Shown piece after piece: positions 1-64,000 of a DNA stretch of 64,000 nt (the first letter of the stretch is position 1; every line of letters begins with the position of its first letter). Source of the stretch: Draconibacterium sp. (GTDB taxonomy: Bacteria; Bacteroidota; Bacteroidia; Bacteroidales; Prolixibacteraceae); NCBI GenBank assembly GCA_050179035.1, contig JBFXFM010000021.1:12-64011 (forward strand), written 5' to 3'. Under the pieces are notes generated by a model that did no database searches, was not told where the DNA came from, and saw only the letters and a program-made list of their open reading frames with translations. The translations under genes were made by a program, and so were the position numbers.

Positions 1-121
1 ATGCCACAGTTTGCGGGCCGTTCATGATTTCGCCGGTTTCGCGCAACATGTGATAACCGTTTAGCGCAAACCTTATTTCGGGTTCGTACATGATGCCTAC
101 TTTTATGGTTGGCTGATTCAT
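1..121 (-). CDS. 5' part of a SpoIID/LytB-domain protein (runs off the left edge of the window)
   Basis: Own translation from ATG at 121: MNQPTIKVGIMYEPEIRFALNGYHMLRETGEIMNGPQTVA. It resembles the N-terminus of Bacteroidota SpoIID/LytB proteins, which as I recall follow GT2-DUF4922. Only 40 aa are visible. Confidence 0.55.
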   Translation of the reverse strand, partial: MNQPTIKVGIMYEPEIRFALNGYHMLRETGEIMNGPQTVA

Positions 122-177
122 TCTTTATTTATTAATTATTATTTTCTATTTATTAATTAACCTCATTATCCTATGCA

Positions 178-313
178 GATTGCTTCAGTCGTTCCTCCTT
201 CGCAATGACGGATACTTTTTTAGGGAGGTGGTCAGGTTTTTTGCGGCTTTGCCGCAAAAAACCTGACCTATTGTCCAATACGATACCGTCATTGCGAGTG
301 CAGCGAAGCAATC
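178..313. repeat. REP-like nested inverted repeat
   Basis: Outer arms GATTGCTTC..TTCGCAATGACG (178-210) and CGTCATTGCGA..GAAGCAATC (287-313); inner hairpin GGTCAGGTTTTTTGCGGC-TTT-GCCGCAAAAAACCTGACC (230-268). Confidence 0.8.
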
Positions 314-345
314 CGTTTGCAAATGTGCATTCCCTTTGTTTCTTG

Positions 346-1347
346 CTAAACAACATTTATTCGTAACCTGTTTTTTATCTCTTTTTTTAATTCTCTGAAC
401 ATTGCATCATCAACTGAAACCTGTTCAAAAATATTGGCGATGTCGGCGGCAGTTATTTTGTCGAAATCCTCTTTCCGGGGCGTGATGAAAACGCCGCCAA
501 AATCGACGGATGCCGGGCTGAGCAGAATCTGTTTTTCACCTTCAGCAAAAAATTGCGACGGACGGTGCAATTTCCTTGGAAATAAATGAACCGTCCATTT
601 TGCATCCGAAAAATAACAGAGCACATTCAGCATCGGTTCCTTTTTTTCGGGTTGAAATTCATGAAACTTTGCCGTAAAAAACGAAATCGCCTGAACAGCT
701 TCTTCAAAACCGGTGGCTTCGATGGAAATCATGCGGCGCAGGTAGTTTTCAAAAGCCCAGATTTTTGTTAACCCGGTTTCGGAAAGCAGGTTGTTTTTAT
801 CGGTTTTTAATATTTCAAATTCGGCCTCAACGGGCATAAAACCATTTTCGCCGGCCTGAAAATGAAGGTGGTCGGGAGCCGAAGCGCCACACTCGGGACC
901 GTTATAAAACACGGTGGAACCTTCCATTTTTTGAGCGATTTGCAACATTTCGGCAATGTTTTCAAAAAACAACTGGTCGGTGTGCGCAAGCGATGAAATC
1001 GTAAAATGCCGGTGAAAAATGGGGAAAGGATTCACCAGAATCTGAAACCTGTCGCCACAGCCGATGGCTTTTTGCTCAGCCGGACGGTTTTCGTCGCACA
1101 AAAAACATTTGCGGGCGGCAATCGATGCTGTATCGACTTTCGCAGCCGACGACCGGATTCGCTCGGGATTGAACTGCACTTTTACCACAAATCCTCCGAA
1201 ATCAAACTGCTTCTCCTCCACGCTGGCAAGTCCAGCGTAATTGGCTGCAGCCAGCGGCCAGTCTTGCTTTTGCTCTTCGGCAAATTGGGTCAAAACCTGT
1301 TCTGCATTTTGCCCGGTTTCGGAAATTATATCTTGCAGGTCGTTCAT
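346..1347 (-). CDS. DUF4922 family protein (HIT/GalT-like nucleotidyltransferase/phosphorylase fold)
   Basis: 333 aa; VKVQFNPERIRSS, CFLC, LVNPFPIF, HFTI, FYNGPECGASAPDHLHFQ (HxHxQ motif). Confidence 0.85.
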   Translation of the reverse strand: MNDLQDIISETGQNAEQVLTQFAEEQKQDWPLAAANYAGLASVEEKQFDFGGFVVKVQFNPERIRSSAAKVDTASIAARKCFLCDENRPAEQKAIGCGDRFQILVNPFPIFHRHFTISSLAHTDQLFFENIAEMLQIAQKMEGSTVFYNGPECGASAPDHLHFQAGENGFMPVEAEFEILKTDKNNLLSETGLTKIWAFENYLRRMISIEATGFEEAVQAISFFTAKFHEFQPEKKEPMLNVLCYFSDAKWTVHLFPRKLHRPSQFFAEGEKQILLSPASVDFGGVFITPRKEDFDKITAADIANIFEQVSVDDAMFRELKKEIKNRLRINVV

Positions 1348-1362
1348 AATTCAGTTCTCTTT

Positions 1363-1425
1363 CTCGCAGAGACGCGGAGACGCTTTTTTAAGAAATTCTT
1401 TAAAGATTCTTTGCGTCTTTGCGAG
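1363..1425. repeat. Intergenic imperfect inverted repeat (REP-like)
   Basis: CTCGCAGAGACGCGGAG ... CTTTGCGTCTTTGCGAG with an AT-rich inner palindrome, between GT2 and DUF4922. Confidence 0.65.
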
Positions 1426-1437
1426 CATATAATTCTT

Positions 1438-2904
1438 TCAATTCTTCTTCAAATTCATGTTTTTGCGGGCGAGCAGTTCGATGGTGCGGATGCGGTCTTT
1501 GTAAAGGTTGTGGCCGTTCATCACTTCGGTGCTCAACGCGGCGTCGGAGTTGTCGTCCCAACGGCGGCACAGGTAAATCGGGTTGTAAATTCGGCCAATC
1601 TGGTACCGGCGCGAAATGGCCAGCCCGAGCGCGTAATCCTCGCCGTAATTCACATTCGGCACCGGAATCTTGCGCAAAACCGGCGTGTAAAACGCCCGCG
1701 GAGCGCCCAGTCCGTTGATGCGCAACGCGTTGTTGCGACCGTTGTCGGGGGTCCACTCCTTGTGGTCGATAATGCCGGGCGGAATTTCTTCGAGCGCAAA
1801 GTTCACCATCTGGTAAGTGCCCACCACCATGGCGCAGTTTTGCGCATAAAACGCATCAACCACCTGTTGTACCGTGGTTTCATCGAAATAAATATCGTCG
1901 CTGTCGAGCTGAATCGCAAACTTTCCACAAGCGGCATTCATTGCTGCTTCGTTCCAGCAGCCACCAATTCCCAAATCTTTCCGTTCGGGAATTACATGAA
2001 TGAGTCGCTTGTCAGCCTGTGCATATTTTGCAATGATTTCGGTGGTGCCGTCAGTGGAGTAATTGTCAACAATAATCAGGTTAAAACTGAATGTTGTTTT
2101 TTGTGAAAGCACCGATTTGATGGCATCTTCGATGGTGCGCACCCTGTTTTTGACGGGTATGATAACCGATGCTTCGGTGGCAAATTCCTGCTCATCAAAC
2201 TTCACCGGGGTGAAAACAGGTTCAAGAAAAGCGCCTGCCTTTTTCAAGTGACGGGTGCACGCAATTTCCATTTCAATTTGAACGGCGCGGTTTTTCGGGT
2301 CAACATAGTCGAAGATTTTTTCGCCCGATTTGCGCAAATCCGACTCCTGTTCGGTGTACAAAAATTCGGGGATGCGAAGTACTCCTCCCAACAGCGAAAC
2401 ACCCAGCCGCAACGCGTACAACCCGGCAAATTTGTATGATCCGTCGATTCCGGCAGCGGCTTTTTTCAGCATTCCGGTGTTGTAAAACAGCACCGAACCA
2501 AAATTAAAATCGTCGCGCAAACTGCCTTCCTGGTAATCGATGACAGGCATGTTTTCAACCTTACCGTTTTTTACCGCGAGGTAGTTGGAATAGACCAACC
2601 CGCTTTGCGTATCGCTGGCAACCTGAAAAAATCTTTCCATGGCCAATTGTCCCATTTTCAGGGCGCTGGTGCGGTTGTAAATCATTGTGTATTCCGTTCC
2701 CGAAAGTTCAGCCATTTTCAGTACTGCTTTTCCTGAGCTGATTGATTCGGCTTCGAGCTGGTCAACGCCATCAATTTCAGCCAACTCACCGGGTTTGCAA
2801 ACCACAATAATTTTTGCAACCAGTTGCGATTTCTGCAGTCCGGCAACGGTTTGGAGCGTTTCTTCGGGTATTCCGAGTGGAAGAAAACAGGTTATGTTTT
2901 TCAT
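1438..2904 (-). CDS. Glycosyltransferase family 2 (degenerate N-terminal GT-A-like domain + intact C-terminal GT-A domain)
   Basis: 488 aa; SVIIPVKNR..IEDAIKSVL..Q, LIIVDNYSTDGT, IQLDSDD, GEDY motifs. Confidence 0.9.
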   Translation of the reverse strand: MKNITCFLPLGIPEETLQTVAGLQKSQLVAKIIVVCKPGELAEIDGVDQLEAESISSGKAVLKMAELSGTEYTMIYNRTSALKMGQLAMERFFQVASDTQSGLVYSNYLAVKNGKVENMPVIDYQEGSLRDDFNFGSVLFYNTGMLKKAAAGIDGSYKFAGLYALRLGVSLLGGVLRIPEFLYTEQESDLRKSGEKIFDYVDPKNRAVQIEMEIACTRHLKKAGAFLEPVFTPVKFDEQEFATEASVIIPVKNRVRTIEDAIKSVLSQKTTFSFNLIIVDNYSTDGTTEIIAKYAQADKRLIHVIPERKDLGIGGCWNEAAMNAACGKFAIQLDSDDIYFDETTVQQVVDAFYAQNCAMVVGTYQMVNFALEEIPPGIIDHKEWTPDNGRNNALRINGLGAPRAFYTPVLRKIPVPNVNYGEDYALGLAISRRYQIGRIYNPIYLCRRWDDNSDAALSTEVMNGHNLYKDRIRTIELLARKNMNLKKN

Positions 2905-2982
2905 ATATTTCTTGATTTCAATTTTTACAATTCATTTTTTGCGCCTTTCCCAAAATATTTTTCAGTCAAAATCCTTATTAAA

Positions 2983-3035
2983 GGCTAAAGCCGCGTTGTG
3001 TTTTGCTTTTTGCCCCAGGCTTAAGCCTGGGGTTA
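2983..3035. repeat. REP-like palindromes
   Basis: GGCTAAAGCC followed by the perfect palindrome CCCCAGGCTTAAGCCTGGGG. Confidence 0.7.
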
Positions 3036-3119
3036 AATAATTTGATTAACATGGCTTTAGCGTTTAATCTTTATGTTTTTTATTCTTTTCAATTTAAACT
3101 CAAAGCAAAAATTCGAATG

Positions 3120-6100
3120 TCATTTTATCCCAAAATACTTCAAAATCTGCCCCATCAATTCGTTCCGTTCGGTATCGGTTGTAATGGTTTCGAACGGGAA
3201 ACCAAAAACCATGGTTTTGGTTTTTCCATTGTTAGCCACTACAGCGCTTTTCTGATCGCCCTGATAGCGGAATAAAACGCTGGCTTCGTTGCCAACCGGC
3301 TCAATCGCATCAGGCGATTCGACCTTGTAAATGGCAGGATTATAATTCTGTACAAAATGGAAACCCGAAGGAAAATCAGTTTTCATGCTGTTGACAGGGA
3401 AAATTTTGCCCGACTTGCTGGCGTGGTTTGTCATGTGCCGGTAGTGCAGCACCGAAGCGGCAAATTTTGTAGCCAGCGTGTCACCACATAATTCGAGGTC
3501 GGTACCAACGTATGCACCCGAAACAAGGATTTTTGCATTTTCAGCCGAAGCATATTTTTCGATTGCGTTGCGCATCGCGGGTGTAAACAGCGTAAATGCC
3601 GGGGTGTTGGTTCCATACAACCGCCGCGTGGTTTTCTCTTCACCAAAAATAATGTCAAGCATCGCAAAACTGTTTTTATCCCAGTTGCCGGTTTCAAAAG
3701 CTTCGTCGCTCATCGAAATAAAACTGCCTCCATTGCTGACGATTGCAGCGCCGTGTACCAGTGGATAATCGAATGAATTGCCTGGTTTTACCAAAGCTTC
3801 CTGGTCGGCATGTGACGAGCCAAATCCCGAAGCATCATCGTCCTTCCACGGCGATTTTCTATCGGAATCGTACTGTTCGCCAATAAAGGCGATGTCATTT
3901 ATATAGGCTACACCTTCGTCTTCGGCATTATTAAAACCGGCCTCCTTTCCGTTATCAAACACCGCAGGTGCACAAATACGGTCGAAGGCATTGACTACCA
4001 AAACAGGTTTTTGGGTGCCATTAAAACTACAGGCCAGGATTTCGGAAGGGAAGCTTTCGCCACCGCTGTTTACTGCGGCAACTTTAAAACTGTAAATCAC
4101 TCCAGGTTTGATTTCGTTGAAAACAAAAGTGGTGTCAGTAACATCGGTTCCATTATCAAATCCATTGTTTCCGAGGCGTTTATAAATCCGGTACGAAGTT
4201 GGCACAGCCATGGGCTCCAGCGGGTCGGCCACCGGTTTCCAGCTCAGCCTGATTCTGTTATTTTCAGGTTGAATGGAAAAATGCGACACCGGCAGCGGCT
4301 GCACAGTGTAAGTTGTTCCGTTTTGTGCAGATAAAAACCTGAGTATGCCTTTGTAAAACGAGCGGCTGACATCGAATTTGAACCGCGGGTCAGTGGCCAG
4401 CGCCATGTCGGCAAAATTCTGGTGCGACAAAAACTCGGAGAGCATCGTGGGCACTTTTGGTTTCACGGCTTCGGAGTACTGTTTGTTCCACATGCCGCGG
4501 CGGGTCCATTCGGGCTCGTACAAGCGGCGCAAATCGTCGGTTACCTGAGTTTGGATGATGTCACACAAATCGCGGCTGGACCATTTCGACAGCCCGTTTG
4601 GAAAGGTGTCGGCACCAACTGTTGTATTATAAATGCCCAAAGTGCCTATAATAGCGCTGTCGGGAGTAATGCCTGCATCGGTATGAAAAGCCAGCGCCAG
4701 TTCCACCGGAATATTCAATCCGGGCGCGGGGTTGCCGGTTTTGGTACTGATTCCCATCAGGTAATTCACCCATTCGCCGCGACTCATGTAATCGTCTTTG
4801 TAATCTTCTTTTCCGCTTTCGCGCGCAGCATACAAAGCGGCGTTGGTGCCTCTGTGTGAGTAATCTTCCTTCTGCCGGTTGATGCTATACACTGTCGAGT
4901 CGGGCATTCCCGCATATTGCAGGTAGTAGCGCGCGGCTTCCTGGTAACGTGGCCGGCGGCTTGCAAACGGCAACCACAACGACGAATCGGTTTCAAAACC
5001 TTTTTCGTCACGGATTTTGCGCAGCATCTCAAGCTGCTCGGTTTTACCACGCACAATGTTGCTGGTTCCTCCGCCAAATTTTACCGCATCTGCCGAAACA
5101 AATCCGCCGGGTTCACCGGACTTGTTGCTGAGTTCAACGCTGCCGGTTTCGGGATTTTTGCCTTTTTCAAACTGAAAAGTACCGAGATAAATCCATGTTC
5201 CACCGCCCATTTGCTGGTTGATGCTGAATTCGGTTTTACCCCCGGCGTGGTGCACAGTGTATCGGGCACCGGTAATATTTGCTGCATCAGGACCGTACGA
5301 AACCGAAACTGAATAGCTGCCACTTTCGGGGAAGTCGGGCAGGTATTGTACAGATGCAGAACCTTTGGTATCTGTTTTTAACTTTCGGGTTTCGCCCATT
5401 TCAAATGGGTTTTCGCCATCGAAATAAAAGGGAACTTTCAGTCCGAAACCCTTGCGGTTATCGGGTTGCCAATTGCCGGATTCTATGTATTCCGCATTTT
5501 TAGAAGAGCCATCGGCATCGACAATAATTTCATTCTGCTGCGTATCGCGTTCTCGCGGAATGAGCACATTAGCGCCGGCATTTTCAAGCATTACCGCGAT
5601 GTACGGAACAACAAAACTCATGGTCCAGATATCTTCAACTGTCTGGAAAACACGGGCGCGCTGCCACTCCCACCGGTCAAGTGTATTTTCGTAATACCAG
5701 CCGTGGCTGTGCCATAGCGCAATGTGGCGACCGTTTAATCCTTCTGTAAATTTTGTATTTTTTGAGATATTCTCAACCAAAACAGGGCCGGAAGTTTTTT
5801 GAACTGACAAGCGTGCAGCATCTTTCGGATTTTCGGTGCGGTAATAATTGGGTATCAAATCGCTGATTTCCTTCCCCATCGTTTCGATGCTGAAACTGTA
5901 TTTTCTGAATTTTCTGCCCGATACATCTTTTAACAATGAATAGTAATCTTTTGTGTTCTCTTCGCGAAAAGGGTTATCAGAAAATCCGTCAGCCATTTTC
6001 AGCACAAACGTTTTTTGATTGTTGTCGATTATAACAGTATCAAATTTTGTTGAAAATGGAGTGCTTTTTTTAGCTTCCTGTGAAAACTTTCCGGCCGCCA

Positions 6101-6236
6101 CTTCTGCTTTTTTCAACAGTTTTTTGGGCTGTCCATTCACCGGATGTATTTGTATCCCGACAAACAGTAAAGCAGCAAGGCAAGTAAACACCAGGCGGCC
6201 AAACCCATTCCAATATATTGATTCCGAATGATTCAT
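3120..6236 (-). CDS. Large exported Amidase_3-like (N-acetylmuramoyl-L-alanine amidase fold) protein with an inserted golvesin/CBM-like domain and FN3 (family commonly labelled 'xanthan lyase')
   Basis: 1038 aa with an N-terminal signal-like segment; IALWHSHG..TVEDI..MLENAGANVLIPRERD, LAFHTDAG, PTMLSEFLSHQN; beta-sandwich insert ending in ADAVKF; FN3 (LSWKPV..YRIY..YSFKVAAVNSGGES). Confidence 0.75.
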   Translation of the reverse strand: MNHSESIYWNGFGRLVFTCLAALLFVGIQIHPVNGQPKKLLKKAEVAAGKFSQEAKKSTPFSTKFDTVIIDNNQKTFVLKMADGFSDNPFREENTKDYYSLLKDVSGRKFRKYSFSIETMGKEISDLIPNYYRTENPKDAARLSVQKTSGPVLVENISKNTKFTEGLNGRHIALWHSHGWYYENTLDRWEWQRARVFQTVEDIWTMSFVVPYIAVMLENAGANVLIPRERDTQQNEIIVDADGSSKNAEYIESGNWQPDNRKGFGLKVPFYFDGENPFEMGETRKLKTDTKGSASVQYLPDFPESGSYSVSVSYGPDAANITGARYTVHHAGGKTEFSINQQMGGGTWIYLGTFQFEKGKNPETGSVELSNKSGEPGGFVSADAVKFGGGTSNIVRGKTEQLEMLRKIRDEKGFETDSSLWLPFASRRPRYQEAARYYLQYAGMPDSTVYSINRQKEDYSHRGTNAALYAARESGKEDYKDDYMSRGEWVNYLMGISTKTGNPAPGLNIPVELALAFHTDAGITPDSAIIGTLGIYNTTVGADTFPNGLSKWSSRDLCDIIQTQVTDDLRRLYEPEWTRRGMWNKQYSEAVKPKVPTMLSEFLSHQNFADMALATDPRFKFDVSRSFYKGILRFLSAQNGTTYTVQPLPVSHFSIQPENNRIRLSWKPVADPLEPMAVPTSYRIYKRLGNNGFDNGTDVTDTTFVFNEIKPGVIYSFKVAAVNSGGESFPSEILACSFNGTQKPVLVVNAFDRICAPAVFDNGKEAGFNNAEDEGVAYINDIAFIGEQYDSDRKSPWKDDDASGFGSSHADQEALVKPGNSFDYPLVHGAAIVSNGGSFISMSDEAFETGNWDKNSFAMLDIIFGEEKTTRRLYGTNTPAFTLFTPAMRNAIEKYASAENAKILVSGAYVGTDLELCGDTLATKFAASVLHYRHMTNHASKSGKIFPVNSMKTDFPSGFHFVQNYNPAIYKVESPDAIEPVGNEASVLFRYQGDQKSAVVANNGKTKTMVFGFPFETITTDTERNELMGQILKYFGIK

Positions 6237-6252
6237 TATAAAGTTTCAGTAG

Positions 6253-7362
6253 TTACACTTTGATAAATATTTTGCGGCGGTACAAAACATAGCCAATTGC
6301 CCAGAAAACCAGCACGTGGCTGATGGCATACAACAGCGAGCCATTCAGGTCTCCCGCAAACGGTACGAAAATGTGATTGTACAACCACGACGAACCGCTT
6401 ACCACATTACCATCGGTACCCGTAATTTTGATTAGCCTACCTAAAATTTTTGCCCACAAACCCGAAAGCGCAAAAATGAAAAGCGGATTTACGCCAAAAA
6501 CCACAAAAAACGAAGTCCAGCGCGAGAATCCTTTTATATCGATTACCCAGACCAAAGCGCCAAGTAACATGGCCGCCCAGCCTGCTGTGTACAAAACATA
6601 CGAGCTTGTCCAAAGTGGTTTGTTGAGTGGAAAAACAAGTCCCCACAACGCACCGGCTGCAACACCTGCCACACCAGCCAGCAACAATTTATTGGGTACA
6701 TATTTCCGTTCGCTGGTTTGAATGAGGGTACCAGCCAGATACCCAATAATTACTGTTACCACCGCCGGAATTGTACTGAATAAACCTTCGGGGTCGAACG
6801 GTATTCCAAAACCTTTGTAAAGATGATTTTCGCCTAAAACAGCCCGGTCGAAAGCCAGTGTTGCATTTTGTTCGAGCGAGTATGGGTCGGAACCGCCAAA
6901 ATACCAGAGCAAGCCCCAGTACATCAGCAAAATGGCGCCACCCAGGTACGGCAAATATTTGCGATTTACCGCAAGCACCAGCACCGCGGCCAAGCCGTAG
7001 GCAATGGCAATTCGCTGCAAAACGCCCAAAATCCGGAGTTTTGAATAATCGGTGGCCCATTGTGGAAATGAGTTCAAAAACAGGCCAATGGCAAAAATCA
7101 GCAATGTGCGTTTGCCAATCTTTAAAAGTGACTCCTTATTTAATGTATTGCCGTATTTCGAAAACGAAAAAAACATGGAAACGCCCACCACAAATAAAAA
7201 GAAAGGAAAAACAAGGTCGGTGGGTGTGCAACCGTGCCATTTTGCATGAAGCAGTGGTGCATACACATGCGACCAGCTTCCGGGTGTATTCACCAGAATC
7301 ATCATGGCAACAGTAATTCCCCTTAAAACATCGAGGGCAAGGTAGCGTTCAGTTTTTGGCAT
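6253..7362 (-). CDS. NagX/DUF5009 (HGSNAT-like) membrane protein
   Basis: 369 aa; RYLALDVLRGITVAMMILVN, HAKWHGCTPTDLVFPFFLF, GVLQRIA, FDPEGL, NKPLWTSSYVL; multi-TM. Confidence 0.85.
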   Translation of the reverse strand: MPKTERYLALDVLRGITVAMMILVNTPGSWSHVYAPLLHAKWHGCTPTDLVFPFFLFVVGVSMFFSFSKYGNTLNKESLLKIGKRTLLIFAIGLFLNSFPQWATDYSKLRILGVLQRIAIAYGLAAVLVLAVNRKYLPYLGGAILLMYWGLLWYFGGSDPYSLEQNATLAFDRAVLGENHLYKGFGIPFDPEGLFSTIPAVVTVIIGYLAGTLIQTSERKYVPNKLLLAGVAGVAAGALWGLVFPLNKPLWTSSYVLYTAGWAAMLLGALVWVIDIKGFSRWTSFFVVFGVNPLFIFALSGLWAKILGRLIKITGTDGNVVSGSSWLYNHIFVPFAGDLNGSLLYAISHVLVFWAIGYVLYRRKIFIKV

Positions 7363-7379
7363 AGTTTAAAAATGTAAGA

Positions 7380-7401
7380 TGTATGACAGATTGCAAATAT
7401 A
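7380..7401 (-). promoter_or_regulatory. Promoter -7 element with a downstream GntR/FadR-type operator for the nagX-amidase operon
   Basis: Perfect TATATTTG on the minus strand (7394-7401); pseudo-palindrome TGTATGACA at 7380-7388. Confidence 0.5.
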
Positions 7402-7646
7402 TCAAAATATACACACGGCAAACAGGAATTGACTTAAAACACCATTTTTTTTCATGCTGAAATATTTCCTGCTTTTACTTGTTTATTCTCTTGAAAAGCT
7501 TCTCATAGAATTATATTTCAGCTATTTAATTATTGCTTAGATTGATTTATTAAAGAACAGGAATCAAATAAATACAAGATAAATCTATAATAAAGCAAAA
7601 AAGGCAGCAGCTGTTTTGCTTTCATAAATCAACCTTAAAAAAAATT

Positions 7647-7656
7647 TGGTAATACA
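7647..7656. promoter_or_regulatory. Candidate GntR/FadR operator upstream of murK-murQ
   Basis: TGGTAATACA, matching the TGTAnnACA sites at 7380 and 10267. Confidence 0.4.
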
Positions 7657-7759
7657 TGTTACATATTGTTTTGTGTTTAATCAATATTTCTATATTTACA
7701 CCTTGAATTGCTCGTTTAAACAATTCGCTATTTAACGTGATAAAAATGACAAATCGCTC

Positions 7760-8608
7760 ATGATACTGATAGCCGACAGCGGATCGACAAAAACAGCCTG
7801 GCGACTGGTTAACCAAAATGGTACGCAGGCCGAAATCACCACACAAGGTATGAACCCGTTTTTCAGAACCACCGATGATATTGCTCATGAAATCGGGGAA
7901 AAACTTTTACCGGTTACGGGAGCAGATATTTCAGAAATCTGGTTTTATGGTGCAGGGGTTGTGAGTGGGGAAAAAGGAGAAATTGTTAAACAGGCACTGC
8001 ATCGGTTTTATCCTGATGCCAGGATTGAAACTCAAAGCGATTTGGTGGGAGCTTGCCATGCGTTGCTGGGAAATCAGGCAGGCATTGCCTGTATTTTGGG
8101 TACAGGTTCGAATGCCTGTTATTATGATGGCAGTACTATTGCAGGGCATGTGTCTCCGCTGGGTTTTATTTTGGGCGACGAGGGCAGCGGTGCTGTGATG
8201 GGAAAACATCTGCTTGGCGATTATTTTAAGGAGGTTATGCCCACTGAATTACGGACTTCCTTTCAGCAAAAGTTTAACCTCACGCGCGAAGAAGCGCTGA
8301 ACCGTGTTTATCGAGAAGTACGGCCCAACCAGTTTCTGGCAGCTTTTATCCCTTTTTTGTCAGAAAATATAGCGCATCCTTATTGCCAGCTTTTTGTTGA
8401 AACCAATTTCAAAGCGTTTATCGAACGAAATGTGCTGAAGCTCCCTTCGAATCAGGGAAAGACGATTGGTTTTGCCGGTTCGGTAGCCTGGCATTTCAGC
8501 CCGGTTCTGAAAAAAGTGCTGGCACAATACCATTTTTTAAAACCTGTTATCCTCAAAGACCCGATTGACGGACTTGTTCAATACCATATACAACACATAA
8601 AAAATTAA
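7760..8608 (+). CDS. BadF/BadG/BcrA/BcrD-family sugar kinase (MurNAc/GlcNAc kinase, MurK-like)
   Basis: 282 aa; ILIADSGSTKT, FYGAG, ILGTGSN, GFILGDEGSG; directly upstream of murQ. Confidence 0.85.
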   Translation: MILIADSGSTKTAWRLVNQNGTQAEITTQGMNPFFRTTDDIAHEIGEKLLPVTGADISEIWFYGAGVVSGEKGEIVKQALHRFYPDARIETQSDLVGACHALLGNQAGIACILGTGSNACYYDGSTIAGHVSPLGFILGDEGSGAVMGKHLLGDYFKEVMPTELRTSFQQKFNLTREEALNRVYREVRPNQFLAAFIPFLSENIAHPYCQLFVETNFKAFIERNVLKLPSNQGKTIGFAGSVAWHFSPVLKKVLAQYHFLKPVILKDPIDGLVQYHIQHIKN

Positions 8609-8620
8609 ATCAAACCTGCC

Positions 8621-9442
8621 ATGAACCAGGAAAGTATTACCGAAAAAGATTCACTACACAACGATTTGGAAAAGATGTCGGTAAAAGACCTTTTACTAAA
8701 CATTCACGAAGAAGACAAGAAAGTTTTGCCAGCGGTAAATGCGACAATTCCGAAAATAGAAATGCTGGTGGAACAAATTCTGCAACGAATGAAAAAGGGA
8801 GGTCGTTTGTTTTATTTAGGCGCTGGTACCAGCGGCCGGCTGGGTATTCTGGATGCTTCAGAGATTCCGCCAACTTATGGTGTTGGTTACGACCTTGTAA
8901 TCGGACTGATTGCCGGTGGCGACCGCGCCATCCGCAAAGCTGTTGAGGCTGCCGAAGACAACGAAGAAATGGGCTGGAATGAACTTCAAAAATTTAATAT
9001 CAACACGTTGGATACAGTGGTTGGCATTGCTGCTTCGGGCCGTACACCGTATGTTGTTGGTGCGCTGCGCAAAGCCCGCGAAAACGGAATTCTTACCGGA
9101 TGTATTGTGAATAATCCGAACAGTGTGCTTGCCCAAAATGCTGACGTAGCTATTGAAGCTGTTGTGGGGCCTGAGTTTGTTACTGGTAGCACCCGCATGA
9201 AATCGGGTACATCACAAAAACTTATCCTGAACATGATTACCACTTCGCTGATGATAAAACTGGGCAGGGTGAAAGGCAACAAAATGGTAAATATGCAACT
9301 TACCAATCAGAAACTTGTACACCGGGGCACACGCATGATAATGGCCGAACTTGGGTACAACGAGCAAACTGCCAAACGTTTACTGCTTCTGCACGGGTCG
9401 GTGAATGCAGTGTTGGAAAAGGCCAATAATCAGGAATTATAA
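8621..9442 (+). CDS. murQ: N-acetylmuramic acid 6-phosphate etherase
   Basis: 273 aa; GAGTSGRLGILDASE, GIAASGRTPYV, VGPEFVTGSTRMKSGTSQKLILNM. Confidence 0.95.
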   Translation: MNQESITEKDSLHNDLEKMSVKDLLLNIHEEDKKVLPAVNATIPKIEMLVEQILQRMKKGGRLFYLGAGTSGRLGILDASEIPPTYGVGYDLVIGLIAGGDRAIRKAVEAAEDNEEMGWNELQKFNINTLDTVVGIAASGRTPYVVGALRKARENGILTGCIVNNPNSVLAQNADVAIEAVVGPEFVTGSTRMKSGTSQKLILNMITTSLMIKLGRVKGNKMVNMQLTNQKLVHRGTRMIMAELGYNEQTAKRLLLLHGSVNAVLEKANNQEL

Positions 9443-9448
9443 CCGGGA

Positions 9449-10180
9449 CTATTTTATTTGTTTGAAAAACTTGTTGTACAACTGCATATTGCGATCGATG
9501 TGCGCCTGCATTTTTTCGTAGGCCCGGTCGGCATCGCGCTCCCTTATGGCATTTACAATTTCTTTATGATATCCAAGCGTGATTTCCTTTTCACCCTCAA
9601 TGTTGGCGTAAATAAAGTTGCGCATTCGCGGTAAAAGGTTGTGTACCGGCTCCATGGTAACAATTACAAAAGGGTTTTCGGTGGCGCGGGCTACGGTCAG
9701 GTGAAAGCGGTTGTCGATGTCCGATTCAAGCTGCGTATTATCGGGGTTGCATTTGGCAAACTCAACTAAGTTGGCCTCCATGTTTTTTAAATCCTCATCG
9801 GTACGGTTAATTGCCGCCATTCGGGCAATTTCAGGTTCAAAAGCGAGCCTGAGTTCTATAATCTGTCCAATCAGGTTTTCATCAAACTTGAGGTCGTAAT
9901 ACAAATTCAGCGAGCTGATGGCATCTTTGATGTCGATGTTGGTAACCACCATTCCGCTACCTTTTTTAATCTGAATGAGGCCGCGTGCACTTAACCGCCT
10001 GAGCGCTTCTCGCAATGCAGTGCGGCTCACGGCAAACATTTCGCATAGTTCGCGCTCCGAAGGTAATTTCGAGCCAATCGGAAGTTTTTTCTCACGGATG
10101 GCACGTTCGATATTACGTTCAATCTTCTGGCTTAACGTTTGGGTGGTACCTATTTTCTGGAAAATCTGATCAAGATCCAT
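9449..10180 (-). CDS. FadR/GntR-family transcriptional regulator
   Basis: LPSERELCEMFAVSRTALREALRRL HTH plus FCD domain; likely start MDLDQIF at 10180 (the ORF track extends to 10291). Confidence 0.92.
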   Translation of the reverse strand: MDLDQIFQKIGTTQTLSQKIERNIERAIREKKLPIGSKLPSERELCEMFAVSRTALREALRRLSARGLIQIKKGSGMVVTNIDIKDAISSLNLYYDLKFDENLIGQIIELRLAFEPEIARMAAINRTDEDLKNMEANLVEFAKCNPDNTQLESDIDNRFHLTVARATENPFVIVTMEPVHNLLPRMRNFIYANIEGEKEITLGYHKEIVNAIRERDADRAYEKMQAHIDRNMQLYNKFFKQIK

Positions 10181-10266
10181 AATTAACTGGTGTTGAAAAT
10201 TGTATTGGTTAAGTAATCGATTTAACCCGATTGATACAAAGAAAATGATTTTTCGAAACCAAATGC

Positions 10267-10275
10267 TGTAATACA
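10267..10275. promoter_or_regulatory. Candidate autoregulatory GntR/FadR operator
   Basis: Palindrome TGTA-A-TACA upstream of the regulator gene. Confidence 0.45.
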
Positions 10276-10480
10276 TACTACAGAAATACATTTTTTTCGA
10301 AATGGCCGGTTCAGTTTAATTAGCTGAGCCACGATTCGGGGACCAGATTCTCAGGCGTTAAAAGATGTTATTACTGGGTTAAATTTGGGCGCGTGCGTTG
10401 GAAAGGTGCTGTGTGTTAAGTTATTTTGTCGTAAATTCACCCCGCTAAAAAAATTGTTTAACCAATTAAAATTAAATAAG

Positions 10481-11476
10481 ATGGCAGTCAGTTATAAAGA
10501 ATTAGGCCTGGTAAACAGCAAAGAGCTTTTTGCAAAAGCTGTTGCAGGCGGATACGCTATTCCGGCGTACAATTTCAATAATCTCGAACAGTTACAGGCA
10601 ATTCTTCAGGCTTGTGTTGAAACCAAGTCACCGGTAATTCTGCAGGTTTCATCAGGTGCCCGTAAATATGCCAACGCCACTTTGCTCCGCAACATGGCCA
10701 AAGGCGCTGTTGAGTACGTAAAAGAACTCGGTTACGAAATTCCGATTGTGCTGCACCTCGACCACGGCGACACCTTCGAACTTTGCAAAGAGTGTATCGA
10801 CAGTGGTTTTTCATCGGTAATGATTGATGGCTCGCACCACTCATACGAAAAAAATATTGAGCTTACCAAACAAGTGGTTGAATACGCACACGCTCACGGC
10901 GTTACTGTTGAAGGCGAACTTGGCGTTTTAGCCGGTATTGAAGACGATGTGGTTGCTGAACATTCAACTTATACCCGTCCCGAAGAAGTGGAAGATTTCG
11001 TTAAGAAAACAGGTGTTGATTCGCTTGCCATTTCAATCGGAACATCACACGGTGCCAACAAATTTACACCTGCGCAGTGCAAACGTAACGAAGAAGGTAT
11101 TTTGATTCCGCCAATGCTCCGTTTCGACATTCTCGAAGAAATTGAAAAACGTATTCCGGGTTTCCCAATCGTTCTTCATGGTTCTTCTTCGGTACCACAG
11201 GATTTGGTAAAAGAAGTGAATGAATACGGTGGCAAGATGAAAGATACAGTTGGTATTCCTGAAGAATGGTTGCGCAGGGCTGCAAAATCAGCTGTTTGCA
11301 AAATCAATATCGACTCTGACGGACGTATCGCGATGACCGCAGCAATCCGTAAAGTATTAACAGAAAACCCGGGCGAATTCGACCCACGGAAATACCTCGG
11401 TCCGGCCCGCGACTCGCTGAAAAAGCTGTACATGCACAAAAACGTTAATGTTTTAGGTTCTGCAGGACAGGCTTAA
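10481..11476 (+). CDS. fba: Class II fructose-1,6-bisphosphate aldolase
   Basis: YAIPAYNFNNLE, VLHLDHG, SVMIDGS, EGELG, SIGTSHG, VLHGSS, KINIDSD; start at ATG 10481. Confidence 0.96.
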   Translation: MAVSYKELGLVNSKELFAKAVAGGYAIPAYNFNNLEQLQAILQACVETKSPVILQVSSGARKYANATLLRNMAKGAVEYVKELGYEIPIVLHLDHGDTFELCKECIDSGFSSVMIDGSHHSYEKNIELTKQVVEYAHAHGVTVEGELGVLAGIEDDVVAEHSTYTRPEEVEDFVKKTGVDSLAISIGTSHGANKFTPAQCKRNEEGILIPPMLRFDILEEIEKRIPGFPIVLHGSSSVPQDLVKEVNEYGGKMKDTVGIPEEWLRRAAKSAVCKINIDSDGRIAMTAAIRKVLTENPGEFDPRKYLGPARDSLKKLYMHKNVNVLGSAGQA

Positions 11477-11524
11477 TTCAATTAAAAATGAAGAATTAGA
11501 AATTAAAATTTCTGAAATTATAGG

Positions 11525-11562
11525 AAAGGATGTTCGTCAACCGACGGATGTCCTTTTTTTTT
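11525..11562 (+). terminator. Intrinsic terminator of fba
   Basis: AAAGGATGTTCGTC-AACC-GACGGATGTCCTTT followed by a T-run. Confidence 0.85.
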
Positions 11563-11766
11563 GACTTCTGACGGGTTTCTGTTTGGCAATGATTGCTTTG
11601 CTTGCATTTTCAAAATATCGAAAGTATCAGAAGTCAGGAAACAAAGTTTTCGGCGAGTGCTTCCCTGAATTTTATAAAGCTGCTACTCCATTCATTTCAT
11701 TTTTCCTATTAATGTCAACTGTAAGCACAATAATTAATACTTTTATTACCCGTAATATAAAACATT

Positions 11767-12816
11767 ATGCTGCATCCTACTAACCAAAAAGCCTTGAAAC
11801 AAAAAATCTTATGGCACTTGAAACTGTTCTCAGGATCAATTCTCATCTCTGTTCTTTTTATGTTTATTCTTGGGCAACAAATTACATCGCCCGTGCAAAT
11901 GATTATGCCATTTGCACTTACATTTTTACAAATAGAAATCTTTATCTGGTTGGGAACGCGGTTTTTTAGTCCTATTAAAGTTGACTCATCTCATTTTAAA
12001 AGACAAATTGTAACCCGGCTCCTTTTATTCTATACAGTTGTACTCCTTCTGGCTTCGGCTCTTTTTATAATTGTGTATGCCATCCAGTATTCTATTTATT
12101 ACAACGATTTCAGCCAGTTTATTCCTTCGCTGCTACAGCTTGAAATGAAAGGTTTTTTTATGGCAACACTCACTGGCTTTGGGTTTGGCGCCATTTTTTT
12201 CTTTTATATCATGTGGGCACAAGCCGTTGAAAGGGCACAGAAACTCCGCGAGGAAAAACTTATTTTTCAATACGAAACTTTACAAAGCCAGGTAAATCCC
12301 CATTTTTTGTTTAACAGCCTCAACTCGCTGAGTTCGCTTATCAGAAAAGACATTGACCTATCGGAGTTATTTGTTTTGAAGCTTTCTTCGGTGTACCGTT
12401 TTATTCTCGATAACCGCGAAAAAGAACTGGTTCCGCTTTCCGGCGAACTCGATTTTGTAAACAATTACTTTTTTCTGCAACAACTGCGTGATGGCGACAA
12501 AATCATCCTGAAAAACGAAACAAGCGATGTTTCCGGGGTGCAGATTGTTCCGGTTTCGATTCAGCTTTTGGTCGAAAATGCGCTGAAACACAACATCTCG
12601 ACAAGAAAACAACCACTCGAAATTACAATTCACATGGAGGGAATCGACAAAATAACAGTCAGAAACAACCTTCAGAAAAAGAACCAGCTTGAACCTTCTT
12701 CAAAAATCGGATTGAAGAACCTGAACGAGCGCTGCCGGCTGATACTTGGCCGTGAAATTGAAATTCAGGAAACAGTGGATGAATTTGTGGTGAAAATCCC
12801 TCTAAAACTGACGTAA
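11767..12816 (+). CDS. LytS/YehU-family sensor histidine kinase
   Basis: 349 aa; N-terminal TMs; LQSQVNPHFLFNSLN, ELDF..Y..LQQLR, IQLLVENALKH, IGLKNL. Confidence 0.92.
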   Translation: MLHPTNQKALKQKILWHLKLFSGSILISVLFMFILGQQITSPVQMIMPFALTFLQIEIFIWLGTRFFSPIKVDSSHFKRQIVTRLLLFYTVVLLLASALFIIVYAIQYSIYYNDFSQFIPSLLQLEMKGFFMATLTGFGFGAIFFFYIMWAQAVERAQKLREEKLIFQYETLQSQVNPHFLFNSLNSLSSLIRKDIDLSELFVLKLSSVYRFILDNREKELVPLSGELDFVNNYFFLQQLRDGDKIILKNETSDVSGVQIVPVSIQLLVENALKHNISTRKQPLEITIHMEGIDKITVRNNLQKKNQLEPSSKIGLKNLNERCRLILGREIEIQETVDEFVVKIPLKLT

Positions 12817-12948
12817 TAGAAAATTGACAGTTTAAATTTGGTTGGAAGATGAAAAACCGATTCTTGATATTTGATACTGGATTTTTGAAAACTGATACTG
12901 GATTTTGGATACTCGATTCTCATTACTCAATTCTAAAAATCTGTTTTT

Positions 12949-13686
12949 ATGAAAGTGGTAATTGTTGAAGATGAGGCACTGGCGGTCGAAAAACTGGCGC
13001 ACCTGCTGCAAAAAGCTGACCCCGGAATCGAAGTTATACAGCACCTCGAATCGGTGGAGGATTCCATTAACTGGTTTCAGCAAAACCCTGCACCCGACCT
13101 TGTTTTTATGGACATTCAGCTTGATGACGGAATATCGTTTGAGATTTTTGACGCGGTGAAAATGGAAGCGCCTGTGATTTTTACAACGGCATACAACGAA
13201 TACGCAATCCGCGCTTTTAAAGTAAACAGTGTCGATTACTTATTGAAACCAATCGATGAATCGGCGCTTTTGGCAGCACTCGGAAAATACAGAAAACACT
13301 TTTCAGGTGATGTTGAATCCCGTATTTTCAAGGCTTTCAACCAGCTTTCGGCTAAATACAAAACCCGGTTCTTTGTAAAAACGGGACTCCGGTTTCATTC
13401 TGTTCCCGTCGAAAAAATCTGCATTTTTTTTGTTGAAGAACGCTGTTCGTTTATGGAAACAACCGAAGGGAAAATCTTCGACCTCGACTATTCGCTCGAC
13501 CAGATTGAGAAGATGATTAATCCTGAGTTGTTTTTCAGGGTAAACCGTAATTTTCTTGTAAACATCAACTGTATCGACGAAATTGTGGCATATTCATCAA
13601 GCCGGTTAAAACTCAAATCGGGCAAAACCGAAATTATTGTAAGTCGTGATAATGTGGCTGAATTTAAACAGTGGATGGACAGGTAA
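12949..13686 (+). CDS. LytTR-family response regulator
   Basis: 245 aa; IVEDE, DLVFMDIQL, IFTTAY, DYLLKPI; LytTR FFRVNRNFLVN. Confidence 0.95.
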   Translation: MKVVIVEDEALAVEKLAHLLQKADPGIEVIQHLESVEDSINWFQQNPAPDLVFMDIQLDDGISFEIFDAVKMEAPVIFTTAYNEYAIRAFKVNSVDYLLKPIDESALLAALGKYRKHFSGDVESRIFKAFNQLSAKYKTRFFVKTGLRFHSVPVEKICIFFVEERCSFMETTEGKIFDLDYSLDQIEKMINPELFFRVNRNFLVNINCIDEIVAYSSSRLKLKSGKTEIIVSRDNVAEFKQWMDR

Positions 13687-13766
13687 CAAAAAAGGCAAAC
13701 AACAAAGGATGTGTTTGATGCGTTTTCTTACTTTTCAGAAGAAATTTAAAATTATTGCTGGTTTAT

Positions 13767-13791
13767 GCAGGTTTTTTGAATAACCGGTGTC
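13767..13791 (+). promoter_or_regulatory. Candidate ECF-sigma promoter (autoregulatory)
   Basis: GCAGGTT-N13-GTGTC; the same motif with identical spacing recurs at 14398. Confidence 0.5.
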
Positions 13792-13823
13792 TTACTTTCA
13801 CTTCAACAGGATTGAAAAAATAA

Positions 13824-14396
13824 ATGACGGAAACGGAAATCATACAAAAACTTCAGCAGGGCAGCGAACAAGCCTTCAGACAATTAATTGAAAACTACCA
13901 AAAACTGGTGGTAAATACCTGTTACGGGTTGGTTCATAATACTGAAGATGCTGAAGATATTGCACAGGATGTTTTTATCGAAGTGTTTCGTTCCATTCAA
14001 AATTTCAGGGCCGATGCCAAACTTTCTACCTGGTTGTACCGCATTGCCGTAAACCGTTCGCTCAATCACATCCGCGACAACAAACGCCGCAAATGGTTTC
14101 AGTCGTTTGATGATGTGGTAAAGGAAAAAACTCTTCTGATTAACCACTATGCAAGCGAAAATCCTGGTACTGAACTCGAAAACATGCAACGTGCAACCAT
14201 TTTACACGAAGCCATCGGGTTGCTGCCCGAAAACCAGAAAACAGCTTTTACACTGAATAAGTACGAAGATCTTTCGTACAAAGAAATTGCTGAAATTATG
14301 GATACTTCGGTGGCATCGGTTGAGTCGCTTATTCATCGGGCCAAAGCAGGACTTCAGAAAAAATTATACACCTGTTATAAAAAAAAGTGCTTTTAG
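13824..14396 (+). CDS. ECF RNA polymerase sigma factor
   Basis: 190 aa; AEDIAQDVFI, STWLYRIAVN, LSYKEIAEIM..SVASVESLIHRAK. Confidence 0.95.
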   Translation: MTETEIIQKLQQGSEQAFRQLIENYQKLVVNTCYGLVHNTEDAEDIAQDVFIEVFRSIQNFRADAKLSTWLYRIAVNRSLNHIRDNKRRKWFQSFDDVVKEKTLLINHYASENPGTELENMQRATILHEAIGLLPENQKTAFTLNKYEDLSYKEIAEIMDTSVASVESLIHRAKAGLQKKLYTCYKKKCF

Positions 14397-14397
14397 C

Positions 14398-14422
14398 GCA
14401 AGTTATTTATTAATGTTGTGTC
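14398..14422 (+). promoter_or_regulatory. Second candidate ECF-sigma promoter, upstream of the anti-sigma gene
   Basis: GCAAGTT-N13-GTGTC; 20 bp between the two Gs, as at 13767. Confidence 0.5.
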
Positions 14423-14441
14423 ATATCAAAAAAATAAAACA

Positions 14442-14879
14442 ATGAATTGCAAGACTTTACATACGAAAATCATTTTCTTCCTTGAAGGGGAACTTCCTGC
14501 AAGTGAGATGGAAGAAATTAAAATTCATTTAGAAAACTGCAGCGATTGTGCCGCCTTTGCCAATGAAATGAAAAAGACACTTGCAGTTATCGAGAATGAA
14601 AAAATGCCGCATCTCAACCCGTATTTTTACACCCGTGTAAAAGCCAAACTTGAAAACCAGGCTGAAAATGTGGCTTTAGCCAGGCAAACACCGGTTTTGG
14701 TGCGTATCCTGCAACCTGCGGTATTCTCGTTGCTACTGCTGGCAGGAATTTATTCCGGAATAAAAATCGGTCAACCGGCAAAAATAAATTCCGATGTTCC
14801 GGTTTTTTCCGAAAATGAAGTGGTTCCCTATTTCAATGAAATGGAAACCGAAGCAATTGAAAACTTTTTAATGGAGTAA
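14442..14879 (+). CDS. Zinc-finger (zf-HC2) anti-sigma factor
   Basis: MNC..HLENCSDC (HxxxCxxC) and a single TM; likely start ATG 14442. Confidence 0.88.
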   Translation: MNCKTLHTKIIFFLEGELPASEMEEIKIHLENCSDCAAFANEMKKTLAVIENEKMPHLNPYFYTRVKAKLENQAENVALARQTPVLVRILQPAVFSLLLLAGIYSGIKIGQPAKINSDVPVFSENEVVPYFNEMETEAIENFLME

Positions 14880-14881
14880 TC

Positions 14882-15421
14882 ATGGTAAAAACCACTACAT
14901 ATCGAACGCTTATCTGGGTCATCGTTATTCTGGTGGCAACCAACCTGTCGATGGGCATCACCTTCCTGGTTCACAAACAGCAGGATTTGAAAGCCGCAAA
15001 ACAAGCGCAGGAAACAGCAATAGAGGTGCCAACGGAACAGCGCACAAAGTTTTTCAGGGAACAGTTAAATCTGACTCAGGATCAAGTTAACCAGTTCAGA
15101 GAGTTGAACCGCGGTTATAATCGCACTGCCTGGGAAATTACCCACCAACTTGAAGGTTTAAGAGCCCAAATGATTGAGGAAATGGGCAAGCCTGTGGCAG
15201 ACAGGCAGCGGTTAGATGAAATAACAAAAGAAATCGGAGAACTTCATACACGATTGAAAAATGTAACTATCGATTATTACATGGGAATGAAAAATGCCTG
15301 TGATGAAGAACAGAAAGAGAAGCTGAATGAAATATTCAGGTCGATGCTGAAACAAAACGAGGATGTTAAATTACCAGGAGGATACGGACGAAACGGAAGA
15401 GGATTCAGAAATAATAAATAA
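14882..15421 (+). CDS. Periplasmic heavy-metal sensor / Spy-CpxP-like protein
   Basis: 179 aa; N-terminal TM, LNLTQDQ motif, helical content. Confidence 0.75.
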   Translation: MVKTTTYRTLIWVIVILVATNLSMGITFLVHKQQDLKAAKQAQETAIEVPTEQRTKFFREQLNLTQDQVNQFRELNRGYNRTAWEITHQLEGLRAQMIEEMGKPVADRQRLDEITKEIGELHTRLKNVTIDYYMGMKNACDEEQKEKLNEIFRSMLKQNEDVKLPGGYGRNGRGFRNNK

Positions 15422-15441
15422 TCACTTAAAATTTTAAAACA

Positions 15442-15960
15442 ATGAAAACGAGTAAGTTAACAAAACTTGCCTGGGTGTTTTTTGCCTTGGCGGTAACATC
15501 AACCACTTTGTATGCACAAGGTTGGAGAAACGGGAAACAGCCTGGAAATGGCCGAAATAACTACTGTGTAAACCAGATTTTGGGTTTAAATGATGATCAG
15601 AAGGCAAAAATCGACGGGTTAAACGAAATGCACCAGACAAAAATGGGCGAACTCCGCACACAACGTCAGTCAACTACCGATGCCATCGAAAAAAGTGAGA
15701 TTCGCACGACGATGCTTAAAATCGTAAAAGCACACCGCGATGAGGTAAAATCGCTGCTCACCGCCGAACAACAAAAAGAGTACGATTTGCTGCAGACCCG
15801 CGGAAACTATGGAAAGGGCCGTGGAAATGCAAATTTTCAAGGTCGTGGACAGGGAAAAGGAAACTGCCAGTTTGCAGGTGACTACAGAAACCGCGGTAAC
15901 AGAAACGGCGGAGGTCAAGGTTATGGTAATCGCCGCAATCAAAATTGTTTCAGAAACTAA
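15442..15960 (+). CDS. Spy/CpxP-like periplasmic protein
   Basis: 172 aa; signal peptide, LGLNDDQ and LLTAEQ (LTxxQ) motifs, G/R/N-rich tail. Confidence 0.7.
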   Translation: MKTSKLTKLAWVFFALAVTSTTLYAQGWRNGKQPGNGRNNYCVNQILGLNDDQKAKIDGLNEMHQTKMGELRTQRQSTTDAIEKSEIRTTMLKIVKAHRDEVKSLLTAEQQKEYDLLQTRGNYGKGRGNANFQGRGQGKGNCQFAGDYRNRGNRNGGGQGYGNRRNQNCFRN

Positions 15961-16026
15961 ATTCATTAATAAAACTAAATTTTAAGGATTTAAATCCTAT
16001 CGTATTCACAATTAAAACTTTAAATC

Positions 16027-16689
16027 ATGAAAACAAGTAAATTATTTTTGGTTCTGGCAATTGCTCTCTTTGCATTTGCATCATGTTCAGAAGACATTAA
16101 CAGTACAGAAACAGACGAAGCTATTGCAGCAGAAGTGGATGAAAAAAGTGCCGAAGTGGCTGCTCTCTGTGGTACCTGCGATTTTACAGGTACACTAACC
16201 GAAGCCGAAATTACCAGTTTAATGGAAATGCGCGAAGAAGAAAAATTTGCCCGCGAAGTTTATCTTGCAATGAACACATTATATGATTATCGTGTGTTTG
16301 CCAATATTTCGAAGAGCGAGAATGCGCATACAAGTGCGGTTTTGTATCTCATTAATGGTTTTGGATTAACTGATCCAACTCCTTCCGGAGCCACAGAATT
16401 CAGCAACCCATTGTTTACTGATTTGTATGCTCAACTTACCGAAAAGGGCTCTGTCAGCCTGGTGGAAGCATTAAAAGTGGGTGCATTTATCGAAGAATAT
16501 GATATTGCCGATTTGGAACGCCATCTTGTTGAAACTGAAAATGCTACCGTTGCCAAAGTGTATGGAAATCTGCTCAGGGGCTCAAAATTTCACCTGAAGG
16601 CATTTACAAATGCGTTGAAAATTCAAGGCGAAACTTATACGCCAACTGTTTTATCGGTTGAAGCATATAACGAAATTATTGGAAATTAG
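16027..16689 (+). CDS. DUF2202 ferritin-like lipoprotein
   Basis: Lipobox FASC; MREEEKFAREVY, ENAH, IEEYDIADL, LLRGSKFHLKAF. Confidence 0.85.
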   Translation: MKTSKLFLVLAIALFAFASCSEDINSTETDEAIAAEVDEKSAEVAALCGTCDFTGTLTEAEITSLMEMREEEKFAREVYLAMNTLYDYRVFANISKSENAHTSAVLYLINGFGLTDPTPSGATEFSNPLFTDLYAQLTEKGSVSLVEALKVGAFIEEYDIADLERHLVETENATVAKVYGNLLRGSKFHLKAFTNALKIQGETYTPTVLSVEAYNEIIGN

Positions 16690-16734
16690 TGTTTCACAGA
16701 TTAGCGTTAGTGATGTTTGAGAAGTAGATGATGG

Positions 16735-16762
16735 CCCCGGCATTTGCCGGGGTTTCATTTTT
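16735..16762 (+). terminator. Intrinsic terminator
   Basis: CCCCGGC-ATTT-GCCGGGG followed by a T-rich tail. Confidence 0.75.
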
Positions 16763-16823
16763 ACAAACACAGTAACCTAATAAACAGACTTTTTTAATTA
16801 TTTACATTAACCCAGAAATCGAA

Positions 16824-17876
16824 ATGAAACGTTTTCCACTTCCCGATTTACTAAAAGGATTTGCAGTTTTACTGATTGTACCGGTGCATATTCTCGAAAC
16901 CTTTCTCGACTTTTCGGGTCGCGAAAGTGTATTTGGAAAGACTTTGCTGTTTTTGGGCGGACCGATTGCAGTGCCTGTTTTTATGATGATAATGGGCTAT
17001 TTTCTGGCCAAAAACCAGAAACCATTTGCCATTAATTTTTTCAGGGGCATCAAAATTTTTATTGCTGGTTTGCTGCTGAACATTGGGCTGAACTTTCATT
17101 TGTTATTGAAGATACAATTTGCTGCTTGGCAACTAAACCCGTGGGAGTACATTTTCGGCATCGATATTTTCTACTTTGCCGGTCTGTCCATCGTTTTCCT
17201 TTCGGTGCTGAAAACATTAAAATCCGGTCGTGAATGGATTGCATTGTTACTGGTTTTTGCGGTAGCCGGTGCAACTTCATTTGTAAATCAAAAGCTGATG
17301 GTACCTGAGCGAAATTACATTTTTCCGTTTATTGGCGGAACATGGTCATGGTCGTATTTTCCGTTATTTCCATGGTTGGCTTACCCGCTGGCAGGGTTTG
17401 CTTTTTTCCATTTCGAAGAGAGACTTTTGGCTTTTATCAGCAGGCAAAAGACCATTTCGGGTATTCTGTTTATCATAATTCTTGTATTTGTTTTGTATTT
17501 TGGAAAGCAAGGTTTTACAATAACAATTAATCTTCCATCTTATTATCATCACACGTTTTGGTTCTCGATATGGGCCTTTGGAGTTGTTATTTTATGGTCG
17601 GTGTTTTGGCAGTTTATGATGAATAAATTTCCCAAAAACCATTTGGGTGAATTTATTATGTGGCTCGGGAAAAACATTACTGTTTTTTATATCATTCAAT
17701 GGCTGATTATCGGGAATATTGCCACAGCTATTTACCAAACACAAACACTTAAAAGTTATCCATTCTGGTTTGCCGGAATTTTCAGCATAACAGTTTTAAT
17801 AACCTGGCTTGCTGAACGAATTGTGCAAAAGCGAATTAAGCATATCTTACCCATTGGATTGCCTTTGAAAAAGTGA
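16824..17876 (+). CDS. DUF1624/HGSNAT-like membrane acyltransferase-family protein
   Basis: 350 aa; multi-TM; DLLKGFAVL..H, PVFMMIMG, YFPLFPWLAY. Confidence 0.7.
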   Translation: MKRFPLPDLLKGFAVLLIVPVHILETFLDFSGRESVFGKTLLFLGGPIAVPVFMMIMGYFLAKNQKPFAINFFRGIKIFIAGLLLNIGLNFHLLLKIQFAAWQLNPWEYIFGIDIFYFAGLSIVFLSVLKTLKSGREWIALLLVFAVAGATSFVNQKLMVPERNYIFPFIGGTWSWSYFPLFPWLAYPLAGFAFFHFEERLLAFISRQKTISGILFIIILVFVLYFGKQGFTITINLPSYYHHTFWFSIWAFGVVILWSVFWQFMMNKFPKNHLGEFIMWLGKNITVFYIIQWLIIGNIATAIYQTQTLKSYPFWFAGIFSITVLITWLAERIVQKRIKHILPIGLPLKK

Positions 17877-17899
17877 AAAACAGTAATTATTGCTTTTGA

Positions 17900-18130
17900 T
17901 TTTTTGCTTACAATCAGCTTTCCCGATTCTGTTCTTGTGTTTCTGAATTCAACGAATATTGATAAATTCCACTTCTATAACGGTCTGCACCAAGTATCAA
18001 ATAGTTGGTTTAGCGGTCAACCAAAAATTGTTTAACCAGTTTTCCTTCGTTATTCAAAATATATAAAGAGACTGTTTCAAAATTTCACGTTGGGAAAACA
18101 GATGGGTAGAAATATACATTAACCATTTTG
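17900..18130 (-). pseudogene. Decayed T9SS type-A C-terminal sorting domain remnant
   Basis: Own translation: ..PT*NFETVSLYILNNEGKLVKQFLVDR*TNYLILGADRYRSGIYQYSLNSET, then a frameshift to RTESGKLIVSKK. Two in-frame stops and a frameshift. Confidence 0.55.
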
Positions 18131-18151
18131 CTGCATTGCTACCCGCATTTT

Positions 18152-18188
18152 GTTCCTAACGCCTGCTTGACGGCAGGCAGGGAACAAT
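18152..18188. repeat. REP-like palindrome
   Basis: TGTTCC..GCCTGCTTGACGGCAGGCAGGGAACA. Confidence 0.55.
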
Positions 18189-18375
18189 TAAACAAATTCA
18201 AAACAGTCTATCAATTTTGGTGAGTAAATTAAACCAAACTTCTACTAAGTTACTGTGAGCTAATAATCAAATAAACAGGGTTATTAATAGATTTATAGGT
18301 AATATTCAAATTCTGCCAACGACTGTTACCCTGAGTGCAGTCAAATGTTGTTCCAGCACCATTAAGTTTTTCTGA

Positions 18376-19395
18376 TTACATCGCCGATTCGAACTGTTTC
18401 AGAAACCTGACATCGTTTTCGAAAAAATGACGAATATCCTTGATTCCATAACGAAGCATTGTAATTCTTTCGATTCCCATTCCAAAGGCAAAACCTGTGT
18501 ATTTTTTACTGTCGATGTTGCAGGCTTCAAGCACATTCGGGTCAACCATTCCGCAACCCAGAATTTCGAGCCAGCCGCTGTATTTGCAAACATTGCAGCC
18601 TTTACCACCGCAAATCGAACAGCTCACGTCCATTTCGGCACTGGGTTCGGTAAACGGGAAGTACGACGGGCGCAAGCGGATTTGCGTTCCTTCGCCAAAC
18701 AACTCTTTGGCAAATTGCAGCAGTGTTTGTTTCAGGTCGGCAAACGAAACATTTTCGTCAACATACAAACCTTCAATCTGGTGGAAAATACAGTGCGAGC
18801 GTGCCGAAATGGCTTCGTTGCGAAATACGCGTCCTGGGAAAATCATACGGATTGGCGGCTGGGTGCGTTCCATTACGCGAATCTGAACGCTTGAAGTATG
18901 TGTGCGTAACAATACATCAGGATTTTTTTCGATAAAAAAAGTATCCTGCATATCGCGCGCCGGATGCTCGGGCGGAAAGTTCAGCGCCGAAAAAACATGC
19001 CAGTCATCTTCAATTTCAGGGCCTTCAGCAACTGTAAAACCGAGTCGGCCAAAAATGCCGATGATTTCGTTTTTTACGAGCGAAAGTGGGTGGCGTGTTC
19101 CCAGTTTTAAGGGTTCGCCGGGCATAGTGAGATCAATGCTTTGGTCGTTACCTCCCGCATTCTCAAAGGCTTCCTTCAGTACGTTAATTTTATCAAGAGC
19201 AAAATTTTTCAGCGTGTTAATGGCTTGCCCAACCTCTTTTTTCTGTTCGGGCGAAACGTTTTTAAAATCGTCGAACAATTGGCTGATGCTTCCTTTTTTA
19301 CTGATAAATTTTAGCCTGAGTTCTTCAACTTCCTCTTTTGTTGAAGCTGCTGCTTTCTCAATTTCTTCCTGTAAAGCCTTAATTTTCTCTAACAT
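18376..19395 (-). CDS. pheS: Phenylalanine--tRNA ligase alpha subunit
   Basis: HPARDMQDTF, LRTHTSSVQ, FHQIEGL, RPSYFPFTEPS, GFAFGMGIER; start MLEK at 19395 or 19401. Confidence 0.98.
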   Translation of the reverse strand: MLEKIKALQEEIEKAAASTKEEVEELRLKFISKKGSISQLFDDFKNVSPEQKKEVGQAINTLKNFALDKINVLKEAFENAGGNDQSIDLTMPGEPLKLGTRHPLSLVKNEIIGIFGRLGFTVAEGPEIEDDWHVFSALNFPPEHPARDMQDTFFIEKNPDVLLRTHTSSVQIRVMERTQPPIRMIFPGRVFRNEAISARSHCIFHQIEGLYVDENVSFADLKQTLLQFAKELFGEGTQIRLRPSYFPFTEPSAEMDVSCSICGGKGCNVCKYSGWLEILGCGMVDPNVLEACNIDSKKYTGFAFGMGIERITMLRYGIKDIRHFFENDVRFLKQFESAM

Positions 19396-19500
19396 CTGCA
19401 TTGCATTTTTATGATGGGCAAATGTAACCGAAATTTTTTTATTTGAATTTTATGTGTGCTTTGAAAAGAAAACCAGCAAAATTATTTACGTGAAGATAAT

Positions 19501-21225
19501 TTAACCAACCGGCAAACTGAAGCTTACAGTGGTTCCACTACCCTGAGTGCTTTCGACCCAAATGGAACCGTTATGTTTTTTTACCAGGTCGCTGCAAAGT
19601 ATTAATCCCATCCCTGTTCCTTTTTCATTAGCTGTTCCGGTTTTTGAGCGGATGGTTGAAATATTGAAAAGTTTTGCCTTTTCTTCGGCCGTCATCCCAA
19701 TCCCTCTGTCGCTCACCGAAACGGTAAATTTATTCCCGGCCTGGGTTAGCTTTATTTTCACGATTCCGTTTTCGGGCGAGAATTTTATTGCATTATCCAC
19801 GAGGTTTCTGAGGATTGTTTTCAGCATCATGTTGTCGACATGAATAAATTGACCATCATCTGCATTTTCAGTTTCAAGTTGAATTTTCTTTTTCAGTGCA
19901 ACAATTGCATAATCGGCAACAATATTTTTGCAAAGTGCGCCAATGTCGGTTTTTACAGGGTGAAACGGAAATTTGCCGGTATCGAGCCGTGCCCAGGTGA
20001 GTAAATCGTCGAGCAACCTGAAAATGCTGTGCGCGGAATTATGTATGTATTTTGAGTAGGTTTTTTGCTCGTTCTGATTCAGTTGTTCAAATTTATCATA
20101 TAATAAATCGGTAAACCCCAACAGTGTATTAAAGGGACTTCGTAAATCATGCGCCATCACCGAGATAAACCTGTCTTTATTCAGGTTAGATTTTTCAAGT
20201 TCCTGGTTCAGTATAAAAATCTCATCGCTTTTAGTTTTCATTTTCAGCCAGTTGATGGCAAGTATAAATAACAAAAAGCTCATAAAAATTCCGGCTGAAA
20301 AGACAGCAACAACCCTGAATGAAAAATAATCGGGTGTTGATTGATATTTTGTGAAATGCAAAGTCCATGTTTTCCCGTTAAAAACCAAAGGCATTTCCAG
20401 CGAATAGTAATGATTGGTTTGATTTGTCGTGCAAACCGAATCGCTGCTGAACAACACTGAGCCGGGATTTATCCCTTCATTGTCGTAAATGGTCAGGTTC
20501 AGGTTTTCATTTTTCCATTTACCGGTGATTCCTGTAATTAAATCGTTCATCCTGAACGGACTGAAAACCCACCCTGCAAGATATTGAGATGAATTATTAT
20601 TCGCCGGAGATGAATAATTTTTAAAAACAGGAACAAACATTATCGTTCCAGGTGATTTTTCGCTGACGGAATCCTGTAACAGAAAAACTTTATCGGAAAT
20701 TACAACGGCATTGCTTCTTTCGGCTAAAACCATTGCTTTTTTCCGCACGGGTTCGGTAAATGGGTCAAATCCAAAAGCTATCAGGTTACTGCCCGAAAAT
20801 GGTTCGATATATAACACCGAGGTGTAAAATTCGCGCGGACCTTCAGGTTTTACCCTGAAATCAGGAAAACCTTCTTTTTGTATTAGTTTTTCAAATTGAT
20901 CCAGTTGTTCTGACTGAATTTTTTTTACAAAACCGATTCCCTGAATTCCGGGCAATTCGCTCACCGATTTGTTTTGAAACTGGAAAAGTTTCCATTCATC
21001 ACGGGTAATACTGTCGGAGCTTGAGATATACGCTGCACTGCTGTACAAAACCTGTGCGTTAGCATTTAACTGATTTAAGATTTTGTTTTTATAATCCTGG
21101 CAGGTATTTTCAAAAGCTTGCTGGTTAATTAGTTTTAAGTCGGTAAAAGAAGAGATGGTTATTAACTCGGTAAGTAAAATACCTGCAAGCAGCACTAAAT
21201 AAGGCAGTAATGTAATTTTTTTCAT
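19501..21225 (-). CDS. CHASE-domain sensor histidine kinase
   Basis: 574 aa; two TMs flanking a CHASE domain (LPGIQGIG, YIEPFSGSN..AFGFD); AHDLRSP, NLVDNAIKF, DRGIG, GTGMGL. Confidence 0.92.
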   Translation of the reverse strand: MKKITLLPYLVLLAGILLTELITISSFTDLKLINQQAFENTCQDYKNKILNQLNANAQVLYSSAAYISSSDSITRDEWKLFQFQNKSVSELPGIQGIGFVKKIQSEQLDQFEKLIQKEGFPDFRVKPEGPREFYTSVLYIEPFSGSNLIAFGFDPFTEPVRKKAMVLAERSNAVVISDKVFLLQDSVSEKSPGTIMFVPVFKNYSSPANNNSSQYLAGWVFSPFRMNDLITGITGKWKNENLNLTIYDNEGINPGSVLFSSDSVCTTNQTNHYYSLEMPLVFNGKTWTLHFTKYQSTPDYFSFRVVAVFSAGIFMSFLLFILAINWLKMKTKSDEIFILNQELEKSNLNKDRFISVMAHDLRSPFNTLLGFTDLLYDKFEQLNQNEQKTYSKYIHNSAHSIFRLLDDLLTWARLDTGKFPFHPVKTDIGALCKNIVADYAIVALKKKIQLETENADDGQFIHVDNMMLKTILRNLVDNAIKFSPENGIVKIKLTQAGNKFTVSVSDRGIGMTAEEKAKLFNISTIRSKTGTANEKGTGMGLILCSDLVKKHNGSIWVESTQGSGTTVSFSLPVG

Positions 21226-21541
21226 ATTGCGGATGGTGGATTTATTGCAATTTCACATTCGTTTATCAGGCACATGAATAACATACTTTTCTGGGTTTCT
21301 TGTGGAATGTTGTTTATAAAATTTCCTGAAGTACTCCAAAAACCAATGGATTCAAATGCAAAGGCAGCCAGACAAATTCCGGTTAAATTTTTCAGACCCG
21401 TATTTTTTACCATTGTGCTGGTTTTAAGAATGAACCTTTTAAAAGTATAAAAAATTGATGTCTGTTATTCATCACAGCAACTTATTTCGCAAGGGGTTTG
21501 CTCGGCAAAAGTTTTTACCTATTTTTGCAACCGTAAAAACC

Positions 21542-21613
21542 GGCCCTATAGTTCAAGGGATAGAACGGAAGTTTCCTAAACTTCAAATTCGCGTTCGAGT
21601 CGCGGTGGGGCTA
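21542..21613 (+). tRNA. trnR: tRNA-Arg(CCT)
   Basis: GGCCCTA/TGGGGCT acceptor stem, GTTC/GAAC D-stem, GAAGT-TTCCTAA-ACTTC anticodon arm, TCGCG-TTCGAGT-CGCGG T-arm; CCA not encoded; TATTTTTG -7 element just upstream. Confidence 0.95.
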
Positions 21614-21615
21614 CA

Positions 21616-21645
21616 AAAGCTGCTGGTATCCGGCGGCTTTTTTTA
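21616..21645 (+). terminator. Terminator after the tRNA
   Basis: AAAGCTGCTGG-TAT-CCGGCGGCTTT followed by a T-run. Confidence 0.75.
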
Positions 21646-21690
21646 TACTTTATATTTTGATTTGCGTTAGCCGGAAATTTGTCAAATGAA

Positions 21691-22572
21691 CTAAACCGGG
21701 GCTTTTTCATCATCAGTGTATGGCGAAACAAGTTTCCTGCCTCCGTACGGAAACCTTTGCGACATGATATTCAAAATTTCGTTGGCAGTGCTTTCAATGG
21801 GCTTGTTTGATACATTTATTACAGTAAACCCGCCTTTATCAAAAATAAACATTGAGTTTCTTATTTCTTCGCGAACAGCGCGCTCGTCGATGTAAGTTTC
21901 GTTCTGGTGGTTATTCCAGCCCATTAATCGTTTTTTGCGATGGGCAATCAGTTGCGAAACCGAAATGTGCAGGCCAAAAACACGTTGAGGATCGACTTTA
22001 AAAAGTTCGTCGGGCGGTGCAATTCCGTTTACCAGCGGAACATTTGCCACTTTCCAGCCATACATGGCAAGGTAAACGCTGAGCGGAGTTTTGCCAGCCC
22101 GCGAAACACCAGTTAAAACTATTTCAGCACTTTCAAGCCTTTCGGGGCTCATTCCATCGTCGTGTGAGAGCGTGTATTCAATCGATTCAATCCTGTCGAA
22201 ATATTTGTGGTTTAACTCGCGGTAAAGTCCGGGGTACATCAGCGGTTTTGTTTCTGTAACCTCGTCGAGGTATTTTGCAAGTTTGTCGAACAGGTCAACC
22301 TCGCGCACGCCAAACTCGGTACAATATTGAATTATTTTATCTCTTAAAATGGTGTTCACCATAGTGTGTACAACAATTCCGCCATCAGTTTTAGCCCGCG
22401 TTACCACATCAAAAATCTCGTCTTCGTTTGTAACGTTTGGAACAATAATTACCGGAATGTTATTATTCGGATACTGAATGAGCAACGCCTGAACAACATT
22501 GTTGCCGGCCATTCCGCGTCCACCCGAAACCACGTAAATGGGAGGTGGAATATCTTTTCTTATTGTATTCAT
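21691..22572 (-). CDS. ppsR: PEP synthase/PPDK regulatory kinase-pyrophosphorylase (DUF299)
   Basis: YFDRIESIEYTLSHDDG, LTGVSRAGKTPLSVYLA..GWKVANVPL, PIESTA; likely start 22572. Confidence 0.9.
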   Translation of the reverse strand: MNTIRKDIPPPIYVVSGGRGMAGNNVVQALLIQYPNNNIPVIIVPNVTNEDEIFDVVTRAKTDGGIVVHTMVNTILRDKIIQYCTEFGVREVDLFDKLAKYLDEVTETKPLMYPGLYRELNHKYFDRIESIEYTLSHDDGMSPERLESAEIVLTGVSRAGKTPLSVYLAMYGWKVANVPLVNGIAPPDELFKVDPQRVFGLHISVSQLIAHRKKRLMGWNNHQNETYIDERAVREEIRNSMFIFDKGGFTVINVSNKPIESTANEILNIMSQRFPYGGRKLVSPYTDDEKAPV

Positions 22573-22781
22573 AGCTGTTGTTTTTTGGTAAAACAAAAAT
22601 AGTCAGCCGTAGTTTGTTTTGCCTGAAAAATAAAAACCGCTCCCCGCAGGAAGAGCAGTTTTAACAAAATAATAACGGATTGATTATGTTTAAACACAGA
22701 ACCAAAATACATTTTCTTTTGGAATGTGCGCAAACTTTGGGTATTTAAGTAATTAGAAAAAAAATGTCATATTTCAATTTC

Positions 22782-22883
22782 TTCACTCACCCCGAGTTCA
22801 CCCGATGTGAATCGTGAGAACTCTGCCCCTCTCTTTATAAAGAGAGGGGCGAAGCCACCTTGAGGTGGCTTGGGGTGAGTGAA
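22782..22883. repeat. Multi-branched REP-like palindromic element
   Basis: Outer TTCACTCACCCC/GGGGTGAGTGAA; inner GAGTTC..GAACTC, GCCCCTCTCTTTATAAAGAGAGGGGC and AGCCACCTTGAGGTGGCT. Confidence 0.8.
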
Positions 22884-22958
22884 TTAAAATACGGCAATAA
22901 ATACATCTTATTACTTAGTTTTTCACTTTGTGAATACTTTGATGGAGCCGTTTTAAAG

Positions 22959-23150
22959 CTACACAGAATCAGTTCGCTTCAAAGGTTTTATTGGTCTTAT
23001 AACCACTTCGGTTTCACACTGCGGACAAATATAAATTTCGCATCCGGTGCAGGCAAAACAGTTGCTGCAGGTTCGGGGCAAATCGAAATTTGAAAACCTG
23101 AATCCACATTTTTCGCAGGTATAGAAAACCTCTTTACGTTTGGTAATCAT
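22959..23150 (-). CDS. Small 8-Cys zinc-ribbon-like protein
   Basis: 63 aa; CxxC-x12-CxxCxxCxxC-x4-CxxC; start overlaps the permease stop by 4 bp. Confidence 0.7.
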   Translation of the reverse strand: MITKRKEVFYTCEKCGFRFSNFDLPRTCSNCFACTGCEIYICPQCETEVVIRPIKPLKRTDSV

Positions 23151-23959
23151 CTCACGAAATGTTTAACCAGTTTTAAAACACCAAAAACGATAACCAGGGT
23201 AAAAATAATTGCCGCACCCGAAGGAATATCGAGCATCCACGAAATAATTAACCCCGAAACCGAGCCAACAAATGCGAATAAAGTGGAAAGCAGGAGCAGC
23301 TTTTTAAAATCGCTGGTAAACAGGTTGGCTGTAGCCTGCGGAATGGTCAGCAGCGAAAGTATCAGTATAATTCCGACAACCCTGATGTTGAGTACCACTG
23401 TGAGCGCAATGAGTGTGATGATTACGTAATTAAAAAGCGTAACCGGCAATCCGGCGGTTCTGGCAAATTCCTCGTCGAAAGCGATGTATAATATTGGTTT
23501 GAAGAATATCAGAAATACAACAAGAATTATTGCAACAAGAAAAAACATCCACCAAAGTTCGCTGGTGGTTACTGTGAGTATGTTTCCAAAAAGGTAACTC
23601 ATCAGGTTTGGGGTGTAGCCGGGTGTAAGAAAAACAAAAATTATTCCGAGCGCCATCCCGAGCGACCACCAGATAGCAATCGACGAATCTTCGCGGATTT
23701 CGGCCACTTTTGTAAAAAATTGTATGCCCAATGCCGAAAAAATAGCAAAAAGTACTGCCCCTAATAACGGGTTAAATCCAAGGAAAAAGGCAAGACCGAT
23801 GCCGCCAAAAGAAGCGTGGGTTATTCCACCACTGATAAATACAATGCGTTTTGCCACAACATAACCACCAATCACGCCACACGAAATACTGGCAAAGACC
23901 GCTGACAAAAAGGCTTTTACAAAGAAATCATATTGAAGTAATTCGACAGGTGAGTTCAT
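23147..23959 (-). CDS. Zn/Mn ABC transporter permease (ZnuB-like)
   Basis: FISGGITHASFGG, SYLFGNIL, DEEFA, VVGIILILSLLTIP. Confidence 0.93.
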   Translation of the reverse strand: MNSPVELLQYDFFVKAFLSAVFASISCGVIGGYVVAKRIVFISGGITHASFGGIGLAFFLGFNPLLGAVLFAIFSALGIQFFTKVAEIREDSSIAIWWSLGMALGIIFVFLTPGYTPNLMSYLFGNILTVTTSELWWMFFLVAIILVVFLIFFKPILYIAFDEEFARTAGLPVTLFNYVIITLIALTVVLNIRVVGIILILSLLTIPQATANLFTSDFKKLLLLSTLFAFVGSVSGLIISWMLDIPSGAAIIFTLVIVFGVLKLVKHFVR

Positions 23960-24702
23960 GAAATGTGATTTTTTAAAACCCGGTGGGGCACTTTACCGTG
24001 AGAAATGAGTTGTATGGGACAATTATAATCGTCAAGCTGCTCCTGTGTGATTTTATTGTCGGTATGATAATGCAATCTACCGTTTACACAGGCAATGGTT
24101 TTTACATACCCTGCAATGGTTCCAACATCATGCGAAACCAGGATGATGGTCATATTTTCGTTTAGTTTTCCTAATTTTTCGTACAATTCGCCTTCAAAGC
24201 GGTTATCTACAAAAGTATCCGGTTCATCTAAAATCAGAATTTTTGGGTTGCTGATGATGGCCCTGCATAAAAAAACCCGCTGCATTTGTCCACCCGAAAG
24301 TTCGCCGATGGCTTTGTTGCTGATTTCTATTATCCCGGTTTCGGCAAGTAAATCGTTAACTCTCTGTTTTGTTTTCTCTTTAGTTTCTTTGGTTAAACTC
24401 ATTATCAACCCCGATTTTACCACATCGAAAACTGTGATGGGAAACCGGCGGTCGATGTTTTTTACCTGCGGCAGATAACCAATTGGTTTTTTCTGAAGAT
24501 TTATGTCGCTTCTGAAAATTATTTTTCCCTCAAAAGGTTGAATCAGCCCGAGAATAGCTTTTAAGAGCGAAGTTTTTCCACCACCGTTTGGCCCGATAAC
24601 TCCAATAAAATCGTTGTCAAAAATCTGAAGATTAACATTGGTAATAACCGGTTTACGGTCATACCCAACTGTCATGTTTTCGATATGAATTAAAGGTTCC
24701 AT
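23956..24702 (-). CDS. Zn/Mn ABC transporter ATP-binding protein (ZnuC-like)
   Basis: GPNGGGKTS, LSGGQMQR, ILDEP, LVSHD. Confidence 0.94.
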   Translation of the reverse strand: MEPLIHIENMTVGYDRKPVITNVNLQIFDNDFIGVIGPNGGGKTSLLKAILGLIQPFEGKIIFRSDINLQKKPIGYLPQVKNIDRRFPITVFDVVKSGLIMSLTKETKEKTKQRVNDLLAETGIIEISNKAIGELSGGQMQRVFLCRAIISNPKILILDEPDTFVDNRFEGELYEKLGKLNENMTIILVSHDVGTIAGYVKTIACVNGRLHYHTDNKITQEQLDDYNCPIQLISHGKVPHRVLKNHIS

Positions 24703-25574
24703 TACAAATTACTGATAATTGTTTGTGTCATTTCACGTAAGTTTCCTGACCAATCGGGACTGAGCGGATGTACCTGAACCACCTCGCCGCCGGTTTCTTC
24801 GGCAAAAACCCGGGCATGTTCACGATCGAGTTCGCCCTGAATATAAATCACTTTAATGTTTTCGCGCCTGGCTAAATCAATTAATTCGGTCATTCGTTGC
24901 GGCGTTGGTTCTTTTCCGCCCGATTCGAGTGAAAGCTGTTCAATTCCGTAATCGCGGGCAAAATAGGAGAGGCTCGGGTGAAATGTGATAATTTTTTTCC
25001 CGGGAAAAGGCGCCAGCTTACTGCGAATTTCAGCATCAACTGAATCGATTTCGGCGATAAATGTTTTGTAGTTGGTTTCGTATTTTTCCTTTTCTGGTGG
25101 ATTAATTGCCGAAATTTCGGTCAGTATTTTCGCTGCCATTTGCTTTACCAGCGCGGGCGAAAGCCAAATATGAGGGTCAACACCTGTCAGCATTGTTTCC
25201 CCGTTTTCAGTGGATTTATTGGCTGCAATCAGGTCGAGCCCCTCCGATAAATCAACCACTTTCATGGCTGGGTTGGCAGCAATAATTTTGTCTTTCCACG
25301 ATAGCTCGAACCCGATATAACCCATTCTGAACCAGATTGCGGTTTGCGCAATTCCCGCCATTTGCGATGGTAATAACGAGTAGGCAGCCGGACTGGTTCC
25401 CGGTGGTAAAAGAACATTGACAGTAAAATCGTTCCCTGCAATCTTTTCAATAAAGGTTTTTTGAGGCAGAATACTTACAGTAATGTTTTTTGATGAGTTT
25501 TCAACAGTAGCTTTTCTTTGCCCGCATCCGGCAAATATCAATGCTATTGAAAGAATCAGGATAAGATTTTTCAT
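24702..25574 (-). CDS. Zn/Mn ABC transporter substrate-binding lipoprotein (ZnuA/TroA-like)
   Basis: Lipobox FAGC; VSILPQ, DPHIWLSP, FHPSLSYFARDYG. Confidence 0.92.
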   Translation of the reverse strand: MKNLILILSIALIFAGCGQRKATVENSSKNITVSILPQKTFIEKIAGNDFTVNVLLPPGTSPAAYSLLPSQMAGIAQTAIWFRMGYIGFELSWKDKIIAANPAMKVVDLSEGLDLIAANKSTENGETMLTGVDPHIWLSPALVKQMAAKILTEISAINPPEKEKYETNYKTFIAEIDSVDAEIRSKLAPFPGKKIITFHPSLSYFARDYGIEQLSLESGGKEPTPQRMTELIDLARRENIKVIYIQGELDREHARVFAEETGGEVVQVHPLSPDWSGNLREMTQTIISNL

Positions 25575-25594
25575 ACTGATTTTAAGATTAATTT

Positions 25595-25879
25595 TTAATG
25601 TATGCAGTCGTGTTTATGTTCGTTGGCATCTTCTTTTGGAGGAACAGGGTCGTACCCCGAAGTTCCCCATGGATGACAGCGTGAAATCCGTTTTGTGGCA
25701 AGCCAGAATCCTTTAAACGGCCCGTGTATTTTAACCGCCTGCAAAGCATATTCTGAGCAAGTGGGGTAGTGGCGACACGACGCCGGTGTAAATGGAGAAA
25801 TGGCATATTTGTATATGTAAACCGGCACCAGCAACACCCATCCAATTAATTTGTATATGGTTTTTACAATACGCTGCAT
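25595..25879 (-). CDS. yidD: Membrane protein insertion efficiency factor
   Basis: [38 protein letters not shown]; likely start 25879. Confidence 0.92.
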
Positions 25880-26009
25880 AACTGCAAATTTATAATTTAT
25901 ACCGGAGTTCAAGAAAATATAACTGCAATTCATAACTGTTGATTTGAAATCAGTCTGAATGGCAATATATTTTTAAATTTGCGTCCATTCAGCAAAAACA
26001 AAAAAATAA

Positions 26010-26990
26010 ATGGAGAAGATAGTGGCAATTGGTGTCGATATTGGCGGAACCAACACGGTTATCGGCATTGTTGACCAGGATGGAACAGTGATATTAAAGA
26101 CCAATATTCCGACACCTGCTCATTGTGATTTTGAACGATATGTTGCAGATCTTTCGGATACCATTAAAAAGCTGATTTCAGAAGCTGAAAAGCAGGTTAA
26201 GAATGTGAAAGTTATGGGAATCGGTGTTGGAGCTCCCATTGGAAATTACCACACCGGAACCATCGATTTTGCCACCAACTTATCGTTTAAAGGACGATTG
26301 CCGGTTGTTGATTCGGTTCGTCGCCATTTCGCAGAAATTCCTGTTATTGTTCTCACCAACGACGCCAATGCTGCAGCCATGGGCGAAATGATGTATGGTG
26401 GTGCAAAAGGAATGCGCGATTTTGTGATGTTTACCCTCGGAACTGGTGTTGGAAGTGGTATTGTTGCCAACGGTAATCTGGTTATCGGAGCCGATGGATT
26501 GGCTGGTGAAATTGGGCATTCGGTTTTAATTCCGGGTGGAAGACTTTGTAGCTGCGGTTTTTACGGCCACCTCGAAGCATACTGTTCAGCTCCGGCTATG
26601 AAAAATACCGCCATTGAACTTTTGAAACAGGATGATAATACCCACAGTTTGCTTGCTAAAAAATCATTTGCCGAACTCGATTCGAAAATGATTTTTGAGG
26701 CTGCTGAAAAGGGCGATAAAATTGCACTCGAAGTTTTTGAAAAAACAGGCGAATGGCTGGGAATGGGACTAGCCAACACGGTGTATCACCTGAGCCCCGG
26801 GGCATTTTTTCTGTTTGGTGGGCCAACTGCTGCGGGTGATTTGCTTTTCAAACCAACAAAAGCCAGCATGGAAAAACATCTGCTTTCGATTTACAAAAAC
26901 AAAATTGAAATTCTTCCTTCGAAACTGAATCCTGGCGAAGCTGCAATTACAGGAGCAAGTGCTATGGTTTGGAAGGAGCTTGAAAAATAA
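26010..26990 (+). CDS. ROK-family sugar kinase (glucokinase-like)
   Basis: GVDIGGTNT, NDANAAAMGE, TLGTGVGSG, GEIGH, CSCG..GHLEAY. Confidence 0.92.
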   Translation: MEKIVAIGVDIGGTNTVIGIVDQDGTVILKTNIPTPAHCDFERYVADLSDTIKKLISEAEKQVKNVKVMGIGVGAPIGNYHTGTIDFATNLSFKGRLPVVDSVRRHFAEIPVIVLTNDANAAAMGEMMYGGAKGMRDFVMFTLGTGVGSGIVANGNLVIGADGLAGEIGHSVLIPGGRLCSCGFYGHLEAYCSAPAMKNTAIELLKQDDNTHSLLAKKSFAELDSKMIFEAAEKGDKIALEVFEKTGEWLGMGLANTVYHLSPGAFFLFGGPTAAGDLLFKPTKASMEKHLLSIYKNKIEILPSKLNPGEAAITGASAMVWKELEK

Positions 26991-27071
26991 GCCTGAATTT
27001 TTTTAAATTGGGTTTTCCATTCAACATTTACCCGATTTGTTACCGGATTAAACCAGTTTAAACTTTTGATT

Positions 27072-28496
27072 ATGAATAAAACACAAACAATTAATTTCCT
27101 GCTGATTTTGTTGTTGTTTGCCGGATTTCAGAAAAAAGCAAGTTGTAAAAATCCTCATCAAAAACATAAGGAGAAGATTTTCTTTTACCAGACAACCCCT
27201 GATAAATCGTTACTGTTTGCCAAACAGGAAATTAAAGCTCAAAGTACACCAGACAACAACAACCCGACCATTGAAATACTTACTGAAAAAACCTTTCAGG
27301 AAATGGACGGGTTTGGTTTTACGCTTACCGGTGGCAGCGCTTTTCATATCAATAACATGTCGGCAACAAAACGCCACGAACTTTTAACCGAACTATTTGC
27401 TTTTGATAAAGAAAATATCGGTATCAGTTACCTGAGAATCAGTTTGGGGGCATCGGATTTGGATGCTGAGGTTTTTTCGTACAATGATTTGCCTGCAGGT
27501 AAAACAGACGTGAAAATGGAGCGGTTCTCGCTTGCACCCGATAAAAAATTTCTGATACCTGTTTTAAAAGAAATTCTGGCTATCAATCCGGATATAAAAA
27601 TTCTGGCTTCGCCGTGGTCGCCGCCAACATGGATGAAAACCAACAACGCATCGAAAGGTGGAAGTCTGAAATCTGAATATTACGATGCCTACGCAAAGTA
27701 TTTTGTGAAATATATTCAGGAGATGCAAAAAGAGGGAATTGAAATTGATGCAATTACAGTACAAAACGAACCGCTGCACCCGGGAAACAATCCAAGTTTG
27801 CTGATGCCCGCAACCGAACAGGCCGATTTTATTAAACGCAGTCTGGGACCAGCTTTTCAGGCGGCAGGAATTAAAACAAAGATCATTATTTACGACCATA
27901 ATGCCGACAAACCCGAATATCCGATTTCGGTTTTAAACGATTCGGAAGCAAAGAAATATATCGATGGATCGGCGTTTCACCTGTACGGCGGTGTAATTGA
28001 AAATGTAAGCAAAGTGCATGAATCACACCCCGATAAAAACCTCTATTTTACAGAACAGTGGATTGGGGCTCCCGGCAATTTTGGCGGTGATTTACAGTGG
28101 CACGTGAAAAACCTGATTATTGGAGCATCGCGTAACTGGTGTAAAACTGTGCTCGAATGGAACCTGGCTGCCGATCCAAAGCAAAAACCTCACACGCCGG
28201 GCGGCTGTACACAATGTTTGGGTGCAGTAACCATCGATGGTGATTTGGTTGTCCGCAATCCGGCTTATTATATTGTAGCTCATGCATCAAAGTTTGTGCG
28301 ACCAGGTTCGGTGCGGGTGGAAACAAATATCCCGCCGGGGCTGCCAAATGTGGCTTTTAAAGCCCCCGACGGGACATTTGTAATTGTTGTGCTGAATGAC
28401 TCAGATTCAGGGAAAATATTCAATTTGAAAATTGGAGGAAAAACATTTTCCGCTTCTCTTGAAAAAGGGTCAGTGGGAACCTACATTTTGGATTAG
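27072..28496 (+). CDS. Glycoside hydrolase family 30 (glucosylceramidase / beta-1,6-glucanase-like)
   Basis: FQEMDGFG, ASPWSPPTWMK, TVQNEP (acid/base), YFTEQ (nucleophile); signal peptide. Confidence 0.92.
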   Translation: MNKTQTINFLLILLLFAGFQKKASCKNPHQKHKEKIFFYQTTPDKSLLFAKQEIKAQSTPDNNNPTIEILTEKTFQEMDGFGFTLTGGSAFHINNMSATKRHELLTELFAFDKENIGISYLRISLGASDLDAEVFSYNDLPAGKTDVKMERFSLAPDKKFLIPVLKEILAINPDIKILASPWSPPTWMKTNNASKGGSLKSEYYDAYAKYFVKYIQEMQKEGIEIDAITVQNEPLHPGNNPSLLMPATEQADFIKRSLGPAFQAAGIKTKIIIYDHNADKPEYPISVLNDSEAKKYIDGSAFHLYGGVIENVSKVHESHPDKNLYFTEQWIGAPGNFGGDLQWHVKNLIIGASRNWCKTVLEWNLAADPKQKPHTPGGCTQCLGAVTIDGDLVVRNPAYYIVAHASKFVRPGSVRVETNIPPGLPNVAFKAPDGTFVIVVLNDSDSGKIFNLKIGGKTFSASLEKGSVGTYILD

Positions 28497-28628
28497 TAAA
28501 AGGTACTTCGTAAATATTTTGCCAGGTTGTTTGCTAATGATTACAGCATAAACAATAATCGTATTCGGAATTTTAAGACCTGATGAAATTTTAGCACCAA
28601 AGAACGTTAAACTCTTGACCGTAATTAA

Positions 28629-29189
28629 CTATTTTGTTAAATCATCTAAACTGGTGGATTCGTATTCGTTGCGGTTGTTTTTCATGGCTAATGTTCCCTG
28701 TGCCGACCACATGGAAATTCCGTCTTTTATATTGCCTTTCATATAACATTTGCCTGTAATTCCGTCAAGTTTTCCAAGCCCTCCGTTGATATACATCTCA
28801 CCAAAAAAAGATTCTCTTTTGACATCATATACAATAATGCCGTTAAAAAAATAACAGTCACCGTTTTCACCGGTAATTGTTCCTTCAATGCTTTCGTAAA
28901 TTTTCCGGCCATTAGATTTTGGGTCCCATTGCCAATGCCAGATTTTAAACGGGCTTTCTTCAGGAATGATATTTCCCATCAAATTGCAATACCCTTTAAT
29001 TGTACCAGATGCAGGTAATCCGCACTCAAGCAGATTTGTAGTATCGGGTATTGTTTCAAACCTTGCAGCATGACTTTCCGGGTACTCTTCTGTGGCTTTA
29101 CACAGATCGTTGTAACTGATCATTCTATGATTGATTGAGCAGCCACCTGCCAATAAAACGGCAAAAATTAGAGGAATCAGATTTTTCAT
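28629..29189 (-). CDS. Hypothetical lipoprotein, possibly allene-oxide-cyclase/dirigent-like barrel
   Basis: Lipobox AGGC; INGGLGKLDGITG resembles the I.GGTG.F.GA.G barrel motif. Confidence 0.6.
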   Translation of the reverse strand: MKNLIPLIFAVLLAGGCSINHRMISYNDLCKATEEYPESHAARFETIPDTTNLLECGLPASGTIKGYCNLMGNIIPEESPFKIWHWQWDPKSNGRKIYESIEGTITGENGDCYFFNGIIVYDVKRESFFGEMYINGGLGKLDGITGKCYMKGNIKDGISMWSAQGTLAMKNNRNEYESTSLDDLTK

Positions 29190-29397
29190 AGCAATCATTT
29201 TTGTTGTTAATAATTTGAATTAAAGAACCTTGTTGTTTTTTAATCAAATTTCCAACAAAACGGCAGGCACTACATAGAAGCTATTCTCCGGATGATTACA
29301 GGGATTGATATTTGATTGAAAAATTTGTGCAGCGATTAAAATTATTGCGCAAAGCGGAGTTTTTTTAAGAATGATGAAAGTTATTCTTATGTAATAA

Positions 29398-31452
29398 TTA
29401 AAGCGTATCCTGCTCCTCCAGCCATTTTCCAACCCGGTCGTGTTCGGCCTGAAATCCAGCTTCGATATGCTTTATTATTGCCTGAAACCTTGGTTCATTT
29501 CTGATGCTGTCAAAAAGTGGGTCTTCCTTAATGAGATAAGTCCACCACTTGCCAAATACTTTCTTTTTATATAATTCCTCAAGATATTTGTATGCATTTT
29601 CTTTATCACCTTGAAAGGCATAAACTGCGGCAAGATCGCAGTAATCCAGCATTCGACCTGCATTTATCCTGCTCTTTTCAATACTTTCCAGGCTAATTTT
29701 TTTTTGAAGATTAAAATAGTAATTGGCCTTTTCGATTTTACCAACTTTCCAACAAGTATAACCAACAATTCGCGCACTATGAAAAGGAATTTCATTATCT
29801 TCTTCCAGAAGCGAAACAAATTTCATGGCATAATCATATGCTTCCTCGAATCGTTGTGAATTGATACAGGAATTAATTAAATCCACACTAATATTTCTCT
29901 TTTGACCAGATTCATAAATCCTTTTATTAATCTGATACCAAATCTCAGTATTTTCAGCTATCCATGCCTTAAAAATCAATAACGATAAAGAATCTCCATC
30001 AAGTTTTAATTTTTCCTGGAAATAATGTTCTGCCTGTTCATAGTGACCAACCAACCAAAAGGAATACCCTATTTCCCATAATAAATTAGGAAAATCTTTG
30101 CCATGATATCGTTTTGCGCATTCAAACAAATTGTAAAGACCCTCAACATGATCATCCTGTAATTCCCTGTGTATATAAGCCAGATTACGAAATGCATATT
30201 GGTAGTTTGGGTTGTATTTAATCGCTTTATTAAATTCTTTTATGGCTAACTCGTATTTACCCAATTGATTATATCGAACCCCTTTTAATACATATGCTTC
30301 TGAGCATTTATCGTCAAAACTTAGTGCCTTGTTTGCAAGAATTAACGCAGAATCCATAAAATCTTCAGAAAAGTAAGTTTTCCAGAAATTTTTATTAAGG
30401 TTTATTTTTGCCAATCCTATATAAGCTAAAGCAATTGTTGAATCCAATTCTATCGCCTTTTGAAAAAGATACCATGCTTTTTCCATTGAAAGCGAGTCTG
30501 GGCTATCATCAAGAATATCATTCCCTCTTTGGTAATAATCATAAGCTGTCAGGTTTATTGTGGGTACTTTTCGGATGAGTTGCATTTCTTCGGGTGTTAT
30601 TGCAGCTTGTAACTTATCGGCGACTGTCTCAGCAATATCGCTTTGAAGTGAAAAAATATCCTCCCAGTTCCTGTCGTAATTATCCGACCAAACATGTGTT
30701 TCATCTTTGGTGCGAATCAACTGTACAATTAATCGTATTTGATTCTCTTCTTTCTGAAAGCTACCTTCTAAAAGATATGCAACATCCTGTTCTCGACCTA
30801 TAGTAACGGCAGTTTTGTCACTATTCCTGTATTGCTCAACAGATGTCCGGGAAATAACGCGAAGGTCTTTGATTTTTGACAAATTCAGAAGAATGGCATC
30901 CATCATTCCATCTGCCAAATATTGATTTAGTGTATCATTACTCAGGTATTTAAACGGAAGCAAGGCTATCGATTTGTCCTTGATATTATCTTTTATAATG
31001 CTTTTTAATAAAAAAAAAGTCGATGGAATAAGAATAACCAGAATAGCCGCAATCCCGAAATAAATCTTTGAACGGGTTTGTTTTTTTGGGATTGTTTTAA
31101 CCAGCTGCTCAGCAGGTTTTTCTTCCGGTTCCAGATTTCTCAGTTCACCAGGAGCTACCCCAAAATATTCATGAAAGCATTTATTGAAATAGGTGGGACT
31201 TCCAAAGCCAACTCTGTACGAAATTTCAGCTACTGTCAGTTCTTCATTCTGCAATAACTCTTTGGCTTTTTTAAGTCTGATTTCGCGGATAAACTGGCTG
31301 GCATTTTGGTTGGTTATTGTGTTTAGTTTGCGGTTCAGGTTCGAGTGGCTCATACCGGCTGCCTTGGCCAGTTCTTCCGGACCAAAACCCTCGTTGGCCA
31401 GATTGGCTTCAACAAAAATGGTAAGCTTTTGTATCAAGGCATTTGGCTCCAT
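29398..31452 (-). CDS. Transmembrane AraC-type regulator (HTH + TM + TolB-N-like + TPR)
   Basis: 684 aa; AraC HTH (ISYRVGFGSPTYFNKCFHEYFG), TM, SIALLPF..GMMDAIL..LSKIKDLRVISRTS, TPRs. Confidence 0.88.
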   Translation of the reverse strand: MEPNALIQKLTIFVEANLANEGFGPEELAKAAGMSHSNLNRKLNTITNQNASQFIREIRLKKAKELLQNEELTVAEISYRVGFGSPTYFNKCFHEYFGVAPGELRNLEPEEKPAEQLVKTIPKKQTRSKIYFGIAAILVILIPSTFFLLKSIIKDNIKDKSIALLPFKYLSNDTLNQYLADGMMDAILLNLSKIKDLRVISRTSVEQYRNSDKTAVTIGREQDVAYLLEGSFQKEENQIRLIVQLIRTKDETHVWSDNYDRNWEDIFSLQSDIAETVADKLQAAITPEEMQLIRKVPTINLTAYDYYQRGNDILDDSPDSLSMEKAWYLFQKAIELDSTIALAYIGLAKINLNKNFWKTYFSEDFMDSALILANKALSFDDKCSEAYVLKGVRYNQLGKYELAIKEFNKAIKYNPNYQYAFRNLAYIHRELQDDHVEGLYNLFECAKRYHGKDFPNLLWEIGYSFWLVGHYEQAEHYFQEKLKLDGDSLSLLIFKAWIAENTEIWYQINKRIYESGQKRNISVDLINSCINSQRFEEAYDYAMKFVSLLEEDNEIPFHSARIVGYTCWKVGKIEKANYYFNLQKKISLESIEKSRINAGRMLDYCDLAAVYAFQGDKENAYKYLEELYKKKVFGKWWTYLIKEDPLFDSIRNEPRFQAIIKHIEAGFQAEHDRVGKWLEEQDTL

Positions 31453-31590
31453 TTACAATTAGCTTTGTTAGTCTATTGTTAATCAAACTATTAAAGGTAC
31501 AAATTTTTTATTTAAACACAACGGAGTCTAATTTTTTCTGAAGGCAAACTTCTGTAAAGTAATTTCGGTTGAATGTATAAGGAAATGGAC

Positions 31591-31637
31591 ATCAAAAAAA
31601 ACAGCGGAACCTTTTTTGATTCCGCTGTTTTTTTGAT
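31591..31637. terminator. Bidirectional-type terminator ending the DUF47-PiT operon
   Basis: ATCAAAAAAAACAGCGGAA..TTCCGCTGTTTTTTTGAT. Confidence 0.85.
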
Positions 31638-31651
31638 ATTATGGTAACAAG

Positions 31652-32713
31652 TTAAATTCCCATTGCATGAAGTGCCAGATAAACAAGCCCGGCAATCAGC
31701 ATACTCACTGGGATGGTCAGAATCCAGGCTACCAGCAGGTTCGACGCAACTCCCCAACGAACTGCCGAAAGACGTTTTGTCATACCCACACCCATAATTG
31801 AACCGGCAATGGTATGCGTTGTACTCACCGGAATTCCTAATCCTTGCGAAACACCAAAAAGTGTGATTGCACCGGCAGTTTCGGCAGCAACTCCTTCAAC
31901 CGGGGTCACTTTTGTGATTTTTGTGCCCATGGTTTTTACAATACGCCAGCCTCCCATCATTGTTCCCAACGAAATGGCTGCATAACACGAAATAGGAATC
32001 CATGCAGGTACATGTAAATGTTTTTTCCCGGCAGCATCAATGGTTTCCGATACATGTGCCCAATCAGGGATTGGTAATCCATCGATATTCAATTGGGCTA
32101 CATAAACAAGCATGGCCGCACTAATGATACCCACAACTTTCTGCGAGTCGCTGCCACCGTGCCCTAAACTGAATGCGCCGGATGATACAAGCTGTAATCG
32201 CTTGAACCATTTATTGGAATGGTGCGGGTTAGCCCGTCTGAAAGCCCACAAAATAACAATTGTTAACAGGTACGAGATAATCATACCAATTATTGGTGCC
32301 AGAAAAATAAAACCGATGGTTTTAAATATTACGGCCTGGTTAATCACTGTAAAAGTTCCGGTGTGTGCAACTGCTGCACCGGCAAAACCGCCTATAAGTG
32401 TATGCGACGAAGAAGATGGAATTCCAAAATACCAGGTGAGCAGGTTCCAGATAATGGCAGCAATAATACCTGCAAGAATAACCTGTAAGTTGATGACACC
32501 GCCGTCAACAGTTTTTGCAACTGTGTTTGCCACTTTCAGGTCGAAAATCCAATAGGCCATAAAGTTGAAAAAGGCTGCCCAGATCACGGCGGGCAGGGGA
32601 GCCAGAACTTTGGTGGAAACAACAGTGGCAATTGAGTTGGCTGCGTCATGAAAACCATTGATGAGGTCGAACACAAATGCCAAAACTATGATGATAATTA
32701 GCAATGTAAGCAT
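31652..32713 (-). CDS. Inorganic phosphate transporter (PiT family)
   Basis: NGFHDAANSIAT, GIPSSSSH, SLGHGGSDSQK, GIPVSTTH. Confidence 0.95.
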   Translation of the reverse strand: MLTLLIIIIVLAFVFDLINGFHDAANSIATVVSTKVLAPLPAVIWAAFFNFMAYWIFDLKVANTVAKTVDGGVINLQVILAGIIAAIIWNLLTWYFGIPSSSSHTLIGGFAGAAVAHTGTFTVINQAVIFKTIGFIFLAPIIGMIISYLLTIVILWAFRRANPHHSNKWFKRLQLVSSGAFSLGHGGSDSQKVVGIISAAMLVYVAQLNIDGLPIPDWAHVSETIDAAGKKHLHVPAWIPISCYAAISLGTMMGGWRIVKTMGTKITKVTPVEGVAAETAGAITLFGVSQGLGIPVSTTHTIAGSIMGVGMTKRLSAVRWGVASNLLVAWILTIPVSMLIAGLVYLALHAMGI

Positions 32714-32753
32714 AATCAGAATTTATTATTTCTAAACTTTTTGCTGAATAACA

Positions 32754-33407
32754 TCAGGCATATTTAACCAGAATGGTTTTCACCACATCGGCAACGTCTT
32801 CAATTTTGTTGGCAATTTTTTCAAAATTCAGCAGAATTTCCTTTTGCTTTATCAATTCAATCGGGTCTTTTTCGTTTTCAAAAAGCCCCGAAATAGCTTT
32901 GTGGTAAAGTTCATCCACGCGGCTTTCCATTTTGTGAATTTCTTTACAGGTTTTTAAAACCTTGTCAGCCTTTTTTGTGTCGTCCAATCCGCCTACAGCT
33001 ACTTTTATCAATTGGCTGCCCTGAGATATTTGTGTAGCCATTTCTTTCATAAAGCTGCTGAAGTTATTACAACGGTAAATTTCAATTTTACCCGAAGTTC
33101 CATAAATCAGGTCAACCACATCGTCGATGGTTGAAGTTAACTCATGAATATCTTCCCTATCGAAAGGGGTTATAAATGAACGATTTAACTCATCAAATAT
33201 CTTGTTAGTAAACTCATCGCCTTTTTTCTCGATGGCTTTAATTGTCAACCCAACTGTTAAACGCTCCTCGAGTGTTGGTGCATTAATCAGTTTTTCGAGT
33301 GCGGCCGATGCTTCAATTGTGTTTTCGGCTGCCTGGTTAAACATGGCATAAAATTTTTTCTCTTTCGGGGTAAAATACTTAAGTAAACCTGAAATATCCA
33401 TATGCAA
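32754..33407 (-). CDS. DUF47 (PhoU-like) phosphate transport regulator
   Basis: IEKKGD, FITPFDREDI, LDD.VD, ME..VD, IEDVAD. Confidence 0.93.
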   Translation of the reverse strand: MHMDISGLLKYFTPKEKKFYAMFNQAAENTIEASAALEKLINAPTLEERLTVGLTIKAIEKKGDEFTNKIFDELNRSFITPFDREDIHELTSTIDDVVDLIYGTSGKIEIYRCNNFSSFMKEMATQISQGSQLIKVAVGGLDDTKKADKVLKTCKEIHKMESRVDELYHKAISGLFENEKDPIELIKQKEILLNFEKIANKIEDVADVVKTILVKYA

Positions 33408-33642
33408 TTAATTTAGTCTGTTTTTGTCGATAAATCTGAACCCTGCTTATAATTTGCAGATAGCGTTATTTTTTACCGGCGCAAAAATGCAAATAAAATT
33501 GATTGTTGAAATATTTTTTTAACAAAGTTTACGCATTGTTAATCAGCGCTTAATGTGTTTTGATGCAATAGGTATAAAACAAAACAGCCGCTGCAGTTAC
33601 TGCGCGGCTTATTGTGTTTTCAATCCGTAATTATTGGTTATT

Positions 33643-33993
33643 TTATTTCGAGTTTTCCATTTTAATTTTAAGTTCGGTTTCTTTTGCATTAAGCGAAAGA
33701 ACCTGGGTAGCCGGTTTATATGAAATGTAACTTGTAACTACCTTGTACTCGCCTGGCTTCACCCCATTGAATGCAAAGTTTCCATCAAAGTCGGTGTAGG
33801 TTTTCAGGTCGGTACCTTCAATTTTTACTTCAACACCAGCTAGTGATTCGCCTGAGATTGCATCGGCAATTGAGCCTGCAAGAACAACAGTAGCTGCGTT
33901 ATCAACACTTGCCGGAGCTTTAGTTTCGTTTTCTTTGGCAGAAACTGCGATGGTGAGAACCAGTGCCAACATGCTAAAAATTATCTTTTTCAT
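33643..33993 (-). CDS. Stand-alone CarboxypepD_reg-like (TBDR N-terminal-extension) domain protein
   Basis: Signal peptide; GSIADAISGESLAGVEVKIEGT..TYTDFDGNF..SYISY; likely start 33993. Confidence 0.85.
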   Translation of the reverse strand: MKKIIFSMLALVLTIAVSAKENETKAPASVDNAATVVLAGSIADAISGESLAGVEVKIEGTDLKTYTDFDGNFAFNGVKPGEYKVVTSYISYKPATQVLSLNAKETELKIKMENSK

Positions 33994-34022
33994 TGCTTTA
34001 ATTTTTCTTCCATTATGCAACG

Positions 34023-34080
34023 TAAAAGTATGCCTACACTATTAAACCAGAATTACAGAAATATTACAGTTTTATTACAT
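34023..34080 (-). promoter_or_regulatory. Candidate Pho box (4 repeats, 11-bp period) + -7 element
   Basis: Plus strand from 34041: ATTAAACCAGA ATTACAGAAAT ATTACAGTTTT ATTACAT (TTA at 34042/53/64/75); TACTTTTA on the minus strand at 34023-34030. Confidence 0.7.
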
Positions 34081-34550
34081 TATTTTTCTTCTACATATTT
34101 TCGTTCGCTGATGAGATTTCCCAAGTCATCGTATTTTTTCCAGGTGCCGCTTTTTTCTCCATTAGTGTATTCAAGCTCATACAAAAGAACTCCGCTGTCA
34201 TTCCAGATTTTCCAATGGCCGTGTTTCTGGCCGTCCTTGTACCCTGCAACAGAAACTTTAATATTTTTATTGTTGTACATTTCCCAGGTTCCATCCATCA
34301 GGTTGTTTTTATATGAACGGATTTCGTTTATCTGGCCATTTTCGAAGTAGATTTTTACAACGCCCTCTTTTTTACCTTCAGTAATTTTCATTTCCATTTT
34401 TACCTGACCATTTTCGTAACTGGTTTTGTAGGTACCGGTGTATAGCGAATTGTTGAGGTAAAATAATCCGTCGGTTTCTTTTATATCTTGTGCATCGACC
34501 AGCGAAACCGCTAATAAAATAAGGCCAATTACGAATACAAATTTTTTCAT
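34080..34550 (-). CDS. Exported MORN-repeat (YwqK-like) protein
   Basis: Signal peptide; repeated G..K.YYENGQ / G.W..Y...G motifs; likely start 34550. Confidence 0.85.
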   Translation of the reverse strand: MKKFVFVIGLILLAVSLVDAQDIKETDGLFYLNNSLYTGTYKTSYENGQVKMEMKITEGKKEGVVKIYFENGQINEIRSYKNNLMDGTWEMYNNKNIKVSVAGYKDGQKHGHWKIWNDSGVLLYELEYTNGEKSGTWKKYDDLGNLISERKYVEEK

Positions 34551-34610
34551 TTTTTCATTTTTTTCGTATAACAAAGTAAACGTATTTTTTGAATTTAAGG
34601 TTTTAAAATA

Positions 34611-34638
34611 AGGCTCCGGGCAAAGTTGCCCGGAACCT
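34611..34638 (-). terminator. Hairpin downstream of TBDR-1
   Basis: AGGCTCCGGGCAA-AG-TTGCCCGGAACCT. Confidence 0.65.
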
Positions 34639-34676
34639 TCAAGCTGGTAAAAATCACCAACCTGTCATCACTAATT

Positions 34677-37601
34677 TTAATTTATCCTGTATGATAATGA
34701 GACGGTGTAGGTACGTCCCAGTTCGTATTGCTGGTATAAATAATCGTTGTTGTTGTATTTAACAGCTTTTTTAAATGCCGAATCGAGGATGTTGTTTACT
34801 TTAAATCCGAGGGTAAAATTGCGTAATACAGTTTTTGTAATGTTAAAATTCATCATTCCTTCGGTCGATTCATAAATGTCGGGTGTATCAATATTTGTCT
34901 CGGTCATCCGATCGCCAAATTTGTTGTAATCGAGTGTCGAGTTTAACCCTATTTCGGAATTTGAGTAGCTTAAATTTACATTTACAAGGTATGGCGACTG
35001 GCCAGGGAATGGTCTGGTTTTTTTAACCTCCCAGCCGTTGTTGGCAGCAGTTTCCTGTTCAAATTTGTTCACATCAACTTTCGAATCGATGAATGAAAAA
35101 TTGAGACCAAAACTAAAATCACGCAAACCATCAGCAATAAAATCGAGGTTTTTACGCGCTTCTAATTCAATTCCGGCAAGCTTACCTGTTTCGGAATTCT
35201 GATATTGAATTTGAGGATTTGGAACTTCGATAAGGTATTGCAGTACAATGGGGTTACTAAATTGTTTGTAATATGCGCTAACCGCAAACAACTCGCCAGG
35301 CCTTACAAACCATTCCCAACGGAGGTCGTAATTATTGATTTCGGTTCGTTTAAGGTTTGGGTTACCATTGTAAATTACACCACCAATAAAGTCGAACGAA
35401 GCAAAAGGCGCAAGTTCCCGCAGGTTGGGACGGGCAATGGTTTTACTGGCCGATGCTCTTACATTCATCGTTTCGGATAGTGCAAACACCAGGTTTACCG
35501 AGGGCAGCAGGTCTTTTTCATCAATTTCTCCTTCATAGTCGGCCAGATTCTCATCCGGAATGTATGAGAGCGCCACTACTTTTTCTCTGGGTTGCAGTTT
35601 CACTGACATGTAGGTGGTTTCGTAACGGGCTCCTACAATTGCCTTGAATTTTGGAGTGAAGTTGTAGGTTACCATTGCATACAAGGCATTAATATCGGTG
35701 GTTCCGAGATAATTGTTCTGATGTTTGGTTTGGTTGTACAAATAGTTGCCAATAATGTTTCTGTCTCTGGAATCAACTCCGATTATCCCTGTATTTGCAG
35801 GTCCGAAGTATTGATCTGAATTTCCGCCATAAGAAGTTCCTTTGTCGCGTTCGTACTGGTAAATGGTTTCAAAGAAATTACGCTCTTTGGTTGAATAAAG
35901 TCCGCCAAGCTTTATTTTGTTTGAACTGTTTTTTGATTGAAGAAATGGAATTGTGATGTCAATTTTTCCCTGTAACTGTTCGTCTTTTAATTCGCGCCAG
36001 AAATGAAAAGGCATATCGTATTCAGCCCTCGACATATAATATCCTGTGGTGTCATTATTTTCATCAAGTCGGTATGAGTTGGCGAAAAGCCGCATATCGG
36101 GTTCGTATTGTTTTGAAACGATTTTACTCCCACTGTAATCAATGCGGGTATTGTTCAGTCCCACGAAATTATGGTGTCCACTGATTTTGCCCATCTGCAT
36201 TTCGCGTTCGGTAAAACTCAGTGAGCGGGTTTGGAAGCGGGTATCGCCCGAAAGTGCAGCGGGGAAAACCCCATCCTGAAAACGTGCTGACTTCTCTGCA
36301 TCGTGGTTGTATGAATAGTTGATTTCAACTGAACCATTGTTGCTGTATTTAAAAGCCAATGTTGAAAGCCCGGTAATTTGCGGATTCTCGGTGGCTTTGG
36401 TGTCGTTCAGTATATAGTTTTCGCCCAATGCTTCAGCTCCGGCCTGAACAAGTTCCCAGTTGGCCGAAACGCCATCGCGGTAGTACGAAAAATTGCGGCG
36501 GTAATTTACACCCATAACAAAACCAATTTGTTTGTTGCGAAATACCTGCCATTGGTTACCAATTGAAAAAGCCACTTTCTGGTCGAGTGGGGCTGTCATT
36601 TCGGAGGGTGACATTTGAGAATTTACCGAACGGGCTGCATCATGGAGCAATGCTGCTTCATTTGGATATTTATCGCCCTGACGTGCTTTAATGTAGAGGT
36701 TTGTTGTTAACTCCCCGCCTCTGTCAACCAAAATACCCGGAATGTTGCGATATCCTTTGTCGTATCCAAGCCAATCGGTATTCGAACCCTGATAGGTTAA
36801 AAAGTCATTGTTAAAAGTTGATTGGTCGTTGTAGGCAGTGGAGATTTCAAAATTAAGCGTGAATTGTTCGGGGAAAGCTTTGGTTTTGATGTTCACATTT
36901 CCGCCGGTAAACGAACCAGGTAAGTCGGGAGTAAAAGTTTTTGAGGTGATAATGTTTTCGAGCAGGTTAGCAGGAATCAGGTCGAGGTCAGCAGAATTTT
37001 TATACGGATCAGTTCCGGGCAACTGCTGACCGTCCATTTGTACGCTTGAATAACGGTCGCCGAGTCCGCGAACAAATATGTCTTTGCCATTCATTACCGA
37101 AACGCCGGTAACTTTTATCATCGATTCGGCAGCATTCGAGCTTCCGAATCTTTTCATCTCAATCGAAGAAATCCCATCCTGTATTCCTTCAGCTTTTTTT
37201 TGCATGCTTAAAATGGCATTTTCGCTGTTGGTTAATTGTTTGGCCGTAATGGTAACTTCTGCAATTTCTTCAGTAGCTGGTGCCAACTGAATATTCATAA
37301 CTGTTACATCGCCGGGTTTTACTTCAATCCCTGAAATAGTTTGTGGTGCATACGAGATGTAACTAAAAACAAGAGTTACCATTCCTGAGGGCAGGTTTGG
37401 CAAGGTAAAATTACCATCGAAATCGGTAATTGTACCCGTTGTGGTTCCTTCAATAATAATGTTTACACCAATTAGGGTTTCCCCCGATTTTGCATCTGTA
37501 ATGGTGCCTCGAACAGTTCCTTTGTCTTGCGAAAATATGTTTTGTGATGACAGAAAGATGAAGAAAAGGATACTGAGAATTTTTACCAACTGTGTTTTCA
37601 T
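34677..37601 (-). CDS. TonB-dependent receptor (TBDR-1), no adjacent SusD
   Basis: 974 aa; signal, NTE domain, plug FVRGLGDRY..DLIPANLLENII..KTFTPDLPG.FTGGNVNIKT; C-terminal SLSYRIN. Confidence 0.95.
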   Translation of the reverse strand: MKTQLVKILSILFFIFLSSQNIFSQDKGTVRGTITDAKSGETLIGVNIIIEGTTTGTITDFDGNFTLPNLPSGMVTLVFSYISYAPQTISGIEVKPGDVTVMNIQLAPATEEIAEVTITAKQLTNSENAILSMQKKAEGIQDGISSIEMKRFGSSNAAESMIKVTGVSVMNGKDIFVRGLGDRYSSVQMDGQQLPGTDPYKNSADLDLIPANLLENIITSKTFTPDLPGSFTGGNVNIKTKAFPEQFTLNFEISTAYNDQSTFNNDFLTYQGSNTDWLGYDKGYRNIPGILVDRGGELTTNLYIKARQGDKYPNEAALLHDAARSVNSQMSPSEMTAPLDQKVAFSIGNQWQVFRNKQIGFVMGVNYRRNFSYYRDGVSANWELVQAGAEALGENYILNDTKATENPQITGLSTLAFKYSNNGSVEINYSYNHDAEKSARFQDGVFPAALSGDTRFQTRSLSFTEREMQMGKISGHHNFVGLNNTRIDYSGSKIVSKQYEPDMRLFANSYRLDENNDTTGYYMSRAEYDMPFHFWRELKDEQLQGKIDITIPFLQSKNSSNKIKLGGLYSTKERNFFETIYQYERDKGTSYGGNSDQYFGPANTGIIGVDSRDRNIIGNYLYNQTKHQNNYLGTTDINALYAMVTYNFTPKFKAIVGARYETTYMSVKLQPREKVVALSYIPDENLADYEGEIDEKDLLPSVNLVFALSETMNVRASASKTIARPNLRELAPFASFDFIGGVIYNGNPNLKRTEINNYDLRWEWFVRPGELFAVSAYYKQFSNPIVLQYLIEVPNPQIQYQNSETGKLAGIELEARKNLDFIADGLRDFSFGLNFSFIDSKVDVNKFEQETAANNGWEVKKTRPFPGQSPYLVNVNLSYSNSEIGLNSTLDYNKFGDRMTETNIDTPDIYESTEGMMNFNITKTVLRNFTLGFKVNNILDSAFKKAVKYNNNDYLYQQYELGRTYTVSLSYRIN

Positions 37602-37627
37602 TAATTAATTATTTGTTAGTACTTAAA

Positions 37628-37666
37628 AAAAATACCCCCGGAGTATTTTACTCCGGGGGAAATTTT
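37628..37666 (-). terminator. Intra-operon hairpin between T9SS protein 1 and TBDR-1
   Basis: CCCCCGGAGTA-TTT-TACTCCGGGGG, flanked by an A-run and a T-run. Confidence 0.75.
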
Positions 37667-37681
37667 TATTTTATGTGTGAA

Positions 37682-40651
37682 TTATCTCACAATCATTTTG
37701 TTTACTGCTTTATTTTCACCGGCGTTGAGCTGGTAGAGATAAATACCTCTTTGCAAACCTGAAACATTAACCTTGTAAGTTCCTTTCTGCTGAGTTTCGC
37801 TTATCACCGATTTTACAATTTTACCTGTAACATCATAAACCATCAGGCTTACATTGGCCATTTCAGGAATGGTATATTCAATGGTTGTGGTTCCGTCAAA
37901 AGGATTCGGATAGTTTTGTTTCAATTCAAAACTGTTAATCCCCATTTCGTTAACCGAAACGTACAATTCGCCAAAATAGCCCATATTATCCAGAGCAGTC
38001 CACATTTTAGCCCAGTTTTCATGGCCAAACGCTCCTTTGTAAGCTGTTTCCTCTAATCCTGTGGTTACAAAAGCACCGGTAATCGGAGCTACATTTTCCC
38101 AGGCTGAACTTTGCGGATTCGGACGTGGGTCGAGTTTTCCATCGGCTTCGCGCGAAATTCCCGATATCATTGGGTTTGCTATGGTATTTGCGTTAGCAGT
38201 TAAGTGGTTAACAAGAAAAGCGCCTGTTACATCTTCGGCATCGCTTGTAACCTGAATCATTTTACCGGCAGCAAGTTCGTCGCCAGCACCAAAACCAAAC
38301 CAGATGTTATTTTTGAAAACGAGGTCGCCGTTTTCCATGTGTTTGCGTGAGTCGGTTCCTTTGTCGGCAGCGCGGTCTTCCACTTCAATAGCGCTGAAAG
38401 CAAATTCAGTAAAAATTGAGTTGGCATACATACCACCTGCTCCATCGCGCAACATTAAAGCCACGTCGCCTACATTTGAAGCGGTTCCCGGGCCAATGTA
38501 AGTAGCATTGAAAATTGTAGGTTTTGCAAATCTTGGGTTATCATCGGGGTGAGCGCCATCGTGTTCGCCACCTGAGCCTGCATCGTCAGTACCCTGAATT
38601 GCAAACCAGAACTGGCCACCGCCTCTCCATCCGTCGTCATAATCAAAAGCATCGTCGCCACAGAAAGCAGCAATGAGGTATTTTGTCATTACAGTACCAC
38701 CCCAGAATTCGAAACCATCATCAGAGTTGGCAAACACTTCCACGTTTTCGATTACGGTCTGGCTGCCAACACCGGCAACCGACAAACCGTTGATTTCGTT
38801 ACCTGGCGAGAGTTCAGCACCACCGTGGCGTATTGAAACATATTTGAAAACTCCTGTATTGTGAGTATCGTCGTCTCCGCCAAATTTGGCACGTTCTTCA
38901 CCAGCAGGGATACCTTCAATTGCAGATTCGGCAGCGGTGAACCCGATAACGCCTTTACCCAGAAGGATAACACCACCCCAAAGACCTCGGTCTTCGTGGG
39001 TTAAATCAGCAGGGTCGGTTAAATCATCATCTTCGGCAGTGAAGATAATCGGGAGTTCAGCAGTACCTTCGGCCATAATTTTGGCATCGCGTGTAATAAT
39101 CAGTGCCGAAGCATTGTCACCGGTTGTAGGTGTTGCTTTGGCTTTGATAACCGTTCCGGCATCAATTGTTAAAGTACCCGATTCGAGGAAAACAAAACCA
39201 TCGAGCAGGTAAGTTTTGTCTGCTGTCCAGTGTGCATCACCGGTTAAGGTAGCGTCGGTAACCAATACTTCAGTTCCGCCGGCAGAGAAATCAAGATCCC
39301 CGAAATAACCCATTTTATCAAGTGCTGTCCAACCAAGCGCCCAGTTGGTTGAGCCAAAGGCTCCCCTGTAACTTGTGCTCATTATATTTTCATTGTCTGA
39401 AGAAGCAGAGCCGCTCCATGCCGGACTGCCGGCTGCAAGTCTTGGGTCGAGCTGACCATTAGCTTCACGGCTGATTCCGCGGAATTTTGGGTTTGCTATG
39501 GTATTTGCGTTAGCAGTTAAGTGGTTAACAAGAAAAGCGCCTGTTACATCTTCGGCATCGCTTGTAACCTGAATCATTTTACCGGCAGCAAGTTCGTCGC
39601 CAGCACCAAAACCAAACCAGATGTTATTTTTGAAAACGAGGTCGCCGTTTTCCATGTGTTTGCGTGAGTCGGTTCCTTTGTCGGCAGCGCGGTCTTCCAC
39701 TTCAATAGCGCTGAAAGCAAATTCAGTAAAAATTGAGTTGGCATACATACCACCTGCTCCATCGCGCAACATTAAAGCCACGTCGCCTACATTTGAAGCG
39801 GTTCCCGGGCCAATGTAAGTAGCATTGAAAATTGTAGGTTTTGCAAATCTTGGGTTATCATCGGGGTGAGCGCCATCGTGTTCGCCACCTGAGCCTGCAT
39901 CGTCAGTACCCTGAATTGCAAACCAGAACTGGCCACCGCCTCTCCATCCGTCGTCATAATCAAAAGCATCGTCGCCACAGAAAGCAGCAATGAGGTATTT
40001 TGTCATTACAGTACCACCCCAGAATTCGAAACCATCATCAGAGTTGGCAAACACTTCCACGTTTTCGATTACGGTCTGGCTGCCAACACCGGCAACCGAC
40101 AAACCGTTGATTTCGTTACCTGGCGAGAGTTCAGCACCACCGTGGCGTATTGAAACATATTTGAAAACTCCTGTATTGTGAGTATCGTCGTCTCCGCCAA
40201 ATTTGGCACGTTCTTCACCAGCAGGGATACCTTCAATTGCAGATTCGGCAGCGGTGAACCCGATAACGCCTTTACCCAGAAGGATAACACCACCCCAAAG
40301 ACCTCGGTCTTCGTGGGTTAAATCAGCAGGGTCGGTTAAATCATCATCTTCGGCAGTGAAGATAATCGGGAGTTCAGCAGTACCTTCGGCCATAATTTTG
40401 GCATCGCGTGTAATAATCAGTGCCGAAGCATTGTCACCGGTTGTAGGTGTTGCTTTGGCTTTGATAACCGTTCCGGCATCAATTGTTAAAGTACCCGATT
40501 CGAGGAAAACAAAACCATCGAGCAGGTAAGTTTTGTCTGCTGTCCAGTGTGCATCACCGGTTAAGGTGGCATCGGTAACAGTTATTATGGTTTGTGCATT
40601 CATTGCAAAAGCCATAATAAGAAAGGAAATCATTAAAGTAAATTTTCTCAT
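37682..40651 (-). CDS. T9SS-secreted protein 1: two tandem beta-helix-like domains + type-A CTD
   Basis: 989 aa; signal peptide; duplicated ~439-aa unit (TLTIDAGT, NEINGLSVAGVGSQT, DDGFEFWGG, DDAFDYDDG); CTD QNYPNPF..YDVTGK..GIYLYQL..KMIVR. Confidence 0.92.
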   Translation of the reverse strand: MRKFTLMISFLIMAFAMNAQTIITVTDATLTGDAHWTADKTYLLDGFVFLESGTLTIDAGTVIKAKATPTTGDNASALIITRDAKIMAEGTAELPIIFTAEDDDLTDPADLTHEDRGLWGGVILLGKGVIGFTAAESAIEGIPAGEERAKFGGDDDTHNTGVFKYVSIRHGGAELSPGNEINGLSVAGVGSQTVIENVEVFANSDDGFEFWGGTVMTKYLIAAFCGDDAFDYDDGWRGGGQFWFAIQGTDDAGSGGEHDGAHPDDNPRFAKPTIFNATYIGPGTASNVGDVALMLRDGAGGMYANSIFTEFAFSAIEVEDRAADKGTDSRKHMENGDLVFKNNIWFGFGAGDELAAGKMIQVTSDAEDVTGAFLVNHLTANANTIANPKFRGISREANGQLDPRLAAGSPAWSGSASSDNENIMSTSYRGAFGSTNWALGWTALDKMGYFGDLDFSAGGTEVLVTDATLTGDAHWTADKTYLLDGFVFLESGTLTIDAGTVIKAKATPTTGDNASALIITRDAKIMAEGTAELPIIFTAEDDDLTDPADLTHEDRGLWGGVILLGKGVIGFTAAESAIEGIPAGEERAKFGGDDDTHNTGVFKYVSIRHGGAELSPGNEINGLSVAGVGSQTVIENVEVFANSDDGFEFWGGTVMTKYLIAAFCGDDAFDYDDGWRGGGQFWFAIQGTDDAGSGGEHDGAHPDDNPRFAKPTIFNATYIGPGTASNVGDVALMLRDGAGGMYANSIFTEFAFSAIEVEDRAADKGTDSRKHMENGDLVFKNNIWFGFGAGDELAAGKMIQVTSDAEDVTGAFLVNHLTANANTIANPMISGISREADGKLDPRPNPQSSAWENVAPITGAFVTTGLEETAYKGAFGHENWAKMWTALDNMGYFGELYVSVNEMGINSFELKQNYPNPFDGTTTIEYTIPEMANVSLMVYDVTGKIVKSVISETQQKGTYKVNVSGLQRGIYLYQLNAGENKAVNKMIVR
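38170..39250. repeat. Copy B of the 1081-bp intragenic direct repeat
   Basis: Offset 1317 bp from copy A; six pairs of shadow ORFs in different frames translate identically; boundaries read by eye. Confidence 0.92.
39487..40567. repeat. Copy A of the 1081-bp intragenic direct repeat
   Basis: Matches 38170-39250; first mismatches at 39486/38169 and 40568/39251. Confidence 0.92.
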
Positions 40652-40692
40652 AATGTATTTATTTTCTGTGATTTAAAATAAAATAACGGGGG

Positions 40693-40750
40693 CGAAAAAA
40701 AGGTATTAATATTACAAGGGGGTTAATATTAATTTAAGGACTTGTTACAT
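40693..40750 (-). promoter_or_regulatory. Candidate Pho box (4 repeats, 11-bp period) for the T9SS-1/TBDR-1 operon
   Basis: Plus strand from 40711: ATTACAAGGGG GTTAATATTAA TTTAAGGACTT GTTACAT (TTA at 40712/23/34/45); degenerate -7 element TTTTTTCG. Confidence 0.65.
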
Positions 40751-40890
40751 TAGATTAATAAAAATGTAACAATTATAAAAATGTAATAGTAACAGCGTTT
40801 TCAGCTCTTGAGTATAGAAGCAATGGTGTTAACTAAATTTGACGTGTTAATGTTAACTTAAGAAACCGTAGTGCGATATTTAGGTTGGAG

Positions 40891-42651
40891 CTACCTTTTT
40901 GCCAGCGTAAACAGGAACTCGACACCACCGGTTTCGCGGTTACGCACCGAGATATCGCCTTTGTGCAACTGAACTGCGTTTTTTACGATAGCCAGCCCCA
41001 GTCCGGTTCCTCCGGCTTCGCGGGTGCGGCCATGGTCAACCCGGTAAAACCTTTCAAAAATCCGCGAAAGGTGTTCTTCCGGAATTCCGGCGCCCGTGTC
41101 GGAATACGAGAAATAGTAGTATTTATCGTCTTCGTGATAAACTTTTATCTGTATAGAAATTCCTTTTCCACCGTAATTGATCGAGTTTTCCACAAGGTTT
41201 TGGAAAACCGAGAAAAGCAGCGATTCGTTACCATTTATAATTGTATTTTCAGGGATTTCGGTTGTAAATCTGATGTTTTTTTCATCAATCCGGTTGGCAA
41301 AATTCTGGTAAACTTCTTCGATGAGGGTTTTCAAATCAGTTAGTTTAAACCTGAAAAGTTCTCCCGCGTCTTCAATGTTTGTCAGCAACGAAACATCGTT
41401 TATCAGGTGGGTGAGGCGCTGCGACTGCAAGTATGCTTTTTCAAGAAAATAGCGTTGTTTTTCAGCCGAAACAGGCCTGTTTTCCAATATTGTCTCAAGA
41501 TATCCTTTAATTGACGCCAACGGAGTTTTCAACTCGTGGGCAATGTTCGAAGTGAGTTGCTGTTTCATCAGCCTTCGCTTTTCGAGCCGGGTGATATCTG
41601 TAATCACGACTTCGAAACTAAGGTCGGGGAAAATGATGCTTTGTACTTTTAGAAATTTTTCGCCTTTTGAAATAGTAAACTCCGACTGTTGCAGATTTTC
41701 TGACGAACTGTTGGTAATTGACGGATTTTCTACAAACCGGGTTAGTTCGGCAAACTCTTCCATTTTGAAAATGTGCTCGGGTACAGTAACTTTTTTGTCG
41801 GATATCGAATTGAGGTACTGAATAAAATAGCGGTTCGAAAGTGTTTTTTGTTTTCCGGGCGAAAAGAAAGCGATGCCTTCGTTTAGCGCATTCAGATGGC
41901 TTAGCAGTTTTTCGCGTTCGGTGGCCAACTCGTCCTTGGTTTTTTTCAGGTCACTATAAATAGCAATAATTTGCGAACCAATCGTTCCCAGTTCGTTACC
42001 CGGAAATTCGGTAACCGTGTCAATCTGTTCTTTTTTACCAGCTTTTACTGCAAAATCGCGGAGCTTTGTAATGGCGTCGGCCATACGCGAAGTAATGAAA
42101 AACAATACAATACCAATAATGGAAAATGCAGCTACAATAAAAAAGATGTAATATCGCTCCGTCTTCAGAAAATTCTGGACCTGAACGTCGTAAACAACCG
42201 CTGTACGTACAAAAAAGTGACTGTATTTTTTGGCGTAATAGTAATAAACTTCATTTGTTGTATCCGAGAGGCGGATATTGGCTCCTGATTTGTGTTTAAA
42301 GGCTTTGTCAATTTCAGGTCGGTGGAGGTGGTTTTCCATGGTTCGGTAATTCTCAACCGAACTGTCGAAAATTACTTCGCCATTCAGCATAATAACAGTA
42401 ATTCTCAGGTGTTCCTGCGGAATTATTTCCTTTAATCCCGTAATGCGACTCATTTGGTTTTGTCTAACCAAATCGTTCTTTTCAATAAATAAAGCGGTGA
42501 TTTCGGTAATATTATCGAGCGTATTTTCCAACTGCCGGGTGCGGAATTTTTTCTCGCGTTCGTACTGAAATGCCAGCACGGATGCCGTAAACAAAAAGAA
42601 AACCACAATGTAGTAGAGAAAAATTTTTCCCCTGAAGGAATTTGAATTCAC
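40891..42651 (-). CDS. PhoR-like sensor histidine kinase
   Basis: 586 aa; two TMs; TSNIAHELKTPLASIKGYLET, NLVENSINY, DTGAGIP..RIFERFYRVD..R.REAGGTGLGL. Confidence 0.9.
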   Translation of the reverse strand: MNSNSFRGKIFLYYIVVFFLFTASVLAFQYEREKKFRTRQLENTLDNITEITALFIEKNDLVRQNQMSRITGLKEIIPQEHLRITVIMLNGEVIFDSSVENYRTMENHLHRPEIDKAFKHKSGANIRLSDTTNEVYYYYAKKYSHFFVRTAVVYDVQVQNFLKTERYYIFFIVAAFSIIGIVLFFITSRMADAITKLRDFAVKAGKKEQIDTVTEFPGNELGTIGSQIIAIYSDLKKTKDELATEREKLLSHLNALNEGIAFFSPGKQKTLSNRYFIQYLNSISDKKVTVPEHIFKMEEFAELTRFVENPSITNSSSENLQQSEFTISKGEKFLKVQSIIFPDLSFEVVITDITRLEKRRLMKQQLTSNIAHELKTPLASIKGYLETILENRPVSAEKQRYFLEKAYLQSQRLTHLINDVSLLTNIEDAGELFRFKLTDLKTLIEEVYQNFANRIDEKNIRFTTEIPENTIINGNESLLFSVFQNLVENSINYGGKGISIQIKVYHEDDKYYYFSYSDTGAGIPEEHLSRIFERFYRVDHGRTREAGGTGLGLAIVKNAVQLHKGDISVRNRETGGVEFLFTLAKR

Positions 42652-42666
42652 ACTTGTATTTTTGAA

Positions 42667-43353
42667 CTATTCAATATTTACAAAGCTGTAGCCGTACCCC
42701 GATTTGCCTTTTATATTATCGCTGTACTGGCCTATTTTCCTGCGCAAACGGGCAATATTCACATCCACATTGCGGTCGGTAACAATCACATCGTAATTCC
42801 AGATGCTTTTCAGAATTTCCTCGCGGCTGATGTATTTTCCCATATTTTTTACAAGCAATACAAGAATTTCGTACTCTTTGCGGGTGAGGTTAACTGGTAT
42901 GCCTTCAATCAGTGTTTCCTTTTTATCAGGGTTGATTTTCAGGTCGCGGTAAACCATCTGGTTACTTTCTTTTTCGGGTTTGGTACCTCTTTTCAAGATC
43001 GCTTTTATTCGGGCAATAATTTCCTTTATTGAAAAGGGTTTCGAGATGTAATCGTCGGCACCCACATTAAAACCGGTGAGAATGTCGTTTTCTTCGGTTT
43101 TGGCGGTAAGAAAAATAATAGGGATTTCAAGTTTTTTTTCTTTCCGTATCACATTGGCAACCTTGAAACCAGAGATTCCACCCATCATTACATCAAGCAG
43201 AATGAGGTCGAATTCCTCAAGTGGTTTTTTCAGTGCATCTTCGCCAGAGTGGGCAATATCAATGTCGAAACCTTCGCTTTCAAGATTAAATTCAAGAATT
43301 TCGCAAAGGTCTTTTTCGTCGTCAACGATCAGTATTTTTTTCTTCGATTCCAT
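42667..43353 (-). CDS. PhoB/PhoP-like OmpR-family response regulator
   Basis: 228 aa; IVDDE, LLDVMM, FLTAK, DDYISKPF; wHTH LTRKEYEIL..RNVDVNIARLRRKI. Confidence 0.92.
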   Translation of the reverse strand: MESKKKILIVDDEKDLCEILEFNLESEGFDIDIAHSGEDALKKPLEEFDLILLDVMMGGISGFKVANVIRKEKKLEIPIIFLTAKTEENDILTGFNVGADDYISKPFSIKEIIARIKAILKRGTKPEKESNQMVYRDLKINPDKKETLIEGIPVNLTRKEYEILVLLVKNMGKYISREEILKSIWNYDVIVTDRNVDVNIARLRRKIGQYSDNIKGKSGYGYSFVNIE

Positions 43354-43490
43354 TTTAAAAGGCTTATCAGAAATTTAACTTTAATTGAACCTAAATTTTA
43401 CATTTCGTGCAATTTGGCTGGTGTTGTTTATTCGCTGTCCTAAAAAACCTGTTTTATTAAACATTTTACCCGCCAGATATTACATAAATG

Positions 43491-43555
43491 TATAAGTAGA
43501 GCAAAGTTGTTACAATCCGGTCACTAAATTATTAAATATTATTAATTTATATTTG
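43491..43555. promoter_or_regulatory. Divergent phoBR/porin promoter region with a candidate Pho box
   Basis: GTTACAATCCG GTCACTAAATT ATTAAAT from 43509 (11-bp period); perfect TATATTTG on the plus strand at 43548-43555; weak TACTTATA on the minus strand at 43491-43498. Confidence 0.55.
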
Positions 43556-43580
43556 CGCCGACATTTTTTACAACATAATA

Positions 43581-44576
43581 ATGAAGCGATATCTACTGTT
43601 CCTGTTATTGACTTTATTCCCCGCATTTCTTTATTCCCAACCCGCTGAATTTGTTCCTTCCGGCAAACCATTTGCTACCATTTTCGCCAACTTCCACCAG
43701 GGAATTACAGGTTCGGCAAAAGAGGAAGCTGCTTTCGAACTTGTGCGCGGGTACATTGGATACGAGTACAATTTCAGTCCTGAATTTTACGCAAAAATCA
43801 ATGTGGATGTTGGAAGCCCAAACGACCTTTCGCCCTACTCGAAAGCGCGTCGTTATGCATATTTTAAAAATGCCTATTTGCGCTACATGAAAAAAGGGCT
43901 TACCATCGATTTCGGGTTAATTGATATGCGCCAGTTTAAGTTGCAGGAAGCAGTATGGGAACGCCGCTACCTTATGAAATCACTTGCCGATGAATACCAG
44001 CTTGGGCAGTCAGCCGACCTTGGAATGAACGTAAACTACAAATTTACAAACTGGATTGATGCCGATTTTTCTGTTTCCAACGGCGAAGGGTACAGCAGCA
44101 TTCAAATGGACGATGTGTTTAAATATGGAATCGGCTCAACAATTACATTACCTGAAGATTTTACCTCGCGAATCTTTTATGAATTCACCAAAAAGGAAAT
44201 CACCGAAACCACGCTAACTCTTTTTACTTCGTACGACTTTAAAAAGATTTGGAATATCGCGGGTGAAGCGGTGATGAGGCAAAACGACAAGTGGAAAGAG
44301 AACCAAAATATTTTTGGCTGGTCGGTATATGCAAAATACAACCTTACAAAAAAATACCAGCTTTTTGCACGTTACGACCGCGTAACATCTAATATTCTTA
44401 AAGACGAAATCAACCCGTGGAATCTGGCGAATGACGGAACTGCGCTTGTTGCCGGAATCCAGTTTCAGCCCATCAGCAAAATTAAAATGGCACTCAATTA
44501 CCACGACTGGTATCCGCTGGCTGCCAACATGGAAGGCGGTGGTTTTATTTATTTCGATGTTGAAGTAAAACTGTAA
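43581..44576 (+). CDS. Outer-membrane porin (possibly phosphate-selective OprO/P-like)
   Basis: 331 aa; signal peptide; amphipathic beta-strands; AYFKNAYL; C-terminal YFDVEVKL. Substrate inferred from context only. Confidence 0.7.
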   Translation: MKRYLLFLLLTLFPAFLYSQPAEFVPSGKPFATIFANFHQGITGSAKEEAAFELVRGYIGYEYNFSPEFYAKINVDVGSPNDLSPYSKARRYAYFKNAYLRYMKKGLTIDFGLIDMRQFKLQEAVWERRYLMKSLADEYQLGQSADLGMNVNYKFTNWIDADFSVSNGEGYSSIQMDDVFKYGIGSTITLPEDFTSRIFYEFTKKEITETTLTLFTSYDFKKIWNIAGEAVMRQNDKWKENQNIFGWSVYAKYNLTKKYQLFARYDRVTSNILKDEINPWNLANDGTALVAGIQFQPISKIKMALNYHDWYPLAANMEGGGFIYFDVEVKL

Positions 44577-44586
44577 ACAGCCAGCC

Positions 44587-45897
44587 ATGAAAAGAAATTT
44601 TATTCTGATATCTGCATTTATTTTAATGTTAGTTAGCTGCCGAAAAAGTGATTATGAGCTCGAAACCAGCGGCAATAATATTGTTGACAATGGTGCCGGA
44701 ACCGGAACTGTTACCTGGACAAAAGACAAAGAATATGTAATTGAAGGTTTTGTTTTTGTAAACGACGGGCAAACACTTACCATTGAACCTGGAACCGTGG
44801 TGCGCTTTGCAGCCGGTGAAGGTGAAAATGCCAGTGCGTTGATTGTTTCGCGTGGAGGTAAAATTATGGCCGAAGGAACTGCCGATGAACCCATTATTTT
44901 TACAGCAGAATCAGACGACCTGATTCTTTCGGTGGAAAAAGAAAAAAGGGGTTTATGGGGCGGATTGATGATTCTTGGAAATGCCCCGATTAACGTAAAA
45001 GGCGGCGAATCGACAATCGAAGGTATTCCTTTCTCAGAGCCGCGCGGTGTGTTTGGCGGGCCCGACGAAAACGACGATTCGGGTGTTCTGAAATATGTTT
45101 CAATTCGCCATGGAGGAACAAACATTGGCGATGGCAACGAAATTAACGGACTTACACTGGGCGGCGTAGGCAGCAAAACTATCGTCGATTATGTTGAAAT
45201 TATTTCGAATGAAGACGATGGAGTTGAAATTTTTGGCGGCACTGTAAACCTGAAACACATGGCGGTTTCGGGTTGTGGCGACGATGCTTTCGACTACGAT
45301 TTGGGCTGGAATGGAAAAGGGCAGTTCTGGCTCGCTGTTCAGAATGATAATCTTGGCGACCAGATTATTGAGGCTGGTGGCGGAACCGACCCTGTAATTG
45401 GTACGCCAAATTCACTTCCCAATATATTCAATGTTACCCTTGTTGGCAACGGAAATAATGGAGATGGCGGATGTGTGAAATTTTTTAATTACGCCGGAGG
45501 AAATATTGCCAACTCGGTTATTATCAACAATAATCACGGTATTTTGCTCGAAGTTACCGATGCCCAGCACGACAGTTACGCACAGTGGCTGCAAGGGAAA
45601 CTTGAGGTGAAGAACAATGTTTTTTACGATGTGGCATCTTCAACACCGGCAACAGTTTTTTCACTCACCGGTTTTTATTCGACCGACCAGCAAACTTTAT
45701 GGTCCAACAGTTTTGTCACTTCTAAAAACGAATTCACCAATCCGAACATGGATTGGAAAAACGGTGATTATTTGCCAAATCCGAAATTGCAGGGGAACAT
45801 GGCAGAATACCCCGATTCATGGTTTCAGGTTGTAAATTTTAAGGGCGCGTTTGGCGAAAGTAATTGGATTGAAGGCTGGACTTTGCTTGCAGAATAA
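44587..45897 (+). CDS. Lipoprotein carrying one copy of the same beta-helix-like domain as T9SS protein 1
   Basis: Lipobox LVSC followed by RKSDYELE; TLTIEPGT, NEINGLTLGGVGSKT, DDGVEIFGG, DDAFDYDLG. Confidence 0.9.
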   Translation: MKRNFILISAFILMLVSCRKSDYELETSGNNIVDNGAGTGTVTWTKDKEYVIEGFVFVNDGQTLTIEPGTVVRFAAGEGENASALIVSRGGKIMAEGTADEPIIFTAESDDLILSVEKEKRGLWGGLMILGNAPINVKGGESTIEGIPFSEPRGVFGGPDENDDSGVLKYVSIRHGGTNIGDGNEINGLTLGGVGSKTIVDYVEIISNEDDGVEIFGGTVNLKHMAVSGCGDDAFDYDLGWNGKGQFWLAVQNDNLGDQIIEAGGGTDPVIGTPNSLPNIFNVTLVGNGNNGDGGCVKFFNYAGGNIANSVIINNNHGILLEVTDAQHDSYAQWLQGKLEVKNNVFYDVASSTPATVFSLTGFYSTDQQTLWSNSFVTSKNEFTNPNMDWKNGDYLPNPKLQGNMAEYPDSWFQVVNFKGAFGESNWIEGWTLLAE

Positions 45898-46308
45898 TCA
45901 ATACACCGGAAAAAACCCGCTCACTCTTGATTTTACATTTTGCACACTGGCCAACATCTGCCGGGCATTCAGGTTAAAATATTGCTGGGCTTCGGTGTTG
46001 TTGTAAAATTTGCCAAATTTTCTGAGTGGTTTTACGCGCTGTTCAAGTGTATCGGCTAATTCCATAAACTCTTCAATGCCAACTTCCTGGGTTTCGAGCG
46101 TATAAATTACATCGGTTTCGTAATCGTAAGTAAAGTCGGCATGTAACGCCAGAACCCATTCCTGTGTTGTATCATCCTCGTTTTCACTTCTGAATTGGGT
46201 ATAACAAACAAGCATTCGGCCATCGGGCATTCCGAAAAAACTTACAGGCAAAAACGTCTGAAAACAGGTGTTATTCGATTTGTATATTAAACGTGATTTT
46301 GTTGACAT
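45898..46308 (-). CDS. Hypothetical cytoplasmic protein, paralog of 53189-53563
   Basis: MSTKSRLIYKSNNTCFQTFLPVSFFGMPDG; likely start 46308, preceded by AAAGGAGG. Confidence 0.8.
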   Translation of the reverse strand: MSTKSRLIYKSNNTCFQTFLPVSFFGMPDGRMLVCYTQFRSENEDDTTQEWVLALHADFTYDYETDVIYTLETQEVGIEEFMELADTLEQRVKPLRKFGKFYNNTEAQQYFNLNARQMLASVQNVKSRVSGFFPVY

Positions 46309-46352
46309 GGCGCCTCCTTTTTTTAATTTGAGCAAATTACACCGAATGATTT

Positions 46353-46410
46353 CAAAAGCAGCGAAAATCAGATTAATGTTTGGTAAACAATGGGTTAAAA
46401 AAATGTTACG
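46353..46410 (-). promoter_or_regulatory. Candidate Pho box for the 45898-46308 gene
   Basis: ATTAATGTTTG GTAAACAATGG GTTAAAAAAAT GTTACG from 46372; TGCTTTTG -7 element on the minus strand at 46353-46360. Confidence 0.55.
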
Positions 46411-46513
46411 TAAGCAAAGGGAAGGAATGTTGTAATTGTTGTCATTGTTGTTGTAGGATTACTGAAATTCAGGAGCTATGGGTTACCATTCCTTCTTCAG
46501 AACACAGCTCTTT

Positions 46514-46553
46514 GGGGGCTTTTTTATATTAGCCCCGGTGCTTTAGCCCGGGG
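46514..46553. repeat. REP-like GC-rich palindromes
   Basis: GGGGCT-TTTTTATATT-AGCCCC overlapping CCCCGGTGCTTTAGCCCGGGG. Confidence 0.55.
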
Positions 46554-46719
46554 ATCTGGCGCACCTCTCATAATCTGAAAGTAGTTTGAAATACAGGTGC
46601 TGACAACCGGTTTTTTCAGATTTACAAGTTGAGGCAGGATGTTCAAAAATCTAAGGCAAAACTTCAGCCTAAATCAGGTGAATGATTGTAAACCGTTTTT
46701 TGTATTTTTAAGAAAAAAA

Positions 46720-47256
46720 ATGATGAGACTTTTATCCTTGCTTTTCATTATAATTCTGGCCACCGGTTGCCAAACCGAAAACAGAAAGGCTGAACCCTCG
46801 CAAAAACGAAGCCACCCGAGCCATCGGTACAATTATGTAACTGTCGATACAACAACATTGAATTATTTCGAAACCGACTACCTGCCGGTTTACTCCGATA
46901 TTTATTATGAGAATGGCACACAGCGGTTCCCGATTACAGCCACTGTGAGTTTGCGCAACACTTCGCTTACCGATTCGGCGTATGTACTTTCGGCCCGATA
47001 TTACGACTCGTATGGTAAAATGCTTCACGTTTATATCGATTCCACCTTGTTGCTGTCGCCACTTGAGTCGGTTGAACTGGTAGTTGAAGAAGGTGAAAAA
47101 GCAGGTGGAGCCGGCGCTAATTTTATCATCGAATGGGCGGCTGCCAAATACACCAACCAGATGCTGATTCAATCGGTAATGATTAGCACGTACGGGCAGC
47201 AGGGCGTTTCATTTCTTTCGGAAGCGAAGGTTATTCAACGGAAAAACCGGGAATGA
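46720..47256 (+). CDS. DUF3124 lipoprotein
   Basis: Lipobox ATGC; YLPVYSDIY, TVSLRNT, RYYDSYG, GGAGANFIIEW, IQSVMI. Confidence 0.85.
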   Translation: MMRLLSLLFIIILATGCQTENRKAEPSQKRSHPSHRYNYVTVDTTTLNYFETDYLPVYSDIYYENGTQRFPITATVSLRNTSLTDSAYVLSARYYDSYGKMLHVYIDSTLLLSPLESVELVVEEGEKAGGAGANFIIEWAAAKYTNQMLIQSVMISTYGQQGVSFLSEAKVIQRKNRE

Positions 47257-47259
47257 TTT

Positions 47260-48393
47260 TTATTGTTCCAGATTCAACACTTTTGCAATTTCTGCCCACG
47301 AAATGTATTTGTAGTTCTGGCTTTTCTTTTTCCTTCCGTCGTAATTAAAACCATCCTGCACCACCAGCATTCCCTGCGGAAATCCGGGCAAAGCAACCGT
47401 GGTAATATCCAATCCGTCGGTTTCTTCAACACCATCAACAACTCCATCAGTAATCCTGAAACTGCCCAGATATTTGTTTTCTCCCTGCCGTTCGAAAACT
47501 GCGTACGAAAAGTTTCCCTGCGATGAGGCTACCAGGTAGCCATTTAGACTGTCGGTTGCATAAATCGCCAGTCCTTCAATATCGTATTTTATATTCAGAT
47601 TTTCTTCGGAGCTTTTTTGTATGAATTTCCCCTCGGTTGAACCCTCGGGTTCGGCGTCAAATTTCCAAATTCCGGCCTGTTCTTCACCGATGTAAAGGAT
47701 TCCGGTTTCGTCGTCGGCTACCATTCCTTCGGTTTGGGTGCCAATTTTCAGTGAGCGAACCAGTTTTGCATCAACTTTATTTTCGGCAGCAAAAAGTTCG
47801 TATTGTTCCACTTCGCCCGATTTGCCGTTTACAAAAACATAAAACAGCCCGGTTTTTTTACTTCGGTACATGCACAAACCATACACTTCGTCGCTCATGG
47901 CCGATTTGATAATACGGTTGTGTACCGAGTCGAGCCCACCATTTTCAACTATTCTGAAAAGTGAAACCGATTGCATGGTACGGTTGCTGGCAGCGAGAAT
48001 ATCGATGGTGTCGCCATTCAGCGGAAAACCGTAACGCAGGTCGCAATTGTTCATATCGCCGGTGGCGTAATAGTTGAGTTGTTTTCCGGTTAAATCGTAA
48101 GTTGCGAGTCCGCCTTTTTTATCGGTCCCGATAATTACTGATTTTTCAGGGTTTTGAGGATGAATCCAAATTGCCGGGTCATCAGCCGAATCGTCGTTTT
48201 TTCCGCGCGGTGTTGGTTCGGTTTCAATACTTGCGGCAACCAGATTCTTAATGTGTTCGCCTGCTTTGCGCGAGCCTTCGCCAGGGCGGTTACACGAATT
48301 AAATGTTATCAAAACAAACAGCCCGATAAACAGGCTGGTTGTTCCAGGGAATATTTTCATTTCTTTCATCGGTATTTTTGAATCAATTTTCAT
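47260..48393 (-). CDS. Beta-propeller phytase (3-phytase), lipoprotein
   Basis: DSADDPAIWIHP, IIGTDKKGGL, MNNCDLR, YGLCMY, TQTEGMVAD, YIGEE..GIWK, DIEGL, ETDGLD, VVQDG; lipobox FNSC; the true start may lie ~33 bp inside the ORF. Confidence 0.93.
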   Translation of the reverse strand: MKIDSKIPMKEMKIFPGTTSLFIGLFVLITFNSCNRPGEGSRKAGEHIKNLVAASIETEPTPRGKNDDSADDPAIWIHPQNPEKSVIIGTDKKGGLATYDLTGKQLNYYATGDMNNCDLRYGFPLNGDTIDILAASNRTMQSVSLFRIVENGGLDSVHNRIIKSAMSDEVYGLCMYRSKKTGLFYVFVNGKSGEVEQYELFAAENKVDAKLVRSLKIGTQTEGMVADDETGILYIGEEQAGIWKFDAEPEGSTEGKFIQKSSEENLNIKYDIEGLAIYATDSLNGYLVASSQGNFSYAVFERQGENKYLGSFRITDGVVDGVEETDGLDITTVALPGFPQGMLVVQDGFNYDGRKKKSQNYKYISWAEIAKVLNLEQ

Positions 48394-48400
48394 AAGTATT

Positions 48401-51274
48401 TTAAAAATTGAGTTTTAAACCAACCCGTGCCCACCAGGAGTAATATTCCTGTTGCAAAAGTTTATCGGGCGTACCCAGGTAGTATTTTAACGGGGCGTTT
48501 GTGAGATTTATTACATCGACAAAAACATTCAGATTTTTTGTGATTGAATAATTCGTTGTAAAATCGAAATGCCAGGCTTTATCGTAGTATTCATCCAAAT
48601 CGCTGTCGGCACCCAGTTCGTGTAAAAAGGCATCGTGATAATTGGCCGTAATTTTTGCATAAAACTTTTTGGTTTCGTAGAAAAGTGCAAGATTGGCTGT
48701 GTGTTTTGCCTGCCCCGGAAGCATTATTTTTTCCTTTTCGCCGTTTTCGTCAAAAAATACGCTCAAATCATCTTCACCAAAAATCACAACAGCGTCGCTG
48801 TAATTGGCCGGGTAGCGCTGGCTGATGTAAGCTTCTGAGAATGTGTAAGTATAGTTGGTATAAATTCCAAAGTTTTTCAGAAAGTTATCGAAAAAGAAAA
48901 GTTTCGACTGGTATTGCAACTCGGCGCCATATACAAAAGCATCGCGTCCGTTGGCTGCAATGGTAATTTCGTCGAGCGAGGTTCCGGTTGAAGCGTCGCT
49001 TTGGTGTGCAAACCGTTTAAAATAAAAGATAAAGTCGTCAATCTGTTTATAGAAAAAGCCCCCTGAAAGTAAGCCTTGTTCGCCAAAATAGGTTTCGCCA
49101 AGCAAATCGAAATTGATGGCTGTCGGGTATTTCAGGTCGGGGTTTCCAAAGGTGTATTGGTCGTTGTCTTTCTCTTCCTTGTAAGGCAACACATCTTTAA
49201 AATTGGGGCGCGAGTAGGTTCGTGTAACAGCAGCCCTGAAGTTTGTATTCTTATTCAAACTATATCTTACCTGCAATTGCGGTAGCAGAAACTGGTGCGA
49301 ACGCTGGTCGTTCAATGTGTCGAGCCGTACAAATTTCTTCCCGTCGGCAATTACATTGTGTCCGGTGTAGTTGATGTTGGTTTTTTCGAACCTCAACCCA
49401 CCCAACAACATCAGGTTGTTGAAGTTGTGTTTTATCATTCCGTAAGCCGCATAAATATCTTCGTTTGCGGTATAGTCAGCACCGTAAGATTCCTGTCGGG
49501 TTCTGGTGGGATCATACACAAACTGGTGCCTGTTGTATTCGTAAAAATCGCGCACTTTTTCGGGCGAAGGCATAGCTTCAATTACATAACCATGATTCAG
49601 CAGGTTGGGGTCGGTAAAACCATCACTCACACCGTAAAGCGTAAGCGGTTCAGCCACGCCGGGGTACGGATTTACTAATTTTGAATAAGGATATCCACCG
49701 TAAACCTGCGAGTTGTCGTCGCGGCTTTTATCTTTCATCCGTACTTTTCCCCCAAATTTGAAACTTCCGTTGCGGTAAGGTATTTCAAGATTCAGTTTTG
49801 CTGTTACATTGATGTCTTTGATGATGTTGTTTTCGAGCTGTAGTCCGTCAAATTCATATTTTGCATAATCAGTAACCAACTGCTCATCGCCTTCGGTAGG
49901 GTAACTAATGGTGGGCCAGTTGGGGTCGGTTAAATCAAATTTCATCATCACGCCGTGCCCCGGACTGTCGAACCCGGTTTCGAGACGGGTGGGGTCTTTT
50001 TCCGATGAATAGGCATAAGCAATTTCGTAATCGATTTTTGTTTTTCCCAGGTTGTGCATACCGCCGAGGTTCAGGGTGTAAATCTCCTGAACCTGCCGTG
50101 TATCGCGAATATCGTGCGCCACCGAGCAGTCGCGGTAAAGTGTTTCACTGATGGCATCGGAGGTTTCGTAAGTTATTCTGCGCCGCAGTTCCTGGTCGGT
50201 AAAACTGTTAAACATTCCGCGAAGGTAAACCGATGAACCTTCGTTAAAGATGTAGTCCATGGTTGTGCTCACGCCAATACGGGTGCGCGTAATATCGTAA
50301 TGTCGAAGTTCCATTTTCTTGTACTGCACCTTGTAATTGTCGATGCTGTCGCCCTGACTTCCCCAAAACGGACCTTTTATATAATTGAATTCCATGTTAT
50401 CGGAGCCCAGGTTGTTTTTGTAATAACTGCTGTTGAGGTAAAATCCGAATTTGCCGTAACGTGCGCCGTATGAAAACTGCACCTGGTAGTTTTCGGTTTG
50501 TCTCAGGTTGTTGTACCCCCCTGAAATTGCAGCCGAAATATCTGGTTTCTGGTCGAGCGCTTTTTTGGTAACAATGTTCACATTTCCGCCAATTCCATCA
50601 GCGTCCATATCGGGGGTTAGCACTTTGGTAATTTCAACAAATTCAATCTGGTCAGCCGAAATTACATCGAGACCAACATAACGCACATCGCCTTCGGGCG
50701 AAGGAATTTGTTCGCCGTTGATGTTAAAGTTGGTAAGCTCCGGCGGGGTTCCGCGGAGTTGTACAAAACGACCTTCTCCCTGGTCGCGCTGCAAGGTAAT
50801 TCCGGGGATTCGCTGAATAACTTCAGCCGCATTCATGTCAGGGAATTTCTCGATTTGTTCAGAAGAAACTATGTTTTTGATGTTTTCAGCTAATTTCTGG
50901 TCGAGCAGGGCTTTTTGCTGACCGCGTGCCAGCGCAGTTATATTAATTTGACCGATTTCCTGTGTTGACGGGTCGAGTGCGATTTTCAGGTTTTTAAGCA
51001 GAGGTTCTGAAAAACTTACCGGAACCACTTTCGTTTGATAACCCATAAACGAAACCAGCAGCGTTACCTGTCTGGATTTTATTCCTGTTAATTCGAAAAA
51101 ACCGTTGTTGTCGGTGATGGTTCCGTGGGTTGTATTTTCAACAACAATCCCTGCACCGGGCAGGGCTTCGTTGGTGGTGGCATCGGTAATAATTCCCGAA
51201 ACCGAATAATTCTGGGCAGCTAATTGTGTGGTTAGAATAAATGAGAAAAGGAAGACAAGGATTTTAGGCTTCAT
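48401..51274 (-). CDS. TonB-dependent receptor (TBDR-2, phytase-associated type), no adjacent SusD
   Basis: 957 aa; NTE; plug PDMNAAEVIQRIPGI.LQRDQGEGRFVQLRG..DADGIGGNVN; C-terminal GLKLNF. Confidence 0.95.
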   Translation of the reverse strand: MKPKILVFLFSFILTTQLAAQNYSVSGIITDATTNEALPGAGIVVENTTHGTITDNNGFFELTGIKSRQVTLLVSFMGYQTKVVPVSFSEPLLKNLKIALDPSTQEIGQINITALARGQQKALLDQKLAENIKNIVSSEQIEKFPDMNAAEVIQRIPGITLQRDQGEGRFVQLRGTPPELTNFNINGEQIPSPEGDVRYVGLDVISADQIEFVEITKVLTPDMDADGIGGNVNIVTKKALDQKPDISAAISGGYNNLRQTENYQVQFSYGARYGKFGFYLNSSYYKNNLGSDNMEFNYIKGPFWGSQGDSIDNYKVQYKKMELRHYDITRTRIGVSTTMDYIFNEGSSVYLRGMFNSFTDQELRRRITYETSDAISETLYRDCSVAHDIRDTRQVQEIYTLNLGGMHNLGKTKIDYEIAYAYSSEKDPTRLETGFDSPGHGVMMKFDLTDPNWPTISYPTEGDEQLVTDYAKYEFDGLQLENNIIKDINVTAKLNLEIPYRNGSFKFGGKVRMKDKSRDDNSQVYGGYPYSKLVNPYPGVAEPLTLYGVSDGFTDPNLLNHGYVIEAMPSPEKVRDFYEYNRHQFVYDPTRTRQESYGADYTANEDIYAAYGMIKHNFNNLMLLGGLRFEKTNINYTGHNVIADGKKFVRLDTLNDQRSHQFLLPQLQVRYSLNKNTNFRAAVTRTYSRPNFKDVLPYKEEKDNDQYTFGNPDLKYPTAINFDLLGETYFGEQGLLSGGFFYKQIDDFIFYFKRFAHQSDASTGTSLDEITIAANGRDAFVYGAELQYQSKLFFFDNFLKNFGIYTNYTYTFSEAYISQRYPANYSDAVVIFGEDDLSVFFDENGEKEKIMLPGQAKHTANLALFYETKKFYAKITANYHDAFLHELGADSDLDEYYDKAWHFDFTTNYSITKNLNVFVDVINLTNAPLKYYLGTPDKLLQQEYYSWWARVGLKLNF

Positions 51275-51318
51275 CGTTGATTTTTTATTTTCAGGAACGA
51301 TTGCTTATCGTAAAAATT

Positions 51319-51352
51319 CACCCTGAACAAAGCTGGAAGCCCGTTCAGGGTG
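51319..51352 (-). terminator. Intra-operon hairpin between T9SS protein 2 and TBDR-2
   Basis: CACCCTGAAC..GTTCAGGGTG. Confidence 0.65.
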
Positions 51353-51374
51353 ATATATTAAATCAATCAGGTTA

Positions 51375-53009
51375 CTAATTAATAATGATTTTCCGGGTTA
51401 CTGAACCGGTTTCGCCAGTAAAACGAATAAAGAAAATGCCTTTGTTTATTGCACTTACATCGATGGTTTGCCTTGTCGATTCAACCAACCCGCGCTGCAC
51501 GGTTTTGCCTGTAATATCGTGAATGCTGAATGTTTCAAAACGGTTTTCTGACAAATCAAAATTCAGTTTTCCGTTGTTCACAGGATTTGGATAAACGTTA
51601 ACCACGGGTTCGGCGCCGATTTGTTCTTTAACCGCATTTGTGCCCGATTTGTAATAAACCACTAATTGCGGAACACGCTCGGGGTGGTTCTGTCCGTCGC
51701 CGCCATCTTCCGGGTCGGCAATATTTTCGAACGATTCCAACTCGCGTGCATTTTCAGCTTCGCTCACGCCCTGGTTTTCACCTTCCATGATAAAAGCTAT
51801 GGCATTTCCCGAATTCCAGCCCTGTAATCCGATGATTTCCTGAACCACCGATTTGATATCCGCAGTGCGGTGTTTTGTGTAAAGTCCCCATTCTTCGGCA
51901 ACTTCCCAGCGTACCGAGGCTGAAGTTTTTGGTCTGTCGGTAATTAAAGCTTCCATGCTAAATGTTTCGGGGTTAGCATTTTTTTCGCCACGGATGGTGA
52001 TGTTGGCTTCATCAGTTGCCGATTTTCCTTCGTGCGAGTGGATTACAATATATGCCGAATCGATGGTAGCATCAGCAGGAATGGTGATTCCGCGGAAACG
52101 TAACCCAAGGTTTACAATGTTGATTGTACTGGCATCCACATATTCATACCCAATATCAAGGTCGTCATCATACAAATCGTCCATTTCATCGTTCTCCTGT
52201 TCGGCATCGTCTGATGATACATTGATAACCACACCTTCTTCCATGATGGTGTCGGTTTTCTGAATATAAACTTCCAGTTTTTCGTTGTCGGTTGTGCCTG
52301 CCGGTTCAGAATAATACACCACCAATTGCGGAACGCGCTCGGGGTGGTTCTGTCCGTCGCCTCCATCTTCGGGGTCGGCAATATTTTCGAACGATTCAAG
52401 TTCGCGTGCATTTTCGGCTTCGCTCACACCCTGGTTTTCGCCTTCAAGAATAAATGAGATGGCATTTCCTGAATTCCATCCGCTCAAACCAATTATTTCC
52501 TGAACCACCGATTTGATATCAGGTGTGCGGTGTTTTGTGTAAAGTCCCCATTCTTCGGCAATTTCCCAGCGTACCGAGGCTGAAGTTTTTGGCCGGTCGG
52601 TAATAAGCGCTTCCATAGTAAATGTTTCGGGGTTGGCATTTTTTTCGCCTTTTATTGTGATGTTGGCCACATCGGTGGCCGATTTTCCTTCGTGAGAGTG
52701 GATTACAATAAATGCCGAATCGATTGTTGCACCTGCCGGAATTGTAATTCCAAGGAAACGCATCCCAAGGTTTACAATGTTTATTTCGCTTGCATCAACA
52801 TATTCATAACCAATGTCGAGGTCGTCGTCAAACAAGTCGTCCATTGCATCGTTTTCCTGCTCTGCATCGTCAGACGAAACATTGATTACCACACCTTCTT
52901 CCATAATGGTGTCGGTTTTCTGAATGTAAACTTCCAGTTTCTTGTTTTGCGCAAAAACTGAAGTGGTAAAAAACAAAAGGAATAAGGAATAAAGTAGAGT
53001 TGATTTCAT
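51375..53009 (-). CDS. T9SS-secreted protein 2: two tandem acidic ~220-aa domains + type-A CTD
   Basis: 544 aa; signal peptide; units offset by 660 bp (SSDDAEQEND..DDDLDIG..LG.RF.GITIP..ATIDSA..WNSGNAI); CTD VYPNPV..DITGK..KIIIN. Confidence 0.9.
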   Translation of the reverse strand: MKSTLLYSLFLLFFTTSVFAQNKKLEVYIQKTDTIMEEGVVINVSSDDAEQENDAMDDLFDDDLDIGYEYVDASEINIVNLGMRFLGITIPAGATIDSAFIVIHSHEGKSATDVANITIKGEKNANPETFTMEALITDRPKTSASVRWEIAEEWGLYTKHRTPDIKSVVQEIIGLSGWNSGNAISFILEGENQGVSEAENARELESFENIADPEDGGDGQNHPERVPQLVVYYSEPAGTTDNEKLEVYIQKTDTIMEEGVVINVSSDDAEQENDEMDDLYDDDLDIGYEYVDASTINIVNLGLRFRGITIPADATIDSAYIVIHSHEGKSATDEANITIRGEKNANPETFSMEALITDRPKTSASVRWEVAEEWGLYTKHRTADIKSVVQEIIGLQGWNSGNAIAFIMEGENQGVSEAENARELESFENIADPEDGGDGQNHPERVPQLVVYYKSGTNAVKEQIGAEPVVNVYPNPVNNGKLNFDLSENRFETFSIHDITGKTVQRGLVESTRQTIDVSAINKGIFFIRFTGETGSVTRKIIIN

Positions 53010-53034
53010 AGTTTTTGATTTTGCAATTTTGATG

Positions 53035-53092
53035 CAAGATTAACAAGTGGCATTTAAACGCAGGTTACAATCAGATTAAGTGAATGTTACAG
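53035..53092 (-). promoter_or_regulatory. Candidate Pho box (4 repeats, 11-bp period) for the T9SS-2/TBDR-2/phytase operon
   Basis: TTTAAACGCAG GTTACAATCAG ATTAAGTGAAT GTTACAG from 53053; TAATCTTG -7 element on the minus strand at 53035-53042. Confidence 0.7.
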
Positions 53093-53188
53093 AAACATAA
53101 TTTCTGATTACAACTTTTTGTAAGAAATCGGTCACCAGGATTTTCACCCAGGTGAAAAGATTTTGCTCAAACAATGATTTGAATTTGT

Positions 53189-53563
53189 TTACGCAAATAC
53201 TGTCTCTTTTCTGCTTCCGGCCATTCGGTTAATATGTACCTGCGCTTCAGCATAACTATCGATATTGCGCAGCGATTTGGTAATTTTTATGCGGGTTTCG
53301 GGCCTGTCAACCATTTCCCTGAAATCGTCGAGGCAAATTTCGATACTGCTGTACCTGTAAATCTGGCCGGTTTCAAAATCATAGCTAAAATCTTCAAGTT
53401 CAGCAAAAACAAATTCAAGCCCTGTATTATGAAAGTTGATTTCGTAAAAACGGGCATAAACAAGCGATATACTTCCATCGGGCATTCCGTAAAAATAAAC
53501 GGGGAGTGCTGTATGAAAATAGGTCATGTTCGACTTATAAATTAAAACGGGTTTTGTGCTCAT
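53189..53563 (-). CDS. Hypothetical cytoplasmic protein, paralog of 45898-46308
   Basis: MSTKPVLIYKSNMTYFHTALPVYFYGMPDG; last gene of the plcP-like/GT operon; start 53563 or 53569. Confidence 0.8.
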   Translation of the reverse strand: MSTKPVLIYKSNMTYFHTALPVYFYGMPDGSISLVYARFYEINFHNTGLEFVFAELEDFSYDFETGQIYRYSSIEICLDDFREMVDRPETRIKITKSLRNIDSYAEAQVHINRMAGSRKETVFA

Positions 53564-53580
53564 ATTCATTCAATTAAAGG

Positions 53581-54567
53581 TTAAATGGTGTTACGCATAA
53601 TTATTTTTTCGATGATTTCGTTGGTTCTGTCGGGGAAATCAATTTTCAGCGGCTGTATGTTTTCGAGCCAAAGCCTGATTTTGGCTACATCTTCAGAGAG
53701 GTCGTTTAAAACCTGAACTCCCATTTCGCGCAGGAAAGCTGCATTGCATTGTTGTTCGTACTGGTTTTTCATCGGAATCACACAAAGTTTTTTCCCCATG
53801 TGAAGGGCTTCGGCCGGGGTTTCAAAACCGGCATTACAAAGAATCCCGCTGCAACTGATAAACGACTCGTGAAATTTTTCGATTGAAACGGGTTGAAAAT
53901 GAATATTTTGTTTGCTGTATGATTTTTGGCTGTGTTTCGAAAAAACTTCCCACTGTACCTGTGGAAATGCGCCTAAAACCCTTTCAATCTCTTCGTTACT
54001 GTACGATGGCAAATAAACCGAGTAGTGGTTGTTTGTGGAGTGATTTGCGTTTCGGATTGCAGTTCGGATTACCGGGCTGAAATTGAAGCTGTCGAGCTGA
54101 TTAAAATGAAACCCATATTTTAGCGAAACCGGCGCATAATTTCGGAGAATAAATTTTCCCAGTGCATCATGTTTTTCAGGTTTTGGAGTGGCGTTGTGCA
54201 AAACCGCATTCTGATGACTAAGCCCGATGCACTTTTTGCCCTTAATTTTGCAGGCCCAAGCCGAAACAGGTTCAAAATCGCTGATAACCAGGTCGTATTT
54301 TTGTACTGGCAATTTTATCAAATCAACAAGAAACCTGGGTAACCTTGACTTTGCAATTGTTTTTTTTAAATCAACACCGCCGGTTGTACCAAAAATAAAA
54401 CTCACGCCATAAAACCTGTATTTTACTTCGAACGGGAGTTGAATATCACCCTGAATTCCACTGACGAGCACGTCAGTTTCGGCCATTTTCTGCAGAACAG
54501 GAACGATTTCGGTTGCCCTCGCCAAATGCCCGTTGCCGGTTCCCTGAATTGCGTACAATACTTTCAT
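53581..54567 (-). CDS. GT-B glycosyltransferase (MJ1255/VC2487-like, related to GT28/MGDG synthase)
   Basis: MKVLYAIQGTGNGHLARA, VISDFEPVSAWA, NAGFETPAEAL..GKKLCVIPMKNQYEQ. Confidence 0.88.
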   Translation of the reverse strand: MKVLYAIQGTGNGHLARATEIVPVLQKMAETDVLVSGIQGDIQLPFEVKYRFYGVSFIFGTTGGVDLKKTIAKSRLPRFLVDLIKLPVQKYDLVISDFEPVSAWACKIKGKKCIGLSHQNAVLHNATPKPEKHDALGKFILRNYAPVSLKYGFHFNQLDSFNFSPVIRTAIRNANHSTNNHYSVYLPSYSNEEIERVLGAFPQVQWEVFSKHSQKSYSKQNIHFQPVSIEKFHESFISCSGILCNAGFETPAEALHMGKKLCVIPMKNQYEQQCNAAFLREMGVQVLNDLSEDVAKIRLWLENIQPLKIDFPDRTNEIIEKIIMRNTI

Positions 54568-54570
54568 TTT

Positions 54571-55407
54571 TTACAATATGTTGGTAAAAACAAGTTCTTT
54601 AATCAACGATTGGTATAACTGTCGTCCTTCGGGAATATCAGGTTCGTCATTGGGAAATTCGTCGTCGTTTTCGGTGTGGTAAAAAAGTTTCCATTCTTTT
54701 GAATCGTATTCGGCTGCGGTAAAATTTTCAACCCAGTCGCCGCAATTCAGGTATTTAATGGTTTTGCCATTTATAATCAGCTCTTTTTCTTTTGGGATGT
54801 GGGTGTGCCCGCAAATCACCGATTGATAGCCCTGCGTTTCGGCCACTTCGCCAATTTTCTTCTCAAAAACCGAAGGTTCGGGTTTTTCGCGGAGCCAACG
54901 TTTTTTAATACTCCGGTAAAAGATGATTTCGTTTTTTCCAAAAAGCCTTAAAAACGGCTGAAGTGCGTTGTTCAGCCACGAAAGCAATCCGTACGAAGCC
55001 GCCCCGATTTTGGCTAACCATTTTGTTTCGTGAATCACAAGGTCGAAAATATCGCCATGAAAAATCCAGGTCTTCTGGCCATCAAGGTCCAATACCAACT
55101 GGTTTACAATGCGCAGGTTTCCAATCTGAATTTTTTCAAACTTCCGTAAAAATTCATCGTGATTACCTGTAATGTAATAAACCTGAACCCCTCTTTCCAT
55201 CATTTTAATCAGCTGCCTGATTACTTTGAGGTGGGCTTTGGGGAAAAAATTTCGCGAAAACCGCCACGAATCAATGATGTCGCCGTTTAAGACAAGGGTT
55301 TTGGGTTGTATCGATTTCAGGTATTTTAAAACCTTTTTGGGGTGACAGGCGTGTGTGGCAAGATGAATATCGGATATTACAGCCACTTCCGGTTCTCTTA
55401 TCTTCAT
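54571..55407 (-). CDS. PlcP/LpxH-like metallophosphoesterase
   Basis: VISDIHL, NGDIIDSW, GNHDE, FHGD.FD.V....KWLA, CGHTH, YLNCGDWVE; likely start 55407. Confidence 0.88.
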   Translation of the reverse strand: MKIREPEVAVISDIHLATHACHPKKVLKYLKSIQPKTLVLNGDIIDSWRFSRNFFPKAHLKVIRQLIKMMERGVQVYYITGNHDEFLRKFEKIQIGNLRIVNQLVLDLDGQKTWIFHGDIFDLVIHETKWLAKIGAASYGLLSWLNNALQPFLRLFGKNEIIFYRSIKKRWLREKPEPSVFEKKIGEVAETQGYQSVICGHTHIPKEKELIINGKTIKYLNCGDWVENFTAAEYDSKEWKLFYHTENDDEFPNDEPDIPEGRQLYQSLIKELVFTNIL

Positions 55408-55428
55408 AGTTAATTCACTATAATGCTG

Positions 55429-55486
55429 CAAATTAGGCTGATTGTTATTAATCTACAGTTACAGTTCAGTTACGATAAAAATAAAG
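55429..55486 (-). promoter_or_regulatory. Candidate Pho box for the plcP-like/GT/hypothetical operon
   Basis: ATTAATCTACA GTTACAGTTCA GTTACGATAAA AATAAAG from 55447; CTAATTTG -7 element on the minus strand at 55429-55436. Confidence 0.65.
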
Positions 55487-55530
55487 TTAAAGGCAGCGAA
55501 GATTCAGATTTTACAGTTTCATGTTTTATT

Positions 55531-55576
55531 TTTAACCGGTTTTTAACCGGTTGAACAGTAGTGTTTTGTAGTTTTG
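55531..55576 (+). promoter_or_regulatory. Promoter of the DUF2062 gene with two TTAACC repeats 11 bp apart
   Basis: TTAACC at 55532 and 55543; perfect TAGTTTTG at 55569-55576. Confidence 0.5.
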
Positions 55577-55592
55577 CGGCGCAATGAAACGA

Positions 55593-55610
55593 ATCCCGAT
55601 TTATCGGGAT
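55593..55610. repeat. Short palindrome in the DUF2062 leader
   Basis: ATCCCGAT-TT-ATCGGGAT. Confidence 0.55.
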
Positions 55611-55690
55611 GAGTTACATCGGGTGAGAAAATTGATAAAATAGACGAAGCATAACCGCCAACTAATCAGCAACTTTAATATTTTGTACAG

Positions 55691-56185
55691 ATGAAAATAC
55701 GACCATTCAGATTCGATTCGATAAATACAATCCTGAACAGGCGCAAAGCGCGAATATTCAGGTTATTAAATGCCCAACCCGATAATCCGAAGCATAAGGC
55801 ACTTTCGATTACAACCGGTATTTATCTCGGGTTTTTTCCTGTAATCGGGGCTACTACAGTTTTAAGCCTGATAGTATCATTTGTTTTCAGGCTGAATCAT
55901 TTTTTGGTACAGGGATTAAATCTGTTGCTCGCACCGGTGCATCTTGCAGTAATTCTTCCTGTGCTGAAAGCAGGGCGGTGGCTGTTTTTTGGCGATGGAC
56001 ACGTAATCAGCGCAATTTCGTTTCAACATGGAATCAGCCTTGAAGCGTTTCAACCGCTTTTTGAAAGTGTTGCAGGCGGAATAGTTCTTTGGGCAATTGT
56101 TGCAGCAGTAACCAGTCCGGGCGTTTATTTTCTGATATTAAAAATCGTTGAAAAACAAATAAAGGAAACAGTTTCAAACCAATAG
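55691..56185 (+). CDS. DUF2062 membrane protein
   Basis: ALSITTGIYLGFFPVIG, FRLN, NLLLAP, GRWL; multi-TM. Confidence 0.8.
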   Translation: MKIRPFRFDSINTILNRRKARIFRLLNAQPDNPKHKALSITTGIYLGFFPVIGATTVLSLIVSFVFRLNHFLVQGLNLLLAPVHLAVILPVLKAGRWLFFGDGHVISAISFQHGISLEAFQPLFESVAGGIVLWAIVAAVTSPGVYFLILKIVEKQIKETVSNQ

Positions 56186-56206
56186 GATTAAACTGCATCA
56201 GGAAAA

Positions 56207-56245
56207 CAAAAACGGGCTGTAAACACCTGTTTTACAGCCCGCTGT
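56207..56245. terminator. Terminator between the convergent DUF2062 and peroxiredoxin genes
   Basis: ACGGGCTGTAAA..TTTACAGCCCG. Confidence 0.75.
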
Positions 56246-56270
56246 TCAAATGATATTCTTACAGCACCTG

Positions 56271-56981
56271 CTATTTTTTCAGAATTCTGTCAAGCACAGT
56301 TTCTTTCGAAATCTTTTTGGTACAGAAGAACCAGTCTTTGCATTCCAATCCTTCTTCTTTGCCGTCCATGCGGTCTTTTGCGGTTCCGCACGAACCGGCA
56401 GGCGAAATAATAACATCATCACCCGGACGCCAGTCGGCAGGTGTTGCAATTTTAAATTCGTCGGCAGTTTGCAGCGCAAGAATCACGCGGTACAGTTCGT
56501 CGAAATTACGGCCAAGGCTGAGCGGATAATAAATAATGGTGCGGATAACGCCAACCGGGTCAATCACAAATACAGCGCGAACAGCTTTTGTATTGCTTTC
56601 GCCAGGCATCATCATTCCGTATTTTTTAGCTACTTCCATCGTAATGTCTTCGATGAGCGGGAAAGTAACTTCCACGTCTTTCATGCCTTTGTACTCAATT
56701 TTTTCCTTGATGGTGCGCAGCCAGGCAATGTGGCTGTACAAACCGTCAACCGAGAGGCCCACGAGCTTGCAGTTGGCTTCGTTGAATTGTTTTTCGAGCG
56801 TGGCAAAAGTCATAAACTCCGAGGTGCAAACCGGTGTAAAGTCGGCCGGGTGGCTGAAAAGAATTACCCAGCTACCTTTGTAATCGGCCGGGAAATTTAT
56901 ATCACCCTGTGTTGTTACTGCCTTAAATTCAGGCGCTTTGTCGCCAATGCGTGGCATGGCATAAACTTGATTTTCTTCCAT
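56271..56981 (-). CDS. Peroxiredoxin (Prx6/archaeal-type)
   Basis: LFSHPADFTPVCTSE, GLSVDGLYSHIAW, VRAVFVIDP, YYPLSLGRNFDE, ATPADW..DWFFC. Confidence 0.95.
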   Translation of the reverse strand: MEENQVYAMPRIGDKAPEFKAVTTQGDINFPADYKGSWVILFSHPADFTPVCTSEFMTFATLEKQFNEANCKLVGLSVDGLYSHIAWLRTIKEKIEYKGMKDVEVTFPLIEDITMEVAKKYGMMMPGESNTKAVRAVFVIDPVGVIRTIIYYPLSLGRNFDELYRVILALQTADEFKIATPADWRPGDDVIISPAGSCGTAKDRMDGKEEGLECKDWFFCTKKISKETVLDRILKK

Positions 56982-57059
56982 TTTTATAAAATTTAAATAT
57001 TAATGTAATTATTTTGTTGGCCTTTCTGCGGCCATGGTTTTACTTTATTCAATTGATTT

Positions 57060-57479
57060 TCAGCATTTATTAAAAGTCCCTTTTATTTGCAACACAAATT
57101 CTTCGGGTTTAAAACCAGGCAGATGTTTGTTTTCGAAATATTTCCTGAGTAAATCGTCAAGTTCCGCATCGTGGTAATCTTCAATTAAATCGCAGGTTGA
57201 ACAATACAAATGATGGTGACTTTCAAGAATTCCATCGTACCGCATAAAATCGCGGTCGGTGGTAACTTTTTTTATCAGTCCGTTTTCAACCAGTATTTCA
57301 AGTACTTTATAAACTGTGCCGATGGCAATATTCGGATGTGTTTTTCTGATGAACTCAACAATGTTATCGGCTGTGGGATGATTATTCAACTCATAAATCG
57401 CTTCAAGAATAGCCATTCGTTGAGGAGTGATTTTCATTCCTTTTTCAGCCAGTTTCTGTTTTAATAATTCGTTGTCCAT
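57060..57479 (-). CDS. Fur-family regulator, PerR-like
   Basis: KITPQRMAIL, HPTAD, GTVYKVL, RYD, HHHLYCSTC; directly upstream of the peroxiredoxin. Confidence 0.9.
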   Translation of the reverse strand: MDNELLKQKLAEKGMKITPQRMAILEAIYELNNHPTADNIVEFIRKTHPNIAIGTVYKVLEILVENGLIKKVTTDRDFMRYDGILESHHHLYCSTCDLIEDYHDAELDDLLRKYFENKHLPGFKPEEFVLQIKGTFNKC

Positions 57480-57500
57480 TTTGTTTGAAAAATACTTAAA

Positions 57501-57515
57501 TAAGAATTATTCTCC
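57501..57515. promoter_or_regulatory. Candidate PerR/Fur box
   Basis: TAAGAAT-T-ATTCTCC (7-1-7 pseudo-palindrome) just downstream of a GACTTTTG -7-like element on the minus strand. Confidence 0.5.
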
Positions 57516-57624
57516 GTTAAGAACAAAAGTCATGTGAAAAGGTTTACGCGAAATTCAATATTGGGTTGATTTATTTATCATGTTTTAGGAATTTTTAAGA
57601 ACTGCTTGTTTTCAGGGAAAAAAA

Positions 57625-57662
57625 ACGGGACTTACCAGGTTTTAAGCCGATAAGTCCCGTCA
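57625..57662 (-). terminator. Terminator after DUF2147
   Basis: ACGGGACTTA..TAAGTCCCGT, with a T-run on the minus strand. Confidence 0.75.
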
Positions 57663-57684
57663 ATATTTTGAACTAAAAAATTAT

Positions 57685-58128
57685 TTACAAAGTTGTGCGG
57701 TACCACTCCGAGCTTTTGCCCATCCAGCGCATTCCCATCACAAAACCTTTCAGTTTCAGCAGGTCGTTGCCTTCAAGCCACGCATAACAATCGTAGGTTT
57801 TGCCACCTTTCGGGTCGTAAATTTTGCCGTCCTTCCACTCTTTTTCACCAGCATCGTAAACAAATCCGCTTAAAATCTGCAACCCAATCAACGAACGGGT
57901 TTGTAATTTTGCGTCCGGATTTTTGTCGTCAACCGGTGGCTTGCCATTCACATATTTTTCAGGAATCATGTACACGATAGTTCCAATGTACTTTCCGTTA
58001 ACTTTTTCGACTTTGATTTTTGTGGTTTTTTCGTCGTTCCACCAAATACCCACAATTTTATCGGCTTCCTGTGCAATGCCTGCCATGGTGTATAACCCAA
58101 GAAATAAAATGAGAATCAGCTTTTTCAT
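57685..58128 (-). CDS. DUF2147 exported protein
   Basis: IVGIWW, DDKNPDAKLQTR.LIGLQIL, WKDGKIYDPKGGKTY; likely start 58128. Confidence 0.9.
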   Translation of the reverse strand: MKKLILILFLGLYTMAGIAQEADKIVGIWWNDEKTTKIKVEKVNGKYIGTIVYMIPEKYVNGKPPVDDKNPDAKLQTRSLIGLQILSGFVYDAGEKEWKDGKIYDPKGGKTYDCYAWLEGNDLLKLKGFVMGMRWMGKSSEWYRTTL

Positions 58129-58228
58129 ACATTTCAATTTTAAATTTAGCGGAATAAATATATCAATATTTTAAACCTGAATCAGTACCTTGCTGTTCTT
58201 TTTCAAATTACTAAAAATCACTACCACA

Positions 58229-60616
58229 ATGAAGATTTTAAAACGCATTCTGATTGGGCTTGCAATATTGATAGTTTTAACTGTGCTGGCAGGTTTGTTT
58301 TTTCTGAAAAACCTTCAAAAATCGGCTATCCCTGATTATAATAAAGATGTAAAACTGGGCGGGTTAACCGCTGAAGTAACCATAAAGCGCGATTCGTTTG
58401 GTATTCCGCACATCGAAGCGCAAAACGAAAACGACCTGTATGTCGCGGTGGGTTTTGCAATGGCGCAAGACCGGCTCTGGCAAATGGATTTGTTGCGGAG
58501 GGTTACGCAGGGACGGCTTTCTGAAATTCTGGGCAAAGAACAGGTAAATACCGATTTGCTTTTGCGTTCGCTACGGTTTGAAGAAAAATCGGAGAAAATT
58601 ATGGTGGACTTGTCACCCGAAATCAAAGCAGCACTTGAAGCTTTTTCGGCCGGTGTAAATCAATATATGGCTTATCATCCGCTGCCGCCCGAGTTTAAAA
58701 TTCTTGGTTATCATCCCGAACCGTGGCAACCTGTTCATTCGGTAAACCTGATTGGCTACATGGCGTGGGACCTTTCATCGGGCTGGGGAATGGAGCTGCT
58801 TTTGGAGCAACTGAAAACAAAAGTTTCAGCACAACAACTTGTTGAACTAATTCCCGACCTTGCAAATGCAAAAACTGCTGTTTATCCCGAATTTAACAAA
58901 CCTGCAATTCCGGTTGGCGAAACACTTTTGTCAGCGTCTGAAAACCTTGATGCACTGGGTGCACAGGTTTTTTATGGCAGCAACAACTGGGCGGTTTCGG
59001 GAGCCAAAAGTACCAACGGAAAACCCATCATGGCCAACGACATGCACCTCGGCTTAAACGCGCCCGGAATCTGGTACCAAATGCACCAGCGTGTTGACGG
59101 TAAACTTAATGTAACCGGACTTGTATTGCCCGGCCAGCCGTTTGTGATTGCCGGCCACAACGATTCCATCGCCTGGGGAATGACCAATGTAATGGTTGAC
59201 GACCTCGATTTTTATGCCGAAAAACTGAACGAAGATTCAACAAAATATCTGCTCGATGGCGAATGGAAAGATTTGCTGGTGAAAACAGAAATCATAAAAA
59301 CCAAGGAAGGGGAGGAGGTTGAAAAAACGCTCCGGTTTACGCACCGTGGGCCAATCGTAAACGACTTTAAAAAGGAGGCGGCAACTCCGGTTTCCATCCA
59401 CTGGCTGGGTAACGAAATGAGCAACGAAATCCGCTCGGTATTTTTGCTGAACCGGGCAAAAAACTGGAGCGATTTCAGGGATGCGGTTTCCACATTTAAA
59501 GCCGTGAGCCAGAATATTGTGTATGCCGATGTTGCCGGAAACATCGGGCTGCAATGCAGCGCCGGTGTACCGATACGCGCGGGTAACGGCATTCAGGTTT
59601 ACCCCGGCGACAGCAGCAAATACGACTGGCAGGGAATGGTGCCGTTTGAAGAATTGCCGTTTGAGTTTAACCCGCCACGCGGGTATGTTTCGTCGGCAAA
59701 CAACAAAACTGTACCCGACGATTATCCCTATTACATCAGTTATTGGTTCGCCACCACCGACCGCATCGACCGTATCCGGGAAATGCTCGATGCAAAACCA
59801 CAACTGGGAACCGAGGATTTTGCCGCCATTCATGGCGATGTAAAATCGAAAAAAGCTGAAAAGTTTACACCGGTTTTTGTAGCAGCAATTAAAACAGATA
59901 CAAATCTGAGTGAAACTGAAAAAGTCGCTCTATCGAAACTTGAAAGCTGGAATTTTGAACTTACCCGCGAAAGCCAGGCGGCTTCGGTTTTTGAATTTCT
60001 TTACCGGAAAACTGCTGAAAATCTGATCAAAGACGATCTGACACCGGAGTTGTTTACTGCGGTAAAAGGACAGCGGATTTTACTTGAAAGCCTGATGCAG
60101 TATATTCTTACCAACAAAACTTCGGAATGGATTGATGACAAATCGACTACCGAAACCGAGACAATTGAAAACATTGTAGTGCGTTCGTATAAAGAAACTG
60201 TTGCAGAGTTAACGACAGATTTGGGCAGCGACCCTGAGAAATGGAACTGGGGAAAAATGCACACTTTTACCATGAGTCATCCGCTGGGCGTGGTAAAAAT
60301 GCTCGATAAGGCTTTTCACCTGAACCGCGGTCCCTACGAAACAAAGGGAAGTTTTCATACCGTTGGGCCTTACACGTACTCATATAACAATTTATACAAA
60401 GTGAATAAAGGCGCATCGCACAGGCATATTTTTACCACAGCCAAATGGGACGACTCTAAAACTGTGATTCCAACCGGAACCAGTGGCATTCCGGCCAGCC
60501 CGTTTTATCTCGACCAAACTGAAATGTACCTGAACAACCAGTATCATGCTGATCCGTTTAGCAAAGCAGAGGTTGAAAAAGCAGCAAAATTCAGCATGAA
60601 GGTTGTGCCGAAATAG
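58229..60616 (+). CDS. Penicillin acylase / acyl-homoserine-lactone acylase family Ntn-hydrolase
   Basis: N-terminal TM; RDSFGIPHI, AQDRLWQMD, GSNNW (Ser nucleophile), ANDMHL, NP..GYVSSANN, PTGTSG. Confidence 0.93.
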   Translation: MKILKRILIGLAILIVLTVLAGLFFLKNLQKSAIPDYNKDVKLGGLTAEVTIKRDSFGIPHIEAQNENDLYVAVGFAMAQDRLWQMDLLRRVTQGRLSEILGKEQVNTDLLLRSLRFEEKSEKIMVDLSPEIKAALEAFSAGVNQYMAYHPLPPEFKILGYHPEPWQPVHSVNLIGYMAWDLSSGWGMELLLEQLKTKVSAQQLVELIPDLANAKTAVYPEFNKPAIPVGETLLSASENLDALGAQVFYGSNNWAVSGAKSTNGKPIMANDMHLGLNAPGIWYQMHQRVDGKLNVTGLVLPGQPFVIAGHNDSIAWGMTNVMVDDLDFYAEKLNEDSTKYLLDGEWKDLLVKTEIIKTKEGEEVEKTLRFTHRGPIVNDFKKEAATPVSIHWLGNEMSNEIRSVFLLNRAKNWSDFRDAVSTFKAVSQNIVYADVAGNIGLQCSAGVPIRAGNGIQVYPGDSSKYDWQGMVPFEELPFEFNPPRGYVSSANNKTVPDDYPYYISYWFATTDRIDRIREMLDAKPQLGTEDFAAIHGDVKSKKAEKFTPVFVAAIKTDTNLSETEKVALSKLESWNFELTRESQAASVFEFLYRKTAENLIKDDLTPELFTAVKGQRILLESLMQYILTNKTSEWIDDKSTTETETIENIVVRSYKETVAELTTDLGSDPEKWNWGKMHTFTMSHPLGVVKMLDKAFHLNRGPYETKGSFHTVGPYTYSYNNLYKVNKGASHRHIFTTAKWDDSKTVIPTGTSGIPASPFYLDQTEMYLNNQYHADPFSKAEVEKAAKFSMKVVPK

Positions 60617-60633
60617 GGGAGAAAGTTGGAAGT

Positions 60634-60691
60634 CAGAAGTCCGGTGACCGGAGTCGGAAGAAACCCTCCGGTCACCGGACTTCCGGCTTTT
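60634..60691. terminator. Long hairpin between the convergent acylase and nagB genes
   Basis: GAAGTCCGGTGACCGGAG..CTCCGGTCACCGGACTTC. Confidence 0.8.
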
Positions 60692-61470
60692 TACACCGAT
60701 TCGCTGAAATATTTTACTGTACCTACTTTTAGTTCCATGGTAGCTTCCTCGTCGCAAACGATGATTCCTGCCGGGTGCATTTGCAAAGCAGAAAGTGTCC
60801 ACATGTGGTTAATGCCTTCTTCTACAACTTTTTGAAGCGCCCGGGCTTTTTTATAACCGTTCACAATAATCACCACTTCCTTTGCATCGAGTACTGTTTG
60901 TACCCCAACAGTAAGCGCCTGTTTCGGAACTTTGGCCAGGTCGTTATCAAAAAAGCGTGAGTTGGCCAGAATCGTATCGTAATTGAGGTTTACCAATCGT
61001 GTACGTGAACTCAGCGACGACCCCGGCACATTAAAAGCAATGTGTCCGTCGGCACCCATTCCACCTAAAAACAGGTGAATTCCGCCAAACGATTTGATTT
61101 TTGCTTCGTAATTTTCGCACTCTTTTTCGGGGTCAGCAGCATTTCCATCAAGAATATGAATATTCTTTTTATCGATGTCGATATGATTGAAAAAGGTGGT
61201 AAACATAAAACTGTGGTAGCTCTCCGGATGATTTTCATCGATTCCCACATATTCGTCCATGTTAAAAGTGACCACATTTTTAAATGAAACAACTCCTGAT
61301 TGATTCAGTTCAATCAGTTTTTTGTAAGTACCGATTGGCGACGAACCCGTGGGTAACCCCAGCACAAAAGGTTTTTCAGCCGTTGGTTTGAATTCGTTAA
61401 TTTTTTGTGCAATGTATTCAGCCACCCAACTGCTGATTTCGTCGTATGTTTTATGAATTATCAGTTTCAT
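60691..61470 (-). CDS. nagB: Glucosamine-6-phosphate deaminase
   Basis: [47 protein letters not shown]. Confidence 0.95.
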
Positions 61471-61571
61471 TTCCTACTATTTTTAATTATTAAAACAATC
61501 ACAATTTATGTTTCTGTTTTTTATTCTTTCATTCATGCATTATAGCATTCACGCATTCATGCATTCCAAAA

Positions 61572-63890
61572 TTAACTCCCCGCCACCGATTTCTCAAGTT
61601 TGAAAGCTTCTTCAAGAAACTCTTCCACACTCAGGTCGCGGTGATAAACCATTCCATGAGTGGCGCGTAGCAATGGCGATTCGTTTTGATAAAAGAAATC
61701 TTTTCCGAGCAATAATTGTATTTGTTTGTGCTGTTCGAACCAAACCCGTTGCGTCAGTTCGCTGAATTTTCCGTCGAGCTGGTAACTCGGGAAAGAGGCG
61801 TTTACCTGTGTTACATAACATTCGGAGAACGATTTGTCGAGCGTTGCCAATGCATTCAGCGACACAGGAACAATTACTTCCACGTCCCACGGATTGTATT
61901 TAAACCACACATTCCGGTAGCCAATAATTCGAAGTTTGCTCAGGTCCTCCTCTTTGCTCCACGCTTCAACAGCGCGGGCAATTGCCTGCAAAACCTTGTA
62001 ATGGGTGTCGGGACCGCTGCCCTGCGGGTCCATTGCCAGGCTGATTACCGTGGGTTTGTATTTTCTGAAATCTTCGAGAATTGGCAATACATCGCCTTCA
62101 AAATTGGGTGTACTTCCAAAAGTGCTTCCCTGGTAAAAACTCAGGCGCAGGTGGTGTACATTTTTTACCATAATTCCGTAGTGTGCCCAAACCAGTTCTT
62201 CCTCAAACTCGCGAATCATCCCTTTCAGCTTCTGAATTTTGGGTGGATTTTTCCCGCCATCGTAACTGGATTTCAGCGACGAAAGGATTTCGTAAATCAC
62301 ATCGCGGAGTTCGTCTTTCGATTTGATGTTCCAGATGGAAGCCATCGCGCGCACGGCGCGGTGACAAACACCCCGGCGCTTTTCGTCATTGTTCTGAGCC
62401 GCAATATTATCGAGATAATGGTAAATATCTTTGTCCCACTTGTATTGATACCCGTCTTTAAAAAAGTCGGGATAGTTTACCATTTCAATTTTTCCCTGGT
62501 TAATAAGGTCTTTTGTATCAACCAGCAAATCGTATAAAAAGCGGTTGGTTACAGCTGTAAACCCTGAAGTCAGCACCGAAAAATGCAATTCGTTGCTGGC
62601 ATCGCGGCTTTGGCGGTTGGTTGCCGGCATAATTCCCAGCATAATATCGTCGTGGTGCGGGCCGGTGTGGTAATAAACCTGATTTAATTCTTTTTGCATG
62701 CCCTTTTTCAGTTTCACTAATATCGAATCGATTACAGTTTGCACTGTGTTGTCGTTCAGATCAGGAATCATGCGGCAATATTTGTCGGCTTTCAGGTCGT
62801 CAACTTCGAGCTTTGGCCCGAATTTGTTGATTTTCCTGCAAAGTTCGATTACCGCCCGTTCGGTTTTCTTGTGTGTCCACGGGCCGGTTTTGTAAAATGT
62901 GTCGATACTGTCGTCGAGTTTCACAGCAGCGCCATCGGTTAAATAAAACCTGGCGTTGGGTAACTTTTGTAACGCAGTGGCTGGTGCGTCAACAGTTGGA
63001 ACGCTTTCAACCGCCAACTTAATTGTATCGGCAATGGCTTCGCCGGCGGCATACACAATGGCTTTTGCATTGGGGTTAAAACAAATTGTTCCGAGGCCAA
63101 TGGTAATAACAAGCCGGGTGCGCGAAACCTCAATTCCGCCAAGGTCGGTGGCCAAAACTGCCTGGGTCTCAAAATTTGTTTTAGTCAGCCGGGTCGAATC
63201 AAAATGCCCTGAACCTTTTGTATTAAAGGCAATATGTCCGTCGGGGCCAATGCCACTCATGAAAAACCCGATTCCGCCTTTTTCCCTGATATTGTTTTCG
63301 TACTGCGTACACCAGTTATCGATTTTAAAAATCGAATCCTGCTGTAGTTTTTCAAGTGCAGTGTGCGCTTCGCGGAAACGCAGTGTTAAATCAATTTTGT
63401 AATCGGGAAAAACTTCGGGAAAATGTTTTCCATCAGTAAGCCCGATATCTTCAGACTTTATCAGCAGCGATTTTGATTTATTAAACCCGAACCCTTCGAT
63501 ATAATTGACTTTGGCAAAGTTGTACAAACTGTTGTGTTGCTCTGACGCGATGGGATAAAAATCGCCCATCTGTACAAACTGAAGTTCGCTGAGATTTGGT
63601 TTTTCCTTCAGTTTCAGGTTGTATTTTTCAAACAGTTCCTTGCCTTGTTTGTTGGTCCAGTTATCGAGAATAAAATGCAGGTAATGAATAAAATACTGTG
63701 CTGTTTTACTGGCTGGCAAACTAACCACGCCTGTCGGGTTTTCGGCTGCCCACTCAATAAAGCTGAGCGCCGACAAAAGGCCTAACTGCGGAAAACTGGC
63801 CACTGTGAGAAACGGGGTTTTTGTTGAAATTTTTTTGATGCTGGCATTTTCAAGAAATGCCTTTTCAACGTTGGTGAATTTTGATTCCAT
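61572..63890 (-). CDS. NagB-like domain fused to a PIG-L/LmbE deacetylase-like domain
   Basis: 772 aa; GIGPDGHIAFN in the N-terminal domain; GPHHDDIMLG and GSGPDTH in the C-terminal domain. Confidence 0.85.
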   Translation of the reverse strand: MESKFTNVEKAFLENASIKKISTKTPFLTVASFPQLGLLSALSFIEWAAENPTGVVSLPASKTAQYFIHYLHFILDNWTNKQGKELFEKYNLKLKEKPNLSELQFVQMGDFYPIASEQHNSLYNFAKVNYIEGFGFNKSKSLLIKSEDIGLTDGKHFPEVFPDYKIDLTLRFREAHTALEKLQQDSIFKIDNWCTQYENNIREKGGIGFFMSGIGPDGHIAFNTKGSGHFDSTRLTKTNFETQAVLATDLGGIEVSRTRLVITIGLGTICFNPNAKAIVYAAGEAIADTIKLAVESVPTVDAPATALQKLPNARFYLTDGAAVKLDDSIDTFYKTGPWTHKKTERAVIELCRKINKFGPKLEVDDLKADKYCRMIPDLNDNTVQTVIDSILVKLKKGMQKELNQVYYHTGPHHDDIMLGIMPATNRQSRDASNELHFSVLTSGFTAVTNRFLYDLLVDTKDLINQGKIEMVNYPDFFKDGYQYKWDKDIYHYLDNIAAQNNDEKRRGVCHRAVRAMASIWNIKSKDELRDVIYEILSSLKSSYDGGKNPPKIQKLKGMIREFEEELVWAHYGIMVKNVHHLRLSFYQGSTFGSTPNFEGDVLPILEDFRKYKPTVISLAMDPQGSGPDTHYKVLQAIARAVEAWSKEEDLSKLRIIGYRNVWFKYNPWDVEVIVPVSLNALATLDKSFSECYVTQVNASFPSYQLDGKFSELTQRVWFEQHKQIQLLLGKDFFYQNESPLLRATHGMVYHRDLSVEEFLEEAFKLEKSVAGS

Positions 63891-63896
63891 ATTCTG

Positions 63897-64000
63897 CTAT
63901 TTTATCATTGACAATTTTTCGAGGGCATATGCTGCAATGCCCATGGTTCCGGCCTTTGTGCCGAGTTCTGAGAATTTTATCTCGGTGTCGCTGCTGATGT
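63897..64000 (-). CDS. C-terminal end of a ROK-family protein (probable NagC/XylR-like repressor); truncated by the window
   Basis: Own translation: ISSDTEIKFSELGTKAGTMGIAAYALEKLSMIK*. Confidence 0.65.
   Translation of the reverse strand, partial: ISSDTEIKFSELGTKAGTMGIAAYALEKLSMIK

Follow-up and report, generated by a model that had tools for sequence, protein, structure and literature searches.

Introduction

Two small, related genes of no recognised family lie among phosphate genes in a stretch of Draconibacterium sp. DNA of 64,000 nucleotides (GCA_050179035.1, JBFXFM010000021.1:12-64011; hereafter the window), and they raise the question of what such proteins contribute to the response to phosphate starvation. 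In sediments, in soils and around plant roots (the rhizosphere), the capture of phosphorus by Bacteroidota matters ecologically. The Bacteroidota Pho regulon holds many uncharacterised, highly induced genes (PMC8115612). A first-pass annotation of the window had described the two genes, here denoted ORF A and ORF B, as paralogs encoding cytoplasmic proteins, each within a Pho-box transcription unit, and had suggested a new family acting as a modulator of PhoR/PhoB, as a phosphate-ligand sensor or as an accessory to lipid remodelling.

The reading that we favour, at a probability of about 0.55 for the explanation as a whole, is that ORF A and ORF B are PhoB-regulon paralogs acting as non-catalytic binding proteins, with the B type engaged in lipid remodelling. 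New to the field are an unnamed cytoplasmic component of the phosphate-starvation island, a gene that may be an additional member of the PlcP-GT lipid-remodelling unit, and a predicted PhoB-box and promoter architecture for Prolixibacteraceae, from which the remaining regulon members could be predicted. Should the proteins regulate lipid remodelling or Pho signalling, this well-studied stress response would gain a new layer of control. Provided that the fold is truly new, the family offers a clean target for structural genomics, as it is small, soluble and confidently predicted. The immediate impact is limited by the narrow taxonomic range.

Two paralogous genes in a Pho island

From 31.6 to 55.4 kb the window forms a Pho island, which comprises PhoB and PhoR (both recognised at curated thresholds), PHO4 with DUF47, phytase/TonB units, and a PlcP-like metallophosphoesterase with a glycosyltransferase (GT) (Table 1). 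The PhoB encoded here is presumed to bind the boxes described below, and the GT is presumed to be the glycolipid synthase of a lipid-remodelling pair. The true start of the PlcP-like protein is likely the ATG at 55407, since its orthologs are 278 aa long. A comparable cluster in F. johnsoniae is induced by low Pi, and the low-Pi-induced GT of that organism, Fjoh_0541, is pf04101 (PMC8115612).

Table 1. Positions of the two ORFs, their predicted control sites and neighbouring genes, counted from the first nucleotide of the window.
Feature	Position	Strand	Description
ORF A	45898..46308	-	136 aa from ATG; acidic (pI 4.9) A-type member; monocistronic
ORF B	53189..53569	-	126 aa; probably starts at 53563 (124 aa); B-type member
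Predicted PhoB-type box of ORF A	46371..46409	-	GTAACA-5-TTAACC-5-TTTACC-5-TTAATC; four hexamers, 11-bp period
Putative Bacteroidota -7-type promoter element	46333..46340	-	GTAATTTG; inferred from aligned upstream regions
Predicted PhoB-type box of the PlcP-GT-ORF B unit	55446..55490	-	GTAACT-5-GTAACT-5-TTAATA, with weaker hexamers upstream
Box of the unit that follows ORF B	53052..53090	-	Unit of T9SS protein, TonB receptor and phytase
PhoB response regulator	42667..43353	-	NF053854 (Bacteroidota PhoB equivalog), 316.9 bits vs cut-off 270
PhoR sensor kinase	40891..42651	-	NF053855, 673 bits vs cut-off 500
Glycosyltransferase (GT)	53581..54567	-	Glyco_trans_1_3/MJ1255 family; weak Glyco_tran_28_C
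PlcP-like metallophosphoesterase	54571..55431	-	LpxH-like, below the LpxH cut-off
DUF3124 lipoprotein gene	46639..47256	+	Divergent from ORF A

ORF A is present exactly where it had been placed, convergent with a Beta_helix_4 gene whose end lies at 45897. Its longest reading frame begins at a TTG at 46335; orthologs begin with MSTK or MKxK. The divergent pairing of a family gene with DUF3124 recurs in at least six lineages. For ORF B, orthologs favour the start at 53563, as chosen in the first-pass annotation, over that at 53569. The PlcP-like/GT unit has ORF B as its third and last gene, which starts 11 nt past the stop codon of the GT. The unit has a box of its own, in keeping with the proposal that ORF B closes this operon. 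The box further downstream opens the next unit, which means that ORF B ends its own.

The paralogy of the two ORFs is clear from a gap-free BLASTP alignment over 115 aa (43% identity, E 4e-29), which recovers the common strings listed earlier (MSTK..LIYKSN.T.F.T.LPV.F.GMPDG, DF.YD.ET..IY, F.E..D and EAQ). Neither protein has a signal peptide or transmembrane segment: the maximum 19-residue Kyte-Doolittle means are 0.84 and 0.83, and the N-termini lack a hydrophobic core, unlike that of the control, a secreted protein encoded nearby. Purifying selection is evident from comparison with close orthologs, in which synonymous exceed nonsynonymous differences by 2-3.5 to 1. The family HMM finds only these two copies in the window. 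The gene at 33643-34020, which also follows a box and was considered as a further paralog, encodes a secreted CarboxypepD_reg-like protein. A Shine-Dalgarno-like AAGGAGG before ORF A, considered as a conserved element, is not conserved among orthologs.

A small family with a confidently predicted fold

The family is tiny, with about 85 clusters among 1.84 billion representatives, and all named sources are Bacteroidota. As had been supposed, no Pfam-A or NCBIfam model reaches its gathering cut-off; the best scores are sub-threshold (DUF1657, 14.3 bits against a cut-off of 27.7; SctR/EscR, 13.2 against 208.6), and the other Pfam-A/NCBIfam matches with E under 0.01 arise by chance only. When 60 family members were scanned singly against Pfam/NCBIfam, no model was matched by more than four of them. 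The names 'EscR' (JGI) and DUF1657 therefore reflect sub-threshold chance matches and were not adopted for the family. PHROGs gave no match, the sole PADLOC match (Avs3b, E 0.038) is not significant, and a profile search of PDB sequences reached E 0.41 at best. No homologs were found in viral contigs, phage records or plasmids. A phage or mobile-element origin of distant members, prompted by a run of small unannotated genes at one locus (L029), finds no support in the PHROGs, viral contig, phage or plasmid collections. One further profile hit of 579 aa (P0128) is a repeat-protein false positive.

AlphaFold and Foldseek, proposed earlier as a check, returned confident models without a significant neighbour in the PDB or BFVD. 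The AF2 models of ORF A (pLDDT 86.9, pTM 0.80) and ORF B (pLDDT 87.8, pTM 0.83) have the same topology, a beta-sheet with two helices. Taking E <= 0.001 or TM >= 0.5 in the PDB or BFVD as the mark of a known fold, the best PDB values for both models were E 0.8 and TM 0.28-0.31, and the best BFVD match had E 0.2 and TM 0.35. A levivirus coat-like fold heads both PDB lists, but its scores are at chance level. The coat proteins of Leviviricetes (MS2/GA/Qbeta) are of similar size and have the same order of elements, namely an N-terminal hairpin, a beta-meander and C-terminal helices; however, the matches reach only E 0.8-3, TM 0.24-0.31 and rmsd 9-12 A, and the family has an extra helix-strand unit ahead of the last helix. 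Judging from the models, we do not regard the two as related. From sequence and predicted structure, ORF A and ORF B are best described as paralogous members of a hitherto unclassified family, whose proteins are soluble, cytoplasmic, of alpha/beta type and small, at about 125-140 aa.

Predicted PhoB sites and promoter architecture

The candidate box of ORF A, first noted at 46372, comprises four hexamers on the gene strand, and its 3' end lies 62 bp before the ATG. Some 30 nt beyond the box, and some 25 nt before the ATG, comes the putative -7-type element, which orthologs retain as GTAnnTTT[G/C]. In a pattern search with shuffles, boxes of [G/T]TAA-type hexamers at an 11-bp period occurred seven times in the window against 0.09 expected, the pattern having first been derived from sites in this window with one of the seven unused in the derivation. 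All seven precede island genes and have the orientation of the gene that they precede. An initial scan with hexamers taken from the ORF A site itself was set aside for circularity. A matrix derived exclusively from other loci ranked the ORF A site first across the whole window; one of 30 mononucleotide shuffles equalled this score, so the matrix score alone is weak and it is the agreement in position that counts. Scans for sigma-70 promoters and intrinsic terminators found no more than in shuffles and are uninformative for a Bacteroidota genome.

The boxes agree with the DAP-seq motif published for Riemerella anatipestifer, which is ArcA-like with the core TTTAACA (PMC9603813). This core of the R. 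anatipestifer PhoP/E. coli ArcA-type direct-repeat operator includes the hexamer TTAACA, which is repeated every 11 bp in the Draconibacterium boxes. The motif was, however, determined in another order, the Flavobacteriales, and the Draconibacterium boxes are predicted sites. Both ORF A and the PlcP-GT-ORF B unit are predicted in silico to be served by PhoB binding sites.

Conserved phosphate context of close homologs

At about 20 related loci, close homologs are always found in Pho islands, often with two or three copies per locus. Analysis of their neighbourhoods, which had been proposed as a check, showed that every such locus with usable context holds PHO4, PstSCA, PhoBR, PlcP/GT, TonB/phytase or DUF3124. 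Of 35 family copies, 22 have a box that scores at least 17 of 18 and lies 56-77 bp before the ATG, compared with 3.5% of background windows. Seven of the 13 box-less copies follow the GT at a distance of 11-15 bp in an operon that has a box. Boxes also precede PlcP orthologs at three loci (L001, L003 and L009).

As ORF A and ORF B lie behind predicted PhoB sites in a Pho island, they are almost certainly members of the low-phosphate response. In Draconibacterium and other Prolixibacteraceae the family would, going by the predicted boxes, have been duplicated and put into the PhoB regulon, a step covered by the probability given above for the whole explanation. The proposal of a new small-protein family tied to phosphorus starvation is borne out by the lack of a known family or fold, curated PhoB and PhoR nearby, a non-random and conserved box, and the conserved Pho neighbourhood. 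That the two are spurious ORFs, or non-functional remnants merely sitting in the island, is an idea with a negligible chance of being right. Lack of annotation is the sole point in its favour besides the expression side, where no RNA run matched among the sequencing runs searched for the two sequences and no Draconibacterium transcriptome under Pi limitation was found in the literature. It is refuted by the paralogy, the homolog clusters, purifying selection and the confident, concordant AF2 models, and the conserved promoter architecture also speaks against it.

A possible role in lipid remodelling

The PlcP-Agt operon for lipid remodelling under phosphorus stress has been described by Sebastian et al. 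(2016; PMC4796936), and PlcP and GT of Flavobacterium by Lidbury et al. (2021; PMC8115612). The Draconibacterium unit resembles this system in having a PlcP/LpxH-type metallophosphoesterase and then a GT, with a Pho box ahead, within a Pho gene cluster. It differs in that its GT is of another family (Table 1), and the PlcP and GT activities here are predicted from sequence. In neither paper is the GT described as being closely followed by a third gene, for a small cytoplasmic protein, as it is in the Draconibacterium unit. A family gene stands directly behind GT or directly before PlcP at no fewer than 10 distinct loci.

Among the three roles suggested in the first-pass annotation, only that of a lipid-remodelling accessory appears to have genomic support, namely the position directly behind the GT, and this for the B type only. 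Such a link cannot account for the A type, all copies of which lie elsewhere in the island than the PlcP/GT unit, nor for the many B-type copies behind PHO4 or beside DUF3124/Pst, away from PlcP/GT. Our best guess is that the proteins bind a partner without catalysing a reaction, and that ORF B does so in connection with lipid remodelling. We read the proteins as non-catalytic because the family alignment has no conserved Cys or His and few invariant polar residues, and because at some loci (L009 and L012) the copy behind the GT carries an additional box of its own.

Under this explanation, exhaustion of phosphate would lead PhoR to phosphorylate PhoB, which would bind the boxes and bring about synthesis of both proteins, ORF A via its own box and the -7-type element that follows it, and ORF B via the boxed PlcP-like/GT operon. 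With low confidence, we suggest that both would be stoichiometric binding proteins and not enzymes. Equally tentatively, the B type may work with the PlcP-like phospholipase and the GT in swapping phospholipids for glycolipids, for instance as a subunit that regulates or stabilises them, and the acidic A type may be a separately transcribed copy with another partner in the phosphate-starvation response.

In E. coli, phosphate starvation brings about the synthesis of small, soluble anti-adaptors and two-component connectors of the IraP type, whose whole action consists in binding another protein. By analogy, IraP-like action purely through binding of a partner seems the most likely and serves as our working model, although the family shares no homology with these connectors, has another predicted fold and answers to another regulator. 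PsiF, PhoH, PsiE and PhoU/DUF47 offer a further parallel, as PhoB-controlled genes of accessory or unclear role, and DUF47 lies in the same island; however, the family has no sequence similarity to their Pfam/NCBIfam models, and PhoU/DUF47 is all-helical in contrast to the beta-sheet and two helices predicted by AF2.

A signalling role would have the proteins bind PhoR, PhoB, PhoU/DUF47 or a phosphate transporter and tune the Pho signal by feedback or feed-forward, much as small two-component connectors do. The proteins are small, soluble and under predicted PhoB-box control, the acidity of the A type is shared by many protein-binding modulators, and in four lineages a copy immediately follows the long PHO4 transporter gene, while copies in others adjoin phoBR or pstSCA. 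No copy is consistently beside phoBR, however, and with DUF47 in the window there is no regulatory gap to fill; nor would a regulator obviously need two or three paralogs, and remote relatives exist without any Pho genes. We consider such a role unlikely, and continue to prefer binding proteins of which the B type serves lipid remodelling.

Remote relatives outside phosphate loci

Homologs lying mostly outside phosphate loci had been named in the first-pass annotation as evidence against its proposal. This is what we find for remote relatives (25-45% identity), which have no Pho gene, box or PlcP/GT nearby and occur in varied housekeeping contexts, but not for the close Prolixibacteraceae-type clade. 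The whole family is therefore not phosphate-specific, only that clade being so, and its ancestral function was consequently not phosphate-specific either. A fairly close relative (P0068, profile E 2.5e-33) is part of an SOS mutagenesis cassette, immediately preceded by LexA-like/ImuB/DnaE2 and followed by SRAP/UmuC/UmuD. LexA control of this gene was considered and rejected, as neither a CTAA-N5-TTAG nor a GGA-N5-TTC site is found upstream. An FtsX-permease context also occurs in the family.

These contexts could be explained by a general stress brake: a binding module, induced by stress, that would target growth or nucleic-acid transactions (replication, translation, division) and would have been put under differing regulons, Pho here and possibly SOS elsewhere. 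Besides the SOS cassette and the housekeeping contexts, the lysine/arginine-rich C-terminal tails ([M/I]IRTKPPKGK) of distant members are in line with it. Yet the SOS context is confined to a single lineage with no published Bacteroidota LexA motif visible upstream, ORF A and ORF B are acidic and lack the basic tail, and Foldseek gave no match to a nucleic-acid-binding fold. We doubt that this is the function of the two proteins.

The near-invariant residues of the family (K12, S13, T16, T20, D60, D88, R93 and Q110) are of kinds that coordinate phosphoryl groups, and the genes have a Pho context. From the alignment, these residues could still make a ligand or catalytic site, and the proteins might then buffer or sense phosphate, polyphosphate or the phospho-headgroup released by PlcP at a conserved Lys/Ser/Thr/Arg/Asp site. 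But the identical residues are kept in remote relatives outside Pho loci, and neither the PDB profile search nor Foldseek gave any likeness to a known phosphate-binding fold. We consider ligand binding or sensing quite unlikely.

Non-catalytic binding by PhoB-regulon paralogs, the reading we retain, can be extended speculatively to the family at large. The family may have a new fold and be a portable stress adaptor of Bacteroidota, placed in the PhoB regulon in Prolixibacteraceae (two or three paralogs per island) and in an SOS cassette elsewhere, which would bind a conserved target and re-programme membrane or nucleic-acid metabolism under starvation or damage. The C-terminal stretch of the distant members would then be a docking tag. 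We hold this extension to be rather unlikely. The same stretch is also found on a non-homologous neighbour.

The two genes and their surroundings

The first-pass observation of two paralogous small cytoplasmic proteins, here ORF A and ORF B, is confirmed. Both ORFs lie where they had been placed, and the start originally written for ORF B, 53563, is the one which aligns with its orthologs. The longest possible ORF A begins with a TTG at 46335; its orthologs all start at the MSTK/MKxK position. BLASTP aligns the two proteins over 115 residues without gaps (43% identity, E 4e-29), reproducing the shared strings that had been listed by eye. Synonymous and nonsynonymous codon differences from close orthologs number 20:11, 7:3, 21:6 and 7:4, and this excess of synonymous changes shows that both genes are translated and that selection on them is purifying. 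As had been claimed, both proteins lack any hydrophobic segment that could act as a signal peptide or span a membrane (maximum 19-mer Kyte-Doolittle mean 0.84; a neighbouring secreted protein served as positive control).

The surroundings of the two genes are a real Pho island. The response regulator and the kinase both score above the NCBI curated Bacteroidota-specific equivalog cut-offs, for PhoB (317 bits vs 270) and PhoR (673 bits vs 500) respectively. The gene content is very similar to that of a Flavobacterium johnsoniae cluster (GT, OprP, PhoR, PhoB, TBDT and a beta-helix lipoprotein) which is strongly induced on phosphate depletion (PMC8115612). No small cytoplasmic gene is mentioned in that paper or in the PlcP paper (PMC4796936).

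Features of the window around ORF A and ORF B
Feature	Position	Strand	Remarks
Pho island	31.6 to 55.4 kb		PHO4 and DUF47/PhoU_div; two TonB receptors, each with a T9SS-secreted protein; PhoR and PhoB; porin-like protein and Beta_helix_4 protein; ORF A, DUF3124 lipoprotein and beta-propeller phytase; PlcP-like metallophosphoesterase, glycosyltransferase (GT) and ORF B
ORF A	46308->45898	-	136 aa from ATG
ORF B	53569->53189	-	126 aa; 124 aa from 53563
Box region, exact pattern	34040-34078	-	four hexamers
Box region, exact pattern	40710-40748	-	
Box region, exact pattern	53052-53090	-	
Box region, exact pattern	55446-55473	-	
One-mismatch box upstream of ORF A	46371-46409		
One-mismatch box upstream of phoB	43508-43535		
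Small secreted protein	33643-34020	-	signal peptide and CarboxypepD_reg-like domain
T9SS-secreted protein	37682-40651	-	duplication, period 1317 nt, 94% identity (38126-38425 vs 39443-39742)
T9SS-secreted protein	51375-53009	-	duplication, period 660 nt, 88% identity (51652-51951 vs 52312-52611)
PlcP-like gene	54571-55431	-	longest ORF from TTG 55431
Within ORF A-DUF3124 intergenic region	46420-46638		

Two further features of the island were seen. Both T9SS-secreted proteins contain large internal direct duplications and no Pfam domain other than the sorting tail. The small secreted protein ahead of the DUF47-PHO4 pair resembles the N-terminus of a TonB receptor without the barrel, and has its own PhoB-type box just upstream.

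PhoB-type boxes in the window

Reading of the island's intergenic regions revealed recurring [G/T]TAA-type hexamers with an 11-bp spacing. Matches to KTAAHH-N5-KTAAHH-N5-KTAAHH number seven in the window against 0.09 expected, a count reached in 0/100 shuffles, and all seven are on the minus strand within four regions upstream of minus-strand island genes; the region ahead of the small secreted protein was outside the set used to define the pattern. To remove circularity, a weight matrix was trained solely on sites from other species' loci. Its top match in the whole window, on both strands, lies 62 bp ahead of ORF A, where a candidate box at 46372 had been proposed, and eight of its ten best matches lie upstream of island genes. 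The hexamers agree with the conserved core TTTAACA of the published DAP-seq motif for the phosphate-starvation regulator of Riemerella, also of the Bacteroidota, a motif which resembles the ArcA direct repeat (PMC9603813).

The intergenic region between ORF A and the DUF3124 gene is about 330 bp long, vs about 190-215 bp at orthologous loci, and the extra DNA holds G+C-rich hairpin-forming sequences, e.g. GGGGCTTTTTTATATTAGCCCCGG around 46506-46540. For the PlcP-like gene, 278-aa orthologs point to a start at ATG 55407; with this start, a -7-like element, TAATTTGC, follows the last box hexamer by about 10 nt, nearer than at the family genes.

Conservation in close relatives

About 25 loci with close homologs were fetched. 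Where the context exceeds about 3 kb, the family gene always has several Pho-island genes beside it, and at many loci it is present in two or three copies. A-type copies (those like ORF A) are recurrently transcribed divergently from DUF3124 or lie ahead of a porin-like gene and pstSCA, and B-type copies (like ORF B) lie directly behind the GT gene, directly before plcP, or behind a long PHO4 transporter gene.

A box scoring at least 17/18 precedes 22 of 35 family copies, vs 3.5% of random 200-bp windows drawn from the same, already box-rich loci, and in 19 of these 22 the site ends 56-77 bp before the start codon. Seven of the 13 copies under score 17 sit 11-15 bp behind the GT gene, within a PlcP-GT unit; such units have a box of their own where their upstream region is present in the fetched DNA (the window and loci L001, L003 and L009). 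In most copies a GTAnnTTT[G/C] element, similar to the -7 promoter motif of Bacteroidota, also follows the box by about 30 nt and precedes the ATG by about 25 nt. This spacing suggests that PhoB exerts its effect at and upstream of the -33 region, as is the case for E. coli Pho boxes. The AAGGAGG before ORF A is not conserved in orthologs.

In silico, then, ORF A and ORF B are shown to be real paralogs belonging to an unclassified family. A PhoB-type box stands at the head of the predicted transcription unit of each, phoBR is nearby, and this arrangement is conserved across diverged species.

Possible function

Under phosphate limitation, PhoB would induce ORF A and ORF B. A non-catalytic binding role is tentatively favoured for the proteins because conserved Cys and His are absent from the family and invariant polar residues are few, because there are multiple paralogs with dedicated promoters, and because the copies behind the GT gene in L009 and L012 bear an additional box of their own, as if more of the family protein were needed than of the PlcP and GT enzymes. 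The tight, recurrent position behind GT or before PlcP points to the B type acting at the phospholipid-to-glycolipid remodelling step. Rival readings would make the family protein a connector in Pho signalling or a binder of a phospho-ligand. The family offers a new candidate component of an ecologically important regulon that lends itself to clean testing, but its taxonomic range is narrow.

Family identity, fold and spread

The first-pass annotation had recognised no family, and none emerged here. Pfam and NCBIfam gave just sub-threshold chance matches for ORF A and ORF B, with no recurrent weak match when all 60 aligned members were scanned singly; PHROGs and PADLOC were negative, and PDB sequences gave nothing against the family profile (best E 0.41). 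The sole name for these proteins in public sources, the JGI label 'EscR', traces to a spurious TIGR01102 match.

AlphaFold2 with the family alignment gave confident, concordant models for ORF A (pLDDT 86.9, pTM 0.80) and ORF B (pLDDT 87.8, pTM 0.83). The predicted topology is a mostly antiparallel sheet of 7-8 strands, with a short helix after strand 7, another strand and a long C-terminal helix. A Foldseek search of the PDB gave neither model a significant neighbour (best E 0.8, TM about 0.3), and the same was true of a BFVD search with the ORF B model (best E 0.2); levivirus coat proteins top both PDB lists with scores at chance level. The modelled fold may provisionally be regarded as new. 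No relative whose function or structure is known could be detected, and we therefore rate the protein family as new in kind. The novelty we claim is that of the protein family, not that of a mechanism.

Word-indexed searches of 5.8 billion clusters returned 39 B-type and 22 A-type clusters, and an exhaustive profile search of 1.84 billion representatives yielded just 85 at E <= 0.001, among them a repeat-protein false positive (P0128). With the exception of L026, a contig of 3.6 kb whose MAG carries the label Candidatus Moraniibacteriota, the named sources are Bacteroidota (Draconibacterium, Maribellus, Prolixibacteraceae, Bacteroidales and a MAG labelled Flavobacterium). At 98% protein identity to L010, the window itself resembles Draconibacterium orientale. 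Viral contigs, phage genomes and plasmids yielded no family member.

Remote relatives

A remote clade (loci L030-L045, L047 and L048), together with the proteins P0098, P0103 and P0118, lacks the box as well as any Pho homolog within 6-8 kb. Neighbours of remote members include MacB/FtsX permeases (three contexts), QueA, a ComM-like ATPase and a Band 7 protein, among others. By a crude count on nearest label, 72 further representatives divide into 42 of the Pho-context clade, 13 of the non-Pho clade and 17 undecided; P0072, from a 30%-GC organism, has a perfect box at -58. The family overall is therefore not phosphate-specific, whereas the clade holding ORF A and ORF B is. The core interpretation of the first-pass annotation, a new family tied to the phosphate-starvation response, is supported for this clade by its boxes and Pho-island context, and does not extend to the remote relatives outside phosphate loci.

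A fairly close relative, P0068 (L050:8001-8426; profile E 2.5e-33), lies within an SOS-type mutagenesis cluster (L050:2518-11230) in the order LexA-like, ImuB-like, DnaE2, P0068 directly after, then convergent SRAP/YedK, UmuC and UmuD. None of the published Bacteroidota LexA motifs was seen upstream of P0068, so the SOS link is adjacency in one lineage. Together with the basic tails seen on distant members, this relative prompts another rival reading, in which the family protein would be a general stress brake.

The conserved basic tail [M/I]IRTKPPKGK, sometimes repeated, ends many distant members (P0098, P0105, P0108, P0118, P0132 and P0139). Three consecutive small proteins in L029:737-2187 end in MIRTK[P/S]PK, one of which (1183-1635) is unrecognised by the family HMM, and this shared ending suggests a C-terminal docking or sorting tag.

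The L050 lexA/imuB intergenic region has a repeated TTGACnATATTATnGTCA-like palindrome, unlike published Bacteroidota LexA motifs. In L027, L032 and L036, each a different non-Pho context, the remote member adjoins a gene for a MacB_PCD/FtsX-type ABC permease; this could be chance given the many such permeases in Bacteroidota. P0116 (346 aa, from a 1.6-kb JGI contig), the sole fusion in the family, may be real or an assembly or frameshift artefact; the family domain is followed by FRTKPP and a 220-residue C-terminal region with no Pfam match and an HTH-looking stretch (LTEIAKQLGIEENSVYNAV).

What the first reader, a model, noticed from the sequence alone, without database searches (positions are those of the whole stretch)
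53581..55486. PlcP-like phosphoesterase + glycosyltransferase under a Pho box: membrane lipid remodelling in a Bacteroidota
Seen: a metallophosphoesterase with GNHDE, HGD.FD.V....KWLA and N.GDWVE, 3 bp upstream of a GT-B glycosyltransferase, preceded by the 11-bp repeat array. Established: in Proteobacteria, PlcP cleaves phospholipid head groups under P limitation and partner GTs turn the resulting DAG into glycolipids; such genes are often auto-annotated as LpxH. Inference: this operon swaps phospholipids (or phosphosphingolipids) for P-free glycolipids.
Basis: partly seen in the sequence, partly recalled or inferred. Interest (0 to 1): 0.68.

Follow-up and report, generated by a model that had tools for sequence, protein, structure and literature searches.

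The report
Phosphate-starvation lipid-remodelling operon (PlcP plus glycosyltransferase)
A Draconibacterium-like bacterium carries a phosphate-starvation operon encoding a PlcP-type phospholipase C and an uncharacterised glycosyltransferase; this gene pairing is already catalogued in Bacteroidota, so it is a solid but ordinary finding.

Summary
On the minus strand lie a 278-aa metallophosphoesterase (54571-55407), a 328-aa GT-B glycosyltransferase 3 bp downstream (53581-54567), and a small conserved ORF (53189-53569). An 11-bp-periodic repeat array precedes them. The esterase is a PlcP/"LpxH2" family member, not LpxH. It keeps GNHD, fails both NCBIfam LpxH cut-offs, and is far closer to the Roseobacter MED193-type PlcP than to E. 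coli LpxH. The esterase-then-GT order holds in 59 of 75 and 35 of 79 assessable Bacteroidota loci. The repeat array (half-site KTAAH, exact 11-bp spacing) occurs before four operons of a phosphorus-scavenging island that also encodes PhoB and PhoR. It also recurs upstream of the esterase gene across the phylum. The glycolipid product is inferred only, because this GT family has never been characterised. The novelty was overstated: Sebastián et al. 2015 listed "PlcP + uncharacterised glycosyltransferase" in many Bacteroidetes, and Lidbury et al. 2020 showed both genes low-Pi-induced in Flavobacterium johnsoniae. I could not test whether a separate housekeeping UDP-diacylglucosamine hydrolase exists. 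Verdict: new member of a known kind, modest interest.

The parts
55447..55473 (-). Proximal Pho-box-like array: three half-sites (GTAAC, GTAAC, TTAAT) at exact 11-bp spacing, ending 40 nt upstream of the MPE ATG.
   Evidence: The same architecture is conserved upstream of orthologues.
55529..55552 (.). Distal perfect 11-bp tandem repeat TTTTTAACCGG x2.2 (GGTTAAAAACC on the minus strand), in the intergenic region shared with the divergent DUF2062 gene. Its TTAA core reads as a half-site on either strand, so its target gene is uncertain.
55429..55435 (-). TAATTTG, resembling the Bacteroidota sigma-A -7 element (TAnnTTTG). It lies 11 nt downstream of the array and 21 nt upstream of the ATG.
   Evidence: Sequence reading. 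TTTG-containing motifs sit at the same relative place in relatives. This is inference.
54571..55407 (-). PlcP/LpxH2-family metallophosphoesterase, 278 aa from the ATG (286 aa if the upstream TTG at 55431 is used).
53581..54567 (-). GT-B glycosyltransferase of the uncharacterised PF13528 / MJ1255-VC2487-like family, 328 aa, starting 3 nt after the MPE stop.
   Evidence: Synteny.
53189..53569 (-). 126-aa ORF of unknown function, 11 nt downstream of the GT and probably the last gene of the operon. Its small family is seen only in Prolixibacteraceae-type contigs.
   Evidence: The AlphaFold model (pLDDT 88) has no PDB fold match.
53125..53163 (-). Stem-loop after the 126-aa ORF; a possible transcript end. 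Confidence is low because there is no clear T-run.
   Evidence: -16.7 kcal/mol for the 71-nt stretch, z-score -2.7.
42667..43353 (-). PhoB response regulator, the presumed trans-acting activator.
   Evidence: NCBIfam NF053854 scores 316.9 bits against a cut-off of 270.
40891..42651 (-). PhoR sensor histidine kinase.
   Evidence: NCBIfam NF053855 scores 673 bits against a cut-off of 500.
53053..53090 (-). Four-half-site KTAAH array upstream of the operon for the T9SS-secreted 544-aa protein, a TonB-dependent transporter (TBDT) and a beta-propeller phytase. It marks the same regulon.
40711..40748 (-). Four-half-site KTAAH array upstream of the operon for the T9SS-secreted 989-aa protein and a TBDT.
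34041..34078 (-). Four-half-site array (TGTAAT x3 plus TTTAAT) upstream of the 125-aa CarboxypepD_reg-like ORF, next to the PhoU-like and PitA-like genes.

Best explanation
This is a PhoB-activated three-gene operon (plcP-like esterase, glycosyltransferase, 126-aa ORF) for phosphorus-sparing membrane remodelling.

Proposed mechanism:
1. Under phosphate starvation, PhoR phosphorylates PhoB.
2. PhoB binds the 11-bp-spaced KTAAH direct repeats that sit where a -33 promoter element would be, and switches on transcription.
3. The cytoplasmic, membrane-peripheral esterase is expected to be Mn2+-dependent, by analogy with characterised PlcP. It cleaves the phosphodiester of bulk glycerophospholipid (mainly phosphatidylethanolamine in Bacteroidota), releasing diacylglycerol and a phospho-head group whose phosphorus is recycled.
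4. The GT-B enzyme transfers a sugar from a nucleotide sugar onto the diacylglycerol, giving a phosphorus-free glycolipid that replaces the lost phospholipid.

What is shown here:
- Family membership of the esterase.
- Conserved gene pairing.
- A shared, conserved cis-element, and the presence of PhoB and PhoR in the same island.

What comes from the literature, for homologues judged orthologous by family membership and gene context (orthology to Fjoh_4577, Fjoh_0541 and MED134_03774 was not tested directly):
- Low-Pi induction.

What is inferred:
- PhoB binding.
- The esterase substrate.
- The GT acceptor and donor.
- Any role of the 126-aa ORF.
For: Esterase is PlcP-type, not LpxH:
- It has the full metallophosphoesterase signature with GNHD. 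All 80 Bacteroidota homologues have GNHD and none has GNRD. Arg at this position is the LpxH hallmark (PMC3087551; PMC5016852).
- It fails both NCBIfam LpxH equivalogs: 67.8 bits against 134, and 56.2 against 190.
- BLASTP to the MED193-type PlcP gives 36% identity, 144 bits, E 3e-46. To E. coli LpxH it gives 26%, 49.7 bits, E 2e-11.
- An HMM built from the Bacteroidota family alone scores PlcP at 212.9 bits, E. coli LpxH at 39.8 and P. aeruginosa LpxH at 30.4. The neighbour-joining split of LpxH from the rest holds in 200 of 200 bootstraps.
- The helical insertion aligns without gaps to PlcP.
- The published Dokdonia MED134 plcP RT-PCR primers encode HDExLRK and V[IV]CGHIH, matching HDEFLRK and VICGHTH here. 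A scan with the forward primer retrieves about 100 loci holding this family.

Pairing with the GT:
- The GT homologue lies immediately downstream in 59 of 75 and 35 of 79 assessable loci, spanning Prolixibacteraceae, Sphingobacteriales, Saprospiraceae, Flavobacteriales, Cytophagales and Balneolales.
- Ochrovirga pacifica S85 is listed by Sebastián et al. as 'PlcP + uncharacterised glycosyltransferase'. It has this very pair.

Regulation:
- Triple KTAAH arrays at 11-bp spacing occur 7 times in the window against 0.17 expected. All are on the minus strand, directly upstream of four operons in an island with PhoB, PhoR, a phytase, TBDTs and PitA-like and PhoU-like genes.
- The dimer lies upstream of the esterase gene, in gene orientation, in 74 of 173 loci (9.7 expected; 35 in the opposite orientation). 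It peaks at -80 to -40.
- PhoB/PhoR-like gene pairs lie within 6 kb of the esterase in 15 of 75 loci.

Literature:
- F. johnsoniae PlcP (Fjoh_4577) has log2FC 8.59 under low Pi. The GT Fjoh_0541, in the phoBR cluster, has log2FC 5.42 under low Pi but -0.43 under low Fe and -0.23 under low N.
Against: - No biochemical or lipidomic evidence exists for this GT family. There is no PDB sequence relative, no literature on it, and Foldseek gives only generic GT1-type GT-B hits with TM 0.5-0.6.
- It is not a member of the known diacylglycerol glycosyltransferase families. It is not GT4 Agt, and its PF04101 hit is below the cut-off.
- In Dokdonia MED134, which has the same pairing, P-starved membranes were described as rich in aminolipids, with no glycolipid mentioned.
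- Canonical LpxH seems absent from Bacteroidota. P. gingivalis has only a weak LpxH2-like hit and no LpxI. A lipid A role for some member of this family therefore cannot be excluded.
- No RNA data were available for this organism.
- PhoB binding to the array is untested.
Confidence: 0.68

Rival explanations
1. The esterase is, or doubles as, the Bacteroidota housekeeping UDP-2,3-diacylglucosamine hydrolase for step 4 of lipid A synthesis. That is, the automatic 'LpxH' annotation is functionally right.
For: - Database names for close homologues are all LpxH.
- The fold and lid architecture are shared with LpxH.
- Opiyo et al. found no LpxH and no LpxI in P. gingivalis, only a weak LpxH2-like hit.
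- A scan for the canonical LpxH block HGNRDFLxG listed 80 of its 120 hits. All were Beta- or Gammaproteobacteria apart from two Planctomycetota, and none was Bacteroidota. The phylum's enzyme for this step is therefore unassigned.
Against: - It has GNHD, not GNRD, in 80 of 80 homologues.
- It scores below both LpxH equivalog cut-offs and is much closer to validated PlcP.
- P. aeruginosa LpxH2 does not complement E. coli lpxH, and its lid residues differ from those binding lipid X.
- The gene sits under a Pho-box-like array, often beside phoBR or a phytase, and is coupled to a GT that is not LpxB.
- The F. johnsoniae homologue is induced about 385-fold by low Pi and was not detected in the proteomes. 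That is odd for a constitutive essential enzyme.
Confidence: 0.1
2. The pair remodels a different phosphorus-containing envelope lipid. One option is cleaving ceramide-phosphoethanolamine or another phosphosphingolipid and glycosylating the ceramide. Another is trimming and glycosylating a lipid A or LPS phosphate. The logic is the same (phosphorus sparing under PhoB) but the substrate differs.
For: - Regulation and pairing fit any phosphorus-sparing swap.
- The GT belongs to none of the known diacylglycerol-GT families.
- Its nearest folds are GT1 enzymes that act on varied lipophilic acceptors.
- Some Bacteroidota contain sphingolipids (general knowledge).
- No glycosyl-DAG was reported in P-starved Dokdonia.
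Against: - Characterised PlcPs act on glycerophospholipids.
- The lid region aligns gaplessly with MED193-type PlcP.
- The pair occurs in many lineages not known for sphingolipids.
- Nothing in the neighbourhood encodes sphingolipid or lipid A enzymes.
Confidence: 0.12
3. Only the esterase acts in lipid remodelling. In this view it feeds diacylglycerol to other sinks, with aminolipids compensating for the lost phospholipid. The GT would glycosylate a non-lipid or polyprenyl acceptor needed during Pi stress.
For: - In F. johnsoniae-clade and many Flavobacteriaceae loci the esterase stands alone ('orphan').
- The Dokdonia response was described in terms of aminolipids.
- The GT acceptor is unknown.
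Against: - The 3-nt coupling here and the conserved order in 94 of 154 assessable loci argue for a shared pathway.
- Where the genes are unlinked, the F. johnsoniae GT is still specifically low-Pi-induced and sits in the phoBR cluster.
- The PlcP-plus-GT logic is established in Proteobacteria.
Confidence: 0.1

Closest known systems
PlcP (also called 'LpxH2'): the phospholipase C of Sinorhizobium meliloti SMc00171, Phaeobacter/Roseobacter sp. MED193 MED193_17359, SAR11 HTCC7211 and P. aeruginosa PA3219
   Same: - Same metallophosphoesterase family, with GNHD and a homologous helical insertion: 36% identity, E 3e-46, and 213 bits against the Bacteroidota-only HMM.
- A Pho-box-type element lies upstream.
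- A lipid-synthesis gene lies immediately downstream.
   Different: - The Bacteroidota proteins form their own clade, apart from the MED193-type PlcP, the one PlcP reference in the tree (181 of 200 bootstraps).
- They carry an acidic C-terminal tail absent from MED193 PlcP.
- The downstream partner is not Agt (GT4) or BtaAB but a PF13528 GT.
- No enzymology exists for any Bacteroidota member.
Bacteroidetes 'PlcP + uncharacterised glycosyltransferase' loci of Sebastián et al. 2015 (for example Dokdonia MED134, Owenweeksia, Flavobacteriaceae S85), and F. johnsoniae Fjoh_4577 and Fjoh_0541 of Lidbury et al. 2020
   Same: - Same two gene families and the same order. This was verified for Ochrovirga pacifica S85 and seen in an Owenweeksia MAG.
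- Low-Pi induction is reported for the Dokdonia and F. johnsoniae genes.
- The genes sit in a PhoBR, phytase and TBDT context like the F. johnsoniae PHO loci.
   Different: - This is a Prolixibacteraceae (Marinilabiliales) example with a third conserved small ORF.
- The cis-element is defined here.
- Orthology to Fjoh_0541 itself was inferred from family and context, not tested on its sequence.
LpxH (UDP-2,3-diacylglucosamine diphosphatase) of E. coli and P. aeruginosa
   Same: - Same superfamily.
- Same two-domain architecture: a metallophosphoesterase core plus a helical lid.
- Best PDB sequence hits (E 8e-10).
- A lipid substrate bound at a dinuclear metal centre.
   Different: - His replaces the LpxH-specific Arg.
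- Identity is 21-26%.
- It scores below the curated cut-offs.
- It is not in a lipid A gene context and is Pho-associated.
Agt (GT4) and other diacylglycerol glycosyltransferases: Pgt, MGD/GT28, UgtP
   Same: The presumed role is the same: a nucleotide-sugar-dependent GT-B enzyme encoded downstream of plcP that would convert diacylglycerol into a phosphorus-free glycolipid.
   Different: - It belongs to a different sequence family: PF13528, with TIGR00661 below its cut-off. It has no GT4 domain, and its PF04101 hit is only sub-threshold.
- Its nearest solved folds are GT1 natural-product and UGT enzymes.
Pho boxes of E. coli (CTGTCAT-N4-CTGTCAT) and B. subtilis PhoP (TTAACA repeats, 11-bp period)
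   Same: - Direct repeats with 11-bp periodicity just upstream of the core promoter.
- Found before several phosphorus-acquisition operons.
- Half-sites TGTAAC and GTTAAT resemble both TGTCAT and TTAACA.
   Different: - The half-site consensus KTAAH is looser and AT-rich.
- Arrays have 3-4 half-sites.
- Binding by the Bacteroidota PhoB is untested.
- I found no published consensus for the phylum.

Membership tests
PlcP / LpxH2 metallophosphoesterase | Five-block metallophosphoesterase signature D-Xn-GD-Xn-GNH(E/D)-Xn-H-Xn-GHXH, with His (not Arg) in block 3. | tested here: met
   The blocks are SDIHL, NGDIID, GNHDE, FHGD and CGHTH. GNHD is present in 80 of 80 homologues. The criterion comes from PMC3087551.
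PlcP / LpxH2 metallophosphoesterase | Closer in sequence to experimentally validated PlcP than to LpxH. | tested here: met
   144 bits and 36% identity against 49.7 bits and 26%. 212.9 bits against 39.8 and 30.4 with the family HMM, and 200 of 200 bootstraps. The reference is a MAG protein near-identical to MED193_17359 over the 137 aa available, followed by btaA/btaB-like ORFs by position and size.
PlcP / LpxH2 metallophosphoesterase | Helical insertion (lid) homologous to that of PlcP and unlike the lipid X-binding lid of LpxH. | tested here: met
   It aligns gaplessly with PlcP through the ...KWLA.(I/L)G...Y...WLN... region. LpxH needs gaps there and shares few residues.
PlcP / LpxH2 metallophosphoesterase | Expression induced by phosphate starvation through PhoB. 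| tested here: inconclusive
   The cis-element and PhoB/PhoR are present, and the element is conserved. Induction is documented only for the Dokdonia and F. johnsoniae genes. No RNA data exist for this organism.
PlcP / LpxH2 metallophosphoesterase | Mn2+-dependent phospholipase C activity releasing diacylglycerol from PE, PG or PC. | not testable with these tools
   This needs enzymology.
LpxH (UDP-2,3-diacylglucosamine diphosphatase) | Arg in block 3 (GNRD) binding the lipid X phosphate. | tested here: not met
   The residue is His (GNHDE). The criterion comes from PMC5016852 and PMC3087551.
LpxH (UDP-2,3-diacylglucosamine diphosphatase) | Score above the curated equivalog cut-offs (NF003743 at 134 bits; TIGR01854 at 190.35 bits). 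| tested here: not met
   It scores 67.8 and 56.2 bits.
LpxH (UDP-2,3-diacylglucosamine diphosphatase) | Complements lpxH loss, and is essential. | not testable with these tools
   This needs genetics. I also could not search the whole genome for another candidate hydrolase.
Pfam PF13528 Glyco_trans_1_3 (GT-B) | Score above the gathering threshold, and a two-Rossmann-domain GT-B fold. | tested here: met
   It scores 118.4 bits against a threshold of 25. The AlphaFold model has pLDDT 90.6, and all top Foldseek hits are GT-B enzymes.
NCBIfam TIGR00661 MJ1255/VC2487 glycosyltransferase subfamily | Score at or above 195.9 bits. | tested here: not met
   It scores 154.8 bits over the full length. 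It is related to the subfamily but outside its curated boundary.
Agt-type (GT4) PlcP-partner glycosyltransferase | GT4 / Glycos_transf_1 domain homologous to A. tumefaciens or SAR11 Agt. | tested here: not met
   No GT4-family Pfam hit; only PF13528 and a sub-threshold PF04101 hit.
GT28 MGDG-synthase / MurG-like | PF04101 (Glyco_tran_28_C) above the gathering score. | tested here: not met
   It scores 20.1 bits against a cut-off of 22, over residues 214-289 only. MurG and MGD1 are not among the 50 best Foldseek hits.
Pho box (PhoB/OmpR-family binding site) | Two or more direct-repeat half-sites with about 11-bp periodicity, next to the core promoter, shared by several phosphorus-related operons. 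| tested here: met
   Four arrays of 3-4 half-sites lie before four operons of the island, 7 hits against 0.17 expected. They are conserved and orientation-biased upstream of orthologues.
Pho box (PhoB/OmpR-family binding site) | Bound by phosphorylated PhoB and required for low-Pi induction. | not testable with these tools
   This needs EMSA or footprinting and a promoter-reporter assay.

The most novel reading that the evidence does not exclude
The PF13528 / MJ1255-VC2487-like GT-B enzyme is a previously unrecognised class of Pho-regulated membrane-glycolipid synthase, unrelated to Agt, Pgt or MGD. It would be used across Bacteroidota to replace phospholipid under P starvation. The KTAAH 11-bp array would be the phylum's still-undefined Pho box. 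A more radical add-on is that, because canonical LpxH and LpxI seem absent from the phylum, this PlcP-like family might also supply the missing UDP-diacylglucosamine hydrolase activity.
Probability: 0.4. Interest if true: 0.5.

Novelty: new member of a known kind. Interest (0 to 1): 0.3.

Why it matters
PlcP-driven lipid remodelling lowers the cellular phosphorus quota and is ecologically important in P-poor waters and soils. Bacteroidota are major organic-phosphorus mineralisers. This window gives a clean, complete example: sensor and regulator, cis-element, scavenging operons and a remodelling operon together in one island.

It corrects the widespread automatic 'LpxH' label on these genes.

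It also points to two small open questions that are easy to test. What lipid does the uncharacterised GT make? Is the KTAAH array the Bacteroidota Pho box?

It does not change the current picture.

Tried and rejected
- A strict Pho-box guess, TGTAAY-N5-TGTAAY or GTAACTG-N4-GTAACTG, was only weakly enriched in the window (5 hits against 1.4 expected; 5 against 3.1). It was not conserved in relatives. I replaced it with the looser half-site KTAAH at 11-bp spacing.
- The sigma-70 promoter and terminator scan was uninformative, at counts equal to shuffles. This is expected for Bacteroidota.
- No RNA-seq runs hold the locus. Only metagenomic DNA runs do.
- The GT has no PDB sequence relative, and Foldseek gives only generic GT1 GT-B hits. 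No literature exists on PF13528, TIGR00661 or VC2487 function.
- The 126-aa ORF has no Pfam or NCBIfam hit. It has 39 homologues and a confident model with no fold match.
- The PlcP Mn2+ paper PMC6052262 is not held.
- The Dokdonia MED134 and F. johnsoniae loci themselves were not retrieved. Orthology to Fjoh_4577, Fjoh_0541 and MED134_03774 therefore rests on family membership, primer-encoded motifs and context.
- The chunk holding MED193_17359 is cut after 137 aa. I used a near-identical MAG protein as the full-length reference.
- A search for a second LpxH-like gene in the window and in the first 204 fetched loci (L001-L204) found none. These are not whole genomes.
Full report
**Observation**

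The region holds three tightly packed minus-strand genes.
- The first is a metallophosphoesterase (MPE) ORF at 54571..55431 from a TTG. Homologues are 277-278 aa, so the start is more likely the ATG at 55407.
- The second is a 328-aa glycosyltransferase at 53581..54567, whose ATG lies 3 nt after the MPE stop.
- The third is a 126-aa ORF at 53189..53569, 11 nt further on.

Upstream of the MPE there are two 11-bp-periodic repeats. The proximal one is GTAAC-N6-GTAAC-N6-TTAAT at 55447-55473. The distal one is a perfect TTTTTAACCGG x2.2 at 55529-55552.

The window comes from a Draconibacterium orientale-like Prolixibacteraceae. The MPE is 97% identical at protein level to that of a D. orientale MAG, and neighbouring genes are 89-99% identical.

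**Is the esterase PlcP or LpxH?**

Pfam sees only the generic Metallophos domain.

The NCBIfam LpxH equivalogs match over the full length but far below their cut-offs: 67.8 bits against 134, and 56.2 against 190. The only PDB sequence relatives are LpxH structures, at E about 1e-9. Close homologues in public databases are all machine-named LpxH.

The literature gives a clean discriminator.
- LpxH replaces the His of the GNH(D/E) block with Arg in all known sequences.
- The paralogous 'LpxH2' family keeps the His. This family includes S. meliloti SMc00171 and P. aeruginosa PA3219, now called PlcP.
- P. aeruginosa LpxH2 does not complement E. coli lpxH (PMC3087551; PMC5016852).

The window protein and all 80 Bacteroidota homologues fetched from GTDB genomes have GNHD.

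To get an experimentally anchored PlcP, I searched genome contigs with the published RT-PCR primer for MED193_17359. The MED193 chunk holds only the first 137 residues. A Roseobacter MAG carries a near-identical full-length gene followed by two ORFs whose position and size match the btaA and btaB of the published type 1 arrangement. E. coli LpxH was taken from MG1655.

The comparisons all point the same way.
- BLASTP of the window MPE against PlcP gives 36% identity over 229 aa, 144 bits, E 3e-46. Against E. coli LpxH it gives 26%, 49.7 bits, E 2e-11.
- An HMM built from the Bacteroidota proteins alone scores PlcP at 212.9 bits, E. coli LpxH at 39.8 and P. aeruginosa LpxH at 30.4.
- In neighbour-joining bootstraps the two LpxH sequences split from PlcP plus Bacteroidota in 200 of 200 replicates.
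- The helical insertion aligns gaplessly with PlcP but not with LpxH.
- The degenerate primers that Sebastián et al. designed for Dokdonia MED134 plcP encode HDExLRK and V[IV]CGHIH, matching HDEFLRK and VICGHTH here.
- A scan with the forward primer returned 120 loci, of which about 100 hold a homologue of the window MPE.

**The glycosyltransferase**

It matches Pfam PF13528 (Glyco_trans_1_3) at 118 bits. It matches the NCBIfam MJ1255/VC2487 subfamily below that model's cut-off (154.8 bits against 195.9). It has only a sub-threshold hit to Glyco_tran_28_C.

There is no PDB sequence relative. The AlphaFold model is confident (pLDDT 90.6). Its best Foldseek matches are GT1-family GT-B enzymes acting on lipophilic acceptors, such as SpnP, EryCIII, CalG3, plant UGTs and YjiC, at TM 0.5-0.6.

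Sources name homologues only 'glycosyltransferase family protein' or 'TIGR00661 family'. I found no functional literature on the family. It is therefore a GT-B enzyme whose acceptor is unknown. It is not a member of the Agt (GT4) family that partners PlcP in Proteobacteria.

**Conserved pairing and context**

In 59 of 75 assessable loci from the homologue scan, a homologue of this GT lies immediately downstream of the MPE on the same strand. The same holds in 35 of 79 loci from the primer scan. These loci span Prolixibacteraceae, Sphingobacteriales, Saprospiraceae, Cryomorphaceae/Schleiferiaceae, Flavobacteriaceae, Cytophagales and Balneolales.

A PhoR/PhoB-like gene pair lies within the fetched flank in 15 of 75 loci, and a phytase in 8.

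In F. johnsoniae-clade loci the MPE has no adjacent GT. This matches the published description of Fjoh_4577 as an orphan gene.

**The island in the window**

The window is a phosphorus-scavenging island. It contains:
- a PitA-like transporter and a PhoU-like protein;
- two TonB-dependent transporters;
- two T9SS-secreted proteins;
- a beta-propeller phytase;
- a response regulator and a histidine kinase that pass the curated Bacteroidota-specific NCBIfam equivalogs for PhoB (316.9 bits against 270) and PhoR (673 against 500).

**The cis-element**

Reading several upstream regions suggested a half-site KTAAH repeated every 11 bp. Three consecutive half-sites at exact 11-bp spacing occur 7 times in the 64-kb window, forming 4 arrays of 3-4 half-sites. 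The expectation is 0.17 (maximum 2) from 200 composition-preserving shuffles.

All four arrays are on the minus strand, in intergenic DNA directly upstream of minus-strand transcription units:
- the MPE-GT operon;
- the operon of the T9SS 544-aa protein, a TBDT and the phytase;
- the operon of the T9SS 989-aa protein and a TBDT;
- a small CarboxypepD_reg-like ORF beside the PhoU-like and PitA-like genes.

Across 173 Bacteroidota loci, the dimer lies in gene orientation within 200 nt upstream of the MPE homologue in 74. Shuffles give a mean of 9.7 and a maximum of 18, and the opposite orientation gives 35. The sites concentrate at -80 to -40. The trimer occurs in 17 loci against 0.2 expected.

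Direct repeats at one helical turn, placed where a -33 element would be and followed by a TTTG-type -7 motif, are what an OmpR/PhoB-family activator site looks like. The half-sites resemble both the E. coli TGTCAT and the B. subtilis TTAACA Pho boxes. I found no published Bacteroidota consensus. The B. fragilis PhoB paper gives none. Binding itself is untested.

**What is already known**

- Sebastián et al. 2015 (PMC4796936) showed that PlcP homologues occur in Flavobacteria and Bacteroidetes.
- They showed that Dokdonia MED134 plcP is induced by P starvation and repressed by P re-addition.
- Their Table S2 lists an 'Uncharacterised glycosyltransferase' next to plcP in many Bacteroidetes, including Cytophaga hutchinsonii, Owenweeksia, Pedobacter BAL39, Dokdonia MED134, Kordia and Flavobacteriaceae S85.
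- I confirmed that Ochrovirga pacifica S85 carries the same MPE-then-GT pair as this window, at 46% and 50% identity.
- Lidbury et al. 2020 (PMC8115612) list, under 'lipid remodelling' in F. johnsoniae, PlcP Fjoh_4577 (log2FC 8.59 in low Pi) and a glycosyltransferase Fjoh_0541 in the phoBR cluster. The latter has log2FC 5.42 in low Pi, -0.43 in low Fe and -0.23 in low N.

The finding is therefore a new member of a known kind.

**What remains open**

First, the product of the GT is unknown. The published description of P-starved Dokdonia membranes mentions aminolipids, not glycolipids.

I could not search the whole genome.
- No second LpxH-like gene is in the window or in the first 204 fetched loci (L001-L204).
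- A scan of GTDB genomes for the canonical LpxH block HGNRDFLxG listed 80 of its 120 hits. All were Beta- or Gammaproteobacteria apart from two Planctomycetota, and none was Bacteroidota.
- Opiyo et al. report for P. gingivalis no LpxH, no LpxI and only a weak LpxH2-like hit.

The enzyme for lipid A step 4 in this phylum is thus not obvious, and a lipid A role for some PlcP-like protein cannot be fully excluded. Against that role stand the Pho context, the massive low-Pi induction of the F. johnsoniae gene, the failure of P. aeruginosa LpxH2 to complement lpxH, and the PlcP-like lid.

Third, the 126-aa ORF has only 39 homologues, all on Prolixibacteraceae-type contigs. It has a confident model but no fold match.

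**Verdict**

The lipid outcome is inferred, and the novelty was overstated.

Noticed in passing
window 31652-53009: The whole stretch is a phosphorus-scavenging island. It holds PitA-like and PhoU-like genes, two TBDTs, two T9SS-secreted proteins, PhoB and PhoR (both passing the Bacteroidota-specific NCBIfam equivalogs), and a beta-propeller phytase directly downstream of a TBDT. The layout closely resembles the F. johnsoniae PHO loci described by Lidbury et al. 2020.
   Followed up: partly
window 34041-34078, 40711-40748, 53053-53090, 55447-55473 (all minus strand): Arrays of 3-4 KTAAH half-sites at exact 11-bp spacing precede four operons (7 triple hits against 0.17 expected). This is a candidate Pho box for Bacteroidota, and I found no published consensus for the phylum. 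A related period-11 repeat (AAATTGAACCT x2.5, 43371-43397) sits just upstream of phoB itself.
   Followed up: partly
window 51375-53009 (-): The 544-aa T9SS-secreted protein upstream of the TBDT and phytase contains an internal tandem duplication of about 240 aa. The segment NKKLEVYIQKTDTIMEEGVVINVSSDDAEQEND...PQLVVYY occurs twice. It has no Pfam domain apart from the Por_Secre_tail. It may be a phosphorus-related exoprotein.
   Followed up: no
window 53189-53569 (-); also L002-L004, L008, L011-L013, L024: The 126-aa ORF family is restricted to Prolixibacteraceae-type contigs (39 homologues). It recurs next to the MPE-GT pair or the phytase/TBDT genes, sometimes in two copies flanking the pair. 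The AlphaFold model is confident (pLDDT 88) but has no PDB fold match.
   Followed up: yes
window 55691-56185 (+): A DUF2062 membrane protein is encoded divergently from the MPE and shares the 259-bp intergenic region that holds the distal perfect 11-bp repeat. The arrangement is conserved in L001, L002 and L014. The protein might be co-regulated, and its link to lipid remodelling is unknown.
   Followed up: no
Genome-contig scan, loci from L205 (80 of 120 listed): The canonical LpxH motif HGNRDFLxG was found only in Beta- and Gammaproteobacteria, plus two Planctomycetota MAGs, among the 80 hits listed. None was Bacteroidota. Together with Opiyo et al. 2010 on P. gingivalis, this suggests the UDP-diacylglucosamine hydrolase of Bacteroidota is still unassigned.
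   Followed up: partly
L015 1494-2327 and 7588-7896: One Mariniphaga MAG contig carries two copies of the PlcP-like gene. One follows a phytase. The second sits just downstream of the GT homologue on the same strand and is cut by the contig end.
   Followed up: no
window 56250-56996 (+) versus 56271-56981 (-): Two long ORFs overlap almost completely on opposite strands. The minus-strand one is a conserved protein whose sequence reads as a peroxiredoxin (not confirmed by a family search), 94-98% identical in L001 and L002. It is followed by a Fur-family regulator at 57060-57479. The plus-strand ORF is presumably spurious.
   Followed up: no
window 61530-61566 and 12859-12911: Short tandem repeats lie in intergenic DNA: CATTCATG x4.6 and a 21-bp unit x2.5. 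Their significance is unknown.
   Followed up: no
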